Part shown: positions 1 to 64,000 of the stretch, piece after piece
Position numbering within the stretch: position 1 is the first letter of the stretch
How the letters are laid out: every line of letters starts with the position of its first letter
Source: an uncultured Chloroflexia bacterium
GTDB lineage: Bacteria; Chloroflexota; Limnocylindria; QHBO01
Length of the DNA: 64,000 nt
Direction of reading: 5' to 3'
NCBI GenBank assembly: GCA_963805305.1
Contig: CAWDTM010000008.1
Location: forward strand, 328,317-392,316
Program-made: the position numbers and the translations under genes
The notes under the pieces: model-generated
Seen by the model: only the letters and a program-made list of their open reading frames with translations
Database searches by the model: none
What the model was told of the DNA's origin: nothing

Positions 1-1178
1 GGGCGAGGGCCGTGCTCTTCGCGACGGGTGGCTACGGCAAGCTGTTCAAGGTCACCACCAACGCGCACACCCTCACGGGGGACGGGATGGCCATCGCCTA
101 CCGCCATGGCCTGCCACTCGAGGACCTGGAGTTCTACCAGTTCCACCCGACCGGGATGTATCGCCTGGGATTCCTGCTCTCGGAGGCCATGCGCGGCGAG
201 GGCGGCATCCTCCTCAACAATGAGGGGGAGCGCTTCATGGAGCGCTACGCGCCCACCATGAAGGATCTCGCCAGCCGCGACGTGGTCAGCCGCTCCATCT
301 ACCTGGAGATCGCCGAGGGACGAGGAATCGGCGGCAAGGACTATGTCCATCTCGACGTGCGCCACCTGGGTGACGAGGTCCTCAACAAGAAGCTTCCCGA
401 CATGACCGGGTTCATCAAGACCTATTTCGGCCTGGACCCGTTGCACGACCTGGTGCCCATCCAGCCCACCGCGCACTACGCGATGGGCGGCATCCCGACT
501 GATGTCGATGGCCGCGTGCTCGGAGCGCTCACCGATGACGGAAGGCAGGCCGTCGTGCCCGGGTTCTACGCGGCGGGGGAGTGTGCCTGCGTCAGCGTCC
601 ACGGGGGCAATCGCCTGGGAACCAACTCGCTCCTCGATCTGCTGGTCTTCGGGCGTCGCGCCGGCATCGCCATGGCGCAGTACCTCCGCACGGCCCCCGT
701 GCCGGAACCGGACTCCGCGGCAGACGCGACCGCGCGCGCCGAGGTCGCGGCCCTCATGGACTCCGTGGATGGGGAGCGGCCGGCGGTGATTCGCGAGGCC
801 CTGCAGGCCATCATGTTCGACAGGTGCGGCGTGTTCCGAACCGAGGAGTTCCTGACCGAGGCGCGCGACGTGGTGGCTGGCCTGCGCGAGCGGGCGAAGC
901 ACCTCCACGTCGAGGACAAGGGTTGTCGGTACAACACGGATCTCGTCGACGCCCTCGAGCTGGGCTACCTGCTCGATATTGCCGAGGCCACCGTCGCGTC
1001 CGCCCTGGCGCGAACGGAGAGTCGCGGCGCGCACGCGCGCGAGGACCATCCCGAGCGCGACGACGTGACCTGGCTCAAGCACTCACTGGCCTTCCGCGAC
1101 GCGCAGGGCGGCCAGCCGTCGCTCGGCTACAAGCCGGTGACCATCACGAAGTTCCAGCCGAAGCCGCGGGTGTACTGA
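1..1178 (+). CDS. sdhA: Succinate dehydrogenase/fumarate reductase flavoprotein subunit, C-terminal ~390 aa; 5' end lies outside the window
   Basis: The ORF 12..1178 translation is a typical Sdh/Frd flavoprotein (FYQFHPTG, AAGECACVSVHGGNRLGTNSLLD, RGAHAREDHPERDD). The frame continues upstream of the window edge. Confidence 0.9.
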   Translation, partial: ARAVLFATGGYGKLFKVTTNAHTLTGDGMAIAYRHGLPLEDLEFYQFHPTGMYRLGFLLSEAMRGEGGILLNNEGERFMERYAPTMKDLASRDVVSRSIYLEIAEGRGIGGKDYVHLDVRHLGDEVLNKKLPDMTGFIKTYFGLDPLHDLVPIQPTAHYAMGGIPTDVDGRVLGALTDDGRQAVVPGFYAAGECACVSVHGGNRLGTNSLLDLLVFGRRAGIAMAQYLRTAPVPEPDSAADATARAEVAALMDSVDGERPAVIREALQAIMFDRCGVFRTEEFLTEARDVVAGLRERAKHLHVEDKGCRYNTDLVDALELGYLLDIAEATVASALARTESRGAHAREDHPERDDVTWLKHSLAFRDAQGGQPSLGYKPVTITKFQPKPRVY

Positions 1179-1186
1179 CCGAGCCC

Positions 1187-1888
1187 ATGGAGATCCAGCT
1201 GCGGATCCGCCGCTTCAATCCCGAGCTCGACCGGGCTCCCCATTGGGAGGAGTACCGCGTCGAGGCAGAGCCGTCCGACCGCGTCCTGGACCTGCTCCAG
1301 CAGGTGAAGTGGTACCAGGATGGCACCCTCACCTTCCGGCGCTCGTGCGGCCACGGGGTCTGCGGATCCGACGCCATGCTCATCAACGGGCGGAATCGGC
1401 TCGCCTGCGAGTACCTCGTCAAGGACGCGGGGCGCAAGGTTACCGTGGAGGCGCTGCGCGGCCTGCCGGTCGTGAAGGACCTCCTCGTCGACCAGACCGG
1501 CTTCTGGGAGAAGTACCGCGCGGCCATGCCGTACCTCGTCAACGACGAGGTCCCGGAGGATGGCAAGGAACGCCGCCAGTCGCAGGCCGATCGGTCGAAG
1601 TACGAGGACACCTCACGCTGCATCACCTGCGGGGCCTGCACGACCGGCTGCCCCGTCTTCTGGACCAACAGCGACTACATCGGCCCGGCGGCGATCGTGA
1701 ACGCCCACCGGTTCATCTTCGACACCCGCGACCATGCTCACGAGGAGCGGCTCGAGCTGATGGCGGATGCGGACGGTGTCTGGCGGTGCCGTACGGTCTT
1801 CAACTGTGTCGAGGCATGCCCGCGCGGGATCAACATCACGCGCGCCATCCTGGAGGTGACGCAGGCGATCCAGGGCGGACGTGGCTGA
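1187..1888 (+). CDS. sdhB: Succinate dehydrogenase/fumarate reductase iron-sulfur subunit
   Basis: The protein starts MEIQLRIRRFNPELD and carries three cysteine clusters (CGHGVCGSDAMLINGRNRLAC; CITCGACTTGCP; CRTVFNCVEACP). The ATG sits 9 nt after the sdhA stop; the upstream part of ORF 581..1888 is read-through in another context. Confidence 0.9.
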   Translation: MEIQLRIRRFNPELDRAPHWEEYRVEAEPSDRVLDLLQQVKWYQDGTLTFRRSCGHGVCGSDAMLINGRNRLACEYLVKDAGRKVTVEALRGLPVVKDLLVDQTGFWEKYRAAMPYLVNDEVPEDGKERRQSQADRSKYEDTSRCITCGACTTGCPVFWTNSDYIGPAAIVNAHRFIFDTRDHAHEERLELMADADGVWRCRTVFNCVEACPRGINITRAILEVTQAIQGGRG

Positions 1889-2315
1889 GACCGCCGGCAG
1901 CCGGCGCCTGCTGATCTACACCGACGGTGCCGCCCGCGGCAATCCGGGGCCGGCCGGGCTGGGAGCCATCCTCCGCGACGCGCAGACCGGCGAAACCGTC
2001 GCCGAGCTCGCGACCTACCTGGGAATCCGCACCAACAACTATGCGGAGTGGACGGCGGTCGAGGATGCGCTGGCGGAAGCCCTGCGCCTGGGTGCGACGC
2101 ACGTCGACCTGCGCATGGATTCCCAGCTGGTGGCGAGGCAGATCAGCGGCCGCTACCGGGTCAAGCATGCCGACCTCAAGCCCATTCACGCCCGGGTGAT
2201 GGCCATGCTCGGCCGGCTGCAGGGCTACAGCGTCGGGCACGTCCCGAGGGAGCTGAACAAGGACGCCGATCGGCTCAGCAACGTGGCCATCGACCAGCCC
2301 CGAGCGGTGCGCTGA
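1881..2315 (+). CDS. rnhA: Ribonuclease HI (type 1 RNase H)
   Basis: RNase H fold motifs are present: LIYTDGAARGNPGPAGLGAIL, TNNYAEW, MDSQLV, NKDADRL (the DEDD catalytic residues). It overlaps the sdhB stop by 8 nt. Confidence 0.8.
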   Translation: MAETAGSRRLLIYTDGAARGNPGPAGLGAILRDAQTGETVAELATYLGIRTNNYAEWTAVEDALAEALRLGATHVDLRMDSQLVARQISGRYRVKHADLKPIHARVMAMLGRLQGYSVGHVPRELNKDADRLSNVAIDQPRAVR

Positions 2316-2340
2316 ACCCGGGGGTGCGGTCGCGTACAAT
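2313..2340 (+). promoter_or_regulatory. Sigma-70-like promoter for rnpB (-35 TGAACC 2313-2318, 16-nt spacer, -10 TACAAT 2335-2340)
   Basis: The hexamers sit directly upstream of the predicted RNase P RNA 5' end, about 7 nt from the -10. Confidence 0.45.
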
Positions 2341-2346
2341 GCGGCT

Positions 2347-2674
2347 CCCTGGAGGCGGCCGGACGGCTGCGGGCGCGATCGTCGAAAGGCGGCGCTCGAG
2401 GAAAGTCCGAGCTCCACAGAGCAGGCTCGCGGGTAACGCCCGTCCGCCGTGAGGCGAGGACCAGCGCCACAGTGACGATGCCCGCGCAAGCGGGAGTGAA
2501 ACGCGGCAAGCTCGAGCCGGAGCAAGACCGAATAGGAGGGCGAAACCCGGCGTTCGCGCCGGAGCAGGCTGCTCGTCCAGCCCTCGGGTAGGTCGCACAG
2601 ATGGATGGCCGTCTCCGAGCCGATGGCGACATCGGTCCGGGACAGAACTCGGCTTACAGGCCGCGCTCCAGGGG
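2347..2674 (+). ncRNA. rnpB: RNase P RNA (bacterial type A, M1 RNA)
   Basis: Universally conserved rnpB motifs are present: GAGGAAAGTCCGAGCTCCACAGAGCAGG, GGTAACGCC, AGTGAAACG, ACAGATGGATGGCC, ACAGAACTCGGCTTACAGG. A P1 helix forms between 2348-2360 (cctggaggcggcc) and 2659-2672 (ggccgcgctccagg). Confidence 0.88.
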
Positions 2675-2681
2675 CTTTCCC

Positions 2682-2918
2682 TCAGTCCTCGTCCGCGCGC
2701 CAGACGGTGGTCGCGGTGCAGGCGTTGCAGATGGCCCGCGCCTCATCCATCGTTCCCAGAGGGAGCGGATGATCGCGGCCGCCCAGCAGGCAGTCGACCT
2801 GGACGCGGGCACCGGTCCGGTCCGGAAGAATCGACACGTGGCGCACGCTGCAGCGACGGATCCGCCCTCCGCGCGGGATCGGCGGTCGTTGATGCCGTTC
2901 GATCGGATCGAGTGCCAC
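2682..2918 (-). CDS. Hypothetical small protein (78 aa) with four cysteines; GTG start
   Basis: ORF with high GC3 in the otherwise empty rnpB-to-3126 spacer. A GGAG sits about 8 nt upstream of the GTG. No recognisable family. Confidence 0.3.
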   Translation of the reverse strand: MALDPIERHQRPPIPRGGRIRRCSVRHVSILPDRTGARVQVDCLLGGRDHPLPLGTMDEARAICNACTATTVWRADED

Positions 2919-3125
2919 AGGTCATGCTCCAACCGGCTGCGGTGCCAAACGACACCACGCCATCGGTAGGGTACGGACCGGCGGCACTGAATCTCAATGG
3001 CGCATTCGTACCCCTGCGGTCACCCCGCAGCGGGCATCGCACATGCCTCGGGTGGGACGCTAGACTCACATCCTGCCGGCGCTGCGCTTCATGACTGCGG
3101 CTCCGGCGGGTCGGAAGGAGGGCCC

Positions 3126-4076
3126 GTGTTCGGTCGCCGCAGGCGCAAGGAGGAGGCGGAGGAGTCCGCCCGCGAAGCCGAGCGCCGAGCGTTGTTCGCC
3201 GAGCTGGCGAAGCGACCGGAGTCCGTCTGCCCGTTCCTGGGCCTTGCCGATGCTCGGGCCGAGTACCGGCCCGAACCCAACGGCGGGCATCGCTGCTACG
3301 CGTTCGGTGATCCTGCCCCGCTCTCCGATGAGCAGCAGCGCCACGTGTGCCTGGAGCGCGGGTACTCGAACTGCCCCCGCTACCTGCGCGGTGTGCTGGT
3401 CATTCCCAGCGAGGAGCTCGAGGCGCTCCGACGGCCGCAGGCTCCCGCTCCGCCTCCGCCGCCACGGCCCGCGCCCGCATCCGGCGGTGGCGGTGGCCGT
3501 GGCCGTGGACTGGCGCTGGTTGGCGTCCTGCTGATCCTGGTCGCGGCGGTCGGCGTCGGCGGCTGGTACCTCCTGGGCAACCGGGGCAACGGTATCGCGG
3601 ACAACCCCACGAGCTCCCCGACGGCCACGCCCGCCGCCACCCAGTCAACCGCGCCCGCAGAGACTCCCATCGCGACGCCCGTGGCGACCCCTTCGGCGTC
3701 GGCCAGCCGGGCACCGACTCCGACTCCGGAGCCGACACCGGAAGCCAGTGACCGGTTCGACCACTACGAGGTGGGCGTTGGCCCAACGCGCTACACGCTC
3801 TTCACCGTCGATCCGCAGAAGGGGATCACCGGGTCTCGGGGCATCACCTTCGGCGCCTTCTCCCGCGCGCCGGTGCAGCCGTTCAAGGCCGCCAACGGCC
3901 TCGTCTACTGGCAGACCAGCGAGGGCGACCTGACGGGCTACGCCTACGTGTACGGTCAGTCGGGCGACTTCCAGCTGCGCGAGGTCTTCCTCACCCCGCA
4001 GGGCGCGCGGCGCGTCGTGCTCATGACCGCCGCGCAGGCCACGACCCTCCCGGCAGCGACACCCGCTCCGCGCTGA
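3126..4076 (+). CDS. Hypothetical single-pass membrane protein with an N-terminal cytoplasmic Cys/His cluster, a Pro/Thr-rich linker and a C-terminal extracytoplasmic domain
   Basis: Strong RBS GGAAGGAGGG 5 nt before GTG 3126. The N-terminus carries CPFLGL...HRCYAF...HVCLERGYSNCPRYL, followed by a TM helix (LALVGVLLILVAAVGVGGWYLLG) and a PTAT-rich low-complexity stretch. It lies directly upstream of mraZ. Confidence 0.6.
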   Translation: MFGRRRRKEEAEESAREAERRALFAELAKRPESVCPFLGLADARAEYRPEPNGGHRCYAFGDPAPLSDEQQRHVCLERGYSNCPRYLRGVLVIPSEELEALRRPQAPAPPPPPRPAPASGGGGGRGRGLALVGVLLILVAAVGVGGWYLLGNRGNGIADNPTSSPTATPAATQSTAPAETPIATPVATPSASASRAPTPTPEPTPEASDRFDHYEVGVGPTRYTLFTVDPQKGITGSRGITFGAFSRAPVQPFKAANGLVYWQTSEGDLTGYAYVYGQSGDFQLREVFLTPQGARRVVLMTAAQATTLPAATPAPR

Positions 4077-4170
4077 CCCGGCCGCCCCTGGGCGGGCATC
4101 CGTTCGCGGACTAGCGCCGACCTCCGGCGCCCCCGGTACGAAGGTCCCACGATCGCTGCGCCGATTTCCC

Positions 4171-4198
4171 TTGACGGGCAGCGCCTGCCCTGTAGAAT
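4171..4198 (+). promoter_or_regulatory. Pmra promoter candidate (-35 TTGACG 4171-4176, 16-nt spacer, -10 TAGAAT 4193-4198)
   Basis: Near-consensus hexamers about 55 nt upstream of the mraZ ATG. Confidence 0.5.
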
Positions 4199-4207
4199 GG
4201 CGGCCTG

Positions 4208-4243
4208 TGGGTCCAAATGGGGCCAAATGGGGAAGAGTGGTGG
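4208..4243 (+). promoter_or_regulatory. MraZ-type operator: four direct repeats (TGGGT / TGGGG / TGGGG / TGGTGG) at exact 10-bp periodicity
   Basis: gTGGGTccaaaTGGGGccaaaTGGGGaagagTGGTGG lies between the -10 and the mraZ start. This matches the spaced GTGGG/TGGGN direct-repeat architecture bound by MraZ in E. coli and Mollicutes. Confidence 0.5.
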
Positions 4244-4252
4244 ATCCCACGC

Positions 4253-4702
4253 ATGGCGCAGGCACCTTTTCTCACCGGTGAGTTCCGACACGCGCTCGAC
4301 GACCGCGGACGCGTCGCGATCCCGTCGCGCTTTCGTGCCCGTCTCGCCGAGGGGGCGACGCTGGCACGGTGGCTCGATCGCTGCCTGGGCGTCTTTCCCG
4401 CCGAGGAGTGGAACGTCCTGGCCGAGAAGATCCGTGCCCTGCCCATGACCAACCCCAACGCGCGCGAGTTCGCGCGCTTCATGTCCTCCGGCGCGGTGGA
4501 CGTGGAGCTCGATCGCCAGGGGCGTCTGCTCGTCCCGTCGTACCTGCGCGACTACGCCGCGCTGAACGAGGGCGAGGTCGTCGTGGTGGGGGCGCTGAAC
4601 CGCCTCGAGATCTGGGCTCCATCGGCATGGCAGCCGTACCGGACCCGGATCGAGGACGCGCCGGAGGAGCTGGCCGCTCACCTGGCCGAGCTCGGGATCT
4701 AG
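4253..4702 (+). CDS. mraZ: Transcriptional regulator MraZ
   Basis: Two MraZ/SpoVT-AbrB-type repeats are present (FLTGEFRHALDDRGRVAIPSRFR and VELDRQGRLLVPSYLR). It is the first gene of the dcw cluster. Confidence 0.9.
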   Translation: MAQAPFLTGEFRHALDDRGRVAIPSRFRARLAEGATLARWLDRCLGVFPAEEWNVLAEKIRALPMTNPNAREFARFMSSGAVDVELDRQGRLLVPSYLRDYAALNEGEVVVVGALNRLEIWAPSAWQPYRTRIEDAPEELAAHLAELGI

Positions 4703-4783
4703 GGCGCGCAACGCCATGACGCACGTTGCGCAGACCCCATTCATGCGTCTCCGGGCCGATCGGCCCGCCATCCGACCTGAGAG

Positions 4784-5749
4784 GTGCGGTCCATGGGAGA
4801 AGGGCACCTGCCGGTCCTCGTCGAGGAGGTTCTCGCCCTGCTCGACGTGCGGACGGGTAGCTCCGTGGCCGACTGCACGGTCGGAGGCGGTGGGCACGCC
4901 GAGCGGCTTCTGGAGACGACGTCACCGCATGGTCGCCTGCTCGGCCTCGACGCCGATCGGGCGGCCATCGCGGAGGCGTCACGCCACCTGGCGCGGTTCG
5001 GCGACCGCGTCGAGCTGCGCCAGGCCAACTTCTCGTCCATCCTCGACGAGGCCGCCACGACGGGCTTCCTGCCGCTCGACGCCGTCCTCTTCGACCTGGG
5101 CCTCTCGAGCTACCAGCTTGCCGATCCCGCGCGAGGCTTCAGCTTCGGGTCCGAATCGGCCCCGGACATGAGATTCGATGAAGAAGCAGGACTCTCCGCC
5201 CTCGACCTCATCGACGCGACCTCGGAACGAGAGCTCGCCGGAATCATCGCGACGTTTGGTGAGGAACGCCGTGCAGGCCGCATCGCGAAGGCGATCCTGG
5301 CGGCGCGCCAGGAAGGTCGCCTCGTGAGTGCCGCCGACCTGGCCGCCGTGGTCGCGTCCGCGGTCGGGCGGCGGGGGCCCGCCGACGCACGCCGCATCCA
5401 CCCAGCAACGCGCACCTTCCAGGCCTTGCGCATCGCGGTCAACCGGGAGATGGAGGTCCTTGGGGCGGGGCTCGCCGGGGCGCTGGCCGCACTCCGCCCG
5501 GGCGGCCGCCTGGCGGTCATCAGCTACCACTCCGGCGAGGACCGCATCGTCAAGCGCTTCATCGCGCGCGAGGGCCGTGACTGCATCGAGGATCCGTTGC
5601 CGCCGGTCTGCACCTGCGGCCACCGGGCGCAGCTGCGCCCGATCACCAAGGGCGCCGCGACGCCGACCGAAGCCGAGGTCGGCCGAAACCGCCGAGCCCG
5701 CAGCGCACGGCTGCGGGTGGCCGAGAAGCTCGCCCCGCTGGGCGCGTGA
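4784..5749 (+). CDS. rsmH: 16S rRNA (cytosine1402-N4)-methyltransferase RsmH (MraW)
   Basis: HLPVLVEEVL, DCTVGGGGHAE, FDLGLSSYQLADPARGF and ISYHSGEDRIVKRF are RsmH hallmarks. The start may be GTG 4784 or ATG 4793. Confidence 0.9.
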   Translation: MRSMGEGHLPVLVEEVLALLDVRTGSSVADCTVGGGGHAERLLETTSPHGRLLGLDADRAAIAEASRHLARFGDRVELRQANFSSILDEAATTGFLPLDAVLFDLGLSSYQLADPARGFSFGSESAPDMRFDEEAGLSALDLIDATSERELAGIIATFGEERRAGRIAKAILAARQEGRLVSAADLAAVVASAVGRRGPADARRIHPATRTFQALRIAVNREMEVLGAGLAGALAALRPGGRLAVISYHSGEDRIVKRFIAREGRDCIEDPLPPVCTCGHRAQLRPITKGAATPTEAEVGRNRRARSARLRVAEKLAPLGA

Positions 5750-5760
5750 GAGGAGGCATC

Positions 5761-5970
5761 ATGAGCCGAGGGAAACCACGACACCAGGCAAGCCGACGGC
5801 GCACGTACAGCGTGCGGCAGCGCGAGCTCCGCGACCGCCGCACGCGGGCCATTACCGAGGACCGTCGCTGGCTCGAGGAGAGCGTGGCGTTCGAGATCGA
5901 GGAGGGGCTTGACTTCGAGTCGCCGACCTCGTGGGGGGTCAGGCTGCACGGCCGCCCCACGGCCGCCTGA
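5761..5970 (+). CDS. Hypothetical small, highly basic protein (69 aa) inserted between rsmH and ftsL
   Basis: GAGAGGAGG RBS immediately upstream of ATG 5761. High GC3. It overlaps the rsmH stop and ends 1 nt before the ftsL ORF. No known family. Confidence 0.4.
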   Translation: MSRGKPRHQASRRRTYSVRQRELRDRRTRAITEDRRWLEESVAFEIEEGLDFESPTSWGVRLHGRPTAA

Positions 5971-5973
5971 TCC

Positions 5974-6411
5974 ATGGCGGTCATCGGCGCACGTCCCGCC
6001 ACGGGCATCGGCGTCCTCGGTCGCCGCTCGCGGCAGCGGCCGGTCCCCGGTCCACGGGGGCCGCGCGTGCGTCACGTGGGTGCCCTGCGCCAGCGACGGC
6101 AGGCCAGCGTTGCCGGGCTGCTGGCCACGATCGTCGCCGCGGCGGGGCTCGCATTCTTCTATCTGTCGCAATCGAGCCACGTAGCCGCGGTCGGCTACCA
6201 GATCGACAGCCTGCAGTCCCGGATCGCGACCCTGAAGGCCGAGCAGCAGCAGCTCGTGCTCCAGATCGGAACCGCCCGCGCCCCGTCGGAGGTCCTGAAC
6301 AAGGCAGGCACGGACCTGAAGCTTGTCCCCTTGCCGCAGTCGGCGGTCACGTTCGCCATCCCAAGCAGTGGCGCAGCCGGCGCCAGCTCATCGCCAGACA
6401 CCACCCACTGA
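5974..6411 (+). CDS. ftsL: Cell division protein FtsL (septum formation initiator family); true start may be internal
   Basis: Arg-rich N-tail, single TM (VAGLLATIVAAAGLAFFYL), then a coiled-coil (IDSLQSRIATLKAEQQQLVLQI). It occupies the canonical position between rsmH and ftsI. Confidence 0.6.
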   Translation: MAVIGARPATGIGVLGRRSRQRPVPGPRGPRVRHVGALRQRRQASVAGLLATIVAAAGLAFFYLSQSSHVAAVGYQIDSLQSRIATLKAEQQQLVLQIGTARAPSEVLNKAGTDLKLVPLPQSAVTFAIPSSGAAGASSSPDTTH

Positions 6412-6435
6412 GCCGGGCGTCCACCCGGACGCTCG

Positions 6436-8238
6436 ATGGAGACGCGCATGCTCGCCAGGACCGATAGTCGGGGTCGCGCCCTCTTCCTCCTGGTGGTGAT
6501 GGCCCTGATCGCCACCGTGATCGGCGGACGCCTGGCCTGGTGGCACGTGGCCCAGCACGACCGGCTTGCTGCCATGGCGGCGGACCAGCTGGCCCAGCGC
6601 GAGGAGATCCCCGCCGAGCGCGGCGAGATCCGCGACTCACGCGGCGTCCTGCTGGCCACATCGGTCCAGGTCTTCTCCATCTATGCCACCCCGCCACAGG
6701 TGACCGACAAGGAGAGCGAGGCCGCCATCCTCGCCAACGTGCTGTCAATGCCGGCCACCGACATGCTCGACCTGTTCACGAGCGGAAAGGCGTGGGTATG
6801 GCTGGAGCGCCGCGTGGATTCGAAGGTCTCCGACCGGGTCAGAGCCCTGGGGCTGCCCGGGATCGGCCTGCTCCCCGAGACGCGTCGCGTCTATCCGACC
6901 GCCGGCGCCGCACCGGGCTCCACCCTGGCATCCCAGCTGCTCGGCTACGTCAACGTGGACGGCACCGGCCAATATGGCGTCGAGGGCGCGGAGAACGCCC
7001 TCCTGACCGGCACCCCGGGGGCGGTCGTCGCCCAGGAGGACGTGGCGGGGCGCCAGATCGCCGACTCGGTGACGTCTGCCCAGGCCCCGGTGAATGGCGC
7101 GGATCTGACGCTCACCATCGATGCCGGCCTGCAGCATCTCCTCGAGGAGCGGATGTACCAGAGCTATGCGAAGAACCTGGCGCACGGGGCCACCGGCATC
7201 ATCATGGACGTCCATTCCGGCGCAATCCTGGCCATGGCCACCTTCCCGGCCTACGACGCGAACCAGTACAGCGCCACCGATCCGACCCTCTTCGACAACC
7301 CGGCGGTTGCCCATCCGTACGAGCCGGGGTCGGTCATGAAAGCCTTCACGATCGCCGCGGCCCTCGATGCCGGGGCGATCACGACCCAGACCACGGTCGT
7401 CGACGACAACAACCTGCGCCTGCGCGGGGTCCGGATCCAGAACGCCGACCGCTATGACTGGCCGTACGGCCACGGAAAGATCACGGCCCAGCAGGTGCTC
7501 CAGCTGTCGAACAACAACGGTGCCGCCCGCATCGGCCTGAAGCTGGGCGGTGAGAAGCTCTACCAGGCCTTCCGGCGCTACGGCTTCGGTCAGCCGACGG
7601 GCATCGACATCGCCGGCGAGGTGGGCGGCACGCTCTGGGACCCGGCCAGTCCCAACGCGTCGGGTGACCTGACCACCGCCCAGAACGCGTTCGGTCAGGG
7701 GCTCACCGTCACGGCCGTCCAGCTCGTCGCCGGGTACGCCGCGATCGCGAACGGCGGTGTCATGGTCACGCCGCACGTGATCGCCGGGTGGACCGACGCG
7801 AACGGCACCTACCACCCCACCGCGCGCCCGGAGGGCGAGCGGATCATGAAGCAGCAGACCGCTTCGACGGTGGTGCGGCTCCTGACGGGGGCCATCGACG
7901 GCGGGATCGCCAAGGCTGCCTCGGTGCCCGGATACGGCATCGCCGGGAAGACCGGTACGGCGCAGATCGCCGGTCCGGTGAAGGTCCGCGACGCGAGCGG
8001 CAAGCTCGTGACGCGAACCGAGTACATCGAAGGCTGGATCGACTCCTCGTTCATCGGTGTCTACCCCGCCAGCAACCCGCAGCTCGTCACGCTCATCCTC
8101 CTCCACCGCCCGTCGACCTGGGGTCGCTACCAGATGGTCGAGCGGCCGGAGGCGGTCTTCCACGACCTTGCGCCGCAGATCCTCGACTACCTGGCCATCC
8201 CGCCCGACCGGCCGACCACTCCGGTCGCCGCCCGATGA
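6436..8238 (+). CDS. ftsI: Peptidoglycan D,D-transpeptidase FtsI (class B PBP)
   Basis: N-terminal TM, PBP dimerisation domain, and transpeptidase motifs (SVMK-like STxK region, SNN, KTGTA). Confidence 0.85.
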   Translation: METRMLARTDSRGRALFLLVVMALIATVIGGRLAWWHVAQHDRLAAMAADQLAQREEIPAERGEIRDSRGVLLATSVQVFSIYATPPQVTDKESEAAILANVLSMPATDMLDLFTSGKAWVWLERRVDSKVSDRVRALGLPGIGLLPETRRVYPTAGAAPGSTLASQLLGYVNVDGTGQYGVEGAENALLTGTPGAVVAQEDVAGRQIADSVTSAQAPVNGADLTLTIDAGLQHLLEERMYQSYAKNLAHGATGIIMDVHSGAILAMATFPAYDANQYSATDPTLFDNPAVAHPYEPGSVMKAFTIAAALDAGAITTQTTVVDDNNLRLRGVRIQNADRYDWPYGHGKITAQQVLQLSNNNGAARIGLKLGGEKLYQAFRRYGFGQPTGIDIAGEVGGTLWDPASPNASGDLTTAQNAFGQGLTVTAVQLVAGYAAIANGGVMVTPHVIAGWTDANGTYHPTARPEGERIMKQQTASTVVRLLTGAIDGGIAKAASVPGYGIAGKTGTAQIAGPVKVRDASGKLVTRTEYIEGWIDSSFIGVYPASNPQLVTLILLHRPSTWGRYQMVERPEAVFHDLAPQILDYLAIPPDRPTTPVAAR

Positions 8239-9722
8239 GCGCTGCCCGACGACCAGGCGCAACCCTCCACGCGACGGAGGGGCTGGTAGACTCCGCGGGA
8301 ATCTCCGCAGGGTGTCGCGTGCCTCCGACGATCCGCATCGAGGACCTCCTCGCCGTCACCGGCGGCCGCCTTGTCAGCCCGAGCCGCGTCGAGGACTTCG
8401 CCGGGGCAGGCGTCGACTCGCGGGCGGTCGAGCCGGGCGCTCTGTTCGTGGCCCTTCCCGGCGAGCGGGTGGATGGACATCGCTTCGTCTCCGACGCGCT
8501 GCGGGCGGGTGCGGTCGCCGCGCTCGTCTCCGCCCCGGTCGAGATTCCGGCGGGCACAGATGCCGCGGTGGTCCGCGTGGGCGACACCCTCGTCGCGCTG
8601 CAGGAGCTGGCCGCGTGGTGGCGGTCCCGTTTCGCGGTCCGGGTCGTGGGCGTCACCGGGTCCACCGGCAAGACCCTCGCCAAGGAGACGATCGCCGACG
8701 TCCTATCGCGGGGACACCGTGTGCTCCGCAACGAGGGAAATCTCAACTCGGAGACCGGTCTTCCCATGACGCTCCTGCGGCTCGAGCCCGGCGACGAGCT
8801 CGCAGTCCTCGAGATGAGCATGTACACGGTCGGCGAGATCGCCCGCCTCGCGGAGATCGCGCGGCCCGAGGTCGGCGTGGTGCTGGCCGTGCACCCGACC
8901 CACCTTGAGCGCGCGGGAAGCATCGAGCGGATCGCCCAGGCCAAGGCCGAGCTGCCGCAGGCCCTGCCGCCAGATGGGCTGGCGGTCCTCAACGCCGACG
9001 ACCCACGGGTGGCGGCCATGCGCGCCGTGACGGCCGCGCCGGTGCGCACCTTCGGGGTCGAGTCCGAGGCGGACGTTCGCGCGACCGATGTCGTCAGCCA
9101 CGGGGCGCTCGGCACCGAGTTCACGATGCGCACTCCGTGGGGTGAGCGCCGGATCCGGAGCGGCACTCCCGGCCGGCACCTGGTGCCGCATGCCCTTGCC
9201 GCGGCGGCCGTCGCGGAGCACTTCGCGCTGCCCCTCGACGAGGTGGCCGCCGCCCTGGCGATCGGCAGCAGCGCTCCGCACCGGATGATGGTCACCGAGA
9301 CCGCCAGCGGGGCAACGCTGGTGGATGACACGTACAACGCCTCGCCGGTGAGCGTGCGCGCGGCACTCGCCTTCCTCGCGGAGACGCCCGTGCCGACGGG
9401 GCGCCGACGCCTCGCCGTGCTGGGCGACATGCTCGAGCTCGGGCCCGAGGAGGAGCGGCTCCACCTCGAGATCGGCGCGGAGGCCGCATCGCGGCTCGAC
9501 GCGCTCGTGGCGGTGGGTCCGCGCGGCCGCTGGATCGCGGCTGCCGCTCGCTCGGCTGGGCTGGCTTCGGTCCTGACCGCCGATGACGCGGACGACGCGG
9601 CGCGTGTCGTGGAGCGCGACCTCGCTCCCGGCGTCGGCGACCTGCTCCTGGTGAAGGGCTCCCGGGGCGTGGAGCTGGATCGGGTCGTGGAAGCGCTCAT
9701 CGGGGCAGGGAGCCGCCGCTGA
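8235..9722 (+). CDS. murF: UDP-N-acetylmuramoyl-tripeptide--D-alanyl-D-alanine ligase MurF
   Basis: Mur ligase motifs GVTGSTGKT, plus the MurF-specific NEGNLNSETGLPMTLL and DSRAVEPGALFVALPGERVDGHRF. The ATG overlaps the ftsI stop (ATGA). Confidence 0.85.
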   Translation: MSAARRPGATLHATEGLVDSAGISAGCRVPPTIRIEDLLAVTGGRLVSPSRVEDFAGAGVDSRAVEPGALFVALPGERVDGHRFVSDALRAGAVAALVSAPVEIPAGTDAAVVRVGDTLVALQELAAWWRSRFAVRVVGVTGSTGKTLAKETIADVLSRGHRVLRNEGNLNSETGLPMTLLRLEPGDELAVLEMSMYTVGEIARLAEIARPEVGVVLAVHPTHLERAGSIERIAQAKAELPQALPPDGLAVLNADDPRVAAMRAVTAAPVRTFGVESEADVRATDVVSHGALGTEFTMRTPWGERRIRSGTPGRHLVPHALAAAAVAEHFALPLDEVAAALAIGSSAPHRMMVTETASGATLVDDTYNASPVSVRAALAFLAETPVPTGRRRLAVLGDMLELGPEEERLHLEIGAEAASRLDALVAVGPRGRWIAAAARSAGLASVLTADDADDAARVVERDLAPGVGDLLLVKGSRGVELDRVVEALIGAGSRR

Positions 9723-10699
9723 TGCTGGCCATCGTCGTCGGCCTGCTGCTGGCCTTCGGGGGAGTGGTCGCGCTCGCGCCGGTCTACATCGGCCTCCTGC
9801 AGCGACTGGGCTTCGGCAAGCAGATCCGGGTCGAGGGCCCGGAGGGCCATTTCGGCAAGGCCGGCACGCCCACCATGGGCGGCATGCTCATGATCGTGGT
9901 GGTCATGTTCCTGGCCATGGCCATGCGCATCGAGGACGTCAGCACGCTGACGCCCATGCTGACCCTGGTCGGCGTGGGGATTCTTGGAGCCATCGACGAC
10001 TACGTGAATGCCCAGACCGGCATCGGCATGCGAGGACGCTACAAGCTGATCTGGCAGACGCTGGTGGCGCTGCTGGCGGCGTGGTACATCCAGCGTCACT
10101 TCCTCATCAACGAGATCAACGTCCCGCTCGTTGGCGACGTGGGCATCCTGCCCATCCTCTTCATCCTCTTCGTGGCGTTCGTCATCGTCGCGATGAGCAA
10201 TGGTGTGAACCTGACCGACGGCCTGGACGGGCTGGCCGGCGGGGTGCTCATCTTCAGCTTCGTGGCGTACCTGCTCATCGCGCTGGTCGCCGTCCCGGGG
10301 AAGGAGTCGCAGCCGCACCTGGCCGTCTTCTGCGCGCTGATCATCGGTGCCCTGATGGGATTCCTGTGGTTCAACGTCCACCCCGCGCAGATCTTCATGG
10401 GAGACTCGGGCGCCCTGGGCCTGGGAGCCACCCTGGCGGTGGTGGCGACGATCACCACCCAGCTGCTGCTGCTGGCCGTGATCGGTGTCGTCTTCCTGGC
10501 GGTCACCCTGTCGGTCGTCCTGCAGGTCGGCTCGTTCAAGCTTCGCGGCCGGCGGATCTTCCGCATGGCGCCGCTCCAGCACCATTTCGAGCTGATCGGC
10601 TGGGCGGAGGAGAAGATCACCGTCCGCTTCTGGATCGTCTCCGCCCTGGCGGGCCTCCTGGGCTTCAGCCTCTTCCTGGCGACGGTGAACGGGCTGTAG
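9722..10699 (+). CDS. mraY: Phospho-N-acetylmuramoyl-pentapeptide-transferase MraY
   Basis: Polytopic membrane protein with MraY motifs (KxGTPTMGG, NLTDGLDGLA, MGDxGA). One nucleotide overlaps the murF stop. Confidence 0.9.
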   Translation: MLAIVVGLLLAFGGVVALAPVYIGLLQRLGFGKQIRVEGPEGHFGKAGTPTMGGMLMIVVVMFLAMAMRIEDVSTLTPMLTLVGVGILGAIDDYVNAQTGIGMRGRYKLIWQTLVALLAAWYIQRHFLINEINVPLVGDVGILPILFILFVAFVIVAMSNGVNLTDGLDGLAGGVLIFSFVAYLLIALVAVPGKESQPHLAVFCALIIGALMGFLWFNVHPAQIFMGDSGALGLGATLAVVATITTQLLLLAVIGVVFLAVTLSVVLQVGSFKLRGRRIFRMAPLQHHFELIGWAEEKITVRFWIVSALAGLLGFSLFLATVNGL

Positions 10700-10707
10700 G
10701 TGGACCG

Positions 10708-12147
10708 ATGATGACCGCCCGCCAGCCTGTCCGTTCGCGCGCCGACCTGGTCGGCCGTCGCGTGATGGTGCTTGGCCTGGCCCGATCGGGCGTCGCGGCC
10801 GCCCGCTACCTGGCCGATGCCGGCGCGGCGGTCACCGCCTACGACCGACGATCACCCGACGAGCTCGCCGCCGCCGCCGCCTCGCTCGCCGGCCGGCAGG
10901 TCGAGCTGGCCCTGGGGATCACCCCCGGCGAGGCAGCCGGGCTGGTCGCGGCGGCCGATCTGCTCGTAACCAGCCCGTCGATCTCCGCGCGCTTCCCGAC
11001 CACCGACGCGTGGCTGCGCGAGGCGCTCGCCGCGGCCGAGTCCGGCGGGGTCGAGCTCGTGAGCGAGGTGGAGCTCTTCCTCCGCCTGACCCGGGCACAG
11101 ATCCTGGCGGTGACCGGGACGAAGGGCAAGACCACGACCACCGCGCTGCTTGGCGCCATCCTCGCGGAGGCAGGGGTGCCCCACGTGGTGGGCGGCAACA
11201 TCGGGCAGCCGCTCGTCGAGAGCGCGGACGACCTCGACGCCGCGACGTGGGCGGTCCTCGAGCTCTCCGAGCTCCAGCTGCCGACAATCTCACGCGGGGC
11301 CCGGGTGGCGGTCTACACGAACATCCTGGCGGATCACCTCGATCGCCACGGGACGGTGGATGCCTATCGCGCGGTGAAGGCGCGCCTGGCGCAGCTCACG
11401 GTGGCGCAGGGCGGGGCGCTGATCCTCAATGCCGACGACCCAGGCTGCCGGGCCCTGGCGGAATCGCTGGAGGGCGGCGAGATCCATTGGTACCTCGGAG
11501 CGGACGAACGGCGCGAGGCCTGGGAGGCCGATGGCTGGCTCCACCTCGGTCCGGATCGGCTCATGCCGGTGGCCGACGTGCCGCTGCCCGGTGCCCACCT
11601 GCGCGCCGATGTCCTCGCCGCGGCGCTCGGAGCTCGCCGGGCCGGCGTCGGTACGCCTGCCATCGCGCAGGCGATCCGGGCCTTCCGGGGCGTGCCGCAC
11701 CGGCTCGAGACGCTGGGATCCCGGGACGGGGTGCGCTGGGTCAACGACTCGCAGGCGACGATCCCGGCCGCCGCAACGGCCGCCCTGGATGCTTTCGGCG
11801 CCGCCCCGCTGGTGGTCATCGCCGGAGGGAAGGACAAGGGCCTCGACTACGGAGAGCTCGCGGATCGCATCGCGGCGCGCTGCCGGGCCGCCATCCTCCT
11901 GGGAGAGACCGCGCCGGAGCTGGCCAGGCTGGTCGGGGACCGCCGCCCCGTGCGACGAGCCGGCTCCATGGACGAGGCCGTGGCGATCGCCGCCGAGATC
12001 GCGCGTCCCGGGGATGTCGTGCTCCTATCGCCGGCGGCCGCGAGCTTCGACATGTTCACCGACTACGCGGCCCGCGGAGAGGCCTTCCGCGCGGCCGCCA
12101 TTGCCATTGGCGTGACAGCGGCCGACGCGGGAGACGAGGAACGATGA
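10708..12147 (+). CDS. murD: UDP-N-acetylmuramoylalanine--D-glutamate ligase MurD
   Basis: VLGLARSG...AVTGTKGKTTTTAL... matches the MurD N-terminus and P-loop. This is the in-frame internal start of ORF 10081..12147. Confidence 0.9.
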   Translation: MMTARQPVRSRADLVGRRVMVLGLARSGVAAARYLADAGAAVTAYDRRSPDELAAAAASLAGRQVELALGITPGEAAGLVAAADLLVTSPSISARFPTTDAWLREALAAAESGGVELVSEVELFLRLTRAQILAVTGTKGKTTTTALLGAILAEAGVPHVVGGNIGQPLVESADDLDAATWAVLELSELQLPTISRGARVAVYTNILADHLDRHGTVDAYRAVKARLAQLTVAQGGALILNADDPGCRALAESLEGGEIHWYLGADERREAWEADGWLHLGPDRLMPVADVPLPGAHLRADVLAAALGARRAGVGTPAIAQAIRAFRGVPHRLETLGSRDGVRWVNDSQATIPAAATAALDAFGAAPLVVIAGGKDKGLDYGELADRIAARCRAAILLGETAPELARLVGDRRPVRRAGSMDEAVAIAAEIARPGDVVLLSPAAASFDMFTDYAARGEAFRAAAIAIGVTAADAGDEER

Positions 12148-13412
12148 CCGCGGGTGCCGTGGCCGCCGCCTCCGCGCGCCGCCGGCGGGACCGGAGCGGC
12201 GTGCAGCGCGACCGCCATCAGCCGTCGTATCCGCTCCTGGTGGCGGTCATCGGGCTCGTGGCCGCCGGCGTGGTGATGGTCTACTCCGCCTCCTCGGTGC
12301 GGGCCTACTTCTCGTCCGACGATCCGTCGATGTACGGGATCCAGCAGCTCATCTGGGCCGGCCTCGGGGTCGGGGCCATGATCCTTGCCAGTCGCATCGA
12401 CTTCCGATGGCTGCGGTACATGGCGATCCCGGCCTACGTGCTGACCATGGCCCTGCTCGTCGCGGTGCTCATCCCGGGGATCGGCACGTCGGTCGCGGGC
12501 TCTCGGCGCTGGATCGTCCTGCCGGGCATGGGCGGGTTCCAGCCCGCCGAGCTGGCCAAGCTGGCGATCGTCCTCTACCTAGCCCACTGGCTTGACCGGC
12601 GCGGGGCGACGGCCGGCAGCTTCTGGAACGGGCTCGTGCCGTTCAGCCTGCTCGTCGCACCGGCGTTCCTGCTCATCTCGCTCGAGCCCGATCTCGGGAC
12701 GGCGGGCGTGTTCGTCGTGGCCGCGCTATCGGTCTTCTTCATGGCCGGCGCCAACCTCCTGTACCTGGGCGCCATCGGCTCGGCCGTGGTTGCAGCGGCC
12801 GTCTTGATGATCACGAGCACGCCGTACCAGCTCCAGCGCGTGGAGAACTTCCTGGATCCCTTCCGCGACCCGCTGCACACCGGCTACAACGCCGTGCAGG
12901 CGCTCATGGCGCTCGCCCTGGGCGGGGTGACCGGGCTGGGCCTGGGCGCGTCCCGCCAGAAGTTCCTCTACCTGCCCGCGCCATCCACGGACTTCATCTT
13001 CGCGATCATCGGCGAGGAGTGGGGGCTGGTCGGGACGCTCGTCGTCGTCGCCCTCTTCCTGGTCATCGCCTACCAGGGCTACAAGATCGCGATCCATGCG
13101 CCGGACACGTTCTCCGGCCTCCTCGCCTGCGGCCTCACGACCTGGCTCGTCGTCCAGGCTTTCGTCAACATGGCCGTGGTGACCGCCCTCGCGCCGGTCA
13201 CCGGGATTCCGCTGCCGTTCATCAGCTACGGCGGCTCGGCGCTCACCATCAACCTCGTGGCCGTGGGGATCCTGCTCTCCATCAGCCGCGAGACCACGCA
13301 GTCAGGATCCTTGCTCGATGCGGTGTTCGGTGTCGGGCGGCGGGACCGGCGGGCACATCTACCCCGCGCTGGCCGTCGCACGGGCTCTGCGCGACGCGCA
13401 GCCCGACCTTGA
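12144..13412 (+). CDS. ftsW: Peptidoglycan glycosyltransferase FtsW (SEDS family)
   Basis: Multi-TM SEDS protein with (GSRRWIVLPGMGGFQPAELAKL; PAPSTDFIFAIIGEEWG). The ATG overlaps the murD stop. The C-terminal 30 aa run into murG. Confidence 0.85.
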   Translation: MTAGAVAAASARRRRDRSGVQRDRHQPSYPLLVAVIGLVAAGVVMVYSASSVRAYFSSDDPSMYGIQQLIWAGLGVGAMILASRIDFRWLRYMAIPAYVLTMALLVAVLIPGIGTSVAGSRRWIVLPGMGGFQPAELAKLAIVLYLAHWLDRRGATAGSFWNGLVPFSLLVAPAFLLISLEPDLGTAGVFVVAALSVFFMAGANLLYLGAIGSAVVAAAVLMITSTPYQLQRVENFLDPFRDPLHTGYNAVQALMALALGGVTGLGLGASRQKFLYLPAPSTDFIFAIIGEEWGLVGTLVVVALFLVIAYQGYKIAIHAPDTFSGLLACGLTTWLVVQAFVNMAVVTALAPVTGIPLPFISYGGSALTINLVAVGILLSISRETTQSGSLLDAVFGVGRRDRRAHLPRAGRRTGSARRAARP

Positions 13413-14445
13413 GCTGAGCTACATCGGCGGAGTTCGCGGCCTGGAGCGCAGGCTCGTGGGCGACGCCGGCGTGCTGCCATACCACCAATTGGTGGTGCGC
13501 TCGCTGCGCACAGCCGGCCGCGACGTGCACGTCGTGCTGGACCCGCTGCGGGTCGCCGCAAGCGTCCCGCAGGCCTGGCTCCTTCTCGGCCGGCTCCGGC
13601 CGGCCGCGATCTTCAGCACCGGTGGCTACCTTGCCATGCCGCTGGTGGTCGCCGCGCGAGCACGGGGCATTCCCACCCTGGTCTGGGAGGGCAACGTGAT
13701 CGCGGGGCGCTCGACGCGCGCCGTCGGCAGGGTCGCCACGCGGGTGGCGGTCTCCTTCCCGCCCACCCTCGCCGCGTTTCCCGGGCGCTCGTTCGTGTCC
13801 GGCACCCCCATTCGCTCGTTCGAGGGGGTCGATCGCGCGGCGGCGCGTGCAGCGCTGGGCGTCGAGGCGGATGATCGGCTCATGCTCGTCTTCGGAGGCT
13901 CCCAGGCGGTCACCACCCTGAACCGCGCGGTGGAAGGCGCCCTGCCGTCGCTGGTCGGCGAATGGCGGATCCTGCACGTGGCCGGCGCCACCGGGCTCGC
14001 CGATGCGCAGCGGGCGAGGGACGGACTGGCCGAGCGCCTGCGTGATCGCTACCGACCGGAGGCCTTCATCGCCGACGGAATGGGGCCTGCTCTCGTCGCG
14101 GCGGACCTGGTCGTGGGACGCGCGGGATCGTCCACCTGCGCCGAGGTGGCCGCCACCGGCACGCCATCGATCCTAGTGCCCTATCCACACGCCGGCGCGC
14201 ACCAGGACGCGAACGCGAGCTGGCTTGGCGACCAGGGCGCGGCGGTCGTCATTGCGGACCATGCCCTGTCGGCCGAACGACTCGTGGCGGAGGCTCGACG
14301 CCTGCGCGACGACACGGTGCGGCTCTCGATGGCCGACGCCGCGCGCCGGCTCGGGCGTCCCCACGCGGCCGAGGCCCTCGCGGCGGAGCTGCTCGCGATG
14401 GCCACCGGTGCGGCGCTCCCGTCCGAAACCGGGACGGCCGCATGA
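13318..14445 (+). CDS. murG: Undecaprenyldiphospho-muramoylpentapeptide beta-N-acetylglucosaminyltransferase MurG
   Basis: N-terminal GGGTGGHIYPALAVA motif of MurG (GT28 family). Confidence 0.9.
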   Translation: MRCSVSGGGTGGHIYPALAVARALRDAQPDLELSYIGGVRGLERRLVGDAGVLPYHQLVVRSLRTAGRDVHVVLDPLRVAASVPQAWLLLGRLRPAAIFSTGGYLAMPLVVAARARGIPTLVWEGNVIAGRSTRAVGRVATRVAVSFPPTLAAFPGRSFVSGTPIRSFEGVDRAAARAALGVEADDRLMLVFGGSQAVTTLNRAVEGALPSLVGEWRILHVAGATGLADAQRARDGLAERLRDRYRPEAFIADGMGPALVAADLVVGRAGSSTCAEVAATGTPSILVPYPHAGAHQDANASWLGDQGAAVVIADHALSAERLVAEARRLRDDTVRLSMADAARRLGRPHAAEALAAELLAMATGAALPSETGTAA

Positions 14446-15386
14446 GCAGCCGAACAGGCGGGGAGCTCGCCCGACTCGATGCGCTGGCCGCGGAGCGGGA
14501 GATCGCGCTCGAACGGGACGCCCCGCTGGCGCCGTTCACAACGCTCCGGGTCGGAGGTCCGGCAGATCGACTGCTCGTGGCCCGCGACCGGTCCACGCTC
14601 CTCGCGGGCCTGCGGCTCGCGCGCGACGCGGGCGCACCGTGCTTTGTGCTCGGCAACGGCAGCGACCTCGTGGTCGCGGATGCCGGGGTGCGTGGCCTGG
14701 TGCTGCGCAACCGGGCCCGGTCGGTGACGGTCGAGGGCACGACCGTCGACGCCGACGCGGGCGCGGCGATGGCCATGCTGGTGAAGCGCTGCGTGGGTGC
14801 CGGCCTGGAAGGGCTCGAGTTCGGCATCAGCATCCCCGGCACGCTCGGCGGGGCGGTCTGGGCCAACGCGGGCGCCCACGGTCGCGAGATGCGCGACGTG
14901 GTCATCAGCGTCGAATCGTGGAGCGCGGCGGCCGACGAGACGGTGAGCAACGGGGCGAAGGCCTGCGCCTTCGCATACCGGGAGTCGCGGTTCAAGCACA
15001 GCGGCGAGACGGTGATTGCAGCGACGCTCCGGCTCCAGCGCGGCGACCCCGCGGCCGTCGCGGCACGCGTGGCGGAGCATCAGGCCCAGCGCCTGGCAAC
15101 GCAGCCGCTGGCGGACCAGAACGCGGGGAGCGTCTTCCGCAACCCGCCGGGCGACTTCGCGGGGCGTCTCGCCGACGCAGCCGGCCTCAAGGGATTCCGG
15201 ATCGGCACCGCGAGCGTGAGCACGAAGCACGCGAACTTCATCGTCAGCGACCGCGGCGGGACAGCAGCGGACGTCCGCGCCGTCGGCGAGCACGTCCGAC
15301 GGCTGGTCGCGGACCGCTTCGGCGTAGCACTCCAGTACGAGATCGAGTTCGTCGGCGACTGGTCGGCACCGGAGGAGCAGCCATGA
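14442..15386 (+). CDS. murB: UDP-N-acetylenolpyruvoylglucosamine reductase MurB
   Basis: FAD-binding MurB motifs (TTLRVGGPADRL, VLGNGSDLVV). ATGA overlap with murG. Confidence 0.9.
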   Translation: MSSRTGGELARLDALAAEREIALERDAPLAPFTTLRVGGPADRLLVARDRSTLLAGLRLARDAGAPCFVLGNGSDLVVADAGVRGLVLRNRARSVTVEGTTVDADAGAAMAMLVKRCVGAGLEGLEFGISIPGTLGGAVWANAGAHGREMRDVVISVESWSAAADETVSNGAKACAFAYRESRFKHSGETVIAATLRLQRGDPAAVAARVAEHQAQRLATQPLADQNAGSVFRNPPGDFAGRLADAAGLKGFRIGTASVSTKHANFIVSDRGGTAADVRAVGEHVRRLVADRFGVALQYEIEFVGDWSAPEEQP

Positions 15387-16543
15387 CCCTGCCCGATTCG
15401 TCCCGCCTCCGGGTGGGCGTCTTTGCCGGCGGACGCTCCGCCGAGCACGAGGTGAGCATCAGCTCGGCCGAGGCGGTGCTGCGTGCCATCGACAGGACGC
15501 GCTTCACGCCGTATCTGATCTACATCGATCGTGACGGCCGATGGCATCTGCCCGCCGGTCCGGCGCCCGAGCTCGGCGAGAGCTCCCTGGCGGCCCTGCT
15601 CGGCGCCGAGACGCCCACGACACAGGTCGCGCGCCTGCGGGCGGGGGCAGGGCTGCCGGTATCGACCGGGGGAGGCAGCGGCGCGCTCGAGTCGCGAAAC
15701 GCCCTGCGGTCGCTCGCCGAGGCGATCGACATCGCATTCCTCGTCGTCCACGGTCCGTTCGGCGAGGACGGGACCCTGCAGGGCTTCCTGGAGATGGCGG
15801 GCATCCCATACACCGGGGCCGGGGTGCTGGCCAGCGCGGTGGCGATGGACAAGATCGTCTTCAAGGACCTGATGCGGGGTCATGGCCTGCCGGTGCTCGA
15901 CTATGCGTGGTTCCGTCGGTCGGCCTGGCGCTCCTCGACGGAGCGGGTGCTGCGCGACGCCCTGGCCGCGACGGGGGAGCGGTGCGTCGTGAAGCCCGCC
16001 CGCCTCGGGAGCAGCGTGGGCATGACCCTGGTCCACGGGGAGGACGAGCTGCCGGCGGCGCTCGACGAGGCGTTCCGCTTCGATTCCAAGGCGATCGTCG
16101 AGCGCTATCTGCCGCACGCGCGCGAGCTCGAATGCGGTGTCCTTGGCAACGAGGAGCCGATCGTCTTCGAGCCCGGCGAGGTGCGCAGCCACCACGAGTG
16201 GTACGACTACGAGTCGAAGTACGTGGAAGGCATGGCGGATGTCGATGCCAGGGCGGACGTCGACGGCGCGCTCGCCGCGCGCGTCAAGGATCTGGCGCTG
16301 GCCGCCTACCGTGCCGTGGACGCGGCGGGCCTCGCGCGCGTGGACTTCCTCGTCAACCCCGACGGCGCGTACATCAGCGAGATGAACACGCTACCCGGTT
16401 TCACCGCGACGAGCATGTACCCCCGCCAGGCTGAGCTTGCCGGCATCGGGTTCGGTGAGCTGATCGCGCGCCTCGTCGACCTTGGGCTCGCGGCCTCCGC
16501 CGCCGAGGAGTCGCGGGCCGGCGGGGCAGGGGACCCGGCGTGA
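15383..16543 (+). CDS. ddl: D-alanine--D-alanine ligase
   Basis: RVGVFAGGRSAEHEVSISSA at the N-terminus and an ATP-grasp C-terminus (EMNTLPGFTATSMYP). This is the in-frame internal start of ORF 14225..16543, overlapping the murB stop. Confidence 0.9.
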   Translation: MTLPDSSRLRVGVFAGGRSAEHEVSISSAEAVLRAIDRTRFTPYLIYIDRDGRWHLPAGPAPELGESSLAALLGAETPTTQVARLRAGAGLPVSTGGGSGALESRNALRSLAEAIDIAFLVVHGPFGEDGTLQGFLEMAGIPYTGAGVLASAVAMDKIVFKDLMRGHGLPVLDYAWFRRSAWRSSTERVLRDALAATGERCVVKPARLGSSVGMTLVHGEDELPAALDEAFRFDSKAIVERYLPHARELECGVLGNEEPIVFEPGEVRSHHEWYDYESKYVEGMADVDARADVDGALAARVKDLALAAYRAVDAAGLARVDFLVNPDGAYISEMNTLPGFTATSMYPRQAELAGIGFGELIARLVDLGLAASAAEESRAGGAGDPA

Positions 16544-17511
16544 AGGTCAAGCGCGGCACCGGCGCCCAACCTCGCCCGCTGCCGAGCCAATCGCGTCCGT
16601 CATCCGGTTCGCGGGGAGCTGGCCGCCGCGCCCCTGCGCCTTCGACTCGTCCGCGACGGGGCGCGGCGCATGCCCGGAAAGGCGGAACCCGCCTGCGCAT
16701 GCCCCGGTTCTCCCGCGGAGCGTCCGGCGGAAGGATCCTTGCCGCCCTCCTGGCGCTCGCCTTCGCCGGCGGCCTGCTCTTCTGTGTCAACGGACCGTGG
16801 CTCCGCGTCTCGTCGATCGCGTGGGCGGGGACCCGCTACACCTCGGCGGACCGCCTGACGGCGGTCCTCGACCCGGTGCGTGGCGAGAGCCTGCTTGCCG
16901 TGGACTCCGCGTCGCTCGCCGAACGCCTCGCCACGCTCCCGGCCGTTGCGTCGGCCCGGGTCGAGACGCGCTTCCCGAACGGCGTTTCGGTCCAGGTCGT
17001 CGAGAAGGAGCCGGCCAGCGTGTGGCGGACTCCGGCCGTCCAGCTGGTGGTCGGCAGCGACGGAACCGTCTTCGGCGAGGTGGCCCTGAGCGCCACGCTG
17101 CCGTCGGATCTGGCGAGCCTCCCGTACATCATCGACCAGCGCCAGGCATCACGGAACATCATCATCGGCGACCGGATCCCGGCCGACGTGATGGCCACCG
17201 CGCTCCAGCTGGAGCGGGTCGCTCCGGCGGCGATGGGGTCGTCCGCGAAGGGGTTCTCGGTCGTGCTCGACGACACCTGCGGCTACACCCTGCGGCCGCG
17301 TCCATCGGGCACCTGGCAGGCCGTCTTCGGGCTGTACGGCCTCGACATTGGCGATGCCGCCGCGGTCGACACGCGCATCGCCGCCCAGGTCGCGGCGGTT
17401 AGGACCCTGTTTGCCGCGCACCGCGAGAACACGGTGGGCTGGGTGGATGCCCGCAACCCGGGGAAGGTATATTGGCGGGCGAACGGCCCGGGTGGCTCGG
17501 ACGCATGCTGA
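16540..17511 (+). CDS. ftsQ: Cell division protein FtsQ/DivIB (POTRA domain) with a long Arg/Pro-rich N-terminal tail
   Basis: TM helix (ILAALLALAFAGGLLF) followed by a POTRA-like region. GTG start overlaps the ddl stop. Position in the cluster is canonical. Confidence 0.75.
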   Translation: MKVKRGTGAQPRPLPSQSRPSSGSRGAGRRAPAPSTRPRRGAAHARKGGTRLRMPRFSRGASGGRILAALLALAFAGGLLFCVNGPWLRVSSIAWAGTRYTSADRLTAVLDPVRGESLLAVDSASLAERLATLPAVASARVETRFPNGVSVQVVEKEPASVWRTPAVQLVVGSDGTVFGEVALSATLPSDLASLPYIIDQRQASRNIIIGDRIPADVMATALQLERVAPAAMGSSAKGFSVVLDDTCGYTLRPRPSGTWQAVFGLYGLDIGDAAAVDTRIAAQVAAVRTLFAAHRENTVGWVDARNPGKVYWRANGPGGSDAC

Positions 17512-17556
17512 CGTCGGCCCGCGGTCCCCATCCTGCGGCTATCGGTACCCTCCCTG

Positions 17557-17880
17557 ATGTGGCTTCCCCTGATCGGCCTCGCGGTCGGAGTCGCGCTCGG
17601 GCTCATCTTCGGCGTCAACGTCAGCCCCGACCTGGCGCGCTACAGCGCGGTCGGGATCCTGGCCGGCCTCGACTCGGTCCTGGGCGCCATCCGCGCTCAG
17701 CTCGACGCGCACTACGACAACCGCGTCTTCCTTTCCGGATTCGTGACGAACGCGCTCGTCGCGGTCCTGCTGACCTTCGTCGGCGATCGACTGGGAATCG
17801 ACCTGTACCTGGTCGCCCTGTTCGCGTTCGGCCTGCGCATCTTCCAAAACGTGGCGCTCATCCGGCGCCACTTCCTGTAA
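17557..17880 (+). CDS. sbp: Small basic protein Sbp (DUF1290 family membrane protein)
   Basis: The MWLPLIGLAVGVALG...LDSVLGAIRAQL...FAFGLRIFQNVALIRRHFL pattern typifies DUF1290, which is encoded between divIB/ftsQ and ftsA in Firmicutes-like dcw clusters. Confidence 0.75.
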   Translation: MWLPLIGLAVGVALGLIFGVNVSPDLARYSAVGILAGLDSVLGAIRAQLDAHYDNRVFLSGFVTNALVAVLLTFVGDRLGIDLYLVALFAFGLRIFQNVALIRRHFL

Positions 17881-17928
17881 GGTCGATTCATCTGGGCGCC
17901 CCTCGCCGGGCGCACGTCAGGAGGTAGC

Positions 17929-19167
17929 TTGGACAGGGAAACGGTCCTGGTCGGAATCGACGCCGGCACGACCAAGGTGACGACCCTCATCGGCGAGGTC
18001 GGTCGGACGGGCGACGTCAACATCATCGGCTACGGCATCGGCCCGTCGGTCGGGATGAAGAAGGGGATGGTCGCCAACATCGACCAGACGGTGAACTCGG
18101 TTGCGCAGAGCATCGAGAAGGCGGAGCGCCTCTCCGGCTACAAGATCAGCTCGGCGTTCGTCGCGGTCGGCGGCAGCCACATCACCAGCCAGAACAGCCG
18201 TGGCGTGGTCGCGGTCTCCGGTCACAAGCGCGAGGTCAGCCGCGAGGACGTCGCCCGGGCGACCGACGCCGCCAAGGCGATCCAGGTCCCCTCCAACCGC
18301 GAGCTCCTCCACGTCATTCCACGCGGCTTCATCGTGGACGGCCAGGACGGGATCAAGGATCCGCTGGGAATGAGCGCCGTGCGCCTCGAGGTCGAGACCC
18401 ATATCGTCGCCGGGGCGGCGACCTCCGTCCAGAACCTGTCCAAGTGCATCACCCAGGCGAGTATCCAGATCGACGAGCTCGTGATCAGCTCCCTCGCCGC
18501 GGCCGAGGCGGTGCTCACCGACACGGAGAAGGACCTGGGGGTCCTCGTCGCGGACATCGGTGGCGGCACCACGGACATCGCGATCTTCGTGGACGGCGCG
18601 GTGTACCACTCCGCGGTCCTGCCGGTGGGCGGCATCAACGTCACCAACGACGTGGCCATTGGCCTGCGCACCAGCCTGAACCTCGCGGAGGAGATCAAGA
18701 TCAAGCACGGGACGGCCAACCTCGCCGAGGTCCAGCCCGAGGAGCTGCTCAACGTCGCGGTCCTCGGCGAGGATGGCGGCCAGACCATTCAGCGCCGCCG
18801 TCTCTCCGAGATCATCGAGGCCCGGATGGGCGAGATCTTCTCGCTGATCGCCGAGGAGGTGAAGCGCTCGGGCCACGCCGGGATGCTGCCCGCGGGCGCG
18901 GTGCTGACCGGTGGCGGGGCGCGGCTGGGGGGTGCGGCAGAGCTGGCGCGCGAGGTGCTGAACATGCCGGTCCGCATCGGTGCCCCCCAGGGCGTGGGCG
19001 GCCTCATGGACCAGCTCTCCAACCCCGCCTTCTCGACCCCCATCGGCCTGCTCCTGTGGGGCGCCGATCACCTGGGCGAGGAGCCCATCGGCTATGCCAC
19101 CAACTCGTCGTTCTCCGGTGGCATGGGCCGGGTCGTCGACTGGCTGCGAGGACTCTTCCCGGGCTGA
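17929..19167 (+). CDS. ftsA: Cell division protein FtsA (actin-like ATPase)
   Basis: [10 protein letters not shown]...[14 protein letters not shown]... matches FtsA phosphate-binding motifs. TTG start with an AGGAGG RBS. Confidence 0.9.
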
Positions 19168-19342
19168 TCCACGCCCATCCGGTGTACAGACCGGCGACCC
19201 GTCCACCGCGCGTTGGCGGAGTGTGGATAACTTCCCGCGTGGCTGTGGAAAAATCCCCAGCGAGCATCGCAGCGGCTCGCTATCATCGGACAAACCCGCG
19301 CGAGACGGGTCGATACCACCACACCCGCGCAGGAGATCTCGA

Positions 19343-20593
19343 ATGCCGCTCCGTTCAGACGCAGAACACTTCGCATTGATCAAGGTCATCGGCGTCGGCG
19401 GCGGCGGCTCCAACGCCGTGAACCGGATGATCCGCGCCGAGATGATGGGCGTCGAGTTCATTGCGGTGAACACCGACGCGCAGGCCCTCCTCCAGAGCGA
19501 CGCACCCCACAAGATCCGCATCGGCGACAAGCTGACTCGCGGGCTGGGGGCCGGTGCCGATCCGGGTGTCGGGCAGCGCGCCGCCGAGGAGGATTCCGAG
19601 AAGATCTACGAGGCGCTCAAGGACGCCGACATGATCTTCATCACCGCCGGCATGGGCGGTGGCACCGGATCCGGGGCAGCCCCGGTCATCGCGGAGATCG
19701 CCAAGGACCTCGGAGCGCTCACCGTGGGCGTCATCACCAAGCCGTTCTCCTTCGAGGGGGTCCGCCGCAAGCTCGTCGCCGAGCAGTACTCCGAGGGGCT
19801 CAAGGAGAAGGTCGACACCCTGATCACCATCCCGAACGACCGGCTGCGCGAGGTGGTCGACAAGAAGACGTCGATCCTGGACGCCTTCCGTGTGGTGGAC
19901 GACGTCCTGCGCCAGGGCGTGCAGGGCATCAGCGACCTGATCACCGTGCCGGGCCTCATCAACCTGGACTTCGCCGACGTGAAGACGATCATGCGCGACG
20001 CCGGCAGCTCGATGATGGGGATCGGCACCGCAACCGGCGAAAACCGGGCCGTCGAGGCCGCGCGGGCGGCCGTCATGAGCCCGCTCCTCGAGGTGAACAT
20101 CCAGGGCGCCCGCGGCATCCTCTTCAACGTCACCGGCGGGAGCGATCTCGGCCTCTTCGAGGTGAACGAGGCGGCCGAGGTGATCAAGGAGGCCGCCGAT
20201 CCGGAGGCGAACATCATCTTCGGCACCGTCATCGACGACCGGATGCGCGACGAGGTGAAGGTGACCGTCATCGCCACCGGGTTCGATGCCGCCAAGAAGG
20301 TGCGTCAGCCCGGTCGTGGAGCGGCCGCCGATGCGTCGAGCGGGATGGAGGCATCCCTCGACGAGCGGAGCCGCGAGATCCTCGCCGAGATCGAGCGGGA
20401 ACGGGCGGAGCGCGCCTCGCTTGAGGAGCAGATGGGGCAGGAGTCGCCGTTCGCGCGGACCCCGCAGGCCGAGCCGCGGGAGTCGCACGTGACGGAACGC
20501 CAGCCGCTCCCGGTGCGTCCCGCTGTCGAGCGGCCCTCGTACGGCGAGACCGATCTCGACATCCCGAGCTTCCTGCGCCGCAAGGGGGACTAG
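19343..20593 (+). CDS. ftsZ: Cell division protein FtsZ
   Basis: The tubulin signature [13 protein letters not shown], plus [17 protein letters not shown] and NTDAQAL. AGGAG RBS 7 nt upstream of the ATG. Confidence 0.95.
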
Positions 20594-20620
20594 GCCGCGG
20601 GTCGGCCCCGCAGACGTCCC

Positions 20621-21355
20621 ATGCTGCCGGTGGATGAGCCGTCCCTTGACGAGGTGCGGCTGCGTGAGCGCATAGCCGCGCTGGAGCGGCGCCTTCGGTC
20701 TCGCGCGGAGGCCGCCGGGCGCGATCCCGGCGCCTTCCGGCTCGTGGCGGTCACGAAGGGTTTCGGGGTCGATGTCGTCCACCTCGCCGTTCGTGCCGGG
20801 CTGACGCGCCTGGGAGAGAACCGGGTGCAGGAGGCCCTGCCCAAGGTCGCGGCCGAGCCGGCGGCCGAATGGCACCTCATCGGCCACCTGCAGTCGAACA
20901 AGGTCCGTCGCGCGGTGGAGGCGTTCGGCTGGATCCACTCCGTCCACGAGCCGTCCCTCCTGGATCGCATCGAGGCCCTGGCGCACGACGCGGACGCGAC
21001 GCCGCGCCTGCTGCTGCAGGTGAACCTCAGTGGCGAGGCCACGAAGTCCGGCTGGGATGCCGAGCGCTTCGCCGATGACCTGCGCCCCGGGAGCGACCTC
21101 GTCGCAGCGCTGGGGCGCCTGCGGCATGCCCGGGTGCAGGGGCTGATGACGATCGCGCCATTCGGCGCCACGGGGGACGAGGCGCGTGCCATCTTCCGCC
21201 GGCTGCGCGAGCTCCGGGATCGGCTCGAACAGCTTGTCGGCACCCGGTTGCCGGAGCTGTCGATGGGCATGTCGGCCGATGCCGAGGCCGGAGTCGCCGA
21301 GGGGGCAACCCTGGTTCGCATCGGCACCGCGCTCTTTGGACCGCGTCCGGCCTGA
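20621..21355 (+). CDS. yggS: YggS-family pyridoxal-phosphate homeostasis protein (YlmE/PLPHP)
   Basis: The LVAVTKGFGVD...HLIGHLQSNKVR...MGMSADAEAGVAEGATLVRIGTALFG pattern typifies YggS. It follows ftsZ as in many division clusters. Confidence 0.85.
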   Translation: MLPVDEPSLDEVRLRERIAALERRLRSRAEAAGRDPGAFRLVAVTKGFGVDVVHLAVRAGLTRLGENRVQEALPKVAAEPAAEWHLIGHLQSNKVRRAVEAFGWIHSVHEPSLLDRIEALAHDADATPRLLLQVNLSGEATKSGWDAERFADDLRPGSDLVAALGRLRHARVQGLMTIAPFGATGDEARAIFRRLRELRDRLEQLVGTRLPELSMGMSADAEAGVAEGATLVRIGTALFGPRPA

Positions 21356-21404
21356 GGTGGCGGGCGGCCGAGCCGCCGATAGGCGCTGGTATCCTTGGCT
21401 CGAG

Positions 21405-21656
21405 ATGAGCCAGGTTGTGGCGTCCTTCGTGACGCTGTTGAGCGCCGTCTACTCGATCCTGATCCTGCTCCGGGTGGTGCTGAGCTGGACGAGCCCGATG
21501 GGCGGGGGCCCGTTCACCGCATTCGTGTACCAGGTCACCGAGCCGGTCCTGGCGCCCATCAGGCGACTGCTGCCGCCCATGGGCGGGCTCGACTGGTCGC
21601 CCTTCGTCGCGCTGCTGCTCCTGAGCGTGGTCGTGCGGCTCTTCGCTCGATTCTGA
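21405..21656 (+). CDS. yggT: YggT-family membrane protein (YlmG)
   Basis: Small two-TM protein (SAVYSILILLRVVLSW...PFVALLLLSVVVRLFARF) following yggS. Confidence 0.75.
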   Translation: MSQVVASFVTLLSAVYSILILLRVVLSWTSPMGGGPFTAFVYQVTEPVLAPIRRLLPPMGGLDWSPFVALLLLSVVVRLFARF

Positions 21657-21943
21657 TGGCCATGGGCGCTCCCGAAGCCATCGTGGGCATTCACGTTGCA
21701 CCACGAGCCGCACGCGATGAGGTCGGTCCCCTCATTGATGGCGTGCTGCAGGTGCGCGTCACGCGGCCGGCCGCGGACGGCGAGGCGAACCGCGCCCTGG
21801 TCCGGGTGCTCGCCGCAGCGCTGGACCTCCCGCCGTCGGACCTGGTGATCGTCGCCGGATCACGGTCCCGCCACAAGCGGGTCCGGGTCGTGGGCCTGGA
21901 CCTCGCCGGGGTGGCGCAGCGGTTGGAGCGGAAGGACCGGTGA
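21656..21943 (+). CDS. yggU: DUF167 (YggU) family protein
   Basis: GEANRALVRVLAAALDLPPSDLVIVAGSRSRHKRVRVVG matches the DUF167 signature. The start overlaps the yggT stop (TGATG). Confidence 0.7.
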   Translation: MAMGAPEAIVGIHVAPRAARDEVGPLIDGVLQVRVTRPAADGEANRALVRVLAAALDLPPSDLVIVAGSRSRHKRVRVVGLDLAGVAQRLERKDR

Positions 21944-21999
21944 TCGGAGCGGCGATTGCCGGTCCGAGCTCGGCACGGCTATACTGCGGCTCCCCTCGT

Positions 22000-22076
<77 letters not shown>

Positions 22077-22105
22077 GCCACACCCTCCCGCGAGCGAGGC
22101 CAGTC

Positions 22106-22840
22106 ATGCCCCCCGCGCTCCCGCGCGGCAACTCGGCGCCCCCGGACGGGATCCGGACCATGTTCGACCGGATCGCGCCGATCTATGACCTCATGAACAC
22201 CGTGATGACCGCCGGCCTCGACGAACGCTGGCGGCACGCCGCGGTGATAGCCGCCGGGGTGCGGCCGGGCGACCGGGCGCTGGACGTGGCGTGCGGGACG
22301 GGGCGCCTCACCGAGGCGCTGGCCGGAGCCGTGCGGCCCCGCGGCGAGGCGGTGGGCGTGGACGTCTCCCGGGGCATGCTCCGGCGCGCGTCGGCCCGGG
22401 CTGCTCGTGCAGACCATAGGGACGGTATCCCCGCCTTTCGGGAGGCCGACGCACTGGCCCTTCCCTTCGATGACGGCAGCTTCGACGCGGCGACGATCGG
22501 TTTCGGCCTGCGGAACCTGCCCGACTACGCCGCCGGCCTGCGCGAGATGGCACGCGTCGTGCGGCCGGGTGGCCGAGTCGTGATCCTGGAGATTGCCATC
22601 CCGGAGCGAGGCATCCCGCGCGTCCTGTTCGAGACCTGGTTCCGCAGGATCGTGCCCGTCCTCGGACGCGTGGCGGGCCGGTCGTCGGCGTACCGCTACC
22701 TGCCCCGGAGCCTCCTCGCCTACCCGCCGCCTGCGGCCGTCGCAGCCCTGATGGAAGGGGTGGGGCTCGAGCGGATCCGATGGCGCCGGCTGCCGTCCCG
22801 GATGGCGACGCTGCACGTCGGAGAGCGGCCCGCCACGTGA
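22106..22840 (+). CDS. ubiE: Demethylmenaquinone/ubiquinone C-methyltransferase (UbiE/MenG family)
   Basis: FDRIAPIYDLMNTVMTAGLDERWR and LDVACGTGRL (SAM motif I) are present. The upstream part of the ORF overlaps the tRNA and is not coding. Confidence 0.8.
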   Translation: MPPALPRGNSAPPDGIRTMFDRIAPIYDLMNTVMTAGLDERWRHAAVIAAGVRPGDRALDVACGTGRLTEALAGAVRPRGEAVGVDVSRGMLRRASARAARADHRDGIPAFREADALALPFDDGSFDAATIGFGLRNLPDYAAGLREMARVVRPGGRVVILEIAIPERGIPRVLFETWFRRIVPVLGRVAGRSSAYRYLPRSLLAYPPPAAVAALMEGVGLERIRWRRLPSRMATLHVGERPAT

Positions 22841-24060
22841 GCGGCGAGCCGTCCCTCACGGTGGCGATCTTCGGCGAGTCCTACCTCCCGTACCTGTCCG
22901 GCGTCACGGTCGCCACCGAGGCACTCGCGCGAGGGCTCGAGGCAGCCGGGCACCGCGTCCTCCTCGCCGTCCCGCGTCCCGCAGGTTCGGCGCAGCCGAC
23001 GGGCGGGGGAGCGACCGGCCCGGACCCCGAGATGGTGTGGCTGCCGTCCTACCAGGGGCCACCCCCCGCGCCTCCCGACTACCGGATGCCGTGGCCCGTT
23101 CCCTCCACGCCCCTCGCGCGCGTGCGCACGGCGCGTCCAGACGTCGTCCACGCACAGTCTCCGTTCGTGTCGGGGCTGATGGCGCGACACGTGGCCCGCA
23201 CGGTGGGGGCGCCGCTCGTCTTCACGCACCACACCCGGTTCGCCGACTACCGGCACTACCTCGGGCCGCTCGCCGGCCCGGGGTGGGCCCTCATGGAGGC
23301 GTACCTGGGCGCCTTCCGGGCCGGCTGCGCCGCCCTCGTGGCGCCGGCTGCCGACCTGGCCGTCGAGCTCGACGCCGCCGTCGCGACGCGGCGCGGGGCG
23401 CGTCGGCCCATCGTCCGCGCGATTCCGACCGGGATCGATCTCGAGACCCTCCGCGATCTCGCGCCGGTCGATCCGCGCCGATTGGCCGGCTGGCCCGCTG
23501 ACACGGTCGTCGCCGTCTCGGTGGGCCGCCTGGCGCGCGAGAAGAGCACCGACCTGCTGCTCGACGCCTTCGCGGACGCGGCCCGGAGCGACTCCCGCCT
23601 GCGCCTTGCGCTCGTCGGGGACGGACCGCTGCGCGACGAGATCGAGCGGCGGGTTGCGGGGCGGGACCTGCGAGACCGTGTGCTGCTCACGGGCCGCCTG
23701 CCACGCCTCGAGGCACTCGCCGTTGCCGCCGGCGCCGACCTCTTCTGCTTCGCCTCGCGCACCGAGACGCAGGGGCTGGTCCTTGCGGAGGCACTGGCGG
23801 TGGGCCTTCCGGTCTGCACCCTCGAGGGCCCTGGCGTGCGCGATTCGATCCGCGACGGCGTGGACGGCGTGGTGGTCGCCAGGAGGCCCGGACGCTCCGC
23901 TGCACTCCTCGCCGCGGCGATGCTCGCCCTTGCCGAGGACCCGGCCCGTAGGGCCGCGATGGCCACCGCCGCGCGGGACGGAGCGGAGCGATTCGCGTCC
24001 GCGTCGCGCATCGCCGAGATGGTCGCGCTGTATCGGACCCTGATCGTCCACCCGCGCTGA
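22837..24060 (+). CDS. Glycosyltransferase family 4 (GT-B fold)
   Basis: Classic GT4 layout with an EX7E-like C-terminal region (FASRTETQGLVLAEALAVGLPV). GTG start overlaps the ubiE stop. Confidence 0.75.
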   Translation: MSGEPSLTVAIFGESYLPYLSGVTVATEALARGLEAAGHRVLLAVPRPAGSAQPTGGGATGPDPEMVWLPSYQGPPPAPPDYRMPWPVPSTPLARVRTARPDVVHAQSPFVSGLMARHVARTVGAPLVFTHHTRFADYRHYLGPLAGPGWALMEAYLGAFRAGCAALVAPAADLAVELDAAVATRRGARRPIVRAIPTGIDLETLRDLAPVDPRRLAGWPADTVVAVSVGRLAREKSTDLLLDAFADAARSDSRLRLALVGDGPLRDEIERRVAGRDLRDRVLLTGRLPRLEALAVAAGADLFCFASRTETQGLVLAEALAVGLPVCTLEGPGVRDSIRDGVDGVVVARRPGRSAALLAAAMLALAEDPARRAAMATAARDGAERFASASRIAEMVALYRTLIVHPR

Positions 24061-24072
24061 CGAAGGATCCGG

Positions 24073-24100
24073 TTGCAGGTGGAATGGCGCCGCGTACAAT
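24073..24100 (+). promoter_or_regulatory. Promoter candidate (-35 TTGCAG, 16-nt spacer, -10 TACAAT) at the head of a ~270-nt leader preceding the NUDIX-gcv operon
   Basis: Hexamers at 24073-24078 and 24095-24100. The same TACAAT -10 is used by rnpB. Confidence 0.35.
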
Positions 24101-24375
24101 GCTCGCCATGCGAGTGAGTCTGACGGCCCGCCTCGTTTCCCACCCGTCCATCGACTTCGGAGCCGGGCGCCGCAGCCCGCGCCGGGCCCGCCTGGGGCTG
24201 CCCATGGGAACCACGATCTATCACCGGCCACGCCGTCAGTTCGCAACGGTGACCGCCCTTCGTTCACAGACCAGCCGCTACAGCTTCCCAGCGGTCGGCC
24301 GGGTCGGTCGCGTCGGGTCGCGCCGGCAGGTCCCGCCCCTCGGGCTTCCGCGCGCGCACCGCGGCTGACGCGGGC

Positions 24376-24824
24376 GTGGCCCCGCTCCGGAACGCGCGCG
24401 CAACATCGGCCGGGGGAGTCGTCCACCGGGCTGTTGACGACCACCGGGAGATCCTCCTCGTCCACCGCCGCGCGCCGCGCCTGTGGGCTCTGCCCAAGGG
24501 CACTCCGGATGCCGGGGAAACCATCACCGAAACGGCGCTCCGCGAGGTCCGCGAAGAGACGGGTATCGAGGTCGAGGCGGAGGAGCCTCTGGGCGCGATC
24601 ACCTATTTCTTCGTGCGCGAGCGGACGCGCTTCCACAAGACGGTGCACTTCTTCCTGATGCGACCGGTCGGTGGGAGCATCGGGCTGCATGATCACGAAT
24701 TCGACGAGGTGCGCTGGTTCCAGCTGGAGGAGGCCCCGCAGATCATGACCCATGCCACCGAACGGGAGGTCGTCGAGCGTGCCGCGCTCCTCCTCGCGGA
24801 GCGCGTGCAGGCGGCGACCAGCGC

Positions 24825-24828
<4 letters not shown>
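24376..24828 (+). CDS. NUDIX hydrolase
   Basis: Nudix box GETITETALREVREETGIEV. Its stop overlaps the gcvT start (ATGA). Confidence 0.75.
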
Positions 24829-25937
<1,109 letters not shown>

Positions 25938-26016
25938 GCGGCGTCCTGCCGGCGGCCGCAAGCCCCCGGCGGCGCCATCGGCCACAGCCGCGCGCAGCAC
26001 ACAAGCAGGAGGTCCG

Positions 26017-26394
26017 GTGAGCTATCCCCCAGGGCTTCGGTACACGAAGGAGCACGAGTGGGTGCGGGTCGATGGGACGAGCGCCACCATCGGCATCACC
26101 AGCTTCGCCGCCGACGAGCTCGGTGACATCGTGTTCGTCGAGCTGCCGGCGGTTGGCACCACGCTGAAGCAGTTTTCGGGCTTTGGCGTCGTGGAGAGCG
26201 TGAAGGCCGTGAGCGACCTGTTCGCGCCGGTCTCCGGCACCGTCATCGCCGTGAACGAGCGGCTCGGCGACGAGCCCGAGCTTCTCAACAGCGACGCGTT
26301 CGGCGACGGCTGGATCGCGACCGTCGAGCTGGCCGACCCGGGCGAGCTCGAGTCGCTGCTCGATGCCGATGCCTACACCGCGCTGACCAGCTGA
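26017..26394 (+). CDS. gcvH: Glycine cleavage system H protein (lipoyl carrier)
   Basis: YTKEHEWVRVDG and the lipoyl-lysine region VESVKAVSDLFAPVSG are present. AGGAGG RBS before GTG. Confidence 0.9.
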   Translation: MSYPPGLRYTKEHEWVRVDGTSATIGITSFAADELGDIVFVELPAVGTTLKQFSGFGVVESVKAVSDLFAPVSGTVIAVNERLGDEPELLNSDAFGDGWIATVELADPGELESLLDADAYTALTS

Positions 26395-26407
26395 CGGTCC
26401 CCTCGTC

Positions 26408-27751
26408 ATGGCCTACAGCCCGCACACCGGCGCCGATCGGGCGACGATGCTGGACGCCATCGGCGTGGCGACCATTGATGCGCTCTTCGCCGACATCCCC
26501 GCCGCGGTCGCCCCGCGCTCCTTCGGGATCCCGGAGCCGCTCACCGAGCAGGCGGTCCGCGCAGAGCTGACGCGCCTCGCCGATCGCAACCGGCTGCCCG
26601 ACGTGAGCTTCCTGGGCGCCGGGGCATACCGACACCTGGTCCCGGCGGTCGTGAACGAGGTGATCGGCCGCAGCGAGTTCGCCACCGCATACACCCCCTA
26701 CCAGCCCGAGGTCAGCCAGGGCACCCTGCAGAGCATCTACGAGTTCCAGTCCCTCGTCTGCGAGCTGACCGGCATGGAGGTCGCCACCGCCAGCCACTAC
26801 GACGGGGCCACGGCCACCGCCGAGGCCGCGCTGATGGCCTGCCGCCTCACCCATCGTGACAGGGTGGCGGTCGCCACGGCCGTGAACCCGCAGGTGCGCC
26901 GGGTCCTCGAGACCTACTGCTCGGGCCCCGGCATCGAGGTCGTCGAGATCCCTGCCGACCTGGGCCCCGACGGCAGCGGGCTGACCCCGATCGACGCGGT
27001 CGAGCGCCTGGTGGGGGACGACGTCGCCTGCCTGGTGGTGCAGCAGCCGAACTTCTTCGGTGGCGTCGAGCCCATGGCGGCGCTGGGCGGCGCGACGCAC
27101 GCAGCCGGCGCCCAGTTCGTGGCGTACGTCGAGCCGACCTCCCTGGCGGTGCTGGCGTCGCCGGGCAGCTACGGCGCGGACATCGTCACCGCCGAGGGCC
27201 AGCCGCTGGGGATCCCGCTCTCGTTCGGCGGTCCGTACGTTGGCCTGATGGCCGCGCCCATGGCCTCCGTGCGTCAGATGCCCGGCCGGCTGGTTGGCGC
27301 GACGCACGACGGATCCGGACGGCTCGGGTACGTCCTCACCCTCCAGGCCCGAGAGCAGCACATCCGCCGCGAGAAGGCGGCAAGCAACATCTGCACCAAC
27401 CAGGCGCTGTGCGCCCTTGCCGCCGCCACGTACCTGTCCGCTGTCGGACCCGACGGGCTCCGCGAGGTCGCGGAGCTGTCGATGGTCCAGGCACGCCACC
27501 TGGCGGCGGCCGTCGAGGCTGCCGGTCTCGGTCAGCGGCGCTTCGGCGCGCCCTATCTCGCGGAGGTCGTGATCCGGATCCCGGACGCCGAACGTCGGCA
27601 TGACGCCCTCCTCGAGCGCGGCATCCTGGCCGGCCTCGTCCTCGAGCCGCACTACCCGCAGCTGAACGACTGCCTGTTGCTGGCCGCAACGGAGCTGACG
27701 ACCGATGACGAGATCGCCCGGCTCCTGCGCGGTCTCGAGGAGGCGGCATGA
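26408..27751 (+). CDS. gcvPA: Glycine dehydrogenase (decarboxylating) subunit 1
   Basis: [28 protein letters not shown] and [16 protein letters not shown] are conserved in the N-terminal subunit of split GcvP. Confidence 0.9.
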
Positions 27752-29412
27752 GCGTCACGCAGCGTCCGGGGGCGCCGGCGGGTGCCCCGAGGTCGCCGGA
27801 CGGATCCGGCCGCGGCGCGGCGTTCATATCGCCCGATGCCAGTGCCCCGCTCATCGTGGTGGAGCCGCTGCTCTTCGAGCGCTCGAGACCGGGCCGGCGT
27901 GCGGTGCGCTTTCCGGCGCCATCGGCGGAGGCGCTCCGCGCAGCGGCAGGTCAGCCGGCCATTCCGGCGGAGGCACGCTGCGCCGTGGCCCCGCGCCTTC
28001 CCGAGGTGAGCGAGCTGGAGCTGCTGCGTCACTTCAACCGGCTGAGCCACCTGAACCACGCCATTGACCTAGACTTCTATCCGCTCGGGTCGTGCACGAT
28101 GAAGTACAACCCGAAGGTGAACGAGTGGGCGGCCGGCCTTCCGGGCCTCGCCGGCTCGCACCCGCTCGATCCGGCCACCATGAGCCAGGGCAGCCTCGAG
28201 CTGCAGTGGCTGCTCGCCGAGCTTCTGCGCGAGGTGAGCGGCATGGCCGCCATCTCGCTTCAGCCGGCGGCCGGCGCGCACGGCGAGCTGACCGGGATGC
28301 TCATGACCCGCGCGTACCATCGTGCCCGGGGCGAGGGCGAGCAGCGGACGACGGTCCTCGTGCCGGACAGCGCCCATGGCACGAATCCGGCAACCGCCTC
28401 CATGGTTGGCTACACCACGGTCACCATCCCCTCCAACGAGCGGGGCGGCATGGACCTCGGCGCGCTCCGAGCCGCCCTCGGCCCGCAGGTGGCGGCGCTG
28501 ATGATCACCAACCCGTCCACGCTGGGGATCTTCGAGGATCAGATCGACCAGGTGGTCGAGGCCGTCCATGCCGCGGGCGCCATCGCCTACATGGACGGCG
28601 CGAACCTGAACGCCATCCTCGGGCGGTTCCGGCCCGGTGACGCAGGATTCGACGTCATGCACTTCAACCTGCACAAGACCTTCTCGACCCCGCACGGGGG
28701 CGGGGGACCGGGTGCCGGCCCGGTGGGCGTCAGCGAGCGCCTCGCGCCGTTCCTGCCCACGCCCATGCCGCTCCTGGTGGCCGGAGACGCCGACGAGGTG
28801 CTGCGGAATGCATGGGCCGGTCGATCGACACCGGGCGCGCGGTTCGCGCTCGAGGAGCCCGACGCGCGGCCGTCCGCCATCGGCAAGGTACGGGCCTTCA
28901 CCGGGAACTTCGGCATGCACGTCCGCGCGTATACCTACATCCGCTCGAACGGAGCGGCCGGCCTGCGTGAGATCAGCGACGATGCGGTGCTCGCCGCGAA
29001 CTACCTCCGGGTCCGCCTGGCCGATGCGTACGACCTGCCATACGACAGGATCTGCAAGCACGAGGTGGTCTTCTCCGGCCGGCGCCAGAAGCACGAGCAC
29101 GGCGTCTCGACCCTGGACATCGCGAAAGCGATCCTGGACCACGGGATCCATCCGCCCACGATCTACTTCCCGCTCATCGTCGAGGAGGCGCTGATGATCG
29201 AGCCGACCGAGACGGAGAGCCTCGAGACGCTCGACCGGTTCGTGGATGTGATGCACCAGATCGCGGACATGGCAGCCTCCGACCCGGCCGCGCTGAAGGC
29301 CGCTCCCGTCACGACCCCGGTGGGCCGCCTCGACGAGGCGGGCGCTGCTCGCCACCCGAACCTGCGGTACGCGTTCGCGTCAGCCACCGGTGGCCGGGAT
29401 GAACCCGCGTGA
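27748..29412 (+). CDS. gcvPB: Glycine dehydrogenase (decarboxylating) subunit 2
   Basis: [24 protein letters not shown] and [19 protein letters not shown] contain the PLP-lysine region. It overlaps the gcvPA stop. There is a ~35-aa N-terminal extension. Confidence 0.9.
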
Positions 29413-30061
29413 AACGCACGGCGTACTATGGGTAGCGATCGGCGCATCTGAACACGGGGTGCCAGTGGGAACGACGCAGCCGGATGGCCTCGTCGAGCGG
29501 ATCCAGTCGGGGGACCTGGAGGCGTTCGAGGAGTTCTTCAACCGATACAAGCGGCCGGTGTACACCACCGCGCTGGCGATCACCCGTGACCCGTTCCTCG
29601 CCGAGGAGATCCTGCAGGATTGCTTCGTCAAGGCCTATCGCGTCCGAGAACGGCTTCGGACCGACGTATCCCCCCTCCCATGGCTGCAGCGCGTGTGCAC
29701 CAACCTGTGCTACTCGCGGGTTACCCGCCGCCGCGCCACCATGGAGCCTCTCACCGCGCTGATCACGAACCTCGTCACCGACCTCACCTCGCGCCCGGAG
29801 CAGGTCGTGGAGTCGCGGGAGATCATCCAGGTCCTGCAGCGCGGAATCGACGCGCTGCCGCCCAAGCAGCAGACCGCCATCATCCTGTACTACCTGCACG
29901 GCTACTCGCTGGCGGAGTCGGCCGAGATCGCCGAGTGCAACGTCGGGACCATGAAGTCCCGCCTGCACTACGCGCTCAAGGCCCTTCGCGCCCAGCTCCC
30001 GATCGAGCGCCGCGCCTCCGCGAATGCGGACTCGAGGCTGGCGTCGCATGAGCTGCCATAG
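29390..30061 (+). CDS. RNA polymerase ECF-type sigma factor (sigma-70 regions 2 and 4); start uncertain (ATG 29390 or GTG ~29459)
   Basis: Region 2 ([28 protein letters not shown]) and region 4 ([45 protein letters not shown]). Confidence 0.8.
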
Positions 30062-30614
30062 GATCAGCCGGGAGCTGATCGAGCGCTTCCGATTCGGCGA
30101 AGAGCTCGACTCCCGGTCCGCGCCCCACCTGGCGCACCTCGTCGAATGCTCGGCCTGCCGGGACGAGGTCGGGCTCGACCGTGCACTGGTCCTCCAGCTG
30201 CAGCGGGCGCTGCGAGCGCGGATCGCCGGCCTGGACCCGTCGCCGCGGGCCTTCAACGCGGTGCGCATTCGCGCCCTCGCCCAGGACGAGCCGGTCGGCT
30301 GGCGCTCACGTCTCTTCCGCCTCGCACGGCTCGTGCCGGCCGGCGCCGCCATGGCGCTCATGCTGACAGCGGTGATCAACGCGGCCGGGGACAACCGGCC
30401 GACCCTGCTCCAGGCCAGGACGGTCGCCTGGCCGGGCGTCATGGAGCGCGCCGACAACGACCCGCTGACCCCCCACGAGGCGGAATGGTGGGTGCTGCAC
30501 CAGCCACCGCCGCCCATCCCGCCCCCCGCCACCGGCGTGATGCCCTCGGTCGATCCAGCGACCCAGAGCTCATCGGCCAACCTGCCGAGGCCCCCGACGG
30601 GCCTGACCGAGTGA
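30048..30614 (+). CDS. Anti-sigma factor, zinc-binding (zf-HC2/ZAS type), single-pass membrane
   Basis: The N-terminus carries C-H-x22-HLVECSAC (an H-x3-C-x2-C motif), then a TM helix (LVPAGAAMALMLTAVINAA) and a Pro-rich C-terminus. It overlaps the sigma gene's 3' end by 14 nt. Confidence 0.65.
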   Translation: MSCHRISRELIERFRFGEELDSRSAPHLAHLVECSACRDEVGLDRALVLQLQRALRARIAGLDPSPRAFNAVRIRALAQDEPVGWRSRLFRLARLVPAGAAMALMLTAVINAAGDNRPTLLQARTVAWPGVMERADNDPLTPHEAEWWVLHQPPPPIPPPATGVMPSVDPATQSSSANLPRPPTGLTE

Positions 30615-31447
30615 GCCGAGGCTCCCGGCGATCGACGCGGGCGCCCGTGTTGATCGTTGCTGCGGCGATGCTGCTGGGAGCGTGCGCGGCACCGGGCTCG
30701 CAGACCTCGATCGAGCCGGGCAGCACCCCTTCCGTGGCCATCTCGCCCAACGCGTCGACCGCGACCGGCGTGCCAGTCTTCATGGAGAGCGTGGTCCCAC
30801 CCGCACCCGGGCCGGTCAAGCCGTTCCGCGGCGAGATGGATCAGCAGGTCTTCATCGTGGACGGCAGGATCAGCATGTTCTTCGAGCTCAAGAACGTGGG
30901 GGAGGAGCCGGTCACCTTCCTGAACACGCTCTACGACTATGAGCCGACGCAGCTCTACACGCCTGCGGTGCGGCTCGAGTGGAAGCAGGGCGGGAACGCG
31001 GTGTACACGCGCGCCGGCCGGTTCTTTCCGAGTCCCGCCATTGTTCAGCCCGGGACGTCCGCGGTGTACATCATGGGTGGCCAGCCGGTGACCGGCGCCG
31101 GCACGCCGGCCGACCTGGTGACCCACATCAAGTACTGCCCCACCCGCGGAATGGACGACGTGCCGGGAATCCCGTTGGCGATCTCCGATCTGGCCTGGAC
31201 CGCCGACGGGGCGGACTCGGTCACGGTGAGCGGAACGCTCTCCGAGACGACGGGCACGCAACGCAACAAGCCCCCAACCGTTGGCGTGGCCTTCTTCGAC
31301 GCCAGCGACCATCTCGTCGGGGCGGTGGTCTCGACGGCGGGTGGCGGACCGGTGCCCGCCAACGGCAGGCAGGCGTTCTCGCTCTCGGGGTCCGGCATCG
31401 ACGCTCAGGCCATCGCGCGCGCGCAGGCCTACGCCTTCATCCCGTGA
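30611..31447 (+). CDS. Hypothetical lipoprotein co-transcribed with the sigma/anti-sigma pair
   Basis: GTG start overlaps the anti-sigma stop. Signal peptide with lipobox (VLIVAAAMLLGAC). No recognisable domain. Confidence 0.55.
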   Translation: MSRGSRRSTRAPVLIVAAAMLLGACAAPGSQTSIEPGSTPSVAISPNASTATGVPVFMESVVPPAPGPVKPFRGEMDQQVFIVDGRISMFFELKNVGEEPVTFLNTLYDYEPTQLYTPAVRLEWKQGGNAVYTRAGRFFPSPAIVQPGTSAVYIMGGQPVTGAGTPADLVTHIKYCPTRGMDDVPGIPLAISDLAWTADGADSVTVSGTLSETTGTQRNKPPTVGVAFFDASDHLVGAVVSTAGGGPVPANGRQAFSLSGSGIDAQAIARAQAYAFIP

Positions 31448-31834
31448 GCGCAGGAGCAACCCGTCCGGGTTCCGATTGAACCTTTCCGCCAGGGCCCGGG
31501 TAGCACTTGTGACCCGCCTCAGCGACTGGAGCGCTGATGCTTTCTTGACGTTACCTTATGCTCCGGACAATCATTGGCAGGCCCTACGCCCGGCGGGGCG
31601 CCTGCTGGCGCCTGCGTTCATGTCTTCGGAGCTGCCTTCGGGGCAGGGCCGGGCGCTATCGGACGGGTTGGGCGCTTCGCAGGTAGGAGAGGAGGTCACA
31701 CCGCGATCATCGCGCTGACGTCATGACGACGGTCGTCCGCGGACGCCCCTGACGGCGCGCGTGGCGGATTGAACCGATCCCGCCGCTCCTCGCGGCGGTC
31801 CCTTTGACGCCGTACCGGCGAAAGGACGAGGTGT

Positions 31835-33547
31835 ATGTGGATTAAGAAGAGCTTTGGAGTCCTGGTCGCGTTGATGATCGTGCTCGCGGCGTGCAGCACG
31901 AACAACAACAGCGGGGGATCGAGCCAGTCATCGGCGCCTTCGGCGACGGCGACGACGGCGATGGATCCCAACCAGGTGCTCCACGTTGACATGGGCGGCG
32001 AGCCGCCGTCGCAGGACCCGACCCAGGCGACCGACAGCGCGTCGATCACCGTCCTGCGCAACACGACCGCCACGCTTGTCTACTTCGACAAGCAGCTCAA
32101 CGTCATCCCGTGGCTGGCTTCCAGCTGGGACATCAGCCCTGACGGGCAGACCATCACCTTCCACCTGCGAGACAACATCAAGTACTCCAACGGCGATCCG
32201 ATCGTCGCTGGCGACTTCGTCTACAGCTGGAAGCGCCTGATCGATCCGCGCAACGCCGCGGGCTACAGCTACATCATGGCCGACGTCGTCGAGGGCTCTG
32301 AGCTGCTCGGCGTGGACGTCAAGACCACCTCGGATGCCGATATCAACGCCATGCTCGACAAGTTCGGCGTCTCGGCACCCGACGACAAGACCTTCGTGGT
32401 CAAGCTCGCCCATCCCGCCGCCTACTTCGTCTACATCGCGACCCTGTACGGCACCGTGCCGCTCGAGAAGAAGTGGGTCGAGACCAAGGACTTCACCGAG
32501 GCCGCCAACTGGGTCGGCTCGGGTCCCATGACGCTCAAGGACTGGCAGCACAACTCGAAGATCGTGCTGGTTCCGAACCCGAACTGGAATCCGGACATCA
32601 GCAAGGACTTCGGTGGGGCACCGACCATCAAGGAAGTCGACTACGCCATGATCACGGATCCGTCCGCGAGCCTGGCGGCCTACGAGGCGAATGAGCTCGA
32701 CATCGCGGGTGTTCCCTCCCAGGAGGTCTCCCGCATCCAGAACGACCCGACGCTGAGCCAGCAGGTGCTTTCCGGAGCGACCCTCTCGATCACCTACTTC
32801 GGCTTCGACGTCAAGCAGGCGAAGAGCCCGTTCACCAAGAGCATCAAGCTCCGACAGGCCTTCAACGAGGCGATCGACAAGAAGACCATGATGGCGACCG
32901 CGTTCAGCGGCATCGGCGTCGTGGCCGACTCGCTCGTCCCGCCGGGCATGCCGGGCCACCAGGACACGGTCTTCTATCCGTTTGACCTGACCAAGGCCAA
33001 GGCCGACTTCGATGCCGGCCTGCAGGAAGCGGGCGTCGCAAGTGCCAGCGACCTCAAGCTCCAGATCGGGTACAACACCGGCGCCAACTGGGAGAACAAG
33101 GTCGACTTCATGGTCGAAGCCTGGCGGACCGCCTTCGGCGTCTCCGTCGAGCCCGTCGGCCTGGAGTGGGGTGCGTATCTCGACCGGCTGTCGAAGGACC
33201 CGTTCACGATCTTCCGTCTCGGATGGGGCGCGGACTACCCGCACCCGAACAACTTCCTGACGGACCTGATCAGCTGCACGTCGGCGAACAACAACATGGG
33301 CTACTGCAACAAGGACGTTGATGCGCTCCTGGCGCAGGCAGCCACCAAGTCGACGCTCGACGAGCAGGTTCCCCTGTACAACCAGGCGCAGGAGATGGTC
33401 ATGGCCGATGCCCCGATCATCCCGGTCCGCTTCGGACAGCGCTTCGGTCTCATCAAGCCGTGGGTCCAGAACCTGAACCCGACGGCGCAGGACTCCCAGA
33501 TCTCTGGTGAGAACTTCTTCGCCTGGGTGAGCATCGCCGCCCACTGA
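31835..33547 (+). CDS. ABC transporter substrate-binding lipoprotein, family 5 (Opp/Dpp/Nik type)
   Basis: Lipobox LAAC, Ser/Asn-rich linker, and SBP_bac_5-like body (LVYFDKQLNVIPWLASSWDISPDGQTITFHLRDNIKYSNGDP). Confidence 0.85.
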   Translation: MWIKKSFGVLVALMIVLAACSTNNNSGGSSQSSAPSATATTAMDPNQVLHVDMGGEPPSQDPTQATDSASITVLRNTTATLVYFDKQLNVIPWLASSWDISPDGQTITFHLRDNIKYSNGDPIVAGDFVYSWKRLIDPRNAAGYSYIMADVVEGSELLGVDVKTTSDADINAMLDKFGVSAPDDKTFVVKLAHPAAYFVYIATLYGTVPLEKKWVETKDFTEAANWVGSGPMTLKDWQHNSKIVLVPNPNWNPDISKDFGGAPTIKEVDYAMITDPSASLAAYEANELDIAGVPSQEVSRIQNDPTLSQQVLSGATLSITYFGFDVKQAKSPFTKSIKLRQAFNEAIDKKTMMATAFSGIGVVADSLVPPGMPGHQDTVFYPFDLTKAKADFDAGLQEAGVASASDLKLQIGYNTGANWENKVDFMVEAWRTAFGVSVEPVGLEWGAYLDRLSKDPFTIFRLGWGADYPHPNNFLTDLISCTSANNNMGYCNKDVDALLAQAATKSTLDEQVPLYNQAQEMVMADAPIIPVRFGQRFGLIKPWVQNLNPTAQDSQISGENFFAWVSIAAH

Positions 33548-33691
33548 GGAAGGACGGACCCCGCTGAGGGGTCAAGCCACGAGTCGGGTGGACCGGTCCG
33601 CCGGTCCACCCGACGGCCACAGCCGCCGCGAGCGCCTTGCGACGTCTGTGGCCGTCGGATACACGGGAACCCCCAGGCATAGGAGAGCAAC

Positions 33692-34609
33692 GTGGTCGGC
33701 TACATCATCCGGCGAGTGCTTTGGATCATCCCGGTCCTGTTCGTTGTGTCGGTGATCACCTTCACCCTCATGCACGCGGCGCCGGGTGGCCCGTGGGCGC
33801 GCGAGAAGAAGCTGCCGCAGGCGACCATCGACCATCTCAACGAGAAGTACGGGCTGGACGACCCGATCCCGGTCCAGTACCTGCGCTGGGTAGGTGGCCT
33901 CGTGACCGGCGACCTCGGCCCCTCGTACAAGTACCTGGATCGCAGCGTGAACGACATCGTGGCCGACGGTATCGGGATCACGACCCAGCTCGGACTCCAG
34001 GCGTTCCTGCTCTCCGTCATCGTCGGGATACCTCTGGGGGTGATCGCGGCGTTACGCCACAACGGCTGGCCCGATTACGTGGCCACCTTCATCAGCGTGC
34101 TCGGGATCTGCACGCCGAGCTTCGTGGGCGCCATCCTCCTGCTCGTGATCTTCAGCGTGACCCTGCGCTGGTTCCCGACCTTCGGCTGGACCGATCCATC
34201 GCACTGGGTGCTGCCCACGGTTGCCCTGGCGTTGCTCCCCATTGCCCAGATCGCGCGCTACACGCGGGCGAGCATGCTCGAGGTCACCCGGAAGGACTAC
34301 GTCCGGACGGCGCAGAGCAAGGGTCTCAAGGAGCGGACCGTGGTCATCGTCCACATGATCCGCAACGCGCTGATCCCGGTGATCACCATCCTGGGGCCAA
34401 TCCTGGCCTTCCTGATCACCGGCAGCTTCATCATCGAGACCATCTTCTCGATCCCGGGCATTGGCAAGTACTACGTCACCAGCATCGGCCAGCGTGACTA
34501 CGGGGTCATCATGGCCATGACCATGCTGTACGCTGCGGCGATCGCGGTCATGAACCTGGTCGTGGACGTCCTGTACGCCTACATCGACCCGCGGATCCGG
34601 TACAGCTAG
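33692..34609 (+). CDS. ABC transporter permease (OppB/DppB-like)
   Basis: Six-TM BPD_transp_1 permease with an EAA-like loop (YVRTAQSKGLKERTVVIVHMIRNALIP). Confidence 0.85.
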   Translation: MVGYIIRRVLWIIPVLFVVSVITFTLMHAAPGGPWAREKKLPQATIDHLNEKYGLDDPIPVQYLRWVGGLVTGDLGPSYKYLDRSVNDIVADGIGITTQLGLQAFLLSVIVGIPLGVIAALRHNGWPDYVATFISVLGICTPSFVGAILLLVIFSVTLRWFPTFGWTDPSHWVLPTVALALLPIAQIARYTRASMLEVTRKDYVRTAQSKGLKERTVVIVHMIRNALIPVITILGPILAFLITGSFIIETIFSIPGIGKYYVTSIGQRDYGVIMAMTMLYAAAIAVMNLVVDVLYAYIDPRIRYS

Positions 34610-34623
34610 GAGGCCCGGGAGCA

Positions 34624-35568
34624 ATGGCAAACCAGACGCAGGCCCTCGAGGCCCCCGGCGCCCTCACCAGCAAGCCAGCGAGCCTGTGGGGCGACGCGTG
34701 GGGACGGCTCCGGAAGAACAAGCTCGCGCTGATCGGCGGGTTCGTGGTGCTGTTCCTGCTGTTCATCGCCATCTTCGGGCCGTACCTGACGCCGTATGAC
34801 TACCGGACCCAGGACTTCACGAGCCTCGCGAAGAACAACTACCAGGTGATCCCGCCGTTCAAGCTCGGCCATCTCCTGGGCACCGACGAGCTGGGCCGTG
34901 ATCTCCTGAGCCGCCTCATGGACGGGGCGCGGATCAGCATGACGGTGGCGGTCGTGGTCCAGATCGTGGTGCTCCTCATCGGGCTCCCCGTCGGCGCCGC
35001 CGCCGGCTGGTTCGGCGGCCGGGTCGATACCGCGCTCATGCGCTTCACCGATGTCGTCTACGCCTTCCCGGACCTGCTCTTCATCATCCTCCTGTCGGTC
35101 TCCTTCCGCGAGACCTTCTTCGGTAAGGCGATGGATGGGTTGCTCCTGGTGTTCGTGGCCATCGGCCTGGTGAGCTGGGTGACCATGGCGCGGCTCGTCC
35201 GCGGCCAGCTCCTCTCCCTCAAGGAACAGGAGTACGTGGAGGCGGCCAAGGCCATCGGGGTCAGCGACTTCAGGATCGTGAGCCGGCACCTGCTGCCCAA
35301 TGCCATCGGGCCGGTCATCGTGGCGGTCACCCTGGGCATCCCGGGGGCGATCCTGGCGGAGGCGACCCTGGCCTTCATCGGCATCGGCGTCCAGGCCCCG
35401 CGCGCCTCGTGGGGCAGCCTGGTCGCTGCGGGAGAGGCGTACATCCGCTCGCAGCCGCACCTGGTCGTGTTCCCGGCCATCGCCATTGCCCTTGCCCTGG
35501 TGAGCTTCACCTTCCTGGGCGATGGCCTGCGCGATGCACTCGATCCCAAGCTGAAGGGAAAGCAGTAA
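34624..35568 (+). CDS. ABC transporter permease (OppC/DppC-like)
   Basis: Permease with the N-terminal OppC-type extension and an EAA loop (YVEAAKAIGVSDFRIVSRHLLPNAIGP). Confidence 0.85.
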   Translation: MANQTQALEAPGALTSKPASLWGDAWGRLRKNKLALIGGFVVLFLLFIAIFGPYLTPYDYRTQDFTSLAKNNYQVIPPFKLGHLLGTDELGRDLLSRLMDGARISMTVAVVVQIVVLLIGLPVGAAAGWFGGRVDTALMRFTDVVYAFPDLLFIILLSVSFRETFFGKAMDGLLLVFVAIGLVSWVTMARLVRGQLLSLKEQEYVEAAKAIGVSDFRIVSRHLLPNAIGPVIVAVTLGIPGAILAEATLAFIGIGVQAPRASWGSLVAAGEAYIRSQPHLVVFPAIAIALALVSFTFLGDGLRDALDPKLKGKQ

Positions 35569-35569
35569 C

Positions 35570-36685
35570 TTGACCGTGTCTGACGATCAGAGCCGGGCGG
35601 GCAGCCCGGTCCTCACCGAGCTGCCCGAAGACGTCAGCGTCGAGACCGAGGAGGGACGTCGCCTGGCGGAGTCGCTCCAGGACAGCCGTCGGCATGCCCG
35701 CAAGCTCCTGGAGGTCCGCAACCTCTCGACGCAGTTCTTCACACGGGACGGCACCGTGCACGCCGTGGACGAGGTCAGCTTCGAGCTCGACTACGGCGAG
35801 ACCCTAGGTATCGTCGGCGAGTCCGGCTGCGGGAAGAGCGTCACGGCCCTCTCCCTGACCCGTCTCGTGCCGAACCCGCCCGGCAAGATCGTGTCCGGCG
35901 AGATCATCCTCGACGGGATCAACATCCTCAAGCTCTCCAACGAGGAGATGCGCCGGCTGCGCGGCAAGAAGATCGGCTTCATCTTCCAGGACCCCATGAC
36001 CAGCCTGAACCCGACCCTCACGATCGGGTTCCAGATCGCCGAGTCGGCACGTGTCCACCTGGACCTGTCGAAGAAGGCGGCGGACGATCGCGCCGTGGAG
36101 CTGCTCAGCAAGGTGGGCATCCCGAGGGCTCGCGACCGCATGCGCGACTACCCGCACCAGTTCTCGGGCGGCATGCGGCAGCGGGTGATGATCGCCATCG
36201 CCCTGGCCTGCGACCCCATGCTCCTGCTCGCGGACGAGCCCACCACGGCGCTGGATGTGACGATCCAGGCCCAGATCCTGGAGCTCATCAAGTCGCTCTC
36301 TTCGGAGTTCGGGACCGCGGTGATCCTCATCACCCACGACCTGGGGATCGCAGCCGGCATGTGCAACCGGATCAACGTCATGTACGCCGGGCGGATCGTG
36401 GAGACCGGCGAGGTGGACGACATCTTCGAGAAGCCGCGAATGCCGTACGCCTGGGGCCTCCTGGAGTCGCTGCCGCGCCTCGACGAGGAGAAGCACGCTC
36501 GACTGCGGACGATCGAAGGGCTGCCTCCCGACCTCATCAACCCCGGGCCGGAATGCCGCTTCTCACCCCGCTGTCGCTACGCGCGCGACACGTGCCGGGA
36601 GCGCGAGCCGGCGCTCTCGGAGCGCGAGGGCGCAGGCCACCTGGCCCGCTGCTTCGGCACGGAGCCCGGGGGGTGGATCCAGTGA
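35570..36685 (+). CDS. ABC transporter ATP-binding protein (OppD-like)
   Basis: Walker A GESGCGKS, signature FSGGMRQR, Walker [13 protein letters not shown], and an oligopeptide C-terminal domain. Confidence 0.85.
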
Positions 36686-37878
36686 CGGCGAACGCCACGG
36701 GCGACCACGAGAACCTGGTCGAGGTCGAGAACCTCAAGGTCCACTTCCCGATCACTGCGGGAATCTTCCAGCGCGAGATCGGCCGGGTGCGGGCGGTGGA
36801 CGACATCAGCTTCGAGATCCGCAAGGGCGAGACGTTCGGCCTCGTGGGGGAGTCCGGTTGCGGGAAGAGCACCACCGGCCGGGCCGTGATCCGGCTGCGC
36901 AACCCGACCGAAGGGACGGTTCGCTTCGACGGCCGGGACCTGATCACGCTGAACCGCAACGAGCTGCGCGCCATGCGTCGCCGAATGCAGATCATCTTCC
37001 AGGACCCGTACTCGAGCCTCAATCCGCGCATGACGGTCGGCTCGATCATCTCCGAGCCCATCGAGACCCACAACCTGGTGCCGGCCAAGGGCCGCAGCGA
37101 CCGGGTCAAGGAGCTGCTGCGGCTCGTGGGTCTCAACCCGAACTACACGAACCGGTACCCGCACGAGTTCTCGGGTGGCCAGCGCCAGCGCATTGGGGTG
37201 GCCCGTGCCCTCGCGGTGGAGCCGGAGTTCATCGTCTGCGACGAGCCGATCTCGGCGCTCGACGTCTCGATCCAGGCGCAGGTGCTGAACCTGCTGATCG
37301 AGCTGCGCGAGCAGTTCGGCCTCACGTACCTGTTCATCGCCCATGACCTTTCGGTGGTCCGGCACATCAGCGATCGGGTGGGGGTGATGTACCTGGGCAA
37401 GCTGGTCGAGATCGGCCCGCCCAGCCGGATCTACGAGACGCCGGCTCACCCGTACACCCGCGCGCTCCTCTCGGCGGTCCCCATCCCCGACCCGAAGGCC
37501 GAGCGACGCCGAAAGCGGGTGATCCTCACCGGTGACGTCCCGTCGCCGGCCAATCCTCCGAGCGGATGCCGTTTCCACACCCGCTGCTGGCTCTACGAAC
37601 GGCTGGGACGCCCCGAGAACTGCCGCACCGATGACCCGGAGCTGCGGATGGTGGGCGGCGACCATCGGGCTGCGTGCCACTATGCAGAGGAAGCGCTCAA
37701 GAGCGACGTGGGCGTGGCCCAGGTCGTGGTCGGATCGCCGGTCCCGGAGCTCAATGCGACCGCTGCGGCCATGGCCGCGCGGGAAGCATCGGACCGTGAC
37801 GACGCTGGACGAACAAGCGGAAGGCAGGCTGCTGCGGAGCCCGCCGAACCGGAGCCCTCGCGAACGGGAGAGGAGTAG
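36682..37878 (+). CDS. ABC transporter ATP-binding protein (OppF-like)
   Basis: [27 protein letters not shown] and [11 protein letters not shown] are present. GTG start overlaps the upstream stop. Confidence 0.85.
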
Positions 37879-38015
37879 CGCGCAGCAGGGGATATCGGTG
37901 GGTGGCAGGCACTGGTAAGGTGGCCACCCCAATTGACGTCAGGCGTCGAAGGCGCGGCTCGATCCACGGCCGGCGCGACGAGGAAACTTCGAATCGATTA
38001 GCGGAGGGTTACCGA

Positions 38016-39752
38016 ATGCGGAAATGGAGATCGTTCTCCATGGTCATCGCTCTCGGCCTCGTCCTCGCCGCCTGCGGCGGGACCGGCCAGAGCGCATCAC
38101 CATCGACACAGGCGAGCGCATCCGAGCCGGCGATGAGCGAGACGCCGTTCTCGGCAATGAGCTATCCGGAGACGGCGGTCGATTGCACGGCCAATGGCTA
38201 CACCGGGGAGTTCAAGCAGATCAAGTCGCTCGACGCGAACACCGTCGAGTTCGACCTGTGCTACCCGGACGGCTCGTTCCTGTCCAAGGTCGCCTTCACG
38301 GCGTTCCAGATCCAGGACTCGGACTACCTGAACCAGGCCATGGCCAACCACCTGATTCTGGCCAAGCCGGTCGGGACCGGTCCGTACATGCTGGAGAGCT
38401 GGTCGCGTGGTGACAGCATCACGCTGGTCGCCAACCCCAACTACACCGGCGACAACGCGCCCAAGGTCAACAAGGTCGTCTTCAAGTGGAGCGACCAGGC
38501 GGCACAGCGGCTCGTCGAGCTGCAGTCGGGCACGGTCGACGGCATCGATAACCCCGGCACCGATGACATCGCCGCCATCAAGGCCGATTCGAACCTCGCG
38601 CTCTACGCGCGCGCCGGCCTGAACGTCTTCTACCTGGGGATGAACAACAACCCCAAGGTCACCGGCTTCGACAACAGCAAGAACCCGTTCAAGAACGAGA
38701 AGGTTCGCCAGGCGCTGGCGATGGGTATCGACCGGCAGCGGATCGTGACCAACTTCTACCCCGAGGGTTCGACGGTCGCCGACTACTTCACGCCATGCGA
38801 GATCAAGTACGGCTGCGTGGGTGACAAGTGGTACGACTTTAACGCGGCGCAGGCGAAGCAGCTGCTCACCGACGCCGGCTATCCGAACGGCTTCAGCACC
38901 ACGATCGCGCTGCGCGACGTGGTCCGTGGCTACCTCCCGGATCCGACCTCCGTCGCCCAGGAGATCCAGACCCAGCTGAAGAACAACCTGAACATCTCCG
39001 CCACGATCGACGTGCAGGAGTCGGGGGCCTTCCTCGACAACGCGAGCGCCGGCCTGCTGACCGGCCTGCACATGCTGGGCTGGGGAGCGGACTATCCCGA
39101 CCAGACCGACTTCGTGGACTATCACTTCGGGCAGGGCGCATCAGATCAGTTCGGTGACAAGTTCCCCGACCTGGTCGACGCCATCAAGAAGGGCGCCCAG
39201 TCGTCCGACGATGCGACCCGGCAGGCCGCCTACGTCGACGTCAACAACCTGATCAAGCAGCACGTTCCGATGATCCCGATCGCGCACGGCGCCTCAGCGA
39301 CGGCCTTCCAGGCCGACGTCGAGGGCGCGTACGCGGCCCCGCTCACCGACGAGCGCTTCTACGTCATGAAGCCGGGTGACCGGGACCAGCTGGTGTGGAT
39401 GCAGAACGCCGAGCCGATCAGCCTCTACTGTGGAGACGAGACCGACGGCGAGACCTTCCGTATCTGCGAGCAGATCAACCAGGGCCTGTACACGTACAAG
39501 ATCGGCGGGACCGACCCGATTCCCGAGCTTGCGACGGAGTGCACGGCGAGCACGGACAACCTGACCTGGACCTGCAAGCTCAAGGAGGGCGTCAAGTTCT
39601 CCAACGGCGCCACGTTCGACGCGAACGACGTCGTGAACTCGTACGCCCTGCAGTGGGATCTCAAGAACCCGCTGCACATCGGACGAACGGCGGCTTTCGA
39701 CTACTGGAGCGCCCTGTGGGGTGGCTTCCTGAACGCGGAGCCCGCCTCCTGA
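38016..39752 (+). CDS. Second ABC transporter substrate-binding lipoprotein, family 5
   Basis: GGAGGG RBS. Signal peptide with lipobox LAAC. SBP_bac_5 body. Confidence 0.85.
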   Translation: MRKWRSFSMVIALGLVLAACGGTGQSASPSTQASASEPAMSETPFSAMSYPETAVDCTANGYTGEFKQIKSLDANTVEFDLCYPDGSFLSKVAFTAFQIQDSDYLNQAMANHLILAKPVGTGPYMLESWSRGDSITLVANPNYTGDNAPKVNKVVFKWSDQAAQRLVELQSGTVDGIDNPGTDDIAAIKADSNLALYARAGLNVFYLGMNNNPKVTGFDNSKNPFKNEKVRQALAMGIDRQRIVTNFYPEGSTVADYFTPCEIKYGCVGDKWYDFNAAQAKQLLTDAGYPNGFSTTIALRDVVRGYLPDPTSVAQEIQTQLKNNLNISATIDVQESGAFLDNASAGLLTGLHMLGWGADYPDQTDFVDYHFGQGASDQFGDKFPDLVDAIKKGAQSSDDATRQAAYVDVNNLIKQHVPMIPIAHGASATAFQADVEGAYAAPLTDERFYVMKPGDRDQLVWMQNAEPISLYCGDETDGETFRICEQINQGLYTYKIGGTDPIPELATECTASTDNLTWTCKLKEGVKFSNGATFDANDVVNSYALQWDLKNPLHIGRTAAFDYWSALWGGFLNAEPAS

Positions 39753-39848
39753 GGGGCTACCCGAGTAGTACCCTCTAGCACTGCTCGGAGGGGCGTCGTC
39801 CCGTCGGGACGACGCCCCTCCGCTTTCCAAGCCAGCTGACGACGGGCG

Positions 39849-40925
39849 ATGCTGCGTTTCATCCTTCGACGCCTGCTCCTCGCGATACCCGTTCTGTTCG
39901 GGGTGATCTTCGTTGTCTTCGCCCTGTCCAGGCTGATCCCCGGTGATCCGTGCCGGGCGCAGCTCGGCGAGAAGGCGACCCCGGCCGTGTGCGAGGCGTT
40001 CATCCACCGCTACGGCTTCGACCAGCCGATCCCGGTCCAGTTCGGCGTCTACCTGGGCAACCTGGCGCAGGGCGACTTCGGAACCTCGATCAAGTACGGG
40101 CGACCGGTGACGACCGTCCTCTGGGAGCGGCTGCCGGTGACCGTCGAGCTGACGGTCATGGCTCTCGTCTTTGCCACCATCGTGGGGATCCTGCTGGGCG
40201 TCCTGTCCGCGGCACGACGCAACTCGATCTATGACGTCGTCACGATGCTCTTCGCCAACATCGGCATCTCGATCCCGGTCTTCGTGCTGGGTCTCGTGCT
40301 GGCCTGGCTCTTCGGCGTCGTCCTCCGCGACTCGCCGATCTCGCTGCCGCCATCCGGGCGATTCACGGCCGGGATCGTACCGGTGCCGCTCACGGTGGCC
40401 TGGGGCCTGACCGGCCTGCAGGGTCCGCTGCGCGCGTTCGCGGACTTCGTGTCGAACACCGCGATCCTCAACGCGCTGCTCACCGCGCAGTGGAAGGTCC
40501 TGGGTGACGCCCTGCGGCACATGATCCTGCCCGCCCTGGCACTGGGCACCATTCCACTCGCGATCATCGCGCGCATGACGCGCTCCTCGCTCCTCGACGT
40601 GCTGGGTCTCGACTACATCCGCACAGCCCGCGCGAAGGGGCTCTCCGAGCGCCTGGTGATCCTCCGGCACGGGCTGCGCAATGCGCTCCTGCCGGTGGTG
40701 ACCGTCATCGGCCTCTCCCTGGGCGGCCTGCTGTCGGGCGCCGTCCTGACGGAGACGATCTTCAACCTCGCCGGAGTCGGGCGCACCCTGGTGGACGCCA
40801 TCACCGGCCGTGACTACCCGGTCATCCAGGGCATGACCCTGGTGACGGCGGTCATGTACCTGATCATCAACCTCGTGGTGGACGTGAGCTACGCCTACCT
40901 CGACCCACGCATCAGGCTGAGCTGA
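39849..40925 (+). CDS. ABC transporter permease (OppB-like)
   Basis: Multi-TM permease with an EAA loop (YIRTARAKGLSERLVILRHGLRNALLP). Confidence 0.85.
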   Translation: MLRFILRRLLLAIPVLFGVIFVVFALSRLIPGDPCRAQLGEKATPAVCEAFIHRYGFDQPIPVQFGVYLGNLAQGDFGTSIKYGRPVTTVLWERLPVTVELTVMALVFATIVGILLGVLSAARRNSIYDVVTMLFANIGISIPVFVLGLVLAWLFGVVLRDSPISLPPSGRFTAGIVPVPLTVAWGLTGLQGPLRAFADFVSNTAILNALLTAQWKVLGDALRHMILPALALGTIPLAIIARMTRSSLLDVLGLDYIRTARAKGLSERLVILRHGLRNALLPVVTVIGLSLGGLLSGAVLTETIFNLAGVGRTLVDAITGRDYPVIQGMTLVTAVMYLIINLVVDVSYAYLDPRIRLS

Positions 40926-40928
40926 CCC

Positions 40929-41882
40929 GTGGCCACCAGCACGCCCACCATCGAGCAGGCCGAGGAGCTCCTGAACGCGCGCCCGGCGAACCTGTGGCGC
41001 GACACGCTCCGCAACATCCTTTCCCAGCGTTCCGCCCAGGTGGGCCTGGTGCTGCTGGGGATCGTGGTGGCGATGGCCCTCTTCGCGCCGCTCATCGCGC
41101 CGTACGACCCAATCAAGAGCGTCCTGGATCTCGGGGAGACGCGGATCACGGGGGCCGTTCGCAATGCGCCGCCGTGCATCCACCTGCTCGGATGCTCCGC
41201 GGACAAGGCGGAGCACCTCCTGGGCCTCGACTCGAACCTTCGTGACGAGTTCAGCCGCGTGATCTACGGCTCCCAGATCAGCCTGCGGGTGGGCTTCCTC
41301 ACTGTTGGCCTGGCGATCATCGTGGGCACCATCCTGGGCGCCATCGCTGGTTTCGCCGGTGGCTGGACGGACAACATCATCATGCGCCTGATGGACGTCC
41401 TGCTGGCCTTCCCGGCCCTCGTGCTGGCCATCGCGATCGTCGTGGTCCTCGGACCGGGCCTGATCAACGCCCAGTACGCGATCGCCATCGTCGCCATCCC
41501 GGTCTACGCCCGCGTCATGCGGGCATCGGTCCTGTCCATCAAGGAGCGGGACTTCGTCACCGCGTCGCGAGCGCTGGGCGAGTCGTCCATCGGGATCCTG
41601 TGGCGGCGGATCCTGCCCAATGCCCTGACACCGCTCATCGTGCAGGGCACGCTGGGCATCGCGGGCGCCATCCTCGACGTGGCGGCGCTGTCCTTCATCG
41701 GTCTCGGCGCCCAGTATCCGCAGGCCGAGTGGGGATCCATGATCGGCTCGGCGCGGAACGTGGTCTTCGTCGCGCCGTGGCTGGTGATGGGACCCGGCGC
41801 CATGATCGCGGTCACCGTGCTTGGCTTCAACCTGCTCGGCGACGGACTGCGGGACGCGCTGGACCCGAGGTTGAACCGATGA
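40929..41882 (+). CDS. ABC transporter permease (OppC-like)
   Basis: Permease with EAA loop (FVTASRALGESSIGILWRRILPNALTP). GTG start. Confidence 0.85.
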   Translation: MATSTPTIEQAEELLNARPANLWRDTLRNILSQRSAQVGLVLLGIVVAMALFAPLIAPYDPIKSVLDLGETRITGAVRNAPPCIHLLGCSADKAEHLLGLDSNLRDEFSRVIYGSQISLRVGFLTVGLAIIVGTILGAIAGFAGGWTDNIIMRLMDVLLAFPALVLAIAIVVVLGPGLINAQYAIAIVAIPVYARVMRASVLSIKERDFVTASRALGESSIGILWRRILPNALTPLIVQGTLGIAGAILDVAALSFIGLGAQYPQAEWGSMIGSARNVVFVAPWLVMGPGAMIAVTVLGFNLLGDGLRDALDPRLNR

Positions 41883-42922
41883 CCATCACCGAGCTCTCCG
41901 AGCCGCCACGCGTGGTCGGGAGACCCGGGGATCGCCTGCTCGAGGTGCGGGACCTGCGAACCAGCTTCGAGACGCGCGACGGCGTCGTGCGGGCCGTCAC
42001 CGGCATCGACTTCCACGTCGACCGCGGGGAGATCCTGGGCCTGGTGGGTGAGTCCGGCTGTGGGAAGAGCGTGACCAGCCTCTCGCTGCTGCGCCTCATC
42101 GCTCCGCCCGGCCGCATCGAGGCGGGCGAGGTCGTGTTCGACGGGCAGGACCTGATGACCCTCAAGTCGAAGGAGATGCGCGCCCTGCGCGGCGATCGGA
42201 TCAGCATGATCTTCCAGCAGCCGACGAGCAGCCTGAACCCGGTCTTCAACGTGGGCATGCAGCTGCGCGAGGTGCTGGAGCTCCACCGCAACATGAAGCG
42301 CAAGGCAGCGGACGATCGGGCCGCCGAGCTCCTCCGGATGGTCGGAATCCCGGATCCGATGCGTCGCCTCTCCGCGTTTCCCCATTCGCTCTCGGGCGGG
42401 ATGGCACAGCGGGTCATGATCGCCATGGCCCTCGCCTGCGAGCCCGAGCTGCTCATCGCCGACGAGCCGACGACCGCGCTGGACGTCACGATCCAGGCCC
42501 AGATCCTGGACCTGATGCGCGCGCTCCAGCACGAGACCGGGACCGCCATCATCCTGATCACCCACGACCTCGGCGTGGTCGCCGAGATGGCCGACCGGGT
42601 GGCGGTCATGTATGCCGGCGAGATCGTGGAGCAGGCGGACGTCACCTCCCTGTTCGCGAGGCCGCAGCATCCGTACACCCAGGGCCTCATCGGCTCCGTC
42701 CCGACCCTGGGCGTCCAGAAGGAGGAGCTGACGACGATCCCCGGTTCGGTGCCCAACCTGATCGACCTGCCCGAGGCCTGCCGCTTCGCGCCGCGCTGCG
42801 TCGCCCGCGTCGAGCGGAACGTGCCGCACTGCGATGAGATCCACCCGGAGCTGCGCGAGGCCCGTGACGGACACGAGGTGCGCTGCTGGATGTACCACGA
42901 GCCGGACGGTACGCTCCGATGA
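41879..42922 (+). CDS. ABC transporter ATP-binding protein (OppD-like)
   Basis: [21 protein letters not shown] and [12 protein letters not shown] are present. The ATG overlaps the permease stop. Confidence 0.85.
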
Positions 42923-44106
42923 CGCCCACCACGCGCGCCGACGGGCCGTTGGTCCAGGTCGAGCACCTGACCGAGTACTTCCCCATCACCGGCGGGATCC
43001 TGCAGCGCCGCCGGGGGGACGTGAAGGCGGTCGACGACGTGAGCTTCACCATCCAGCGCGGCGAGACGCTGGGCCTCGTCGGCGAGTCGGGCTGCGGAAA
43101 GACGACGATCGGCAGGCTCCTGCTGCGTCTCCTCGACCCCACCGGTGGTTCGATCACCTTCGACGGCCAGGAGATCAGCTCCCTGCGCGGCGCGGCGCTC
43201 AAGCCGTTCCGCCGGCGGATGCAGATCATCTTCCAGGACCCGTTCGCCTCGCTCGACCCGCGGGCTCCCATCGGATCCTCGATCGGAGAGGGGCTGCGGA
43301 TCCACGGCATCGGCTCGGTGGCGGAGCGGCGCGACCGCGTCGCACGAATGATGCAGCTGGTCGGATTGCAGTCGTACCACGCGAGGCGCTACCCCCACGA
43401 GTTCTCCGGCGGGCAGCGCCAGCGGATCGGGATCGCGCGGGCGCTCGTCCTGGAGCCCGACCTGCTCGTCTGCGACGAGCCGGTCAGCGCGCTCGATGTC
43501 TCGATCCAGGCGCAGGTCCTCAACCTCCTTCGCCAGCTGCAGCGCGACCTGGGCCTCACCTACCTGTTCGTCGCCCACAACATGGGCGTCGTCGAGCACA
43601 TCAGCGACCGGGTGGCGGTCATGTACCTGGGAACGCTGGCCGAGATCGCCCCACGGGAACGGATCTATGCGACGCCGCAGCACCCGTACACCATCGCGCT
43701 GCTCTCCGCCGTGCCGGTGGCGGACCCGGGGGCGCGAGCGCGGCAGCGGCGCATCATCCTGCTTGGCGACGTCCCGTCGCCGGTCAACCCGCCCTCGGGC
43801 TGCCGCTTCCACACGCGCTGCTGGCTGCGCCAGCAGCTGGGCAATCCCGAGCGCTGCGTCACCGAGCGACCGGTGGTCCGCGAGCTTCACCCCGAGCACG
43901 GCGTCGCCTGCCACTACGCCGAGGAGCTCGCGGAGCCGACACGCCGGGAGCAGCTGGTCAGCGCGGCCGCCTCCGTCAGCTCAGCGCGCACGGTGGGGGA
44001 CGAGGAGTCGGTGTCTCCGCCGCCGATGCCGCCCGCTCAACGGCCGGGCGAGTTCCCGAGCGTCGACAATGCGTCGGACGAGGAGGCCGCTGCTCGGCTA
44101 GGCTGA
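42919..44106 (+). CDS. ABC transporter ATP-binding protein (OppF-like) with a C-terminal extension
   Basis: [27 protein letters not shown] and [11 protein letters not shown]. Confidence 0.85.
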
Positions 44107-44110
44107 CCGC

Positions 44111-45019
44111 GTGCAGTACCGCGTCGCCCTCGCCCAGATCGCCCCGCGCCTCGGCGACCTCGCGGGGAACCTCGACCTCGTCGCAACCCGGGCCGCGGAG
44201 AGCGCCGCCGGGGGAGCCGATCTGGTCGTCTTCCCGGAGCTCGCGCTGACCGGGTACCTCCTCTCCGACCTCGTGCCGGAGGTGGCCATGCGGGCCGACG
44301 ACCCTCGCCTGCTGGCCTTGGGGGCCGACCTGCCCGAAACCAGCGTGGCGGTGGGCTTCGTGGAGGAGACGCGGGCGCATCGGTACTGCAACTCCGTGGC
44401 CCTGCTGCGGGGCGGCGAGCTGCTGGGCCTGCACCGCAAGGTCTATCTGCCCACCTACGGCCTCTTCGACGAGTCACGGTTCACGCACCCCGGGCACCAG
44501 ATCCGGACCACCGACGTGGGCGATCCGCTGCGACGCATCGGCCTCAGCGTCTGCGAGGACTTCTGGCATCCCTTCGTGCCCATGCTCCAGGCCCAGGACG
44601 GCGCGCTGCTCCTCGTGAACGTGGCCGCCGGACCGGCGCGCGCTCCCGGGAGCGAGGCGGGGCTGGCGGCGGTTGCCGGGTGGCACCGCATGCAGGAGAC
44701 GTATGCGCTGCTCGGGACCGTGGCCGTCGCCTTCTGCAACCGCGTCGGCAACGAGGAGGGGCTGACCTTCTGGGGCGGATCGCGCCTCCTGGGTCCCGAC
44801 GGGACGGTCATCGTCGAGGCCCCCCTCTACGAGGAGGCGGTCGTCACCGGCATCCTCGAGACGGACGACCTGCGCATGCAGCGCTACGCGCTGCCACTGG
44901 TGGCCGACGAGCGCCTGGAGCTCGTGCGTCGCGAGATCGACCGGATCATCGCGGAACGTGCCGAGCTGCCCCCGCCGGCCGATGAGGACGGCGGCGACAG
45001 TCCGGGACCACGCGGGTGA
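44111..45019 (+). CDS. Carbon-nitrogen hydrolase (nitrilase superfamily); likely the glutaminase partner of NadE
   Basis: CN-hydrolase catalytic triad context is present (E in VVFPELALTGY, K in LHRKVYLP, C in GLSVCEDFWHP). Its stop overlaps the nadE start (GTGA). Confidence 0.8.
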   Translation: MQYRVALAQIAPRLGDLAGNLDLVATRAAESAAGGADLVVFPELALTGYLLSDLVPEVAMRADDPRLLALGADLPETSVAVGFVEETRAHRYCNSVALLRGGELLGLHRKVYLPTYGLFDESRFTHPGHQIRTTDVGDPLRRIGLSVCEDFWHPFVPMLQAQDGALLLVNVAAGPARAPGSEAGLAAVAGWHRMQETYALLGTVAVAFCNRVGNEEGLTFWGGSRLLGPDGTVIVEAPLYEEAVVTGILETDDLRMQRYALPLVADERLELVRREIDRIIAERAELPPPADEDGGDSPGPRG

Positions 45020-45906
45020 CCACGACCGCCGGCCCCGGAGGGATCGCCGGGCCGGCCAGCGGCGCACCCCTGCCGCAGATCGACCCCGCGGTCACCACCG
45101 ACGTGATCGTCGCCTTCATCCGCTCCGAGCTCGCCCGGGCGGGCTTCGAGCGTCTCGTGCTAGGGCTCTCCGGTGGGGTGGACTCCGCGACCGTCGCCTA
45201 CCTGTCCGCCCGCGCGGTCGGGGCCGACAACCTCCTCGCGGTGCGGATGCCGTATCGCACCAGCTCGCCGGAGTCCGAGACGGACGCCATGCGGGTCGTC
45301 GATGCCCTGGGCTGCCGGACCGAGCGGGTCGACATCACCCCCATGGTGGAGCCCATGCTCGCGCTCGTCGGGGCCGCGGACGCCCCGGACCTGCAGGTCC
45401 GCCGGGGGAACGTGATGGCCCGCCAGAGGATGATAGTGCTCTACGACCGATCGGCCGCGTTTGACGCCCTGGTGGTCGGGACCTCGAACAAGACCGAGGC
45501 GCTGCTTGGCTACGGGACGCTCTACGGTGACATGGCGTGCGCCCTCGCGCCCATCGGGGACCTGTACAAGACCCAGCTGCGCGCGGTGGCGCAGCATCTC
45601 GGTGTGCCGCCGCGGATCGTGGCCAAGCCGCCCTCGGCCGACCTGTGGCCCGGACAGACCGACGAGGGAGAGCTGGGGCGCTCGTATGCGGACCTGGATC
45701 GGGCGCTCTTCGCACTCGTCGATCGGCGCTGGACGGTGGATCGCTGCGTGGCGGGAGGCCTTGACCGCGACCTCGTCGAATGGGTCGCCGGTCGCGTGGC
45801 TCGCATGGAGTACAAGCGCCAGACGCCGCCGGTCGCCAAGGTCAGCCTGCGTACGCCCGGGATCGACCACCTGTACCCGCGCCGTCGCCCCGGATCCCGT
45901 CGGTAA
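45016..45906 (+). CDS. nadE: NAD+ synthetase (NadE, synthetase domain only)
   Basis: PP-loop SGGVDSATVAYL of the adenine-nucleotide alpha-hydrolase fold, and NadE motifs (GTSNKTEALLGYGTLYGD). Confidence 0.85.
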   Translation: MTTTAGPGGIAGPASGAPLPQIDPAVTTDVIVAFIRSELARAGFERLVLGLSGGVDSATVAYLSARAVGADNLLAVRMPYRTSSPESETDAMRVVDALGCRTERVDITPMVEPMLALVGAADAPDLQVRRGNVMARQRMIVLYDRSAAFDALVVGTSNKTEALLGYGTLYGDMACALAPIGDLYKTQLRAVAQHLGVPPRIVAKPPSADLWPGQTDEGELGRSYADLDRALFALVDRRWTVDRCVAGGLDRDLVEWVAGRVARMEYKRQTPPVAKVSLRTPGIDHLYPRRRPGSRR

Positions 45907-46010
45907 GCCGTTGCACACCGAGCGGTAAGCGCTCGTCCCTAGCCTCCTGCCCGAGCGGCCGACTCGCCCGGTGCGCTCGCAGCCCGGGATGCGGGCAGGA
46001 GGTTCATTCC

Positions 46011-46445
46011 ATGAACAAGGTGCTGCTGGTCGGTCGACTGACGAGGGATCCGGAGCTGCGGTCGTTGCCGAGTGGCAAGCCGCTCGCGACCTTCGTGGTG
46101 GCCACGAACGAGTTCCGCGGCGGAGGCGGCGAGCGAACCGAGTATCACAACGTCGTCGCCTGGGACCGCCTGGCGGAGATCTGCGGCCAGTTCCTTTCGA
46201 AGGGCCAGATGGTCGACATCGAGGGCCGGCTCCAGACGCGGCAGTGGGACGACGACGCCGGGATTCGCCACTGGAAGACCGAGGTGGTGGCGGCCTCGCT
46301 GGAGATGCTCTCCGGGCGCGGGAAGAAGGACTATGCCCGTGAGGTCCAGGCCGCGGCGGGTGCCGACGGTGCGGACGCCGGCACAGCCCAAACGGAGGGC
46401 GGCGAGGACGGCTCCGGAGAGGAGGAGCTCGCCATCGCCATGTGA
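46011..46445 (+). CDS. ssb: Single-stranded DNA-binding protein
   Basis: OB-fold SSB (MNKVLLVGRLTRDPELRSLPSGKPLATFVVATNE...YHNVVAWDRLAEI). Gly-rich acidic tail. GGAGG RBS. Confidence 0.85.
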   Translation: MNKVLLVGRLTRDPELRSLPSGKPLATFVVATNEFRGGGGERTEYHNVVAWDRLAEICGQFLSKGQMVDIEGRLQTRQWDDDAGIRHWKTEVVAASLEMLSGRGKKDYAREVQAAAGADGADAGTAQTEGGEDGSGEEELAIAM

Positions 46446-46604
46446 CCCGATGGTGTGGCGGGACCACCACCAGTGGTCCCGCCCGATCAGCAAGGAGTCT
46501 TCGACTCAGCGGCGCGCCGGGGACCTGACGCGTCCGTCGAGACAGGGTGGCCGGATCCTGCTGGCGTTCCCGGCGAACCGTCCGAACGGACAGGAGGATC
46601 ACCC

Positions 46605-47270
46605 ATGCGACATCTCTCGAGGCCCGTGAGCCTGGCCACCGGCGTCATGCTCGTCGCCACCCTGGCGGGCCCCGCGCTCGCGAGCACGCCCGCCACACCC
46701 AACGTGCGACCGTCGGCGCCGGCAGGATCGATTCACCGGCTGGTGACTCGACCCCTCGCCCTCGACGACGCGGAATGCGCCGCGCTGGCCGCGAACAGCG
46801 ACGCTCCCGGCCGCACCCGGCGCCCGACCGCAACATGCTCGGCGACCATCACCCTGGAGGTCTCCGCCACCCGCCTGGCTCCCATCGCGGACGGCTCCCT
46901 CGTCACGCAGGGCGGCTCGAGGTGCAGCACCACCTGGGTGATCACCAGCGAGCGCGCCACGGTCCAGAGCATCTTCGGAGGGTTCTTCTGGTCGGCGAGC
47001 GCCAACGCCACCGGCTACGGCGACAGCTGCGGTCGGGTGATGTGGACCTCGGTAACCTGCGACCAGCACGGAATCGGCTACGCGGTGCGCATCGACTGGT
47101 GCGGGGCGTATCCGGGGCGCTGGACGTGGTACGGGTACACGTCCACGAACTTCGGGTTGAACATCACCGTGTCCGCGGTCGCAAATGGCACGCCCATCGC
47201 CTGGACGCACGGGGCGCGCAACGGGTTCAACCCGTACACGGGAAGCCAGTACGGCTTCTTCTACTGGTGA
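46605..47270 (+). CDS. Hypothetical secreted Cys/Trp/Gly-rich protein
   Basis: AGGAGG RBS. Sec signal peptide (LATGVMLVATLAGPALAST). Eight cysteines; C-terminus ...GSQYGFFYW. No known family. Confidence 0.55.
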   Translation: MRHLSRPVSLATGVMLVATLAGPALASTPATPNVRPSAPAGSIHRLVTRPLALDDAECAALAANSDAPGRTRRPTATCSATITLEVSATRLAPIADGSLVTQGGSRCSTTWVITSERATVQSIFGGFFWSASANATGYGDSCGRVMWTSVTCDQHGIGYAVRIDWCGAYPGRWTWYGYTSTNFGLNITVSAVANGTPIAWTHGARNGFNPYTGSQYGFFYW

Positions 47271-47274
47271 TGCC

Positions 47275-47415
47275 ATGAAGCGCCTTCAGGTCATCCTGGC
47301 CATCGCCGCCCTGGTCGTGCTCCTGCTGGCACTCGGCGCGTTCGGGGCGACCGGCAGCTCATCACTGTCGGGGCAACCAACAGTGACGCATTCGCTCGGC
47401 CTGCCCGGTCAGTGA
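47275..47415 (+). CDS. Hypothetical 46-aa signal-peptide-bearing small ORF immediately downstream of the secreted protein
   Basis: MKRLQVILAIAALVVLLLALGAFGATGSSSLSGQPTVTHSLGLPGQ. It starts 4 nt after the upstream stop. Confidence 0.3.
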   Translation: MKRLQVILAIAALVVLLLALGAFGATGSSSLSGQPTVTHSLGLPGQ

Positions 47416-47429
47416 CCGGGCAGGGACGG

Positions 47430-48908
47430 TCAGGTGGCGGCGGCAGCGCTTCGGCGGCGCGGCTCCACGGCCGGTTTCTCGTCCCGAGGCGGATAGGCGT
47501 CGTTGAGGTACGCGTCGATCGCCGTGGCCGCGCGCTTTCCGTCGCCCATGGCCAGGATCACGGTCGCCGCGCCGCGCACGATGTCGCCGCCCGCGAAGAC
47601 GCCCGGCATGGAGGTCATGCCGTGTGGGTCGGTCTGGAGGTAGCCACGGTCATTGACGACGAGGTCGGGAGCACTGGCGGTGAGCAACGGATTGCTGCGG
47701 GTGCCGATCGCGACCACCACCATGTCGCAGGGAAGCTCGAACTCCGAGCCCGGGATCGGCTCAGGCCGACGGCGGCCCGAGGAATCGGGCTCGCCGAGGG
47801 TCATCTCGACGCAGCGCAGGCCGGTGACCCAGCCCTGCTCGTCGCCGATCACTTCGACCGGCGCGACCTGGAACTTGAAATCGATGCCCTCTGCCTCCGC
47901 GTGGTGGACCTCTTCGGCACGCGCGGGGAGCTCCTCGCGTCCGCGCCGGTACACGATCGTCGACTGGGTGGCGCCCATGCGTCGTGCGGTGCGCACCGAG
48001 TCCATGGCCACGTTCCCGCCACCCACGACGGCGACGCGGCGCCCATGGAGGATCGGCGTGTCCGCTTCCTCGTTCCAGGCGCCCATCAGGTTGACCCGGG
48101 TGAGGTACTCGTTCGCGGAGTAGACGCCCTTGAGGTTCTCGCCGGGGACGCCCATGAAGACCGGCAGGCCCGCGCCCACGGCCACGAAGATGGCGTCGAA
48201 CTGCCCGCGCAGCTCTGGCAGGGTGAAGGTCTTGCCAATGATGGCATTCGGCTCGATCTTGACGCCGGCCTCCTTGAGACGGTCGACCTCGGCCTGGACG
48301 ATGTCCTTGGGCAGCCGGAACTCGGGGATGCCGTAGATCAGGACCCCGCCGGCGGCATGGAAGGCCTCGAAGATGGTCACCTCGTGGCCGCGGTGGACCA
48401 GCTCACCAGCCGCGGTCAGCCCGGCCGGACCCGAGCCGATCACCGCCACGGACTTCCGGGTGCGCGTCGCGGTGGCGTGCTCGAGCTGATCGGCGTGGGC
48501 TTGGGCCCAGTCCGCCACGTACCGCTCCAGGTAGCCGATGGCGACGGGCTTGCCGGTCTTGCCCCGCAGGCAGACGAGCTCGCACTGGGTCTCCTGCGGG
48601 CAGACGCGCCCGGTGACGCAGGGCAGCGCGTTATCGGCCAGCAGCGAGTTGGCAGCCGCCGCGACGTCGCCGTCGCGCAGGAAGCGGATGAAGCGAGGAA
48701 TGTTGACCGATACGGGGCAGCCCGCGATGCAGTATTCCTTGGGGCACTCCAGGCAGCGTTGAGCCTCCAGGAGGGCGAGCTGATACGTCAGCCCCTCGTT
48801 CACCTCGGCGAAGTTGACCGCGCGCAGCTTGGGATCCTGCTCCGGCATGACGACCCGGTCGATCGCCATCCTCTCCTTCTTGGTGAGGGGTGGTTGCTGC
48901 TCGGTCAT
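47430..48908 (-). CDS. Glutamate synthase small-subunit-like NAD(P)H oxidoreductase (GltD/NfnB/SudA family; two [4Fe-4S] plus FAD)
   Basis: CLECPKEYCIAGCPV and CPQETQCELVC cysteine motifs, plus GSGPAGLTAAGEL and GGGNVAMD dinucleotide-binding motifs. This is the in-frame internal start MTEQQ of the long minus ORF. Confidence 0.8.
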   Translation of the reverse strand: MTEQQPPLTKKERMAIDRVVMPEQDPKLRAVNFAEVNEGLTYQLALLEAQRCLECPKEYCIAGCPVSVNIPRFIRFLRDGDVAAAANSLLADNALPCVTGRVCPQETQCELVCLRGKTGKPVAIGYLERYVADWAQAHADQLEHATATRTRKSVAVIGSGPAGLTAAGELVHRGHEVTIFEAFHAAGGVLIYGIPEFRLPKDIVQAEVDRLKEAGVKIEPNAIIGKTFTLPELRGQFDAIFVAVGAGLPVFMGVPGENLKGVYSANEYLTRVNLMGAWNEEADTPILHGRRVAVVGGGNVAMDSVRTARRMGATQSTIVYRRGREELPARAEEVHHAEAEGIDFKFQVAPVEVIGDEQGWVTGLRCVEMTLGEPDSSGRRRPEPIPGSEFELPCDMVVVAIGTRSNPLLTASAPDLVVNDRGYLQTDPHGMTSMPGVFAGGDIVRGAATVILAMGDGKRAATAIDAYLNDAYPPRDEKPAVEPRRRSAAAAT

Positions 48909-49771
48909 GAGCCCGCCTTCGCCGCCACGATGGCCTCCTGGTCGGACTCGGCCCGGCAGGCCTCGCGCTTGGCCAGGGCCTCCTGCTCGAAGGTCCGGTA
49001 GGTGCTCAGGCGGTCCGAGAGCGCCTTGAAGTCCACCTGGTGGCCGTCGAACTCCGGCCCGTCCACGCACGCGTAGCGCGTTTCGCCGCCGATGGTGACG
49101 CGACAGCCGCCGCACATTCCGGTCCCGTCGAGCATGATCGCGTTGAGGGAGACCGTTGTGGGCACGCCGTACGGCCGGGTGAGCTCCGAGACGGCGCGCA
49201 TCATGGGCACCGGGCCTACCGCGTACACCGCGTCGACCCCGCCCGCCTCGATGGCGTCCTTGAGCGCCTCGGTCACGAAGCCGGGCCTTCCGTAGCTGCC
49301 GTCGTCGGTGCAGGGAAGCACCTCGCCGGCGCGACCCAGCTCCTCCTCCATGATCACCCACTCGCGGGAGCGCCCACCCACGATCGAGGTGACCCGAACG
49401 CCACGGCGCTTCAGTTCCTGGGCGATGGGCAGGATCACGGCAGTGCCCACGCCGCCGCCAACGCACACCGCGTGGCCGGCCGCGAGCAGCTCGGTGGGGC
49501 TGCCGAGCGGTCCGGCGACATCGGTGATCGCCTCGCCCGGCTCCAGCTCGACGAGGTCGTAGGTGCTCTTGCCGACCGACTGGATGACCAGGCTTATCGT
49601 GCCCGCCTCGGGATCCGCGTCGGCGATGGTCAGCGGGATTCGCTCGGCACCGGGGCCTCGCCGAACGATCACGAACTGGCCGGGGCGCCGAATCTGGGCG
49701 ATCCGGGGCGCGTCGACGACCAGGCGCCAGACGTTCGGTGAGAGATGGTGCTTCGCTCGGATGACGTGCAT
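48905..49771 (-). CDS. PyrK-like FAD/[2Fe-2S] electron-transfer subunit (NfnA/SudB-like)
   Basis: FNR-like FAD/NAD module followed by a C-terminal C-x-C...C cluster (GTGMCGGCRVTIGGETRYACVDGPEF). It overlaps the downstream partner (ATGA). Start codon choice (M31/M35) is uncertain. Confidence 0.75.
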   Translation of the reverse strand: MHVIRAKHHLSPNVWRLVVDAPRIAQIRRPGQFVIVRRGPGAERIPLTIADADPEAGTISLVIQSVGKSTYDLVELEPGEAITDVAGPLGSPTELLAAGHAVCVGGGVGTAVILPIAQELKRRGVRVTSIVGGRSREWVIMEEELGRAGEVLPCTDDGSYGRPGFVTEALKDAIEAGGVDAVYAVGPVPMMRAVSELTRPYGVPTTVSLNAIMLDGTGMCGGCRVTIGGETRYACVDGPEFDGHQVDFKALSDRLSTYRTFEQEALAKREACRAESDQEAIVAAKAGS

Positions 49772-49926
49772 ATGGGCTCCCATGCATCGCGGTTCGACCC
49801 GCAACCATGGTGCCGCCTCGACATATGCGCACTCATGCACCAGAGCGCACCTGTTTGGCGTGCCGAAGGTCACAGTTCGAGGGGCCAGCCTGACCGCCCG
49901 AACCGGGATGGGCGTCCGCCGGCGAG

Positions 49927-50745
49927 CTAGGAGCTGGCCTCGACGGCAGGAACCGCGGTCTTGCCCTTCGGCCAGTAGAGCTCCTTCTTGACATGAAACT
50001 CGGGGAATCCGGACGCCATGAGAATGCCCTCGACGTTGAGGATCATCTCGGGATTCCCGCAGATGTAGACGACGGTTCGCTCCGGGCGCAGCCCCATGTC
50101 GTGGCAGACCGCCTCCACGATCGTCTCAACGCGTCCCGTCCGGCCCGTCCAGCTCGCATTCCTCGGGTCGTTGGGCCGGGAGACGGTTGGTATGTAGCGG
50201 ACCGGATACGTTCCGTCAGCCTCCCAGCCGCGCAGGAGCTCCGCGTAGCCGAGCTCGTTGGCGTACGAGCAGCCGTGGAGCAGCACGGTCTGCCGCGGTG
50301 CGCCCGCCGCCAGGGACTCGCGCATCATGGCCAGGAAGGGCGCGATGCCGGTCCCGGTGGAGACGAACAGGTGCGTCCGGTCATCGTCGGGCTCGAGCAT
50401 GAACTTGCCCTTGGGCCCGATCATCCGCATCCGGTGCCCGATGGGCAGCCGCCAGAGCAGGGTCGTGAAGCGCAGGATGGGGACCAGCTTCACGTAGAAC
50501 TCGTAGCCCTCGGTCCCCGCATCGCGCGGGGGCGAGGCGACCGAATACGGCCTCTGGACGATCTTCCCGTCCGCGTAGACGCCGATGGTCATGTACTGGC
50601 CGGGCTCGAACGGCGTGGCCTCGTCGTCGAAGCGAACCCAGAAGTAGCCCAGGTCCTCGGTCTCGTCGACGCGGCGAATCAGGGTCGCGTTGTAGGTGGG
50701 GTGATCGGCCTCGATGGCTCGTGCGTCAGCGTCATGGTCGTTCAT
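49927..50745 (-). CDS. Ferredoxin--NADP+ reductase (FNR-type flavoenzyme)
   Basis: RPYSVAS FAD motif, GKF, and GTGIAPF NADP motif. C-terminal 272 aa of the long minus ORF 49927..52479; the remainder of that ORF is antisense to metG. Confidence 0.8.
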   Translation of the reverse strand: MNDHDADARAIEADHPTYNATLIRRVDETEDLGYFWVRFDDEATPFEPGQYMTIGVYADGKIVQRPYSVASPPRDAGTEGYEFYVKLVPILRFTTLLWRLPIGHRMRMIGPKGKFMLEPDDDRTHLFVSTGTGIAPFLAMMRESLAAGAPRQTVLLHGCSYANELGYAELLRGWEADGTYPVRYIPTVSRPNDPRNASWTGRTGRVETIVEAVCHDMGLRPERTVVYICGNPEMILNVEGILMASGFPEFHVKKELYWPKGKTAVPAVEASS

Positions 50746-50793
50746 CTTCGGATCCAAGTGTAGCCGCGGTCCGGGTAGAATCGGCGCCCGACC

Positions 50794-52374
50794 ATGCGAG
50801 ACCCAGACCGCTTCTACCTGACCACGGCGATCTTCTATCCGAGCCCTCGGCCACCGCTCCATTCCCTCTTCGAGGTGATCGGCGCGGACGTCCTGGCGCG
50901 GTACCACCGGCTGCTCGGCGACGACACCCGTTTCCTGACCGGCATGGACGAGCACTCGGCCCAGGTCGAGCCCCTCGCTCGCGAGCACGGCACTGATCCG
51001 CGCTCCCTCGTCGATGCCTGGGCTCCCGCGTGGCGGGAACGTTTCGACCGCTTCGCCATCAGCTACGACCGCTTCATCCGCACCACCGATGCGGACCACG
51101 TGCGGGCCTCGACCGAGATGGTGCGCCGGGCTCGCGCCAACGGGGACATCTACAAGGGCGTGTACTCCGGCTGGTACTGCCCCGGAGACAACGAGTTCAA
51201 GACCGATTCGCAGCTTGTCGACGGCCACTGCCCGGATCACCCGACCCTCGAGCTGGAGTGGCTCGAGGAGGAGAACTACTTCTTCCGCCTCTCTGCCTAC
51301 CAGGAACGACTCGAGACCCTCTACCGCGAGAACCCGTCGTTCTGCGAGCCGGAGCATTTCCGGAACGAGGTGCTCGCCTGGCTCCGCGAGGGGCTGCGCG
51401 ACTTCAGCATCAGCCGGGCCGGGGGCAGCTGGGGGATCCCGTTCCCGGACGATCCCGAGCACCGGATCTATGTCTGGTTCGACGCGTTGACCAACTACGT
51501 CACCGGCGCCGGCTTTCCCGACGACGCGGAGATGTTCGCCCGCTGGTGGCCGGCCGACGTGCACGTCATCGGCAAGAACATCACCCGCTTCCATTGCCTC
51601 TACTGGCCCGCGATGCTGATGAGCGCCGGCCTGCCTTTGCCCCGGGCGGTGTTCGCGCACGGCTTCATGCTCCTGCGCGGCGAGAAGATGTCGAAGACGC
51701 GCGGCAACGTCCTGGATCCCGACGAGGCGGTGGACCTCTTCGGGGTGGACGGCACGCGCTATCTCGTGCTGCGCGAGATCCCGTTCGACCGCGACGGCGA
51801 CATCAGCGTGGAAGGGCTCATCCGTCGCTACAACGCGGACCTCGCCAACGACCTGGGCAATCTCGTGAACCGGACCGTGAGCATGAGCGCCCGTTACGCC
51901 GATGGCGCCCTGCCGACGGTGGCGTCCGCGACCCAGCCAGCCGATCTCGAGCTTCGAGCGGCGGCCGAACGGACGGTCGCCGCCTATCACGGCGCGATGC
52001 GCGCCCTGCACTTCGACGAGGCGCTCGCGGCGATCATGGAGCTCACCCGAGCAGGCAACGGCTACGCGGAGTCGCAGGCTCCGTGGAGCCTGAACCGCGC
52101 GGGCGAGCAGGACCGGGTACGCGAGGTCCTCTCCGCGATGGCGGAGACCTGCCGGATCCTGGGCCACCTCGTGGCACCCTTCACGCCTGCCGCATCGGCG
52201 CGCCTCGCCACCCAGCTGGGCGTTTCCCAGCCGTATGACGCACGCGGCGCCGGCGGCCCCGGGCTCGCCGCGCTCCTGGCCTGGGGCGGCGGTCCGGACG
52301 GTTGGCAGACGGGCAACGCCGAGCCGCTCTTCCCGCGCACGGAGCTGCCGGTGGTGGAGGAGGCCGCGCCCTGA
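50794..52374 (+). CDS. metG: Methionine--tRNA ligase, short form without a C-terminal tRNA-binding domain; HIGH motif degenerate
   Basis: Class I aaRS core: LTGMDEHS, KMSKTRGN (KMSKS motif), zinc-knuckle cysteines. The position aligned to HLGH reads PLHS. Confidence 0.85.
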   Translation: MRDPDRFYLTTAIFYPSPRPPLHSLFEVIGADVLARYHRLLGDDTRFLTGMDEHSAQVEPLAREHGTDPRSLVDAWAPAWRERFDRFAISYDRFIRTTDADHVRASTEMVRRARANGDIYKGVYSGWYCPGDNEFKTDSQLVDGHCPDHPTLELEWLEEENYFFRLSAYQERLETLYRENPSFCEPEHFRNEVLAWLREGLRDFSISRAGGSWGIPFPDDPEHRIYVWFDALTNYVTGAGFPDDAEMFARWWPADVHVIGKNITRFHCLYWPAMLMSAGLPLPRAVFAHGFMLLRGEKMSKTRGNVLDPDEAVDLFGVDGTRYLVLREIPFDRDGDISVEGLIRRYNADLANDLGNLVNRTVSMSARYADGALPTVASATQPADLELRAAAERTVAAYHGAMRALHFDEALAAIMELTRAGNGYAESQAPWSLNRAGEQDRVREVLSAMAETCRILGHLVAPFTPAASARLATQLGVSQPYDARGAGGPGLAALLAWGGGPDGWQTGNAEPLFPRTELPVVEEAAP

Positions 52375-53204
52375 GCCGGCGCCGCGGTCCGCGACATCTT
52401 CCGGGGATCGTCGACTCGCACGGGCATCTGCAGCATCCCGCCTTCGACGAGGACCGTGCCGCGGTCCTCGAGCGGGCACGCACGGCCGGCTTCACGCGCA
52501 TCGTCGTCCCCGGCTGGGATCGAACCTCATCCGAGGCCGCGGTGGAGCTCGCCGCGCGGCATGCCGACCTCCTGGTGCCCGCGGTCGGCATCCATCCGCA
52601 CCATGCCGAGGAGGCGACGGAGACCGACTGGGCCGTCATCGAAGCCCTGGCCACGGAGGCGAGCGTCCGTGCGATCGGCGAGATCGGCCTCGACTTCTTC
52701 CGTCTGCTCGCCCCCGCCGAGGCCCAGCGGGAGGCGCTGGCACGCCAGCTCGAGATGGCCGCGACTGCGGGCAAGCCGGTGCTGATCCACGATCGCGATG
52801 CGCACGACGAGGTCGAGCAGCTCCTCATCGACTGGGCCGGTCCGGCCGGTCGGCCGCTGCGCGGCGTCCTGCATTGCTTCTCCGGGGACGGAGCCATGGC
52901 CAGGCGTCTTGCAGCCGGGGGATACCTCGTCTCATTCGCCCTGCCGCTGACGTTCCGCTCCGCCACGGGGCCTCGCGAGGCGGCCGCGGCGTTGGCTCCC
53001 GAGTCGATCCTCGTTGAGACGGACGCGCCGTGGCTGGGTCCGGGCCCAGACCGGCGGAATGAGCCGATCACCGCGCTCCGCGTCGCGGCCGAGGTGGCTC
53101 GGCTGCGTGGGAGCGACCCCGAGACGGTGGCCCGCACGGTGGCTGCGGCGCTCGACCGCCTCCTGTTCGACGGGGCGGGGGACGCTGGCACGCAACGTGC
53201 ATGA
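52302..53204 (+). CDS. tatD: TatD-family metal-dependent hydrolase/DNase; start uncertain (overlaps the metG 3' end)
   Basis: [29 protein letters not shown] and VETDAPWL are TatD motifs. It is the conserved neighbour of metG. Confidence 0.75.
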
Positions 53205-53273
53205 GCGTGGATCGAACGAGGATGCGCGCGTCGTCGCGGTCATGAGCCCACATGCAGGGAGGACTGCCGAACC

Positions 53274-53516
53274 ATGAGCCAGGTGAACGTCAACACGCCG
53301 GGGGGCGGACCGGAGCCGGTCGAAACCGGTACGGGGTACGGCTTCATCGTCGGAATTCTCGTCGCCATCGTGGTCATCGTTCTCCTCGCGTACTTCCTGC
53401 TGCTCAACCCGGGCAACACGAATGACACGACGAACAGCGGTGGCGCGGGGAACTCGGGGGGGCAGCCGGCGGTGACCCCCGGTCCCAGCGCCTGGCACCT
53501 GGTTGACCTCGGCTGA
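53274..53516 (+). CDS. Hypothetical small membrane protein (80 aa)
   Basis: GGAGG RBS, one TM helix ([22 protein letters not shown]), and a Gly/Asn-rich tail. Confidence 0.45.
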
Positions 53517-53618
53517 CGAGTCGGGGCGGCGCCTGCCGCTCCGCGTACGGATCGCCAGGCAGGTCCGGTCTCCCGCCTTCCCGCATCGCGCGCGGGGCGT
53601 GACGTGAGACCCAATCCG

Positions 53619-53647
53619 AACGGCATCGGCCCAGGGCCGATGCCGTT
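53619..53647 (+). terminator. Stem-loop terminator candidate after the small membrane protein gene
   Basis: aacggcatcggc-ccagg-gccgatgccgtt followed by a T-containing tract. Confidence 0.3.
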
Positions 53648-53680
53648 CGTGTGTCCCCTGCAGGTCAACGGTCCCTCCGG

Positions 53681-53710
53681 TTGACAAGCGTCGGCGGCAG
53701 CCGCTACTCT
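53681..53710 (+). promoter_or_regulatory. groESL promoter candidate (-35 TTGACA 53681-53686; -10 TACTCT 53705-53710)
   Basis: Consensus -35 with an 18-nt spacer. The CIRCE site starts 3 nt downstream of the -10. Confidence 0.45.
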
Positions 53711-53712
53711 CA

Positions 53713-53739
53713 TTAGCACTCTCCGTGGTCGAGTGCCAG
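53713..53739 (+). promoter_or_regulatory. CIRCE operator (HrcA binding site): TTAGCACTC-N9-GAGTGCCAG
   Basis: The left arm matches the CIRCE consensus TTAGCACTC-N9-GAGTGCTAA exactly. The right arm has two mismatches at its distal end. The site lies between the promoter and groES. Confidence 0.65.
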
Positions 53740-53835
53740 AACGGTCGCATGGGCCGGTGGCCTCCCGCGTGAGACTCGGCACAGATGATCGGCATAGCGC
53801 ACCTGCGACATGATTTGAGGAGGCACCACGCACAG

Positions 53836-54147
53836 ATGGCCAAAAAGGTAGCCGGAGCGACGAAGCTCAAGCCCCTGGGCGATCGGCTCGTCATCAAGCC
53901 CACGCCGCGCGAAGAGACGACGAAGAGCGGCATCGTGCTGCCGGACACCGCGAAGGAGCGCCCGCAGGAGGGCACCGTCCTGGCGGCCGGACCGGGCCGC
54001 ATCCTGGACGACGGGTCCCGCGAGGCGATGGACGTCTCCGTGGGCCAGAAGATCCTGTTCCAGAAGTACGCCGGCACGGAGTTCAAGCTGGACGAAGAGG
54101 AGCTCCTGATCCTCTCCCAGAAGGACGTCCTGGCCGTCATCGAGTAG
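53836..54147 (+). CDS. groES: Co-chaperonin GroES
   Basis: [12 protein letters not shown]...[35 protein letters not shown]. Confidence 0.95.
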
Positions 54148-54204
54148 TCGTCCCGGGTCGCCTGAGGCGAGTTCCGCGGATTGCTAAGGAGGAAACACAC
54201 ACCC

Positions 54205-55830
54205 GTGGCGAAGCAGCTGCTATTTGATGAGGAGGCGCGTCGAGCGCTCAAGCGCGGCGTGGACAAGATGGCCGAGGCCGTCAAGGTCACGCTTGGCCCC
54301 CGCGGCCGGTACGCGATCCTGGACAAGAAGTTCGGTGCCCCGACGATGACGAACGACGGCGTCACGATCGCGCGCGACATCGAGCTCGAAGATCCCTACG
54401 AGAACATGGGGGCCCAGCTCCTCGAGGAGGTCGCCGCCAAGACGAACGACGTCGCGGGCGACGGCACCACGACGAGCATCGTGCTGGCCCAGGCGATCAT
54501 CACCGAAGGGCTCAAGAACGTGACCGCCGGCGCCAACCCAATGGGGCTGAAGCGCGGGATCGAGCGCGGCGTGGCTGCGGTGGTCGAGGAGATCAAGACC
54601 CTCACCAAGCCGGTCGACAGCCGGGACGACATCGCCCACATCGCCTCCATCAGCGCGCGCGACACCGATATCGGCAACACCATCGCCGAGGTGATGGAGA
54701 AGGTCGGCAAGGACGGTGTGGTCACCGTCGAGGAAGGGCAGGGCCTGAAGCTCGAGATCGAGTACGTCGAGGGGATGCAGCTCGACCGCGGCTACGTCAG
54801 CGCCTACATGGTCACCTCGAACGACGGCGGTCGCATGGAGGCCACCCTCGACAACACGTACCTGCTCGTCACCGACAAGAAGATCAGCGCCGTTGCCGAC
54901 ATCCTGCCGGCGCTCGAGAAGGTCGTCTCGCAGGGGCGTCCGCTCCTGATCGTCGCCGAGGACGTGGACGGGGAGGCGCTCGCCACCCTGGTGGTGAACA
55001 AGCTGAAGGGCACGCTGAACGTCCTCGCGGTGAAGGCGCCGGGCTTCGGCGATCGCCGCAAGGCGATGCTCGAGGACATCGCGATCCTGACCGGGGCCCG
55101 CGTGATCAGCGAGGAGGTCGGGCGGAAGCTCGACAGCGTCCAGCTCGAGGATCTCGGGCAGGCTCGCCGGGTGACCGCCACCAAGGACACCACCACCATC
55201 ATCGATGGGAAGGGCGCCGAGGACGCGATCAAGGCCCGCATCGGCCAGATCAAGCTCCAGATCGAGGACACCACGAGTGACTTCGACCGGGAGAAGCTCC
55301 AGGAGCGCCTGGCGAAGCTCTCCGGCGGCGTCGCCGTCCTGAAGGTCGGCGCGGCCACGGAGGTCGAGCTCAAGGAGAAGAAGCACCGCATCGAGGATGC
55401 CCTCTCGGCCGCTCGTGCAGGGATCGAGGAGGGGATGGTCGCCGGTGGCGGCTCCGTCCTGGTCCATGCCGTCCCCGCGCTCGACAAGGTCGAGGCGCTG
55501 GGCGATGAGGCGGTCGGCGTGAACATCCTGCGCCGTGCGCTCGAAGAGCCGCTTCGCCAGATCGCGGCGAACGCCGGCCAGGAGGGCTCCGTCGTGGTCG
55601 ACGCGGTCCGCAAGATGAAGCCCGGCCACGGGTACGATGCCCAGAAGGGCGAGTACACCGATATGTTCGCGGCCGGCATCATCGACCCGGCCAAGGTGAC
55701 GCGCTCCGCGCTGGAGAACGCTGCGTCCGTCGCGGCGCTGCTCCTGACGACGGAGACGATCATCACCGACCTCCCCGAGAAGGACAAGGCCCAGATGCCG
55801 GGCATGCCGCCCGGCGGCATGGACTACTAG
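54205..55830 (+). CDS. groEL: Chaperonin GroEL
   Basis: [29 protein letters not shown] and a C-terminal GGM-type tail ([11 protein letters not shown]). AAGGAGG RBS before GTG. Confidence 0.95.
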
Positions 55831-55850
55831 TCCTCGACCCGGAACCGATA

Positions 55851-55879
55851 GGCCCCGGCGGGCGTCTCCCGCCGGGGCC
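55851..55879 (+). terminator. Rho-independent terminator candidate after groEL
   Basis: GC-rich hairpin ggccccggcggg-cgtctc-ccgccggggcc followed by ttctgctg. Confidence 0.5.
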
Positions 55880-55979
55880 TTCTGCTGCCCGCCGGCCCCT
55901 GCTGTGGTGCGATGATCTGGCGCGCGCGGGGCCCGGCCGCTGATCGGCCGGCGGCGGCCGTCAGTGGAGGCGCGGATCG

Positions 55980-56924
55980 ATGATGGAGCCTGTCGACCGC
56001 GAGGCACACGCGCTCGGTGGGCTCGTGGCGCTCTCTGTCGCGGCCTGGCTCGCCTACGTCGGCGTGCTCATGCTCCTGCGGGGAGGGACGGTCACCCCGG
56101 ACCTCGTGCTGACCGTCGTGGCGCTCATCGCCATCGCCGCGCTCGCTGATCGCCCGGTCCTGCGCGAGCTCCTGCCGTTCCCGCTCATCGCGCTCACGTG
56201 GGAGGCGATGCGCGGGCTCTCCGCCGACCTCGTGGCGCGTGCCCACGCCGCGGACATCGTCAGGCTGGAACGCTCGCTCTTCGGCGGGGTGAGCGGCGGG
56301 AGAACACCGAGCGAATCCCTCCAGGCGGCATTCCATTCGGTGGGGACCATCAATCCCCTGGACGTGGTCATGACCGTGGTCTACCTCGGCCATTTCGTGG
56401 CACCGGTCGTCATCGGCGTCGTCCTCTGGCGGCTCGACCGCTCGGTCTACTACCGGTATGCCATGGCCATGGTCCTGATCGCGCTGGCCGGGTACGGCAC
56501 GCAGCTGGTCTTCCCGGTGGCACCTCCGCGGCTCGCCTTCGAGTTCGGCGCGCCGCTCGCCGTCCACGACATCGCCGCGCAGGTCCTCGATGCCTTCCGC
56601 TTCGTGCCGTTCGCCGCCTGGGGCTACGGCAACCTGTCGGGCAACGAGCTGGCGGCATTCCCGTCGCTCCATGCCGCCTTCCCCCTGGTCGGGGCGTTCT
56701 TCCTGGCGCGCGTGAGTCGCCGCGCGACATGGATCGCCATCGCGTGGTCGGCCGTGGTCTGGTTCGCGATCGTCTACCTGGCGCAGCACTACCTCGTCGA
56801 CGCCCTTGCCGGCCTGGGGTACGCCGCTGTCGTCTGCGCGGTCACGGGCCACGCCTCGTTCGAGGCGGTCACGCGTCGCCTGGCCACGATCCCGCTGCCC
56901 GGTGTCGCCACCCGAGCCGATTGA
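55980..56924 (+). CDS. PAP2-superfamily integral membrane protein (inositol-phosphorylceramide synthase/PAP2_like_2-type)
   Basis: Multi-TM protein with PAP2-like motifs (FPSLHAAFP; YLAQHYLVDAL). Confidence 0.65.
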   Translation: MMEPVDREAHALGGLVALSVAAWLAYVGVLMLLRGGTVTPDLVLTVVALIAIAALADRPVLRELLPFPLIALTWEAMRGLSADLVARAHAADIVRLERSLFGGVSGGRTPSESLQAAFHSVGTINPLDVVMTVVYLGHFVAPVVIGVVLWRLDRSVYYRYAMAMVLIALAGYGTQLVFPVAPPRLAFEFGAPLAVHDIAAQVLDAFRFVPFAAWGYGNLSGNELAAFPSLHAAFPLVGAFFLARVSRRATWIAIAWSAVVWFAIVYLAQHYLVDALAGLGYAAVVCAVTGHASFEAVTRRLATIPLPGVATRAD

Positions 56925-56999
56925 GTGCGTCGCCTTCCCGATTCGACGACCCGGACGTCAGTCGGGCGTCGACGTTTGCCGGGGCGCGCCCGGCGTTCC

Positions 57000-57713
57000 T
57001 CACGGGGCGGGCCGGACCGCGCGGATGTGCAGAAACAGGGGGAGGCGCTGCCATCGATCGCCGGCCGGCGCGCTCGAATCGGGGATTTCCGCCAGCCGCT
57101 CGATGACCATCCCGGCCGCGGCCAGGCCGTCGGCATAAACCTGCAGCGGCCGATGCTCTGACACGAACGTCATCCGCAGCCCGTCACGCTCGAACGTGTC
57201 GCGCGTGCGACGACGCTCGAAGTAGCTCCCGCGGATCACGAATGGCGCGTCCGCCGTGCGCTCGGTGAAGGTCCCGGCGGAATTGATGGGATGGACGATC
57301 GCCATGGCGAGGTGCCCCCCGGGGACCAGCACCCGGGCCGCCTCGCCCAGGGCCGTCTCGAGCTCGTCGACGTCCTGGTACGACATGAATGCCACGACCA
57401 GCGCGATCGATCCGTCCGGCACCGGGAGGCGTGCGGCATCGGCCTCGAGGTATCTGCCGTTCGGATCGGCCTCGCGGGCGGCCGCCAGCAGCGTTGGCGA
57501 CGCGTCGATGCCGATCATCTCGTACCCGCGATCTCGCAGGTCGCGCGTCAGCCGGCCCTCGCCGCAGCCGACATCCAGGGTCGGACCTGCCGGGGCCGGC
57601 AGCAGCGGGAGGAACCGGTCGCGGTGGAAACGCCAGTAGCTATCGTGCTGCGGGGCGCGGGCCCATGCGATCCAGTTTCCGGCCTCGGCCTCCCACGCCT
57701 TCCGCAGGCTCAT
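57000..57713 (-). CDS. Class I SAM-dependent methyltransferase
   Basis: LDVGCGEGRL (motif I), VVAFMSYQDVDE and PGGHLAMAI (Methyltransf_11-like). Internal start M67 of ORF 57000..57911, chosen to abut the upstream gene. Confidence 0.7.
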   Translation of the reverse strand: MSLRKAWEAEAGNWIAWARAPQHDSYWRFHRDRFLPLLPAPAGPTLDVGCGEGRLTRDLRDRGYEMIGIDASPTLLAAAREADPNGRYLEADAARLPVPDGSIALVVAFMSYQDVDELETALGEAARVLVPGGHLAMAIVHPINSAGTFTERTADAPFVIRGSYFERRRTRDTFERDGLRMTFVSEHRPLQVYADGLAAAGMVIERLAEIPDSSAPAGDRWQRLPLFLHIRAVRPAP

Positions 57714-58255
57714 GTCCGCCGCGCTCCCCAGCGCTCGTAGTGAACGGTCTCGCTGACCGGGCGCCGCGCGGTGCCGCGTGCGGCCTTCCGCTTGCGGCCC
57801 GTCGCGTTGGGCGTGCCGATGGCGATGGCCGTTCGGACCTTGTGCTCGGATGGGACGCGGAGCAGCTCCTTGACGGCTGCCTCGCCCGCCACGAGCCAGG
57901 CCATCCCGCACCCCAGGCCGTGGGCGGTCGCGGCCAGCATGATCCGCTCCGCGATGCGGCCTTCATCGAACGCATCGGTGATGCGCCGCTCGCCCGGCAT
58001 CACGACGACGACTGCTAGGGGTGCAGCGGCAATGTGGCCCGCGCTGGGGCTTGCCTCGCTGAGCTGTCGCAGAGTCCCCGGGTCGGTGACCACAATGAGC
58101 TGCCATTCTTGCTGGTTCTGGGAGCTGCCCGTCCAGCGTGCAACCTCGAGGATGTCGTCGAGGACCTCGGGCGCCACCGGGGCGGGATCGAAGGAGCGGA
58201 CCTGTCGCAGGGTTCTGAGGAATCGGGTTCGGTCAGTCGCAGCGGTATCGGTCAT
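57710..58255 (-). CDS. Nitroreductase family protein
   Basis: LRTLRQVRSFDPAPV...IMLAATAHGLG pattern matches the nitroreductase fold. Start uncertain (58255 or 58306). Confidence 0.7.
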   Translation of the reverse strand: MTDTAATDRTRFLRTLRQVRSFDPAPVAPEVLDDILEVARWTGSSQNQQEWQLIVVTDPGTLRQLSEASPSAGHIAAAPLAVVVVMPGERRITDAFDEGRIAERIMLAATAHGLGCGMAWLVAGEAAVKELLRVPSEHKVRTAIAIGTPNATGRKRKAARGTARRPVSETVHYERWGARRT

Positions 58256-58368
58256 CGTCCGATCGTAGCCCCCGGGGTCCGTGTTGCGTCGTGATTCGGT
58301 CCGCATGGCACTGTCGCGCACCGGGCGCGGGCCCATGCTGGCCTCCGGAGCCGCATGAGACCACCGTC

Positions 58369-59022
58369 ATGACCATCACCGCGCCGCCCGAGATGGAGTT
58401 CGAGCATCCACAGCACTGGGAGGATCTCCACGCCGCCTCGGCGGACCACGTTCGCTTCGTTTACGTTCCGTACCGCCGATATCTCAGCCTCGACGGGGTC
58501 GCGCGACCGGGCTCGGAAGCCTTCCAGGCCGCGATCGGGACCCTCTACGCCGTCGGGTACACGCTGCACTTCGCCCTGAAATCTCGCGGCGTCAACGCGC
58601 CGGTCGGAGTGCTCGAGGGCGTCTACTGGATCGACCAGCCCGGACCCATCCCGCTCGAGCGCTTCGCGGCCACCCGGGACACGCCAATGCGCTGGAGGCT
58701 GCTGCTGGTGGCACCCGAGGAGGCCACCGAGGAGGAGATCGACGGGGCAAGGGCGGAGGTCGCCCGTCGCGGCACCGCACCCGAAGCGCTGCTGGCGCAG
58801 CTTGCGTGCCGTGGCTGGCTGGAAGGTGAATGTGCCCAGGTCCTGCATGTCGGGTCCTACGATGCGGAATATCCGACCGAGGTGCGCGTGCACGCGGCAA
58901 TGGCGGGGGCCGGGCTGCGGCCGCGGGGCTGCCACCACGAGATCTACCTGAGCTCGCCCTCCGCGCCACCCGAGCGCACCCGCACGATCATCAGGCAGCC
59001 GGTCGAGGAGATCGCCTGGTAG
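58369..59022 (+). CDS. GyrI-like small-molecule-binding domain protein
   Basis: The C-terminal ...HEIYLSSPSAPPERTRTIIRQPV is the characteristic GyrI-like/SbmC ending. Confidence 0.6.
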   Translation: MTITAPPEMEFEHPQHWEDLHAASADHVRFVYVPYRRYLSLDGVARPGSEAFQAAIGTLYAVGYTLHFALKSRGVNAPVGVLEGVYWIDQPGPIPLERFAATRDTPMRWRLLLVAPEEATEEEIDGARAEVARRGTAPEALLAQLACRGWLEGECAQVLHVGSYDAEYPTEVRVHAAMAGAGLRPRGCHHEIYLSSPSAPPERTRTIIRQPVEEIAW

Positions 59023-59281
59023 CTCGACCCGCGTCGGCAGATCATGACGGAATATGGCAGGTTCGGCGTTCACACTGTCGGCATAGCCGACAGAGCGAGG
59101 ATGAGCCGAACCATGTACTCAAGCGAGCTGTTCCACCTGATGGCCGACGAGCGCGAGCGCGAGGTCCGTCACCTGCTGAAGGTGCGGGCCCTGCTCGCCG
59201 GCCCTTGCCGCGATCGCTCGACCATCGCGGCGCCACCCCGTGAGCGCAGGGCGCGCGGCCGATGAGCGGTTGCACCCACCG

Positions 59282-60256
59282 CTAGGTCGAAGCGCCATGA
59301 CGAGCCAGCGAGCCGCGGGCCAGGTCACCGACCTCGGTTCGCAGTTCGGCTGGCTCGACGACCTCCAAGGCCCCCCCCATCCCGACCAGGCGCGCCGCCG
59401 CGTCGCGTGGCCAGTCCACGGAGAGTCGCAGCCGCTGCCAGCCCTCGGGATCGCCCTCGTTCGGGAGCTGCTCGGCCCCGTCGACGGCACCACCCCCCAC
59501 CAGCGTGGCCAGGAGCCCGAGCTGTTCCGGATCCACGCGGATGATGACCTCGATACGGGGAAGGTCACGCTCGTACGCGGCCGTCGAGGCGGCCCAGTAA
59601 CCGGCCAGATCGAAGCCGGGCGGGCGCTCGAACCGTTCGTCAAGCGCCTCGGCGTACTCGATCCTTGACACGCGATACGTGCGCGGGGCGCCATCGCGGA
59701 GAGCGACGAGGTACCACACGCCGCTCTTGAGGACCACGCCCAGCGGGTCCAGGATCCGATCCGGCTCCGCCGTTGGCTTGAGGTATCGCACGCGCAGCCG
59801 GCGCTGGCTCCAGACCGCCTGGGCCACGGTTGCCAGCTGCGGGGTCTGGTCGGCACTGCGAAACCAGCCGGGTGCGTCGAGGTGGAAGCGCTCACGGATC
59901 CGCCCCGCGCGCGACCGGAGCTCCGTGGGCAGGGCGGCAAGCAGCTTGAGCTGTGCCGTGGCGAGCACGGTACCCAGCCCGAGATCGGCGGCAGGGCCCG
60001 GCATGCCGGCCAGGAAGACGGCGCCGGCCTCGTCCATGGTCAGGCCGGTCAGCCGGGTGCGATAGCCGTCGATCAGCTGGTAGCCCCCGGCCGGGCCGCG
60101 ATCCCCGTACAGCGGGACGCCCGCCTCGGAGAGGGAGTCGACATCGCGGTAGATGGTCCGGATCGACACCTCGAGCTCCGTGGCGAGCTCGCGGGCGGTC
60201 ATCCGCCCGCGTGTCTGGAGGAGGAGCAGGATGGAGAGGAGCCGGCTCGATCTCAC
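59282..60256 (-). CDS. YafY-family transcriptional regulator (N-terminal HTH, WYL domain, C-terminal WCX domain)
   Basis: RLLSILLLLQTRGRMTARELATELEVSIRTIYRDVDSLSEAGVPLY (HTH_11) followed by a WYL region (GVWYLVALRDGAPRTYRVSRI). GTG start. Transcribed divergently from pcrA. Confidence 0.75.
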   Translation of the reverse strand: MRSSRLLSILLLLQTRGRMTARELATELEVSIRTIYRDVDSLSEAGVPLYGDRGPAGGYQLIDGYRTRLTGLTMDEAGAVFLAGMPGPAADLGLGTVLATAQLKLLAALPTELRSRAGRIRERFHLDAPGWFRSADQTPQLATVAQAVWSQRRLRVRYLKPTAEPDRILDPLGVVLKSGVWYLVALRDGAPRTYRVSRIEYAEALDERFERPPGFDLAGYWAASTAAYERDLPRIEVIIRVDPEQLGLLATLVGGGAVDGAEQLPNEGDPEGWQRLRLSVDWPRDAAARLVGMGGALEVVEPAELRTEVGDLARGSLARHGAST

Positions 60257-60427
60257 GGCTCCATGGTAGGCCGTGATCGTGCCAGCAGATGGCAGGAATG
60301 ATCGCGCGACGGAAACGCTCCTGGCTGATCGCCTCCCGCCCACCGGGTCCCGTGGCCGCCTGCATCCGCGGCGCGATCCTGCCGCGCGCCGCCGGAGCCC
60401 GGGGAGACGGCTAGAATCGGTGGGCCG

Positions 60428-62935
60428 ATGCCCGCCAAGCGCCAGCCCGCCGCCCCTTCCCACTCCCCAACGCACGCCCCGAGCGCGGCGGATGCCGCCC
60501 GTGCCGAGCGCCTGGAGGCCGTTCTTGCGCGCCTCAACCCGCCCCAGCGGGAGGCGGTCGCGCACATCAAGGGGCCGCTCCTCATCCTCGCCGGCGCGGG
60601 CAGCGGCAAGACGCGGGTGCTCGCCCATCGCGTCGCGTACCTCATCGCGGCCGGCTTCAAGCCGTGGCAGATCCTGGCGGTCACCTTCACGAACAAGGCG
60701 GCCAACGAGATGCGCGAGCGGATCGCCGGCCTCATCGGCGAGGAGGCGGCCCGCGAGGCGACCATCGGGACCTTCCACGCCGTCTGCGCCCGCATCCTGC
60801 GGCGAGATGGCAACGCCATGGGCCTGACGCGGAGCTTCACGATCTACGACCGCGCCGACCAGGTCGCGTTGGTGAAGCAGGTCCTGCGCGGGCTGGACCT
60901 CGACGAGAAACGCTTCAGCCCCAACGGAATGCTGGCGTGGATCGGTCAGCGCAAGGACGAGCTGGCCGATGTCGCCACCGCACGCCGGCAGGCGGCGAAC
61001 TTCTACGAGGAGACCGCTGCCCGCGTCTACGACGCCTACCAGTCTCAGCTTGCGGAGGACGACGCGGTCGACTTCGACGACCTGCTCATGCGGGTGGTGG
61101 TCCTCTTCGAGCAGCATCCCGACGTCCTCGCGAAGTACCAGGCCCGATGGCAGCAGGTCCTCGTCGACGAATACCAGGACACGAACCGCGCGCAGTACCT
61201 GATCTGCCGACACCTGGCCACGAAGCACCACAACCTGGCCGTCGTGGGCGACGACGACCAGAGCATCTACTCGTGGCGCGGCGCGGACCTGCGCAACATC
61301 CTGGATTTCGAGACCGACTACCCCGATGCGCACGTCGTGAAGCTGGAGCAGAACTACCGCTCCACACAGACCATCCTGGATGCCGCTCACGCGGTCGTCA
61401 GCCGCAACGAGGGACGCAAGGAGAAGAAGCTCTGGACCGACCGCGGGTCCGGGACGAGCATCACCGTCTTCGACGCGTACAACGAGTACGAGGAGGCCGA
61501 GTTCGTCGCCCGGCAGGTCGAGCGCCTGACCGGCGGAGCGGCGAGCGGTTCCATGACCCGCCTGCTCACGAGCCGGGCCGATGACGACGACGGTGCCCTG
61601 CGCTACGGCGAGATCGCCATCACGTATCGCATCAATGCCCAGAGCCGGGTCCTGGAGGAGGCGTTCATGCGCTTCGGGATCCCGTACCAGCTCGTGGGCG
61701 GCACCCGCTTCTACGAGCGGCGCGAGGTGAAGGACGTGCTGGGCTACGTCCGCCTGGCCCGCAACCCCGCGGACCGAGTGGCCCTGGAGCGGGTCATCAA
61801 CGTTCCGGCGCGCGGCATCGGCGACAAGACGGTCGCGGAGCTGCGGGCCTGGGCCGAGTCGCACGCGGTCACGCTGTGGGCCGCGGTCGAGGCCGCGGGA
61901 GAGAACCCGAACCTGGCACCGCGCGCCCGCGCGTCACTGGCGTCCTTCGTCGCGATCATGCGGCCGTTGATGGAGCTGGCCGGGAACACTGCCCCCTCGG
62001 CCGTCTTCGACGCGGCGCTGGAGCGCTCCGGGTTGCGCGAGGCGGTGAACGATGGGTCCGACGAGGGGACGGATCGCTGGGCGAACGTCATGGAGCTGCG
62101 CAACCACGCCGCGGAGTTCGACGAGATCGCCCCGCCGGAGGGGCTGGGGCGATTCCTCGAGGAGGTCGCCCTGGTCAGCGACCAGGACACGCTGGAGGAC
62201 AGGCCCGACCGGGTCACCCTGATCACCCTGCACGCCGCGAAAGGGCTCGAGTTCCCGGTCGTCTTCATCGTCGGTCTCGAGGAGGGCCTGCTCCCGCACC
62301 GCCGCGCGCTCGAGGACGAGCGGGAGCTCGAGGAGGAGCGGCGCCTGGCGTACGTGGGCATGACCCGGGCCAAGGATCGGCTGTACCTGATCCACGCGCA
62401 CCACCGCTCCACCTGGGGCGTGGGGGCCATGAGCGAGCCCTCCCGGTTCCTCGCGGAGCTGCCGGAGGAGCTCCTCTCGGCGGAGCGGACCAGCGCGCCG
62501 TCGCGCCGGGGATGGGGCGAGCGCCGAGGGGTGGACGACGACGGGGGCTGGCTGCCCGGCGGCTACCGGGCGCGGCGCTCTCCGCGAAACGAGCCCCTGC
62601 GGCCGGTGAGCCTCCCGGACCTGTCGGCACCGCCCGTCAGCCGAGCGGGTCGGGCGCTCGACGCCGCTCGTGACCGGGTGGCGAACGCCGGGTATTCCGC
62701 ATCCGAGGTGGACCTGGGAGCGGGGACCTTCGGCGCGGGCTCGCCGGCTCCCGGTGCCGGTGAGGCGGTCGAGGTGGCATGGCGGGCCGGCGACCGGGTG
62801 CGGCATCGGCGGTTCGGCGAGGGGATCGTCGTCTCCTCGCGGATCGTCAAGGGCGACGAGGAGGTCACGGTCGCGTTCGTCGGCCAGGGCGTGAAGCGCC
62901 TGATCGCCACGTACGCGGGACTCGAGCGGGAGTAG
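60428..62935 (+). CDS. pcrA: ATP-dependent DNA helicase PcrA/UvrD (SF1)
   Basis: Helicase motifs I (AGAGSGKT), Ia (TFTNKAANEM), II (LVDEYQDTN), III (VGDDDQSIYSWRGA) and V-VI, plus a C-terminal Tudor-like tail. Confidence 0.9.
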   Translation: MPAKRQPAAPSHSPTHAPSAADAARAERLEAVLARLNPPQREAVAHIKGPLLILAGAGSGKTRVLAHRVAYLIAAGFKPWQILAVTFTNKAANEMRERIAGLIGEEAAREATIGTFHAVCARILRRDGNAMGLTRSFTIYDRADQVALVKQVLRGLDLDEKRFSPNGMLAWIGQRKDELADVATARRQAANFYEETAARVYDAYQSQLAEDDAVDFDDLLMRVVVLFEQHPDVLAKYQARWQQVLVDEYQDTNRAQYLICRHLATKHHNLAVVGDDDQSIYSWRGADLRNILDFETDYPDAHVVKLEQNYRSTQTILDAAHAVVSRNEGRKEKKLWTDRGSGTSITVFDAYNEYEEAEFVARQVERLTGGAASGSMTRLLTSRADDDDGALRYGEIAITYRINAQSRVLEEAFMRFGIPYQLVGGTRFYERREVKDVLGYVRLARNPADRVALERVINVPARGIGDKTVAELRAWAESHAVTLWAAVEAAGENPNLAPRARASLASFVAIMRPLMELAGNTAPSAVFDAALERSGLREAVNDGSDEGTDRWANVMELRNHAAEFDEIAPPEGLGRFLEEVALVSDQDTLEDRPDRVTLITLHAAKGLEFPVVFIVGLEEGLLPHRRALEDERELEEERRLAYVGMTRAKDRLYLIHAHHRSTWGVGAMSEPSRFLAELPEELLSAERTSAPSRRGWGERRGVDDDGGWLPGGYRARRSPRNEPLRPVSLPDLSAPPVSRAGRALDAARDRVANAGYSASEVDLGAGTFGAGSPAPGAGEAVEVAWRAGDRVRHRRFGEGIVVSSRIVKGDEEVTVAFVGQGVKRLIATYAGLERE

Positions 62936-62970
62936 GCTCAGGGCGATAGCGACAGGCCGAGGAGGCGAGG

Positions 62971-63465
62971 ATGGCAGAGACCCAGGTGACCCCCGACGAT
63001 CTTGTGGCGGAGCTCGTCACCGCGCGCGACGCTTTCCGCGCCGTGCTCGCCACCCTCGACATCCCGCAGCGCAGCGCGGAGGAGCTGGTCGGCGACTGGG
63101 GGATCCGCGAGATCGTCGCGCACCTGGGGTACTGGGCCGGGCATGCCGCCGAAGCGCTGCACCACGCCGAGCAGCGACGAACCGACGAGTTCGGCGAGGC
63201 GGAGCTGGACGTCGAGGAGCGCAACGCCGTCGTGGCGCGGGTCGCCCGTGAGGGCGATCTGGCCACGGCAAGCGCGCGGGAGGAGGCCGCGTACGAGGCG
63301 CTCCTCGACCGGGTGCGCCGCGTAGACCCGGCCTGGCTCGACGAGCGAGTGGGGTATGGGGACAGCATCCTGCAGGTGATCCGCGACGACGGGGCCGACC
63401 ACTATCGCGGCCACGCCGCGGAGATCCTCGCCGTGCTGCCCGGCCGCAGCCTCGCGGACGCCTGA
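62971..63465 (+). CDS. DinB/ClbS-like four-helix-bundle protein (DUF1706/DinB_2-type)
   Basis: WGIREIVAHLGYWAGHAAEAL and the C-terminal DHYRGHAAEI His motif. Confidence 0.55.
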   Translation: MAETQVTPDDLVAELVTARDAFRAVLATLDIPQRSAEELVGDWGIREIVAHLGYWAGHAAEALHHAEQRRTDEFGEAELDVEERNAVVARVAREGDLATASAREEAAYEALLDRVRRVDPAWLDERVGYGDSILQVIRDDGADHYRGHAAEILAVLPGRSLADA

Positions 63466-63467
63466 TC

Positions 63468-63959
63468 ATGAGCGCCGACCGGCGGGACGCTCTGATCGCC
63501 GATCTCGATCACGCCCGGGAGGCCTTTCGGGCGGCGCTCGCCGACGTGGATGCCGACCTTGCGACGACGCCGGGAATCGTTGGAGCCTGGAGCGCACGCG
63601 ACCTCGCCGTGCACGTGGCCTTCTGGGCCGAGCACGGTACGGCGGCCCTGGCGCTGGCGACCTCCGGCCGGGGCGCGGAGTTCGACTACGACACGGGTCA
63701 AACCGATGCCATGAACGCCGAGCTCGTCGCCGATGCGGCCCGCATCAGCCCGACGGCGGCCGCGGAGCGCGAGGAGACGGCGTTCGCGGCGTTCCGGGCC
63801 GCGCTTGCCGGCCTCGATCCGCCACTGCTCGACCTGGCGCTCGGGAACGGTGACATCGTCGAACGGGTGGTTCGATACGACGGGCCGGACCACTATGCCG
63901 AGCACGCGGCCCACCTGCGCGCCTGGTTCACCGACGAGCCGGAAGCGGACGGCGGGTAG
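63468..63959 (+). CDS. DinB/ClbS-like four-helix-bundle protein, tandem paralog
   Basis: Same architecture: WSARDLAVHVAFWAEHGTAAL and DHYAEHAAHL. Confidence 0.55.
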   Translation: MSADRRDALIADLDHAREAFRAALADVDADLATTPGIVGAWSARDLAVHVAFWAEHGTAALALATSGRGAEFDYDTGQTDAMNAELVADAARISPTAAAEREETAFAAFRAALAGLDPPLLDLALGNGDIVERVVRYDGPDHYAEHAAHLRAWFTDEPEADGG

Positions 63960-64000
63960 GCGCGCTGCACGGACCGTAGAATCGACGGTGCATGGCCGAG

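Follow-up and report, generated by a model that had tools for sequence, protein, structure and literature searches.

[quoted passage not shown] We addressed these questions in a window of 64,000 nucleotides (the whole stretch of DNA analysed), with a G+C content of 69.8%. Judged by its arrangement and by comparison with its relatives, the element is a canonical MraZ autoregulatory operator, new in this lineage only. We consider it highly probable that the reading holds as a whole, that is, that MraZ binds the repeats as its operator, occludes the promoter, and so negatively autoregulates the dcw cluster.

On the plus strand, the region reads cc-CTTGACGGG-cagcgcctgccctg-TAGAAT-GGCGgcct-GTGGGT-ccaa-ATGGGG-ccaa-ATGGGG-aaga-GTGGTG-gatcccacgc-ATG; its features are listed in Table 1. 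The original prediction placed a TTGACG-N16-TAGAAT promoter ahead of mraZ, and this was confirmed at 4171-4198. The sigma-70-like site matches the consensus at ten of 12 positions and is the only such site detected by a promoter scan of positions 3000-6000, for which 50 shuffles gave an expectation of 0.0. Near-consensus hexamers and a spacer within the 16-18 nt range are the marks of a sigma-70-type (housekeeping) promoter. When the scan was run over the rest of the cluster (4300-21950), no further sigma-70 consensus site was found on the plus strand. The site is proposed, as part of the same claim as the repression model and with the same high degree of confidence, as the main sigma-70-type promoter serving the dcw cluster, a counterpart of Pmra equipped with a canonical MraZ operator; the downstream dcw genes are presumably driven by it. 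The geometry of the promoter predicts a transcription start around 4204-4207, at the 5' edge of box 1, and with it a leader of approximately 47 nt ahead of the mraZ ATG.

Table 1. Coordinates of the features of the mraZ promoter region and of the genes that follow it (positions within the window)
Feature	Position	Strand	Basis and remarks
-35 hexamer TTGACG	4171-4176	+	Promoter scan; within conserved block CTTGACGGG (4170-4178); invariant in 81/81 aligned sequences
-10 hexamer TAGAAT	4193-4198	+	16 nt past the -35; TAKART in relatives
Candidate box 0 ATGGCG	4197-4202	+	10 bp 5' of box 1; overlaps last T of the -10 and the discriminator
Expected transcription start	4204-4207	+	Inferred from promoter geometry; 6-9 nt past the -10, at 5' edge of box 1
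Predicted MraZ box 1 GTGGGT	4207-4212	+	GTGG kept in 78-81/81; positions 5-6 variable
Predicted MraZ box 2 ATGGGG	4217-4222	+	RTGGGG in 79/80 correctly anchored sequences (A 48, G 31)
Predicted MraZ box 3 ATGGGG	4227-4232	+	RTGGGG in 80/80 correctly anchored sequences (A 62, G 18)
Predicted MraZ box 4 GTGGTG	4237-4242	+	RTGGKR in phase in 80/80
mraZ, 149 aa	4253-4702	+	Pfam PF02381, E 2e-30; homologues 149 aa
Rest of the dcw cluster	4784-20593	+	Pfam assignments

Two further features of the promoter were noted. Just 5' of the -35 (4163-4170; alignment columns -8 to -1), an A-rich tract (AAAA in the clade, ATTT in the window) followed by CCC is conserved clade-wide and could be an UP-like element. 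The spacer between the -35 and the -10 contains a perfect palindrome, GGGCAG-CGC-CTGCCC, at 4176-4190; only its outer GGG...CCC is conserved and the inner positions lack covariation, so that it was dropped as a second operator, which it probably is not.

Four direct repeats with GTG(G/T) or TGGG cores lie in the promoter region, between the -10 hexamer (4193-4198) and the mraZ ATG (4253). The claim that four TGG units stand at exact 10-bp phase in this interval holds, the T of each falling at 4208, 4218, 4228, and 4238. The last unit, first written as TGGTGG, keeps the phase and is better taken as GTGGTG; a fifth in-phase unit, ATGGCG (4197-4202, T at 4198), had been missed, and is here called candidate box 0. 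The proposed resemblance to the direct repeats bound by MraZ is also upheld, since the boxes match both the published GTG(G/T) box with its 10-bp period and the sequence of Escherichia coli Pmra. Boxes 2 and 3 have A at position 1, however, where the published consensus strictly has G.

The phased arrangement is found nowhere else in the 64 kb. A pattern of three TGGG-N6 units has a single match and none in 100 dinucleotide-preserving shuffles; four TGG-N7 units give two overlapping matches, both at the operator, and again none in 100 shuffles; and three RTGG-N6 units match in three overlapping registers, all at the operator, where the shuffle mean is 0.07. These matches start at 4197/4198, that is, from candidate box 0. 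A search of the window for other MraZ sites with the stricter three-box pattern, one mismatch being allowed, returned only overlapping registers of the operator itself.

Conservation was assessed in a one-genome-per-species scan that gave 80 loci from the class Limnocylindria of the Chloroflexota, with MraZ proteins 74-96% identical, or 81 with the window. The alignment was anchored on the -35; in one sequence (L030) the anchor had fallen wrongly on a second TTGAC within the spacer, which leaves 80 correctly anchored sequences. From the -35 through box 4, all 81 sequences align with zero indels, and TGG is retained at all five phased positions in every one of them. The check suggested in the original prediction, alignment of related mraZ upstream regions for phased TGGGG repeats, therefore came out in its favour. 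Three bases of the -10 (the initial T, the A, and the final T) are retained in 80-81 of the 81 aligned sequences, and the consensus of the boxes is GTGGNN (box 1), RTGGGG (boxes 2 and 3), and RTGGKR (box 4). Candidate box 0, with the consensus RTGGCG, is present in 80/80 correctly anchored sequences and is as invariant as the boxes. It could belong to the operator; alternatively, it could owe its conservation solely to being -10 and discriminator sequence of the promoter, a possibility that has to be set against the main reading.

Compared pairwise, the sequences have a mean identity of 0.91 within the boxes and of 0.90 within the promoter elements, as against 0.37 in the core of the -35/-10 spacer; for mraZ the corresponding values are 0.60 (third codon positions) and 0.88 (first and second positions). 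Because unconstrained positions are near saturation while the boxes are almost invariant, the boxes must be under strong purifying selection. The 81-species alignment in this way separates functional positions (the -35, the -10, the discriminator, the TGG cores, and the purine at position 1) from those that are free to vary. Identical or near-identical MraZ proteins occur in metagenome-assembled genomes (MAGs) labelled Candidatus Limnocylindria or Chloroflexota. Six MAGs labelled Steroidobacteraceae, Zixiibacteriota, or Dormiibacterota (L006, L038, L054, L066, L014, and L032) also have mraZ loci 77-92% identical to the Limnocylindria type and share its promoter and operator; their contigs are probably mis-binned or mislabelled.

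Selection on G-rich repeats could in principle act on something other than an operator. The repeats might form a G-quadruplex, in the non-template DNA or in the RNA of the 5' untranslated region (UTR), that modulates transcription or translation of mraZ, as has been proposed for PmraZ of Staphylococcus aureus, and the window does offer tracts of GGG, GGGG, and GGGG spaced 10 nt apart. A canonical quadruplex, however, requires four tracts of at least three G; the window has three, and two are found in 54/81 relatives and four in only 6/81. In addition, the invariant T of TGG, the purine before it, and the exact 10-bp register fit readout by a protein in the major groove and not a quadruplex. 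Since the numbers of G tracts are not conserved, a canonical quadruplex was rejected as the main function, and we give this explanation little credence; a two-tetrad structure could still be assembled from GG tracts.

Boxes 1-4 are all expected to be transcribed, and the conserved segment could accordingly be, instead of a DNA operator, a structured 5' UTR RNA such as a leader or riboswitch, or else a signal for translation in which box 4 is the Shine-Dalgarno sequence. The 3' part of box 4, GGTGGA (4239-4244), is situated 8 nt before the ATG and is the best Shine-Dalgarno-like match in the window, although its pairing with a generic anti-Shine-Dalgarno sequence is weak (-4.9 kcal/mol). Against an RNA element, 4205-4275 is predicted to fold no better than shuffled sequences do (z = 0.17), RNAalifold applied to 23 diverse UTRs gave 0 consensus pairs, and Rfam had zero matches on the segment, even at E values up to 1; on these three results a leader or riboswitch was rejected. 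As to translation, the phase of box 4 with boxes 1-3 is fixed, yet the gap between it and the start codon varies between 7 and 26 nt across relatives. Six relatives have TGGGG or TGGGA at box 4 some 25 nt from the ATG, and Shine-Dalgarno-like pairing is weak among relatives generally (mean -4.2 kcal/mol). The variable spacing to the ATG, set against the fixed phase of the boxes, led us to reject a Shine-Dalgarno role as the cause of box 4 conservation. Taken together, the two forms of this alternative merit very little credence, and the DNA operator is the reading with which we proceed.

The repeats might also be coding sequence. The longest open reading frame (ORF) of the gene starts at an in-frame ATG at 4217, inside box 2, and would encode 161 aa, giving MraZ an N-terminal extension; a few database entries of 160 aa exist. 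An upstream ATG that is in frame and open occurs in just 8/81 relatives, however, and for that reason we take 4253 as the start of mraZ and reject the extension. The lengths of homologues agree: among the 120 close homologues listed, 116 are 148-150 aa long, three are 160 aa, and one is 145 aa. MraZ proteins in the Protein Data Bank (PDB) align from residue 3-6 of the 149-aa form. The chance that the repeats encode protein is, on this evidence, close to negligible. The ATG triplets within ATGGGG boxes (4217-4252) do create in-frame upstream starts, as in P0050, P0064, P0098 (160 aa), and P0314 (182 aa), and public gene calls that extend MraZ N-terminally through the operator are an annotation artefact.

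The protein encoded from 4253 has the residues expected of an MraZ that reads such boxes. It contains two DXXXR motifs, D16-R20 (DDRGR, 4298-4312) and D87-R91 (DRQGR), and both, as DDRGR and D(R/K)QGR, are retained in 81/81 loci. Its matches in the PDB include MraZ of Mycoplasma pneumoniae (1n0e, E 1.2e-15) and of M. genitalium (9qlg/9r4j, E 4.8e-13). In the M. genitalium protein, the major groove is read by Lys13, Arg15, and Arg86, positioned by Asp11 and Asp82, and any of the substitutions K13A, R15A, or R86A abolishes binding (PMC12957436). By the offset of the alignment, D16/R18/R20 and D87/R91 of the window protein correspond to D11/K13/R15 and D82/R86. A cognate MraZ with two DXXXR motifs and base-contacting basic residues is therefore present, Lys13 being replaced by Arg. 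This replacement also weighs against the main reading to the extent that details of recognition may differ.

Behind mraZ, Pfam matches give the order RsmH/MraW, an FtsL-sized ORF, an FtsI-type penicillin-binding protein, a Mur ligase, MraY, MurD, and FtsW, followed by MurG, MurB, an unnamed ORF, FtsQ, FtsA, and FtsZ. Only one Mur ligase ORF (7788-9722) lies between ftsI and mraY; it could be MurE or MurF. murC was not recognised between murG/murB and ftsQ (13318-16434), where a 297-aa ORF without a Pfam match (15541-16434) is found instead. Directly 5' of the promoter, the ORF at 2997-4076 encodes a 359-aa protein that includes a hydrophobic segment and a linker rich in Pro, Ala, and Thr, and that likewise has no Pfam match; in two sister-clade loci (L084 and L085), the gene upstream of mraZ carries a LysM domain.

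With promoter, boxes, and protein in place, the following mechanism can be proposed. The operator would consist of direct RTGG(G/T) boxes repeated every 10 bp, four in number or perhaps five, extending from about -8 to +37 relative to the expected start. A 10-bp period would place all boxes on one face of the helix, and MraZ would read them through two DXXXR "cradle" motifs, D16/R18/R20 and D87/R91. The array of boxes opens at the -10 and start site and continues into the first transcribed nucleotides, so that an MraZ oligomer bound to it should block either the binding or the escape of RNA polymerase. The outcome would be that mraZ, together with the division and cell-wall genes behind it, is negatively autoregulated, as happens in E. 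coli and Bacillus subtilis. MraZ very probably binds the TGG boxes to control its own operon; the conserved autoregulatory circuit that had been predicted is thus supported by box conservation in 81/81 sequences and by the contact residues of MraZ, from which we infer binding and regulation.

The sign of regulation deserves separate consideration, as MraZ could bind the repeats and act as an activator, or in a dual role, and not as a repressor. An activator role has been described in mycoplasmas, according to a passage quoted in PMC7761207, and the report of MraZ as an activator in Mycoplasma gallisepticum (likewise quoted there) counts against the main reading in that the sign is not universal. 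Nevertheless, with the -35 and -10 at ten of 12 consensus positions, an activator seems unnecessary. The placement of boxes 3' of the -10 and over the expected start is that seen in E. coli, in which MraZ acts as a repressor, and in Burkholderia cenocepacia, in which it binds the boxes, and in B. subtilis MraZ represses through boxes in its promoter region (bioRxiv 10.1101/2022.02.09.479790). Activation is on these grounds unlikely, and repression remains the preferred account.

The operator was also placed in a wider survey. A metagenome scan with a diverse MraZ alignment contributed 80 further loci. Runs of at least three phased TG(G/T) units with a 10-bp period occur upstream of mraZ in most of approximately 90 further diverse loci. 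Loci of a sister clade (labelled Limnocylindrales, MraZ about 50% identical) have three GTGG boxes, or two in one case, after a similar promoter; their leader is much longer and they lack box 0. Among 45 unique operators, four boxes were counted in 23, three in 12, and five or six in ten. Boxes that abut or overlap the -10 are common in other lineages (e.g., TATAATGTGGGG, TAGAATGTGGGA, and GTGGTATTAT). An operator of four boxes, or one with a box over the -10, is thus nothing out of the ordinary, both being common in the survey. The idea that four boxes are exceptional outside the Mollicutes was rejected; B. cenocepacia has four, and four is the commonest count.

One lead concerns recognition itself. 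The residue equivalent to Lys13 is Arg in all 120 close homologues listed and in 81/81 loci of the window's clade; in the family as a whole, 135 of 150 representatives have Lys, as do 119/119 sister-clade proteins. In the window's clade, position 1 of the boxes is relaxed to A or G, and Lys13 can contact the base at this position in the M. genitalium cryo-EM structure (PMC12957436). Outside the clade, ATGG boxes are frequent among lineages of the Arg type, as in L086 (ATGGAG/ATGTGG/ATGGGG) and in a Dehalococcoidia MAG, L087 (TTGGGG/ATGGGG/ATGGGG). Counted over unique operators, A stands at position 1 in 45% of boxes of the Arg type versus 15% of the Lys type (Fisher p 2e-5, a value that ignores kinship). 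A strict rule by which Lys and Arg specify G and A, respectively, was rejected; L094 and L125 have Arg and all boxes GTGG, and L129 and L136 have Lys and mostly ATGG. The relation between residue and position 1 is a tendency that gives a hint at most. We entertain only tentatively, and with some doubt, the idea that the Limnocylindria operator is a specificity variant, defined by Arg for Lys13, A or G at position 1, and five phased units that cover the -10. If the relation is causal, a single residue would tune the recognition of boxes by MraZ.

These results extend the MraZ autoregulatory circuit, as a computational prediction with strong comparative evidence, to an uncultured class of soil and freshwater Chloroflexota. 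They leave the understanding of MraZ unchanged, and their practical value lies in annotation and in a supply of natural variants of operator and protein. Two of these variants, Arg for Lys13 and A at box position 1, offer a means of testing the recognition rules proposed from the 2026 cryo-EM structure.

Of the known systems, E. coli Pmra (mraZ1p) has essentially the layout of the window. In the K-12 genome sequence it reads TTGACA-N18-TAAACT-7 nt-GTGGGaaattGTGGGgcaaaGTGGG-19 nt-ATG. Both regions combine a sigma-70 promoter with direct GTGGG-type boxes that begin within 7-8 nt of the -10 and keep an exact 10-bp period. E. coli MraZ represses through this operator (Eraso et al. 2014, as quoted by later papers), and transcription is stated to start 38 bp upstream of mraZ (quoted in PMC7761207). 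E. coli has three boxes, all GTGGG, whereas the window has four, to which a candidate fifth over the -10 may be added, and its boxes combine TGGGG cores with either A or G at position 1; the Lys of DSKGR in E. coli MraZ is Arg in the DDRGR of the window protein.

The promoter of B. cenocepacia (PmraBc) is likewise from a high-GC bacterium. It has four 7-nt repeats separated by 3-nt spacers, located 3' of the -10 over the mapped start and carried on a fragment bound in electrophoretic mobility shift assays (EMSA), and it drives mraZ through ftsZ as their main or only promoter (PMC7761207). The window shares the four repeats, the 10-bp period, the position 3' of the -10, and the overlap with the start, which in the window is a predicted one. 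B. cenocepacia differs in being a proteobacterium, in its 100-nt leader as opposed to approximately 47 nt, and in that its MraZ binding was demonstrated by EMSA, whereas that in the window is deduced from comparison. Corynebacterium glutamicum is cited in the same paper as another high-GC bacterium in which MraZ sites have been studied. The original suggestion that the circuit had gone unmapped in a high-GC lineage therefore stands for the Limnocylindria, and our search of the literature found no account of MraZ sites in the Chloroflexota; it fails for high-GC bacteria in general.

In B. subtilis, three GTGG[A/T]G boxes (MBRs) with 4-nt spacers are unique in the genome and required for repression (bioRxiv 10.1101/2022.02.09.479790). 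They resemble those of the window as GTGG-core direct repeats of 10-bp period in Pmra, and the genome-wide uniqueness of the triple repeat there is paralleled by the uniqueness of the phased pattern in the window here. Removal of the B. subtilis repeats took the -35/-10 region with it, an indication that they are located within the core promoter, whereas the boxes of the window lie downstream of it.

A structural reference is M. genitalium, whose boxes are GTG(G/T) followed by six spacer nucleotides, usually three to a promoter but four in certain mycoplasmas, and whose start site is inside box 1 (PMC12957436). Cryo-EM of MraZ on a four-box DNA showed one subunit per box (PMC12957436; PDB 9R4J, 9SZ7, and 9SX6). 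The window likewise has four boxes, with a 6-nt spacing of their cores, and its D16/R18/R20/D87/R91 take the places of D11/K13/R15/D82/R86. The two differ in that M. genitalium has an AT-rich genome, TGT as well as TGG cores, and Lys13, the position occupied in the Limnocylindria protein by Arg.

What the first reader, a model, noticed from the sequence alone, without database searches (positions are those of the whole stretch)
50794..50900. MetRS with a degenerate HIGH motif
The N-terminus aligns residue for residue with canonical MetRS ([26 protein letters not shown] in Thermus). Here it reads FYPSPRPPLHSLFEVIGADVLARYHR, so HLGH is replaced by PLHS. KMSKS (KMSKT) and the TGMDEH region are intact. 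The HIGH histidines contact the ATP phosphates in class I synthetases, and this is the housekeeping metG locus next to tatD. That makes the substitution either a real mechanistic oddity, a sequencing or assembly error, or a sign that another metG copy exists.
Basis: partly seen in the sequence, partly recalled or inferred. Interest (0 to 1): 0.55.

Follow-up and report, generated by a model that had tools for sequence, protein, structure and literature searches.

The report
MetRS with a permuted HIGH motif
The housekeeping methionyl-tRNA synthetase of this Chloroflexota (class Limnocylindria) bacterium has not lost its catalytic HIGH histidine but moved it from the first to the third position of the motif (H-x-G-H to P-L-H-S), a rearrangement so far described only for one type of isoleucyl-tRNA synthetase.

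Summary
The 526-aa ORF at 50794-52374 (+) is a full-length type-1 MetRS, and residues 21-24 read P-L-H-S where other MetRS1 have H-x-G-H.

It is not a sequencing error. All 120 nearest protein clusters (75-95% identity, Chloroflexota / Ca. Limnocylindria) carry [P/A]-L-H-S, with synonymous codon differences between independent assemblies.

"Degenerate" is the wrong word. The motif is permuted, with a small residue at position 1 and an invariant His at position 3. Two further Limnocylindria clades carry G-L-H-T (123/123 clusters) and G-L-H-H (94 of the 120 nearest clusters). G-L-H-H is exactly the non-canonical [G/A]-x-H-H signature shown experimentally to be active in IleRS2 (Brkic et al. 2023). 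Ser at position 4 is ordinary, since about a third of MetRS1 representatives lack His there.

Swapped and canonical (H-L-G-H) forms occupy the same metG-tatD locus in related genomes, so this is the positional housekeeping metG. All methionine-, KMSKS- and anticodon-binding residues are intact, and dN/dS is 0.07 against the closest relative.

I could not scan a whole genome for a second metG, and activity is untested.

Verdict: a new variant of a known kind, and moderately interesting.

The parts
50794..52374 (+). metG: type-1 methionyl-tRNA synthetase, 526 aa, with no C-terminal tRNA-binding appendix
   Evidence: TIGR00398 461.7 bits (cutoff 336); PF09334, PF19303; best PDB hits are MetRS at 1e-130. 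AF2 model pLDDT 87.9, TM 0.87-0.90 to MetRS crystal structures.
50854..50865 (+). Permuted class I signature P21-L22-H23-S24, at the position of H-x-G-H
   Evidence: Gapless alignment to solved MetRS. [P/A]-L-H-S in 120/120 nearest clusters. H23 invariant in 121+121+98 swapped-clade sequences. Synonymous codon variation CAT/CAC, TCC/TCG, CTC/CTG. In the AF2 model the helix starts at L22.
50938..50964 (+). T49-G-M-D52-E-H-S55-A-Q57 loop, canonical T-G-T-D-E-H-G-x-K. D52 is kept; G55 becomes S and K57 becomes Q
   Evidence: D52 invariant everywhere; S55 121/121 (canonical G 101, S 29); Q57 107/121 (canonical K 107, N 23). Q57 aligns with M. tuberculosis K54.
51178..51240 (+). Connective-peptide knuckle C129-P-G-D132-N133-E134 ... 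C146-P-D-H149. One Cys ligand is lost (C132 to D), and the otherwise near-invariant Glu becomes N133
   Evidence: canonical E at 133 in 134/136, PLHS clade N 121/121, GLHT clade G 121/121. N133 aligns with M. tuberculosis E130.
51469..51498 (+). Y226-V-W228-F-D-A231-L-T-N-Y235: conserved methionine-pocket segment, intact
   Evidence: W228, A231 and Y235 are invariant in all clades and in canonical MetRS1. The assignment to the methionine pocket rests on my own knowledge of MetRS.
51685..51699 (+). KMSKS loop, here K298-M-S-K301-T302
   Evidence: K301 121/121. T at the fifth position also occurs in 24/136 canonical MetRS1.
51859..51873 (+). N356-L-V-N-R360: conserved helix of the anticodon-binding domain, intact
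   Evidence: N356 and R360 are invariant in all groups. PF19303 Anticodon_3 hit. The role in CAU anticodon recognition rests on my own knowledge of MetRS.
52081..52086 (+). P430-W431: conserved Trp of the anticodon-binding domain, intact
   Evidence: W431 121/121.
52302..53204 (+). tatD-family hydrolase directly downstream. The longest ORF overlaps the metG stop, so the true start is probably later
   Evidence: PF01026, 219.5 bits, domain from residue 37. The same neighbour is present in all related loci.
53845..55830 (+). groES (53845-54147) and groEL (54166-55830), part of the conserved metG-tatD-x-groES-groEL block
   Evidence: PF00166 and PF00118. Same order in L001-L004.
49927..50745 (-). 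Divergently transcribed ferredoxin-NADP-reductase-like gene, 48 nt upstream of metG
   Evidence: PF00970 + PF00175. Same neighbour in L001-L003.

Best explanation
This is the organism's working, housekeeping MetRS. Its class I 'HIGH' signature has been permuted rather than lost. The catalytic imidazole that normally sits at position 1 is supplied from position 3 (H23). Position 1 has become a small or helix-capping residue (P21; Ala or Gly in relatives). Position 4 is Ser, which is within the normal range for MetRS1.

By analogy with IleRS2 carrying [G/A]-x-H-H, H23 at the N-terminus of the first Rossmann helix would reach the ATP phosphates and stabilise the transition state of methionine activation. 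The KMSKT loop, the Met pocket and the anticodon-binding residues would work as usual.

The permutation arose in the class Limnocylindria (Chloroflexota). It exists there as a series: G-L-H-H, G-L-H-F, G-L-H-T and [P/A]-L-H-S. One nested clade has apparently reverted to H-L-G-H. In the window's lineage the swap is accompanied by further remodelling (A25L, G55S, K57Q, E133N).

Shown here: the sequence facts, conservation, positional orthology, purifying selection and fold. Inferred: catalytic competence and the role of H23.
For: 1. Family membership. TIGR00398 scores 461.7 against a cutoff of 336, and the best PDB hits are MetRS at 1e-130. The AF2 model (pLDDT 87.9) superposes on MetRS crystal structures at TM 0.87-0.90, and its helix starts at L22, as it does for HIGH.

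2. Motif conservation. [P/A]-L-H-S occurs in 120/120 nearest clusters and G-[LVI]-H-T in 123/123 of the sister clade. G-L-H-H occurs in 94 of the 120 clusters nearest L020. H23 is the only residue shared by all three swapped clades and absent from 136 canonical MetRS1 and 21 H-L-G-H relatives.

3. Selection. Motif codons differ synonymously between assemblies. Whole-gene dN/dS is 0.07 against the closest relative.

4. Housekeeping orthology. The PLHS and GLHT genes sit in metG-tatD-x-groES-groEL. A G-L-H-H gene (P0452) and a canonical H-L-G-H gene (P0518) are flanked by the same genes: M28 peptidase, metG, tatD, DUF4349, COX2-COX1-COX3, Rieske, cytochrome b.

5. The rest of the enzyme is intact. 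Y15, D52, W228, A231, Y235, H267, H289, K301, N356, R360 and W431 are invariant.

6. Position 4 is naturally variable in MetRS1: H 91, T 22, S 10, N 7, F 4, W 1 of 136.

7. Experimental precedent. Natural [G/A]-x-H-H IleRS2 is fully active (D. radiodurans ALHH, kcat 45.5 s-1). In crystal structures the third-position His Ne2 occupies the place of the first His Ne2 (PMC10485003).

8. Phylogeny. In an NJ tree built without the motif columns, the H-L-G-H clade (bootstrap 100) is nested inside the G-L-H-H/F clade (bootstrap 100). This favours reversion, as reported for IleRS2 of Deinococcus-Thermus.
Against: - No enzymatic or structural data exist for any of these proteins.
- I could not search a complete Limnocylindria genome for a second metG.
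- The same swap abolishes activity in IleRS1. According to Brkic et al., Gly to Pro at position 3 severely lowers kcat in E. coli MetRS. Tolerance is therefore not a given.
- The window's form differs from the validated IleRS2 motif: Pro rather than Gly/Ala at position 1, and no His at position 4.
- The residues aligned with M. tuberculosis H21, K54 and E130 are all replaced (S24, Q57, N133). Each of those Ala mutants is reported as nearly inactive.
- The protein scores below the curated cutoff of the equivalog model NF008900 (575 against 598).
- A single origin of all swapped clades has only 43% NJ bootstrap support.
Confidence: 0.7

Rival explanations
1. The signature is truly dispensable here. 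The enzyme is an active MetRS, but H23 is not the catalytic substitute. Transition-state stabilisation would come from other groups (KMSKT lysines, S24, the remodelled 55-57 and 133 residues), much as TrpRS works with T-I-G-N. H23 would be conserved for structural reasons.
For: Position 4 is already variable in MetRS1. Lactobacillus hominis MetRS reads T-I-G-N, with no His at positions 1 or 4 (L057/L058). The window clade has several additional active-site-proximal changes: A25L, G55S, K57Q, E133N.
Against: H23 is the single residue common to all three independently diverging swapped clades (340/340 sequences) and is absent elsewhere. Whenever His returns to position 1, position 3 returns to Gly (21/21). 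That is the reciprocal pattern expected if one His is needed. The IleRS2 structures show third-position His mimicking the first His.
Confidence: 0.17
2. The gene encodes a catalytically impaired or repurposed MetRS-like paralogue, and a canonical metG elsewhere in the genome does the housekeeping job.
For: The invariant H1 and G3 of the signature are both missing. Residues equivalent to three mutation-sensitive mycobacterial residues are replaced. NF008900 scores below its cutoff. No whole-genome search could be run.
Against: The gene occupies the conserved metG-tatD locus in every lineage examined. In the G-L-H-H lineage it is the positional orthologue of a canonical H-L-G-H metG. All Met-, KMSKS- and anticodon-binding residues are invariant, and dN/dS is 0.07. 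There is no second MetRS-like sequence in the 64-kb window. No large contig appears in two of the three clade lists.
Confidence: 0.08
3. The P-L-H-S reading is a sequencing, assembly or frameshift artefact of an H-L-G-H gene.
For: An alternative reading frame of 50840-50875 happens to read R-A-L-G-H-R-S.
Against: The same motif is found in 120/120 related clusters from many independent metagenomes, and in long-read chromosomes, with different synonymous codons. The 'LGH' of the other frame comes from codons 17-21, which vary among relatives. It would still lack the first His and would need two compensating frameshifts.
Confidence: 0.01

Closest known systems
IleRS2 with the natural non-canonical [G/A]-x-H-H signature (Brkic et al., Nat Commun 2023, PMC10485003; e.g. 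Deinococcus radiodurans ALHH, Streptomyces griseus)
   Same: Both are class I (subclass Ia) synthetases. In both, positions 1 and 3 of H-x-G-H are exchanged: a small residue at 1 and an invariant His at 3. The enzyme stays the housekeeping copy. Swapped and canonical forms alternate among close relatives, with an apparent natural reversion. The Limnocylindria G-L-H-H clade has literally the same motif.
   Different: This is a different enzyme (MetRS1, not IleRS2), although the paper calls the exchange 'adopted exclusively in IleRS2'. The window's form goes further, with Pro at position 1 and Ser at position 4, leaving only one His. It also has extra changes (G55S, K57Q, E133N). For IleRS2 the swap is tied to mupirocin hyper-resistance. 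No natural MetRS inhibitor or resistance phenotype is known here.
Canonical bacterial MetRS1 (M. smegmatis 2x1l, M. tuberculosis 5xet/6ax8, Brucella 4dlp, S. aureus 7wpi, T. thermophilus 1a8h)
   Same: 41-43% identity over the full length, the same fold (TM 0.87-0.90) and the same domain order. D52, W228, Y235, H267, K301, N356, R360 and W431 are conserved. The gene has the same metG-tatD context.
   Different: H-x-G-[H/T/S/N] is replaced by P-L-H-S. The equivalents of mycobacterial H21, K54 and E130 are S, Q and N. The zinc knuckle is reduced to C-x-x-D ... C-x-x-H.
MetRS1 subgroup with H-x-G-T plus D-E-H-S-x-N (e.g. P0148, P0127; Acidobacteriota, Gemmatimonadota and Planctomycetota loci L025-L029)
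   Same: These are the closest canonical relatives by identity (49-50%). They share Thr/Ser at position 4, Ser55, a non-Lys at position 57 and KMSKT.
   Different: They keep His at position 1 and Gly at position 3.
TrpRS T-I-G-N and other class I enzymes with naturally divergent HIGH motifs
   Same: They show that a class I active site can work without the two canonical histidines.
   Different: In those cases Gly at position 3 is kept and no His is placed there (my own knowledge for TrpRS). Lactobacillus hominis MetRS also reads T-I-G-N.

Membership tests
Methionyl-tRNA synthetase, type 1 (class Ia aaRS) | Whole-protein homology above curated thresholds | tested here: met
   TIGR00398 metG scores 461.7 bits against a cutoff of 336.35. 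PF09334 scores 332 bits. The stricter equivalog NF008900 scores 575.2, below its cutoff of 598.
Methionyl-tRNA synthetase, type 1 (class Ia aaRS) | H-x-G-H (HIGH) signature at the N-terminus of the first Rossmann helix | tested here: not met
   P21-L22-H23-S24 aligns gaplessly with H-I/V-G-H. H1 and G3 are present in 138/141 representatives, and the three exceptions are relatives of this protein.
Methionyl-tRNA synthetase, type 1 (class Ia aaRS) | KMSKS loop with the second Lys | tested here: met
   K298-M-S-K301-T302; K301 is 121/121 in the clade.
Methionyl-tRNA synthetase, type 1 (class Ia aaRS) | Conserved methionine-pocket and alpha-amino-binding residues (Y15, D52, W228, A231, Y235, H267, H289) | tested here: met
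   All are invariant in the clade and identical to the canonical consensus. The functional assignment of these residues is from my knowledge of E. coli and T. thermophilus MetRS.
Methionyl-tRNA synthetase, type 1 (class Ia aaRS) | Anticodon-binding domain with conserved N356, R360 and W431 | tested here: met
   PF19303 hit. All three residues are invariant.
Methionyl-tRNA synthetase, type 1 (class Ia aaRS) | MetRS three-dimensional fold | tested here: met
   AF2 pLDDT 87.9, pTM 0.89. The top 50 Foldseek PDB hits are all MetRS, with TM 0.81-0.90.
Methionyl-tRNA synthetase, type 1 (class Ia aaRS) | Methionine activation and tRNAMet charging activity | not testable with these tools
   Needs ATP-PPi exchange and aminoacylation assays, or complementation of a metG mutant.
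Methionyl-tRNA synthetase, type 1 (class Ia aaRS) | Being the (sole) housekeeping metG of the genome | tested here: inconclusive
   Conserved metG-tatD synteny and positional orthology with a canonical metG. No second copy in the window. A whole-genome search was not possible.
Class I aaRS with permuted signature [G/A]-x-H-H (described for IleRS2) | His at position 3 in place of Gly | tested here: met
   H23 is invariant in 121 PLHS, 121 GLHT and 98 GLHH sequences.
Class I aaRS with permuted signature [G/A]-x-H-H (described for IleRS2) | Gly or Ala at position 1 | tested here: not met
   The window has Pro (P 101, A 20 of 121 in its clade). The sister clades have Gly, 121/121 and 98/98.
Class I aaRS with permuted signature [G/A]-x-H-H (described for IleRS2) | His retained at position 4 | tested here: not met
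   S24 in the window clade (121/121) and T in the GLHT clade. His is retained only in the GLHH clade.
Class I aaRS with permuted signature [G/A]-x-H-H (described for IleRS2) | Third-position His Ne2 occupies the site of the first-position His Ne2 | not testable with these tools
   No model coordinates are accessible. This needs a ligand-bound structure. It was shown for IleRS2 only.
Class I aaRS with permuted signature [G/A]-x-H-H (described for IleRS2) | The swap confers resistance to an active-site inhibitor | not testable with these tools
   A literature search found no natural-product MetRS inhibitor linked to such a motif.

The most novel reading that the evidence does not exclude
A whole bacterial class runs translation on a MetRS whose adenylation site has been re-architected. 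The two 'invariant' signature positions are exchanged. In the window's lineage the fourth His and the equivalents of mycobacterial K54 and E130 are also gone, and each of those is individually near-essential in M. tuberculosis MetRS. That would imply a transition-state-stabilising arrangement distinct from both canonical MetRS and the IleRS2 swap. It could have been selected as intrinsic resistance to a still-unknown soil natural product that targets the MetRS ATP/Met site.
Probability: 0.25. Interest if true: 0.75.

Novelty: new variant of a known kind. Interest (0 to 1): 0.6.

Why it matters
[quoted passage not shown] Its first His and its Gly are treated as invariant in MetRS. The only documented natural exchange of these positions, [G/A]-x-H-H in IleRS2, was described in 2023 as exclusive to that enzyme and explained as an antibiotic-resistance adaptation.

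Finding the same exchange in MetRS1 changes that picture in three ways:
- The permutation would be a recurrent evolutionary solution of the class I active site, not an IleRS2 peculiarity.
- Nature has supplied a graded series for testing what each signature position contributes: H-L-G-H, G-L-H-H, G-L-H-T and P-L-H-S, including orthologues about 75-79% identical that differ in the motif.
- It raises the question whether an unknown natural MetRS inhibitor drove the change.

There is also a practical point. Motif-based annotation or quality-control rules would wrongly flag these essential genes as defective.

Tried and rejected
- **Frameshift or read error.** Another frame of 50840-50875 reads RALGHRS. 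I rejected this reading because it comes from variable codons 17-21, lacks the first His, and relatives with different codons keep P-L-H-S.
- **Exact-sequence look-up of the window protein.** Not on record.
- **Second MetRS in the window.** tblastn and motif scans found only the one gene. The other H-V-G-H and KMSR strings lie in non-coding frames.
- **Weak second tblastn hit upstream of metG in L020.** It contains stop codons and is spurious.
- **Universal compensating substitution.** None exists apart from H23 itself. V110 is shared by all Limnocylindria lineages, including the H-L-G-H clade, so it is at most permissive.
- **Literature.** Searches found no report of a non-canonical HIGH motif in MetRS, nothing on Limnocylindria synthetases, and no natural MetRS inhibitor connected with the motif. 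Schmitt et al. 1995 (PMC307466) is not held, so it is cited only through Brkic et al.
- **Names for the closest canonical relatives.** They come from mixed phyla and tell us nothing about origin.
- **Promoter and terminator scan around the start codon.** No matches.
- **Genome-wide second-copy test.** Not possible.
Full report
**1. What is in the sequence**

The window has 69.8% G+C. The ORF at 50794-52374 (+) encodes 526 residues beginning MRDPDRFYLTTAIFYPSPRPPLHSLFEVIGADVLARYHR.

It is a full-length type-1 methionyl-tRNA synthetase:
- TIGR00398 scores 461.7 bits against a cutoff of 336.
- Pfam hits are PF09334 (tRNA-synt_1g) and PF19303 (Anticodon_3).
- The best solved relatives are the MetRS of Brucella (4dlp, 1e-130), M. 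smegmatis (2x1l) and M. tuberculosis (5xet).
- The stricter NCBI equivalog NF008900 scores just below its cutoff (575 against 598).

The alignments to solved structures are gapless over the N-terminus. They put P20-P21-L22-H23-S24-L25-F26-E27 opposite P-H-I/V-G-H-A-Y-E. The motif codons are CCG CTC CAT TCC at 50854-50865. KMSKT lies at 51685-51699. A TatD-family gene follows (PF01026, 219 bits), then a small ORF, groES and groEL.

**2. It is not an error**

The 120 best protein clusters (75-95% identity, from JGI, ENA, NCBI and Logan) are named Chloroflexota or Candidatus Limnocylindria wherever they carry a name. All of them contain [P/A]-[LI]-H-S at this place.

In DNA from independent assemblies the four codons differ synonymously: CAT/CAC, TCC/TCG, CTC/CTG, CCG/GCG/GCC. 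One of these assemblies is a 2.09-Mb chromosome (OY969424.1, L006) and another is a 2.24-Mb contig (L001).

Whole-gene dN/dS against the closest relative (L002) is 0.07 at dS 0.45.

An alternative frame of 50840-50875 reads RALGHRS. This is chance. It arises from codons 17-21, which vary among relatives, and it would still lack the first His.

**3. The motif is permuted, not degenerate**

A search of 1.84 billion cluster representatives gave 141 MetRS1 with a readable motif. Of these, 138 have His at position 1 and Gly at position 3. The three exceptions read G-L-H-T, and two of them are the closest full-length relatives of the window protein (53-59% identity; the third is 46%).

Position 4 is naturally variable in MetRS1: H 91, T 22, S 10, N 7, F 4, W 1 of 136. 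Ser at position 24 is therefore unremarkable. The unusual part is the exchange at positions 1 and 3.

Searching with a G-L-H-T protein returned 123 clusters, all G-[LVI]-H-T and again from Limnocylindrales / Chloroflexota.

A scan of GTDB species genomes added G-L-H-F (L016) and G-L-H-H (L017, and L020 from a Candidatus Limnocylindria MAG). A search with L020 returned 94 G-L-H-H clusters. It also returned about 22 canonical P-H-L-G-H clusters at 70-79% identity, one of them named Candidatus Limnocylindria.

Across 121 + 121 + 98 swapped sequences, His at position 3 is invariant. In the 21 H-L-G-H relatives it is Gly, and position 1 is His. H23 is the only residue common to all swapped clades that is absent from canonical enzymes.

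**4. It is the housekeeping gene**

P-L-H-S genes (L001-L003 and the window) and a G-L-H-T gene (L004) all lie in the block metG-tatD-small ORF-groES-groEL.

A G-L-H-H gene (P0452; L087/L088) and a canonical H-L-G-H gene (P0518; L085) have the same neighbours on both sides. These are GCS2, DinB_2 and M28 peptidase upstream, then metG, tatD, DUF4349, COX2-COX1-COX3, Rieske and cytochrome b downstream. Swapped and canonical forms are thus positional orthologues.

Every other functional residue I checked is invariant and identical to the canonical consensus: Y15, D52, W228, A231, Y235, H267, H289, K301, N356, R360, W431.

An AlphaFold2 model built on 47 clade sequences has mean pLDDT 87.9. It starts the first Rossmann helix at L22 and superposes on MetRS crystal structures with TM 0.87-0.90. 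Only the KMSKS loop (294-304) has low confidence, as expected for a mobile loop.

No second MetRS-like sequence exists in the window. A true genome-wide test was not possible.

**5. Evolution**

I built neighbour-joining trees with the four motif columns removed.
- P-L-H-S plus G-L-H-T form one clade (bootstrap 100 and 81 in two data sets).
- G-L-H-H / G-L-H-F / H-L-G-H form another (bootstrap 100).
- All swapped sequences together are monophyletic in the best tree, but with only 43% support.

Within the second clade the H-L-G-H sequences are monophyletic (bootstrap 100). Their sister is a G-L-H-H sequence (bootstrap 78). The large G-L-H-H group and then G-L-H-F branch outside them. One reversion is therefore more parsimonious than three independent swaps.

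V110 is shared by all these lineages but is W/F/L in other MetRS1. It is a shared derived character and a candidate permissive change.

By identity, the closest canonical relatives belong to the H-x-G-T / D-E-H-S-x-N subgroup.

**6. Comparison with what is known**

Brkic et al. (Nat Commun 2023, PMC10485003) found that many IleRS2 enzymes carry [G/A]-x-H-H instead of H-x-G-H. Their main results:
- The natural ALHH enzyme of D. radiodurans is fully active (kcat 45.5 s-1).
- In crystal structures the third-position His Ne2 sits where the first-position His Ne2 normally sits.
- The exchange gives up to 1000-fold mupirocin resistance.
- IleRS1 cannot tolerate it.
- A natural reversion occurred in Deinococcus-Thermus.
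- They call the exchange 'adopted exclusively in IleRS2'.

A 2026 preprint from the same field still treats the variant as characteristic of IleRS2. My literature searches found no report of it in MetRS.

The Limnocylindria G-L-H-H MetRS has exactly that motif. The window's P-L-H-S is a further-derived form.

It also differs in another respect. The residues aligned with M. tuberculosis H21, K54 and E130 are S24, Q57 and N133 here. The Ala mutants of those three are reported to lose almost all ATP-PPi exchange (bioRxiv 10.1101/2025.06.06.658285). The G-L-H-H clade keeps K/R57 and E133.

**7. Mechanism, with likelihoods**

- **Permuted signature (about 0.7).** The protein is the active housekeeping MetRS, and H23 supplies the transition-state-stabilising imidazole from position 3. 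The role of H23 and catalytic competence are inferred by analogy. The conservation, orthology, selection and fold are shown.
- **H23 is structural only (about 0.17).** The enzyme is active, but catalysis relies on other groups.
- **Repurposed paralogue (about 0.08).** A canonical metG elsewhere does the housekeeping.
- **Artefact (about 0.01).**

**8. Verdict**

This is a real, conserved, class-wide variant of an essential enzyme. It is a new variant of a known kind and of moderate to high interest to synthetase specialists. No activity or structure has been measured, and the uniqueness of the gene in its genome remains untested.

Noticed in passing
L057:6001-7557 and L058:6001-7464 (Lactobacillus MAG and Lactobacillus hominis DSM 23910): The MetRS signature reads T-I-G-N (KLTIGNAYT), with no His at position 1 or 4. 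This is a TrpRS-like motif in a cultured organism's MetRS.
   Followed up: no
Relatives of L020 (P0448-P0567); window-equivalent residues 298-302: The G-L-H-H clade has R-L-S-K-S instead of K-M-S-K-S. In 26 of 98 clusters the otherwise invariant second Lys (window K301) is Arg.
   Followed up: partly
window 50860-50865, 50962-50964, 51190-51192 (S24, Q57, N133): The residues aligned with M. tuberculosis MetRS H21, K54 and E130 are all replaced in the window protein. Each of those is reported as near-essential by Ala mutation.
   Followed up: partly
window 51121-51123 (V110): Val here is shared by all Limnocylindria MetRS lineages, including the canonical H-L-G-H clade, whereas other MetRS1 have W/F/L. 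It is a possible permissive substitution and a shared derived marker.
   Followed up: partly
window 51178-51240: The zinc knuckle of the connective peptide is reduced to C-x-x-D ... C-x-x-H in the window clade. The G-L-H-H clade keeps C-x-x-C ... C-x-x-H.
   Followed up: partly
window 49927-52479 (-): An 850-aa ORF runs antisense through most of metG. It is a high-G+C artefact. Only its last 272 codons (49927-50745) are a real gene, an FAD/NAD-binding reductase.
   Followed up: yes
window 50746-50793: Only 48 nt separate metG from the divergent upstream gene. There is no Shine-Dalgarno sequence, and TAGAAT at 50776-50781 lies 12 nt before the ATG, so the mRNA may be (near-)leaderless. The consensus promoter scan found nothing.
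   Followed up: partly
window 2351-2673 and 22000-22076: Bacterial RNase P RNA class A (153.6 bits) and tRNA-Val(CAC).
   Followed up: no
MetRS1 representatives P0124-P0270: Among canonical MetRS1, Thr at signature position 4 tends to go with D-E-H-S-x-N instead of D-E-H-G-x-K: 9 of 22 T-type against 6 of 91 H-type. This suggests coupling between position 4 and the Lys equivalent to Mtb K54.
   Followed up: partly
PDB 9os7_C: A 506-residue chain deposited as 'Methionine--tRNA ligase' aligns only from window residue 20 to its own residue 3, so it appears to lack the strand before the signature.
   Followed up: no

Follow-up and report, generated by a model that had tools for sequence, protein, structure and literature searches.

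Several described transcription factors combine a wHTH, a WYL and a WCX domain. In promoters that have no −35 element, DriD of Caulobacter crescentus binds over the −35 position, and the spacing of its sites to the −10 is fixed (PMC13004042). Its residues Y168, R176, R178, Y192, R204, and R207 are conserved ssDNA contacts, and W206 contacts ssDNA as well (PMC9186387). PafBC is a mycobacterial factor with ssDNA as ligand (PMC11804915, PMC8682763), and among the mycobacterial damage genes that depend on it is lhr (PMC8682763). The binding site of SiwR (MSMEG_1359) of Mycolicibacterium smegmatis is an imperfect 19-bp palindrome located between −35 and −10, and the factor is an activator under genotoxic stress (PMC10693628). 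CapW also senses ssDNA (PMC11662680).

Here, a locus of this kind was analyzed in a window of 64 kb, which is the whole stretch of DNA under study, from the Limnocylindria, a mostly uncultured class of Chloroflexota whose stress regulation is little known. Limnocylindria were abundant among the soil and freshwater metagenome matches obtained in this work. The initial annotation had described a WYL regulator related to DriD and PafBC, divergent from a PcrA/UvrD helicase gene, and had suggested that it controls this gene and possibly the “DinB/ClbS-like” genes downstream. Judged from sequence comparison, it is fairly probable that the regulator binds a box at its own promoter and at the promoter of a micro-ORF as an ssDNA-switched activator, and that the pcrA operon is not a direct target. 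The locus (Table 1) offers a precise testable unit of two operators, two promoters, one sensor, and one micro-protein.

Table 1. Features of the regulator locus, with positions in the 64-kb window.
Feature	Position	Strand	Evidence or remark
Predicted operator box 2, CATGACGGAATATGGCAGG	59043..59061	+	PWM 15.8 bits; upstream of the micro-ORF
−10-like hexamer CACACT (orthologues: TACGCT)	59071..59076	+	9 nt after box 2, alignment
Perfect palindrome CTGTCGGC-ATA-GCCGACAG, unrelated to the boxes	59075..59093	+	Overlaps the −10 and the predicted start site
Micro-ORF, 50 aa, MYSSELFHLMADEREREVRHLLKVRALLAGPCRDRSTIAAPPRERRARGR	59113..59265	+	Convergent with the regulator gene, stop codons 16 nt apart
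WYL regulator gene, wHTH-WYL-WCX, 324 aa, GTG start, probably leaderless	59282..60256	−	Pfam, AF2/Foldseek, profile alignment
Regulator −10, TACCAT	60263..60268	−	9 nt after box 1, 6 nt before GTG; orthologue alignment
Predicted operator box 1, 19-bp imperfect palindrome, CCTGCCATCTGCTGGCACG (regulator's strand)	60278..60296	−	Orthologue comparison, PWM
pcrA −10, TAGAAT, no box	60412..60417	+	10 nt before ATG; conserved block in 7 orthologues
PcrA/UvrD-family helicase gene, 835 aa	60428..62935	+	Pfam UvrD-helicase, UvrD_C, PcrA_UvrD_tudor; NCBIfam
Tandem DinB_2/MDMPI_N-superfamily genes	62971-63465, 63468-63959	+	Pfam

The regulator gene and its product

The assignment as an HTH-WYL-WCX regulator was confirmed by three Pfam domains, all above cutoffs: HTH_11 (residues 5–60, E 2e-16), WYL (141–203, E 7e-19), and WCX (233–315, E 2e-11). 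This is the architecture of the class, in which wHTH, WYL, and WCX form one chain of about 300–330 aa. The GTG start at 60256–60254 is favoured by the conserved N-terminus, where M1, R2, S4, R5, and L6 are nearly invariant across 25 homologues, and by the −10 element 6 nt upstream. The public gene call P0001 comprises 306 aa and starts at M19, which truncates the HTH.

The suggested kinship to DriD and PafBC also held. Foldseek with the AF2 model of the regulator (pLDDT 74) gave a probability of 1.0 to DriD, PafBC, CapW, and BrxR; the best matches were DriD 8tp8 (E 8e-14) and PafBC 9fnd, and CapW and BrxR matched more weakly (E 1e-6 to 1e-8, 12–18% identity). The low TM-scores are due to a disordered linker in the monomer model. 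In the profile alignment Y158, R167, Y182, R192, Y194, and R195 of the regulator correspond to Y168, R178, Y192, R204, W206, and R207 of DriD, and all are invariant or nearly so among the homologues. Five of the six residues of the conserved DriD set are kept; R176 is not conserved. The protein truly belongs to the DriD/PafBC/SiwR class of wHTH-WYL-WCX factors.

Promoter of the regulator and box 1

The regulator and pcrA are divergent over an intergenic region of 171 bp (60257–60427), for which a search for conserved repeats had been proposed. It does contain a conserved inverted repeat, box 1, but this is tied to the −10 and the start of the regulator gene and not to those of pcrA. The palindrome was found only via comparison of orthologues, whereas a generic repeat finder (60200–60480) gave weak repeats and missed it, the arms being 7 nt long with one mismatch. 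The consensus of the box is the 19-bp palindrome CCTGnCA-N5-TGnCAGG, and box 1 shows a single mismatch to CCTGCCA-N5-TGGCAGG. Orthologues have it at the same position, as do 66 of the 92 related loci. In the −10 of the regulator, TA...T is invariant and the spacing fixed. No Shine-Dalgarno sequence was seen before the GTG, and as the −10 lies only 6 bp from it, the mRNA seems to be leaderless. A sigma-70/terminator scan of 59000–64000, unsuited to a −10-only promoter style at 70% GC, found nothing.

Box 2 and a conserved micro-ORF

Box 2 lies upstream of a micro-ORF just past the 3′ end of the regulator gene and is kept in orthologues, including loci without pcrA. Its spacing to the −10-like element equals that in the regulator promoter; in the hexamer of the window, the T at position 1 is lost. 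The perfect palindrome between box 2 and the micro-ORF is unique in the window and occurs in 10 related loci at that position only. Its RNA has a predicted folding energy of −13.6 kcal/mol (z −3.3), and a compensatory change is seen in one locus (L001). The palindrome is unexplained and may be a 5′ stem-loop or another operator.

The micro-ORF is preceded by the Shine-Dalgarno sequence GAGGA 11 nt upstream, which is conserved across orthologues together with the ATG. One search yielded 49 short stand-alone proteins of this family and another 132 clusters. They share an N-terminal helix, M-x-S-x-E-L-x-R-L-x-x-D-R-E-R-E-V-x-x-x-L-R-V-R, and an Arg/Pro-rich tail. Wherever the motif occurs, it is convergent to a WYL gene, also in contexts from which pcrA is absent. 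The micro-ORF is absent from one close orthologue locus (L081), and both boxes are absent from another relative (L214). The family of the regulator is large and known, and the regulator is an ordinary representative of it; its small partner is undescribed.

The product of the box-2 promoter could also be an untranslated RNA, small or antisense, which would extend into the regulator gene from its 3′ end and exert feedback on that gene. Such an RNA would fit the convergent genes, 16 nt apart here and overlapping by 4 nt in L091 and L092, the conserved stem-loop-like palindrome at the 5′ end, and the lack of a canonical terminator in the scan of 59000–64000. We consider this reading quite improbable in view of the conservation at the peptide level: third positions are the most variable, the invariant R-E-R codons show synonymous changes, and GC by codon position is gene-like (0.75/0.55/0.84). 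The conserved Shine-Dalgarno sequence and ATG and a consistent reading frame of 45–90 aa in the 132 clusters argue for translation as well, and Rfam gave nothing relevant for 58800–60600 (E up to 1) or for the whole window (gathering threshold). A hairpin between the convergent stop codons was no better than in shuffled sequence. Nevertheless, an RNA role and a peptide role of the locus are not mutually exclusive.

Distribution of the box

The box matrix (PWM) was trained on other loci only, with the window held out. Box 2 (15.8 bits) and box 1 (15.2 bits) are the two best matches in the window, where about 0.11 matches of at least 15.2 bits are expected; the next unrelated match reaches 5.0 bits. 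A third, weaker box-like site is located at 31563–31581 (12.7 bits, with 0.38 such matches expected per 64 kb), and the ORFs flanking it have no Pfam match and an atypical GC3.

Sites of at least 8 bits occur in orthologous loci at the positions of box 1 and box 2 only. Among the 92 related loci a site was found up to 80 nt upstream of the WYL start in 66 and up to 500 nt past the WYL stop in 39, with just 15 sites elsewhere in 1.14 Mb, counts which are partly circular, since the training sites were chosen by regular expression. The strict pattern box+N10-12+TAnnnT gave 63 matches, nearly all at regulator-start or past-stop positions. From the two box-bearing promoters it follows that the predicted local regulon, within the window, consists of the regulator and the micro-protein.

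In a metagenome-wide sample of 130 matches to the box with −10, 32 lie directly at WYL gene starts, about 20 more adjoin WYL genes, and none lies upstream of a pcrA homologue. In two unrelated contigs, leaderless lhr helicase genes have promoters of the same box architecture.

The probable pcrA operon and its neighbourhood

Among UvrD-family models, the pcrA model TIGR01073 (NCBIfam) fits the divergent helicase best, with 862.5 bits against a cutoff of 911.2. The two genes downstream belong to the MDMPI_N/DinB_2 superfamily according to Pfam, whereas the label “ClbS-like” was not specifically supported. The 35-nt gap before them contains only a GGAGG Shine-Dalgarno sequence, with neither a box nor a −10, and the pair is probably co-transcribed with pcrA. 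In orthologues, pcrA and the two DinB-like genes occur in the same order, followed by ligA. The pcrA-ligA pair is a housekeeping operon of Gram-positive bacteria, which resembles the arrangement here in the Tudor-tailed PcrA with a gene for an NAD-dependent ligase downstream; unlike it, the Limnocylindria clade has two DinB_2-like genes in between.

As initially proposed, the regulator would control the divergent pcrA-dinB-dinB(-ligA) operon in a LexA-independent damage response. Most orthologues of at least 70% identity keep the divergent layout, the shared intergenic region contains a conserved palindrome, sister boxes drive another repair helicase, lhr, and SiwR activates divergent DinB_2-family genes (PMC10693628). 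The position of the box nevertheless makes direct control of pcrA very doubtful, as it is placed relative to the −10 of the regulator. Its distance to the −10 of pcrA is 115 bp here (60297–60411) and ranges from tens of bp to 1.7–3 kb among orthologues; in L082 and L085, where genes are inserted next to pcrA (1.7–3 kb), the box remains with the regulator. In loci of this kind, and where pcrA is missing, box 1 is kept at the regulator and box 2 at the micro-ORF. Among 7 orthologues, conservation before pcrA is confined to TAGAAT, and the best score of the box matrix in the pcrA promoter (60300–60440) is −18 bits, compared to +15 for both real sites. None of the orthologous loci examined has a box before pcrA, the DinB-like genes, or ligA, and the second box of the window belongs to the micro-ORF. 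The metagenome sample argues in the same direction.

Furthermore, pcrA is adjacent or near to the regulator only in the orthologues of at least 70% identity and in none of 86 more distant loci (0/80, 0/3, 0/3), and no DinB-like match lies next to 80 homologues of the regulator; for these 80 genome loci, neighbour ORFs were called from GC3, a crude procedure that is unreliable for many of the loci, and only clear cases were used. In the close clade synteny extends to the flanks on either side (ligA...groESL), which together with the loss of adjacency in distant loci argues for inheritance rather than selection. A PafBC-type TGTCGG-N8-TAnnnT is absent upstream of pcrA, where the hexamer 8 nt before TAGAAT is a poor match. 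As the boxes mark the promoters of the regulator and the micro-ORF and not that of pcrA, the link to the helicase is most likely one of neighbourhood only. Assigning the target by gene adjacency alone would have been wrong here.

PADLOC returned generic WYL and UvrD-helicase matches only, with no CBASS or BREX genes nearby. A Gabija GajB or other defence helicase was rejected, since the GajB/DRT matches reflect generic UvrD homology and the neighbours are DinB_2-like genes and ligA, without GajA/OLD. No literature was found on a WYL-pcrA/uvrD pair or on the CCTGnCA-N5-TGnCAGG box.

Proposed mechanism

The regulator, probably as a homodimer, would bind the 19-bp palindrome 9 bp upstream of the −10, in place of a −35, in two promoters. 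The first would be the leaderless promoter of its own gene, in the intergenic region towards pcrA, and the second would drive the convergent 50-codon ORF, while pcrA-dinB-dinB(-ligA) would be a neighbouring operon of the housekeeping type with its own TAGAAT promoter. ssDNA bound to the WYL domain may switch the regulator on, and from the same position as DriD, SiwR, and PafBC it may act as an activator. In that case damage or stress would induce the micro-protein, as an effector, and the regulator would be self-amplifying.

A site over the −35 position fits a repressor too, as in CapW and BrxR, so that sequence alone does not tell activation from repression. With the same two operators and regulon, a repressor would occlude the −35 regions and be released by ssDNA or another nucleic acid. 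Promoter-overlapping palindromic operators and autoregulation are typical of wHTH-WYL-WCX repressors, and both CapW, itself an ssDNA sensor (PMC11662680), and BrxR are significant structural matches. High-GC organisms often have no recognizable −35 elements. Their promoters often work on the −10 alone and need no activator, and the missing −35 is therefore weak evidence for activator dependence. Still, a repressor appears rather unlikely: the strict 9-nt spacing to the −10 over dozens of promoters is the pattern of the activators DriD, PafBC, and SiwR, the −10 elements TACCAT and CACACT are weak, unlike TAGAAT of pcrA, and no defence system adjoins the regulator. The activator reading is favoured by the nearest structural matches, in which DriD and PafBC, closer in sequence and fold, rank ahead of CapW and BrxR. 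The conserved counterparts of the ssDNA contacts of DriD and the box at lhr, a damage gene under PafBC in mycobacteria, speak for an ssDNA-switched activator as well.

Tentatively, the regulator and its 45–90-aa micro-protein may form an undescribed ssDNA-triggered two-gene module, conserved in Limnocylindria and other soil Chloroflexota, with a damage-induced effector of the checkpoint or inhibitor type, DidA-like in role, while sister regulators that share the box would act on repair genes such as lhr. Should an ssDNA-sensing WYL factor indeed have the micro-protein as its output, LexA-independent damage responses would gain a new family of small effectors.

Comparison with known systems

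CapW and BrxR (PDB 7tb5, 9c5g, 7qfz, 7t8k) share the three domains, palindromic operators at their own promoters and autoregulation with the system described here, but are repressors of defence systems, which are not adjacent to this regulator. Mycobacterial PafBC (PDB 6sj9, 7p5x, 9fnd) is the best PDB sequence match (E 2.7e-4 for PafC from the single sequence, E 6e-16 for PafBC from the profile) and also has a promoter element directly upstream of the −10 (the “−26” motif). However, it consists of two paralogues (pafB, pafC), as a heterodimer or a fusion, instead of one gene, and its non-palindromic motif TGTCGG was not found at the pcrA or the regulator promoter.

SiwR is likewise a single-gene wHTH-WYL-WCX factor of about 320 aa with nearly equal domain positions and conserved WYL arginines; its 19-bp imperfect palindrome lies at −35/−10 in a promoter next to the gene, its regulon is small and local, and DinB_2-superfamily genes occur in the neighbourhood. 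It differs in its palindrome TAGGACAGTTCCGGTCCTA (TAGGAC-N7-GTCCTA, deduced from EMSA oligonucleotides) from CCTGnCA-N5-TGnCAGG and comes from Actinobacteria, not Chloroflexota. Its target is the directly divergent DinB_2/DUF664 operon, whereas here the box-bearing target is the micro-ORF and the DinB-like genes lie 2.7 kb off, behind pcrA and without a box. Orthology to SiwR was judged by operator and target and rejected on these grounds.

DriD (PDB 8tp8, 9pfq) is the best structural match (full-length profile alignment E 1e-11). Common to both are a pseudo-palindromic operator that covers the −35 position, its distance to the −10 being fixed, and five of the six ssDNA-contact residues, with an aromatic residue (Y194) at the position of W206. 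The identity is only about 22%, the DriD operator ATACGAC-N7-GTCGTAT differs, and DriD targets are dispersed, whereas the target here is adjacent and convergent. The founding target of DriD, didA, encodes a small protein, as does the micro-ORF. DidA is described as a cell-division inhibitor (PMC9186387), compared to which the micro-protein here is a charged helix with an Arg/Pro-rich tail.

The regulator and its own promoter

The demonstrable local targets of the WYL regulator are the regulator gene itself and a conserved micro-ORF located beyond it (see table). The reading frame of the regulator is open far upstream, as is common in DNA with a GC content of 70%. The start codon matching that of the homologues is a GTG, resulting in a protein of 324 amino acids in which the domains HTH_11, WYL, and WCX all exceed their Pfam cutoffs. 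The public record of this protein (P0001) has 306 amino acids and begins at M19, which cuts off the initial HTH helix. The conserved N-terminus and the putative leaderless promoter described below speak for the longer form, which is probably the correct one.

The divergent ORF encodes 835 amino acids with the Pfam domains UvrD-helicase, UvrD_C, and the PcrA/UvrD Tudor domain, and its top NCBIfam model is pcrA (862.5 bits, below the cutoff of 911.2). Two tandem DinB-like genes lie downstream of it, which are followed by ligA in orthologous loci. The arrangement given in the initial annotation, a WYL regulator divergent from a PcrA/UvrD gene across a gap of 171 bp, was thus borne out by the ORFs, the Pfam domains, and the gap size. 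Going by the names given to homologues and genome records, the window belongs to Chloroflexota, class Candidatus Limnocylindria.

By aligning the upstream regions of orthologous regulator genes, a conserved 19-bp imperfect palindrome (CCTGnCA-N5-TGnCAGG) was found, which is followed by 9 nt, a −10 hexamer (TACCAT/TAGGAT), 6–7 nt and the start codon. Since the −10 hexamer is only 6–7 nt away from the start codon and a Shine-Dalgarno sequence is lacking, the sequence indicates a leaderless promoter. The initial annotation had proposed the intergenic region 60257–60427 as a place to search for a conserved repeat. Such a repeat is present, but it is part of the promoter of the regulator itself.

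Features of the window and of the related loci compared with it
Feature	Position	Strand	Remarks
RNase P RNA	2351–2673		bacterial class A, 153.6 bits
tRNA	22000–22073		
Third-best box match	31563–31581	−	within intergenic region 31448–31834
Box upstream of micro-ORF	59043–59061		second copy
Perfect palindrome	59075–59093		
Micro-ORF	59113–59265	+	encodes MYSSELFHLMADEREREVRHLLKVRALLAGPCRDRSTIAAPPRERRARGR
Regulator gene	59282–60256	−	start codon GTG at 60256–60254, stop end at 59282
Regulator promoter	box 60296–60278, −10 60268–60263, GTG 60256	−	orthologue alignment
TAGAAT upstream of pcrA	60412–60417		
pcrA	60428–62935	+	
DinB-like genes	62971–63465, 63468–63959		tandem, MDMPI_N/DinB_2 (Pfam)
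TPM_phosphatase-PspA pair in locus L082	2932–5794		between pcrA and regulator
522-aa ORF in locus L085	4396–5964		between pcrA and regulator
Box preceding lhr in L142	766–799	−	high-GC metagenome contig
Box preceding lhr in L172	3350–3383	−	high-GC metagenome contig, unrelated to L142

The convergent micro-ORF

The micro-ORF is convergent with the regulator gene and is among the gene calls made by others for several orthologues. Upstream of it the palindrome recurs, and a −10-like hexamer comes 9 nt later. Its translation is probable and supported by a GAGGA that precedes the ATG by 11 nt, by the GC content of its codon positions (0.75/0.55/0.84), which resembles that of real genes of the window, and by the third positions, which vary most, the codons of the invariant R-E-R alternating between CGC, CGG, and CGT and between GAG and GAA.

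A profile search in 5.8 billion proteins yielded 49 unnamed relatives of the micro-protein with 46–76 amino acids and without a Pfam domain, and an exhaustive search of cluster representatives yielded 132, nearly all of them with 45–90 amino acids and a match that starts at residue 1. Of the members looked into, the three most divergent (loci L091–L093) are again encoded convergently with an HTH_11-WYL-WCX gene or overlap it, and their loci have both boxes, in a context unrelated to that of the window, with a divergent DUF72 gene and without pcrA. Six-frame translation of all loci placed the motif of the micro-ORF at the convergent position only. The micro-ORF was lost in locus L081, and L214 has lost both boxes together with the micro-ORF. 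Because the micro-protein matches no Pfam, NCBIfam or PADLOC family and nothing turned up in the literature searched, it appears to be undescribed.

In the promoter of the micro-ORF, a second and perfect palindrome (CTGTCGGC-ATA-GCCGACAG) overlaps the −10 hexamer and the predicted start site. The window contains no other copy, and 10 related loci have the palindrome at the corresponding position only, with a compensatory change in locus L001. Folding into a 5′ stem-loop is conceivable (−13.6 kcal/mol, z −3.3), as is a role as operator of another protein, though the predicted start site falls inside.

Specificity of the box

A box matrix was trained on 52 sites of other loci, leaving out the window. 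The two boxes of the window score 15.8 and 15.2 bits, followed by a third site with 12.7 bits, and all others reach at most 5.0 bits; in first-order Markov simulations, scores of 15.2 bits or more are expected 0.11 times per 64 kb. In the related loci L081–L093, sites of at least 8 bits were found only at the promoters of the regulator and the micro-ORF. The box is located within 80 nt upstream of the WYL start in 66 of 92 loci and within 500 nt beyond the WYL stop in 39, with 15 sites elsewhere in 1.14 Mb, counts which are partly circular, as some of these loci had also served to build the matrix. The stricter pattern TGnCA-N5-TGnCA-N10-12-TAnnnT gave 63 matches, 27 of them at WYL starts, and nearly all others are located at promoters of convergent micro-ORFs or on the opposite face of the palindrome in short divergent regions. 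Metagenome contigs were scanned for exact CCTGnCA-N5-TGnCAGG-N9-TAnnnT, resulting in at least 130 matches. Among the 130 listed, 32 are located directly at starts of WYL-family genes, about 20 more adjoin WYL genes and none has a pcrA homologue downstream of the box.

The third site of the window (CCGGACAATCATTGGCAGG) falls within a gap of 390 nt that precedes an SBP_bac_5 transporter gene. On the minus strand, TAACGT comes 9 nt after this site, a geometry equal to that of the two real sites. With 0.38 such hits expected per 64 kb, the site is not significant alone, and the ORFs next to it show no Pfam match and an atypical GC3.

The neighboring helicase gene

It had also been proposed that the regulator controls pcrA, and possibly the DinB-like genes, and neither found support. 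The top matrix score in the pcrA-proximal region 60300–60440 is −18 bits, only G-n-TAGAAT-CG and a short leader are conserved upstream of pcrA in seven orthologues, the rest being variable, and the 35-nt gap ahead of the first DinB-like gene contains GGAGG and nothing more. Such control is therefore regarded as improbable. Since TAGAAT is merely 10 nt away from the ATG and a Shine-Dalgarno sequence is absent (60412–60430), the pcrA mRNA would be leaderless or nearly so.

In 80 genome loci from Chloroflexota and Actinobacteria with regulator homologues of 50–60% identity, no PcrA homologue adjoins the regulator; one Amycolatopsis locus among them shows distant UvrD-like matches downstream. Close orthologues with 65–92% identity were examined one by one. 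The genes pcrA-dinB-dinB(-ligA) are divergent from the regulator at 88, 92, 73, and 70% identity (L081, L084, L086/L087, and L088–L090, respectively). At 86% (L082) and 72% identity (L085) insertions place pcrA at a distance of 3 and 1.7 kb, despite which the palindrome keeps its position upstream of the regulator. The inserted ORF of L085 has no Pfam match, runs in the direction of the regulator and ends 36 nt before it. In L083 (68%), L214 (66%), and L215 (65%) pcrA is missing. Since the opposite flank (...PAP2-groEL-groES-tatD-metG) is also syntenic in the close clade, the arrangement seems to be a block passed on by descent, with indels, rather than a selected pair of regulator and target.

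Boxes at other genes

In actinobacterial homologues, the box was found in divergent regions of 40–60 bp shared with small genes of DUF3224 or of an unassigned 150-aa family starting with MNDFDF (loci L030–L032, L041, L051, L052, L059 (Nonomuraea); L046, L050, L053, L067, and others). In the metagenome sample, the series of box, 9 nt, TAnnnT, 6 nt and GTG precedes two independent genes encoding Lhr-type helicases (DEAD, Helicase_C, WH_Lhr). No WYL gene is present within the examined DNA of these two contigs, which suggests that these genes are regulated in trans by a member of the regulator family. Further units of box and −10 hexamer precede genes for GSTs, an ABC ATPase, a hydrolase, a luciferase-like monooxygenase, and an EamA transporter. 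In mycobacteria, lhr belongs to the damage genes that depend on PafBC (PMC8682763). With sister boxes preceding lhr, the regulator family is therefore linked to a repair helicase somewhere, though to lhr instead of pcrA and outside the 64-kb window, from which an Lhr gene is absent.

Comparison with known WYL factors

The solved protein nearest to the regulator by single sequence is PafC (E 2.7e-4). The family profile matches PafBC (6e-16) and full-length DriD (1e-11), and the matches of the AlphaFold model (pLDDT 74, with a disordered linker) rank DriD, PafBC, CapW, and BrxR. In the profile alignment, Y158, R167, Y182, R192, Y194, and R195, all invariant or nearly so across the family, correspond to Y168, R178, Y192, R204, W206, and R207 of DriD, which contact ssDNA (PMC9186387). 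A regulator of the DNA-damage-sensor type is plausible.

DriD sites keep a constant distance to the −10 and overlap the place where the −35 is missing (PMC13004042), the 19-bp imperfect palindrome bound by SiwR, which activates upon genotoxic stress, lies between −35 and −10 (PMC10693628), and PafBC combines a −26 motif with sigma adaptation (PMC11804915). The box geometry at the window promoters is of the same kind as these activator sites, and because of this likeness we infer that the regulator would act as an activator, a reading which is favored, while the sequence data agree almost equally well with a repressor like CapW or BrxR. In SiwR, the substitutions R204A/R207A have been used to probe the dependence on ligand. 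The palindrome of SiwR, deduced from EMSA oligonucleotides, is TAGGACAGTTCCGGTCCTA, in contrast to CCTGnCA-N5-TGnCAGG in the window, and its target is the directly divergent DinB_2 operon. Since both differ, the regulator is not demonstrably a SiwR orthologue. It belongs to a known class, and what novelty there is would be confined to its micro-protein partner.
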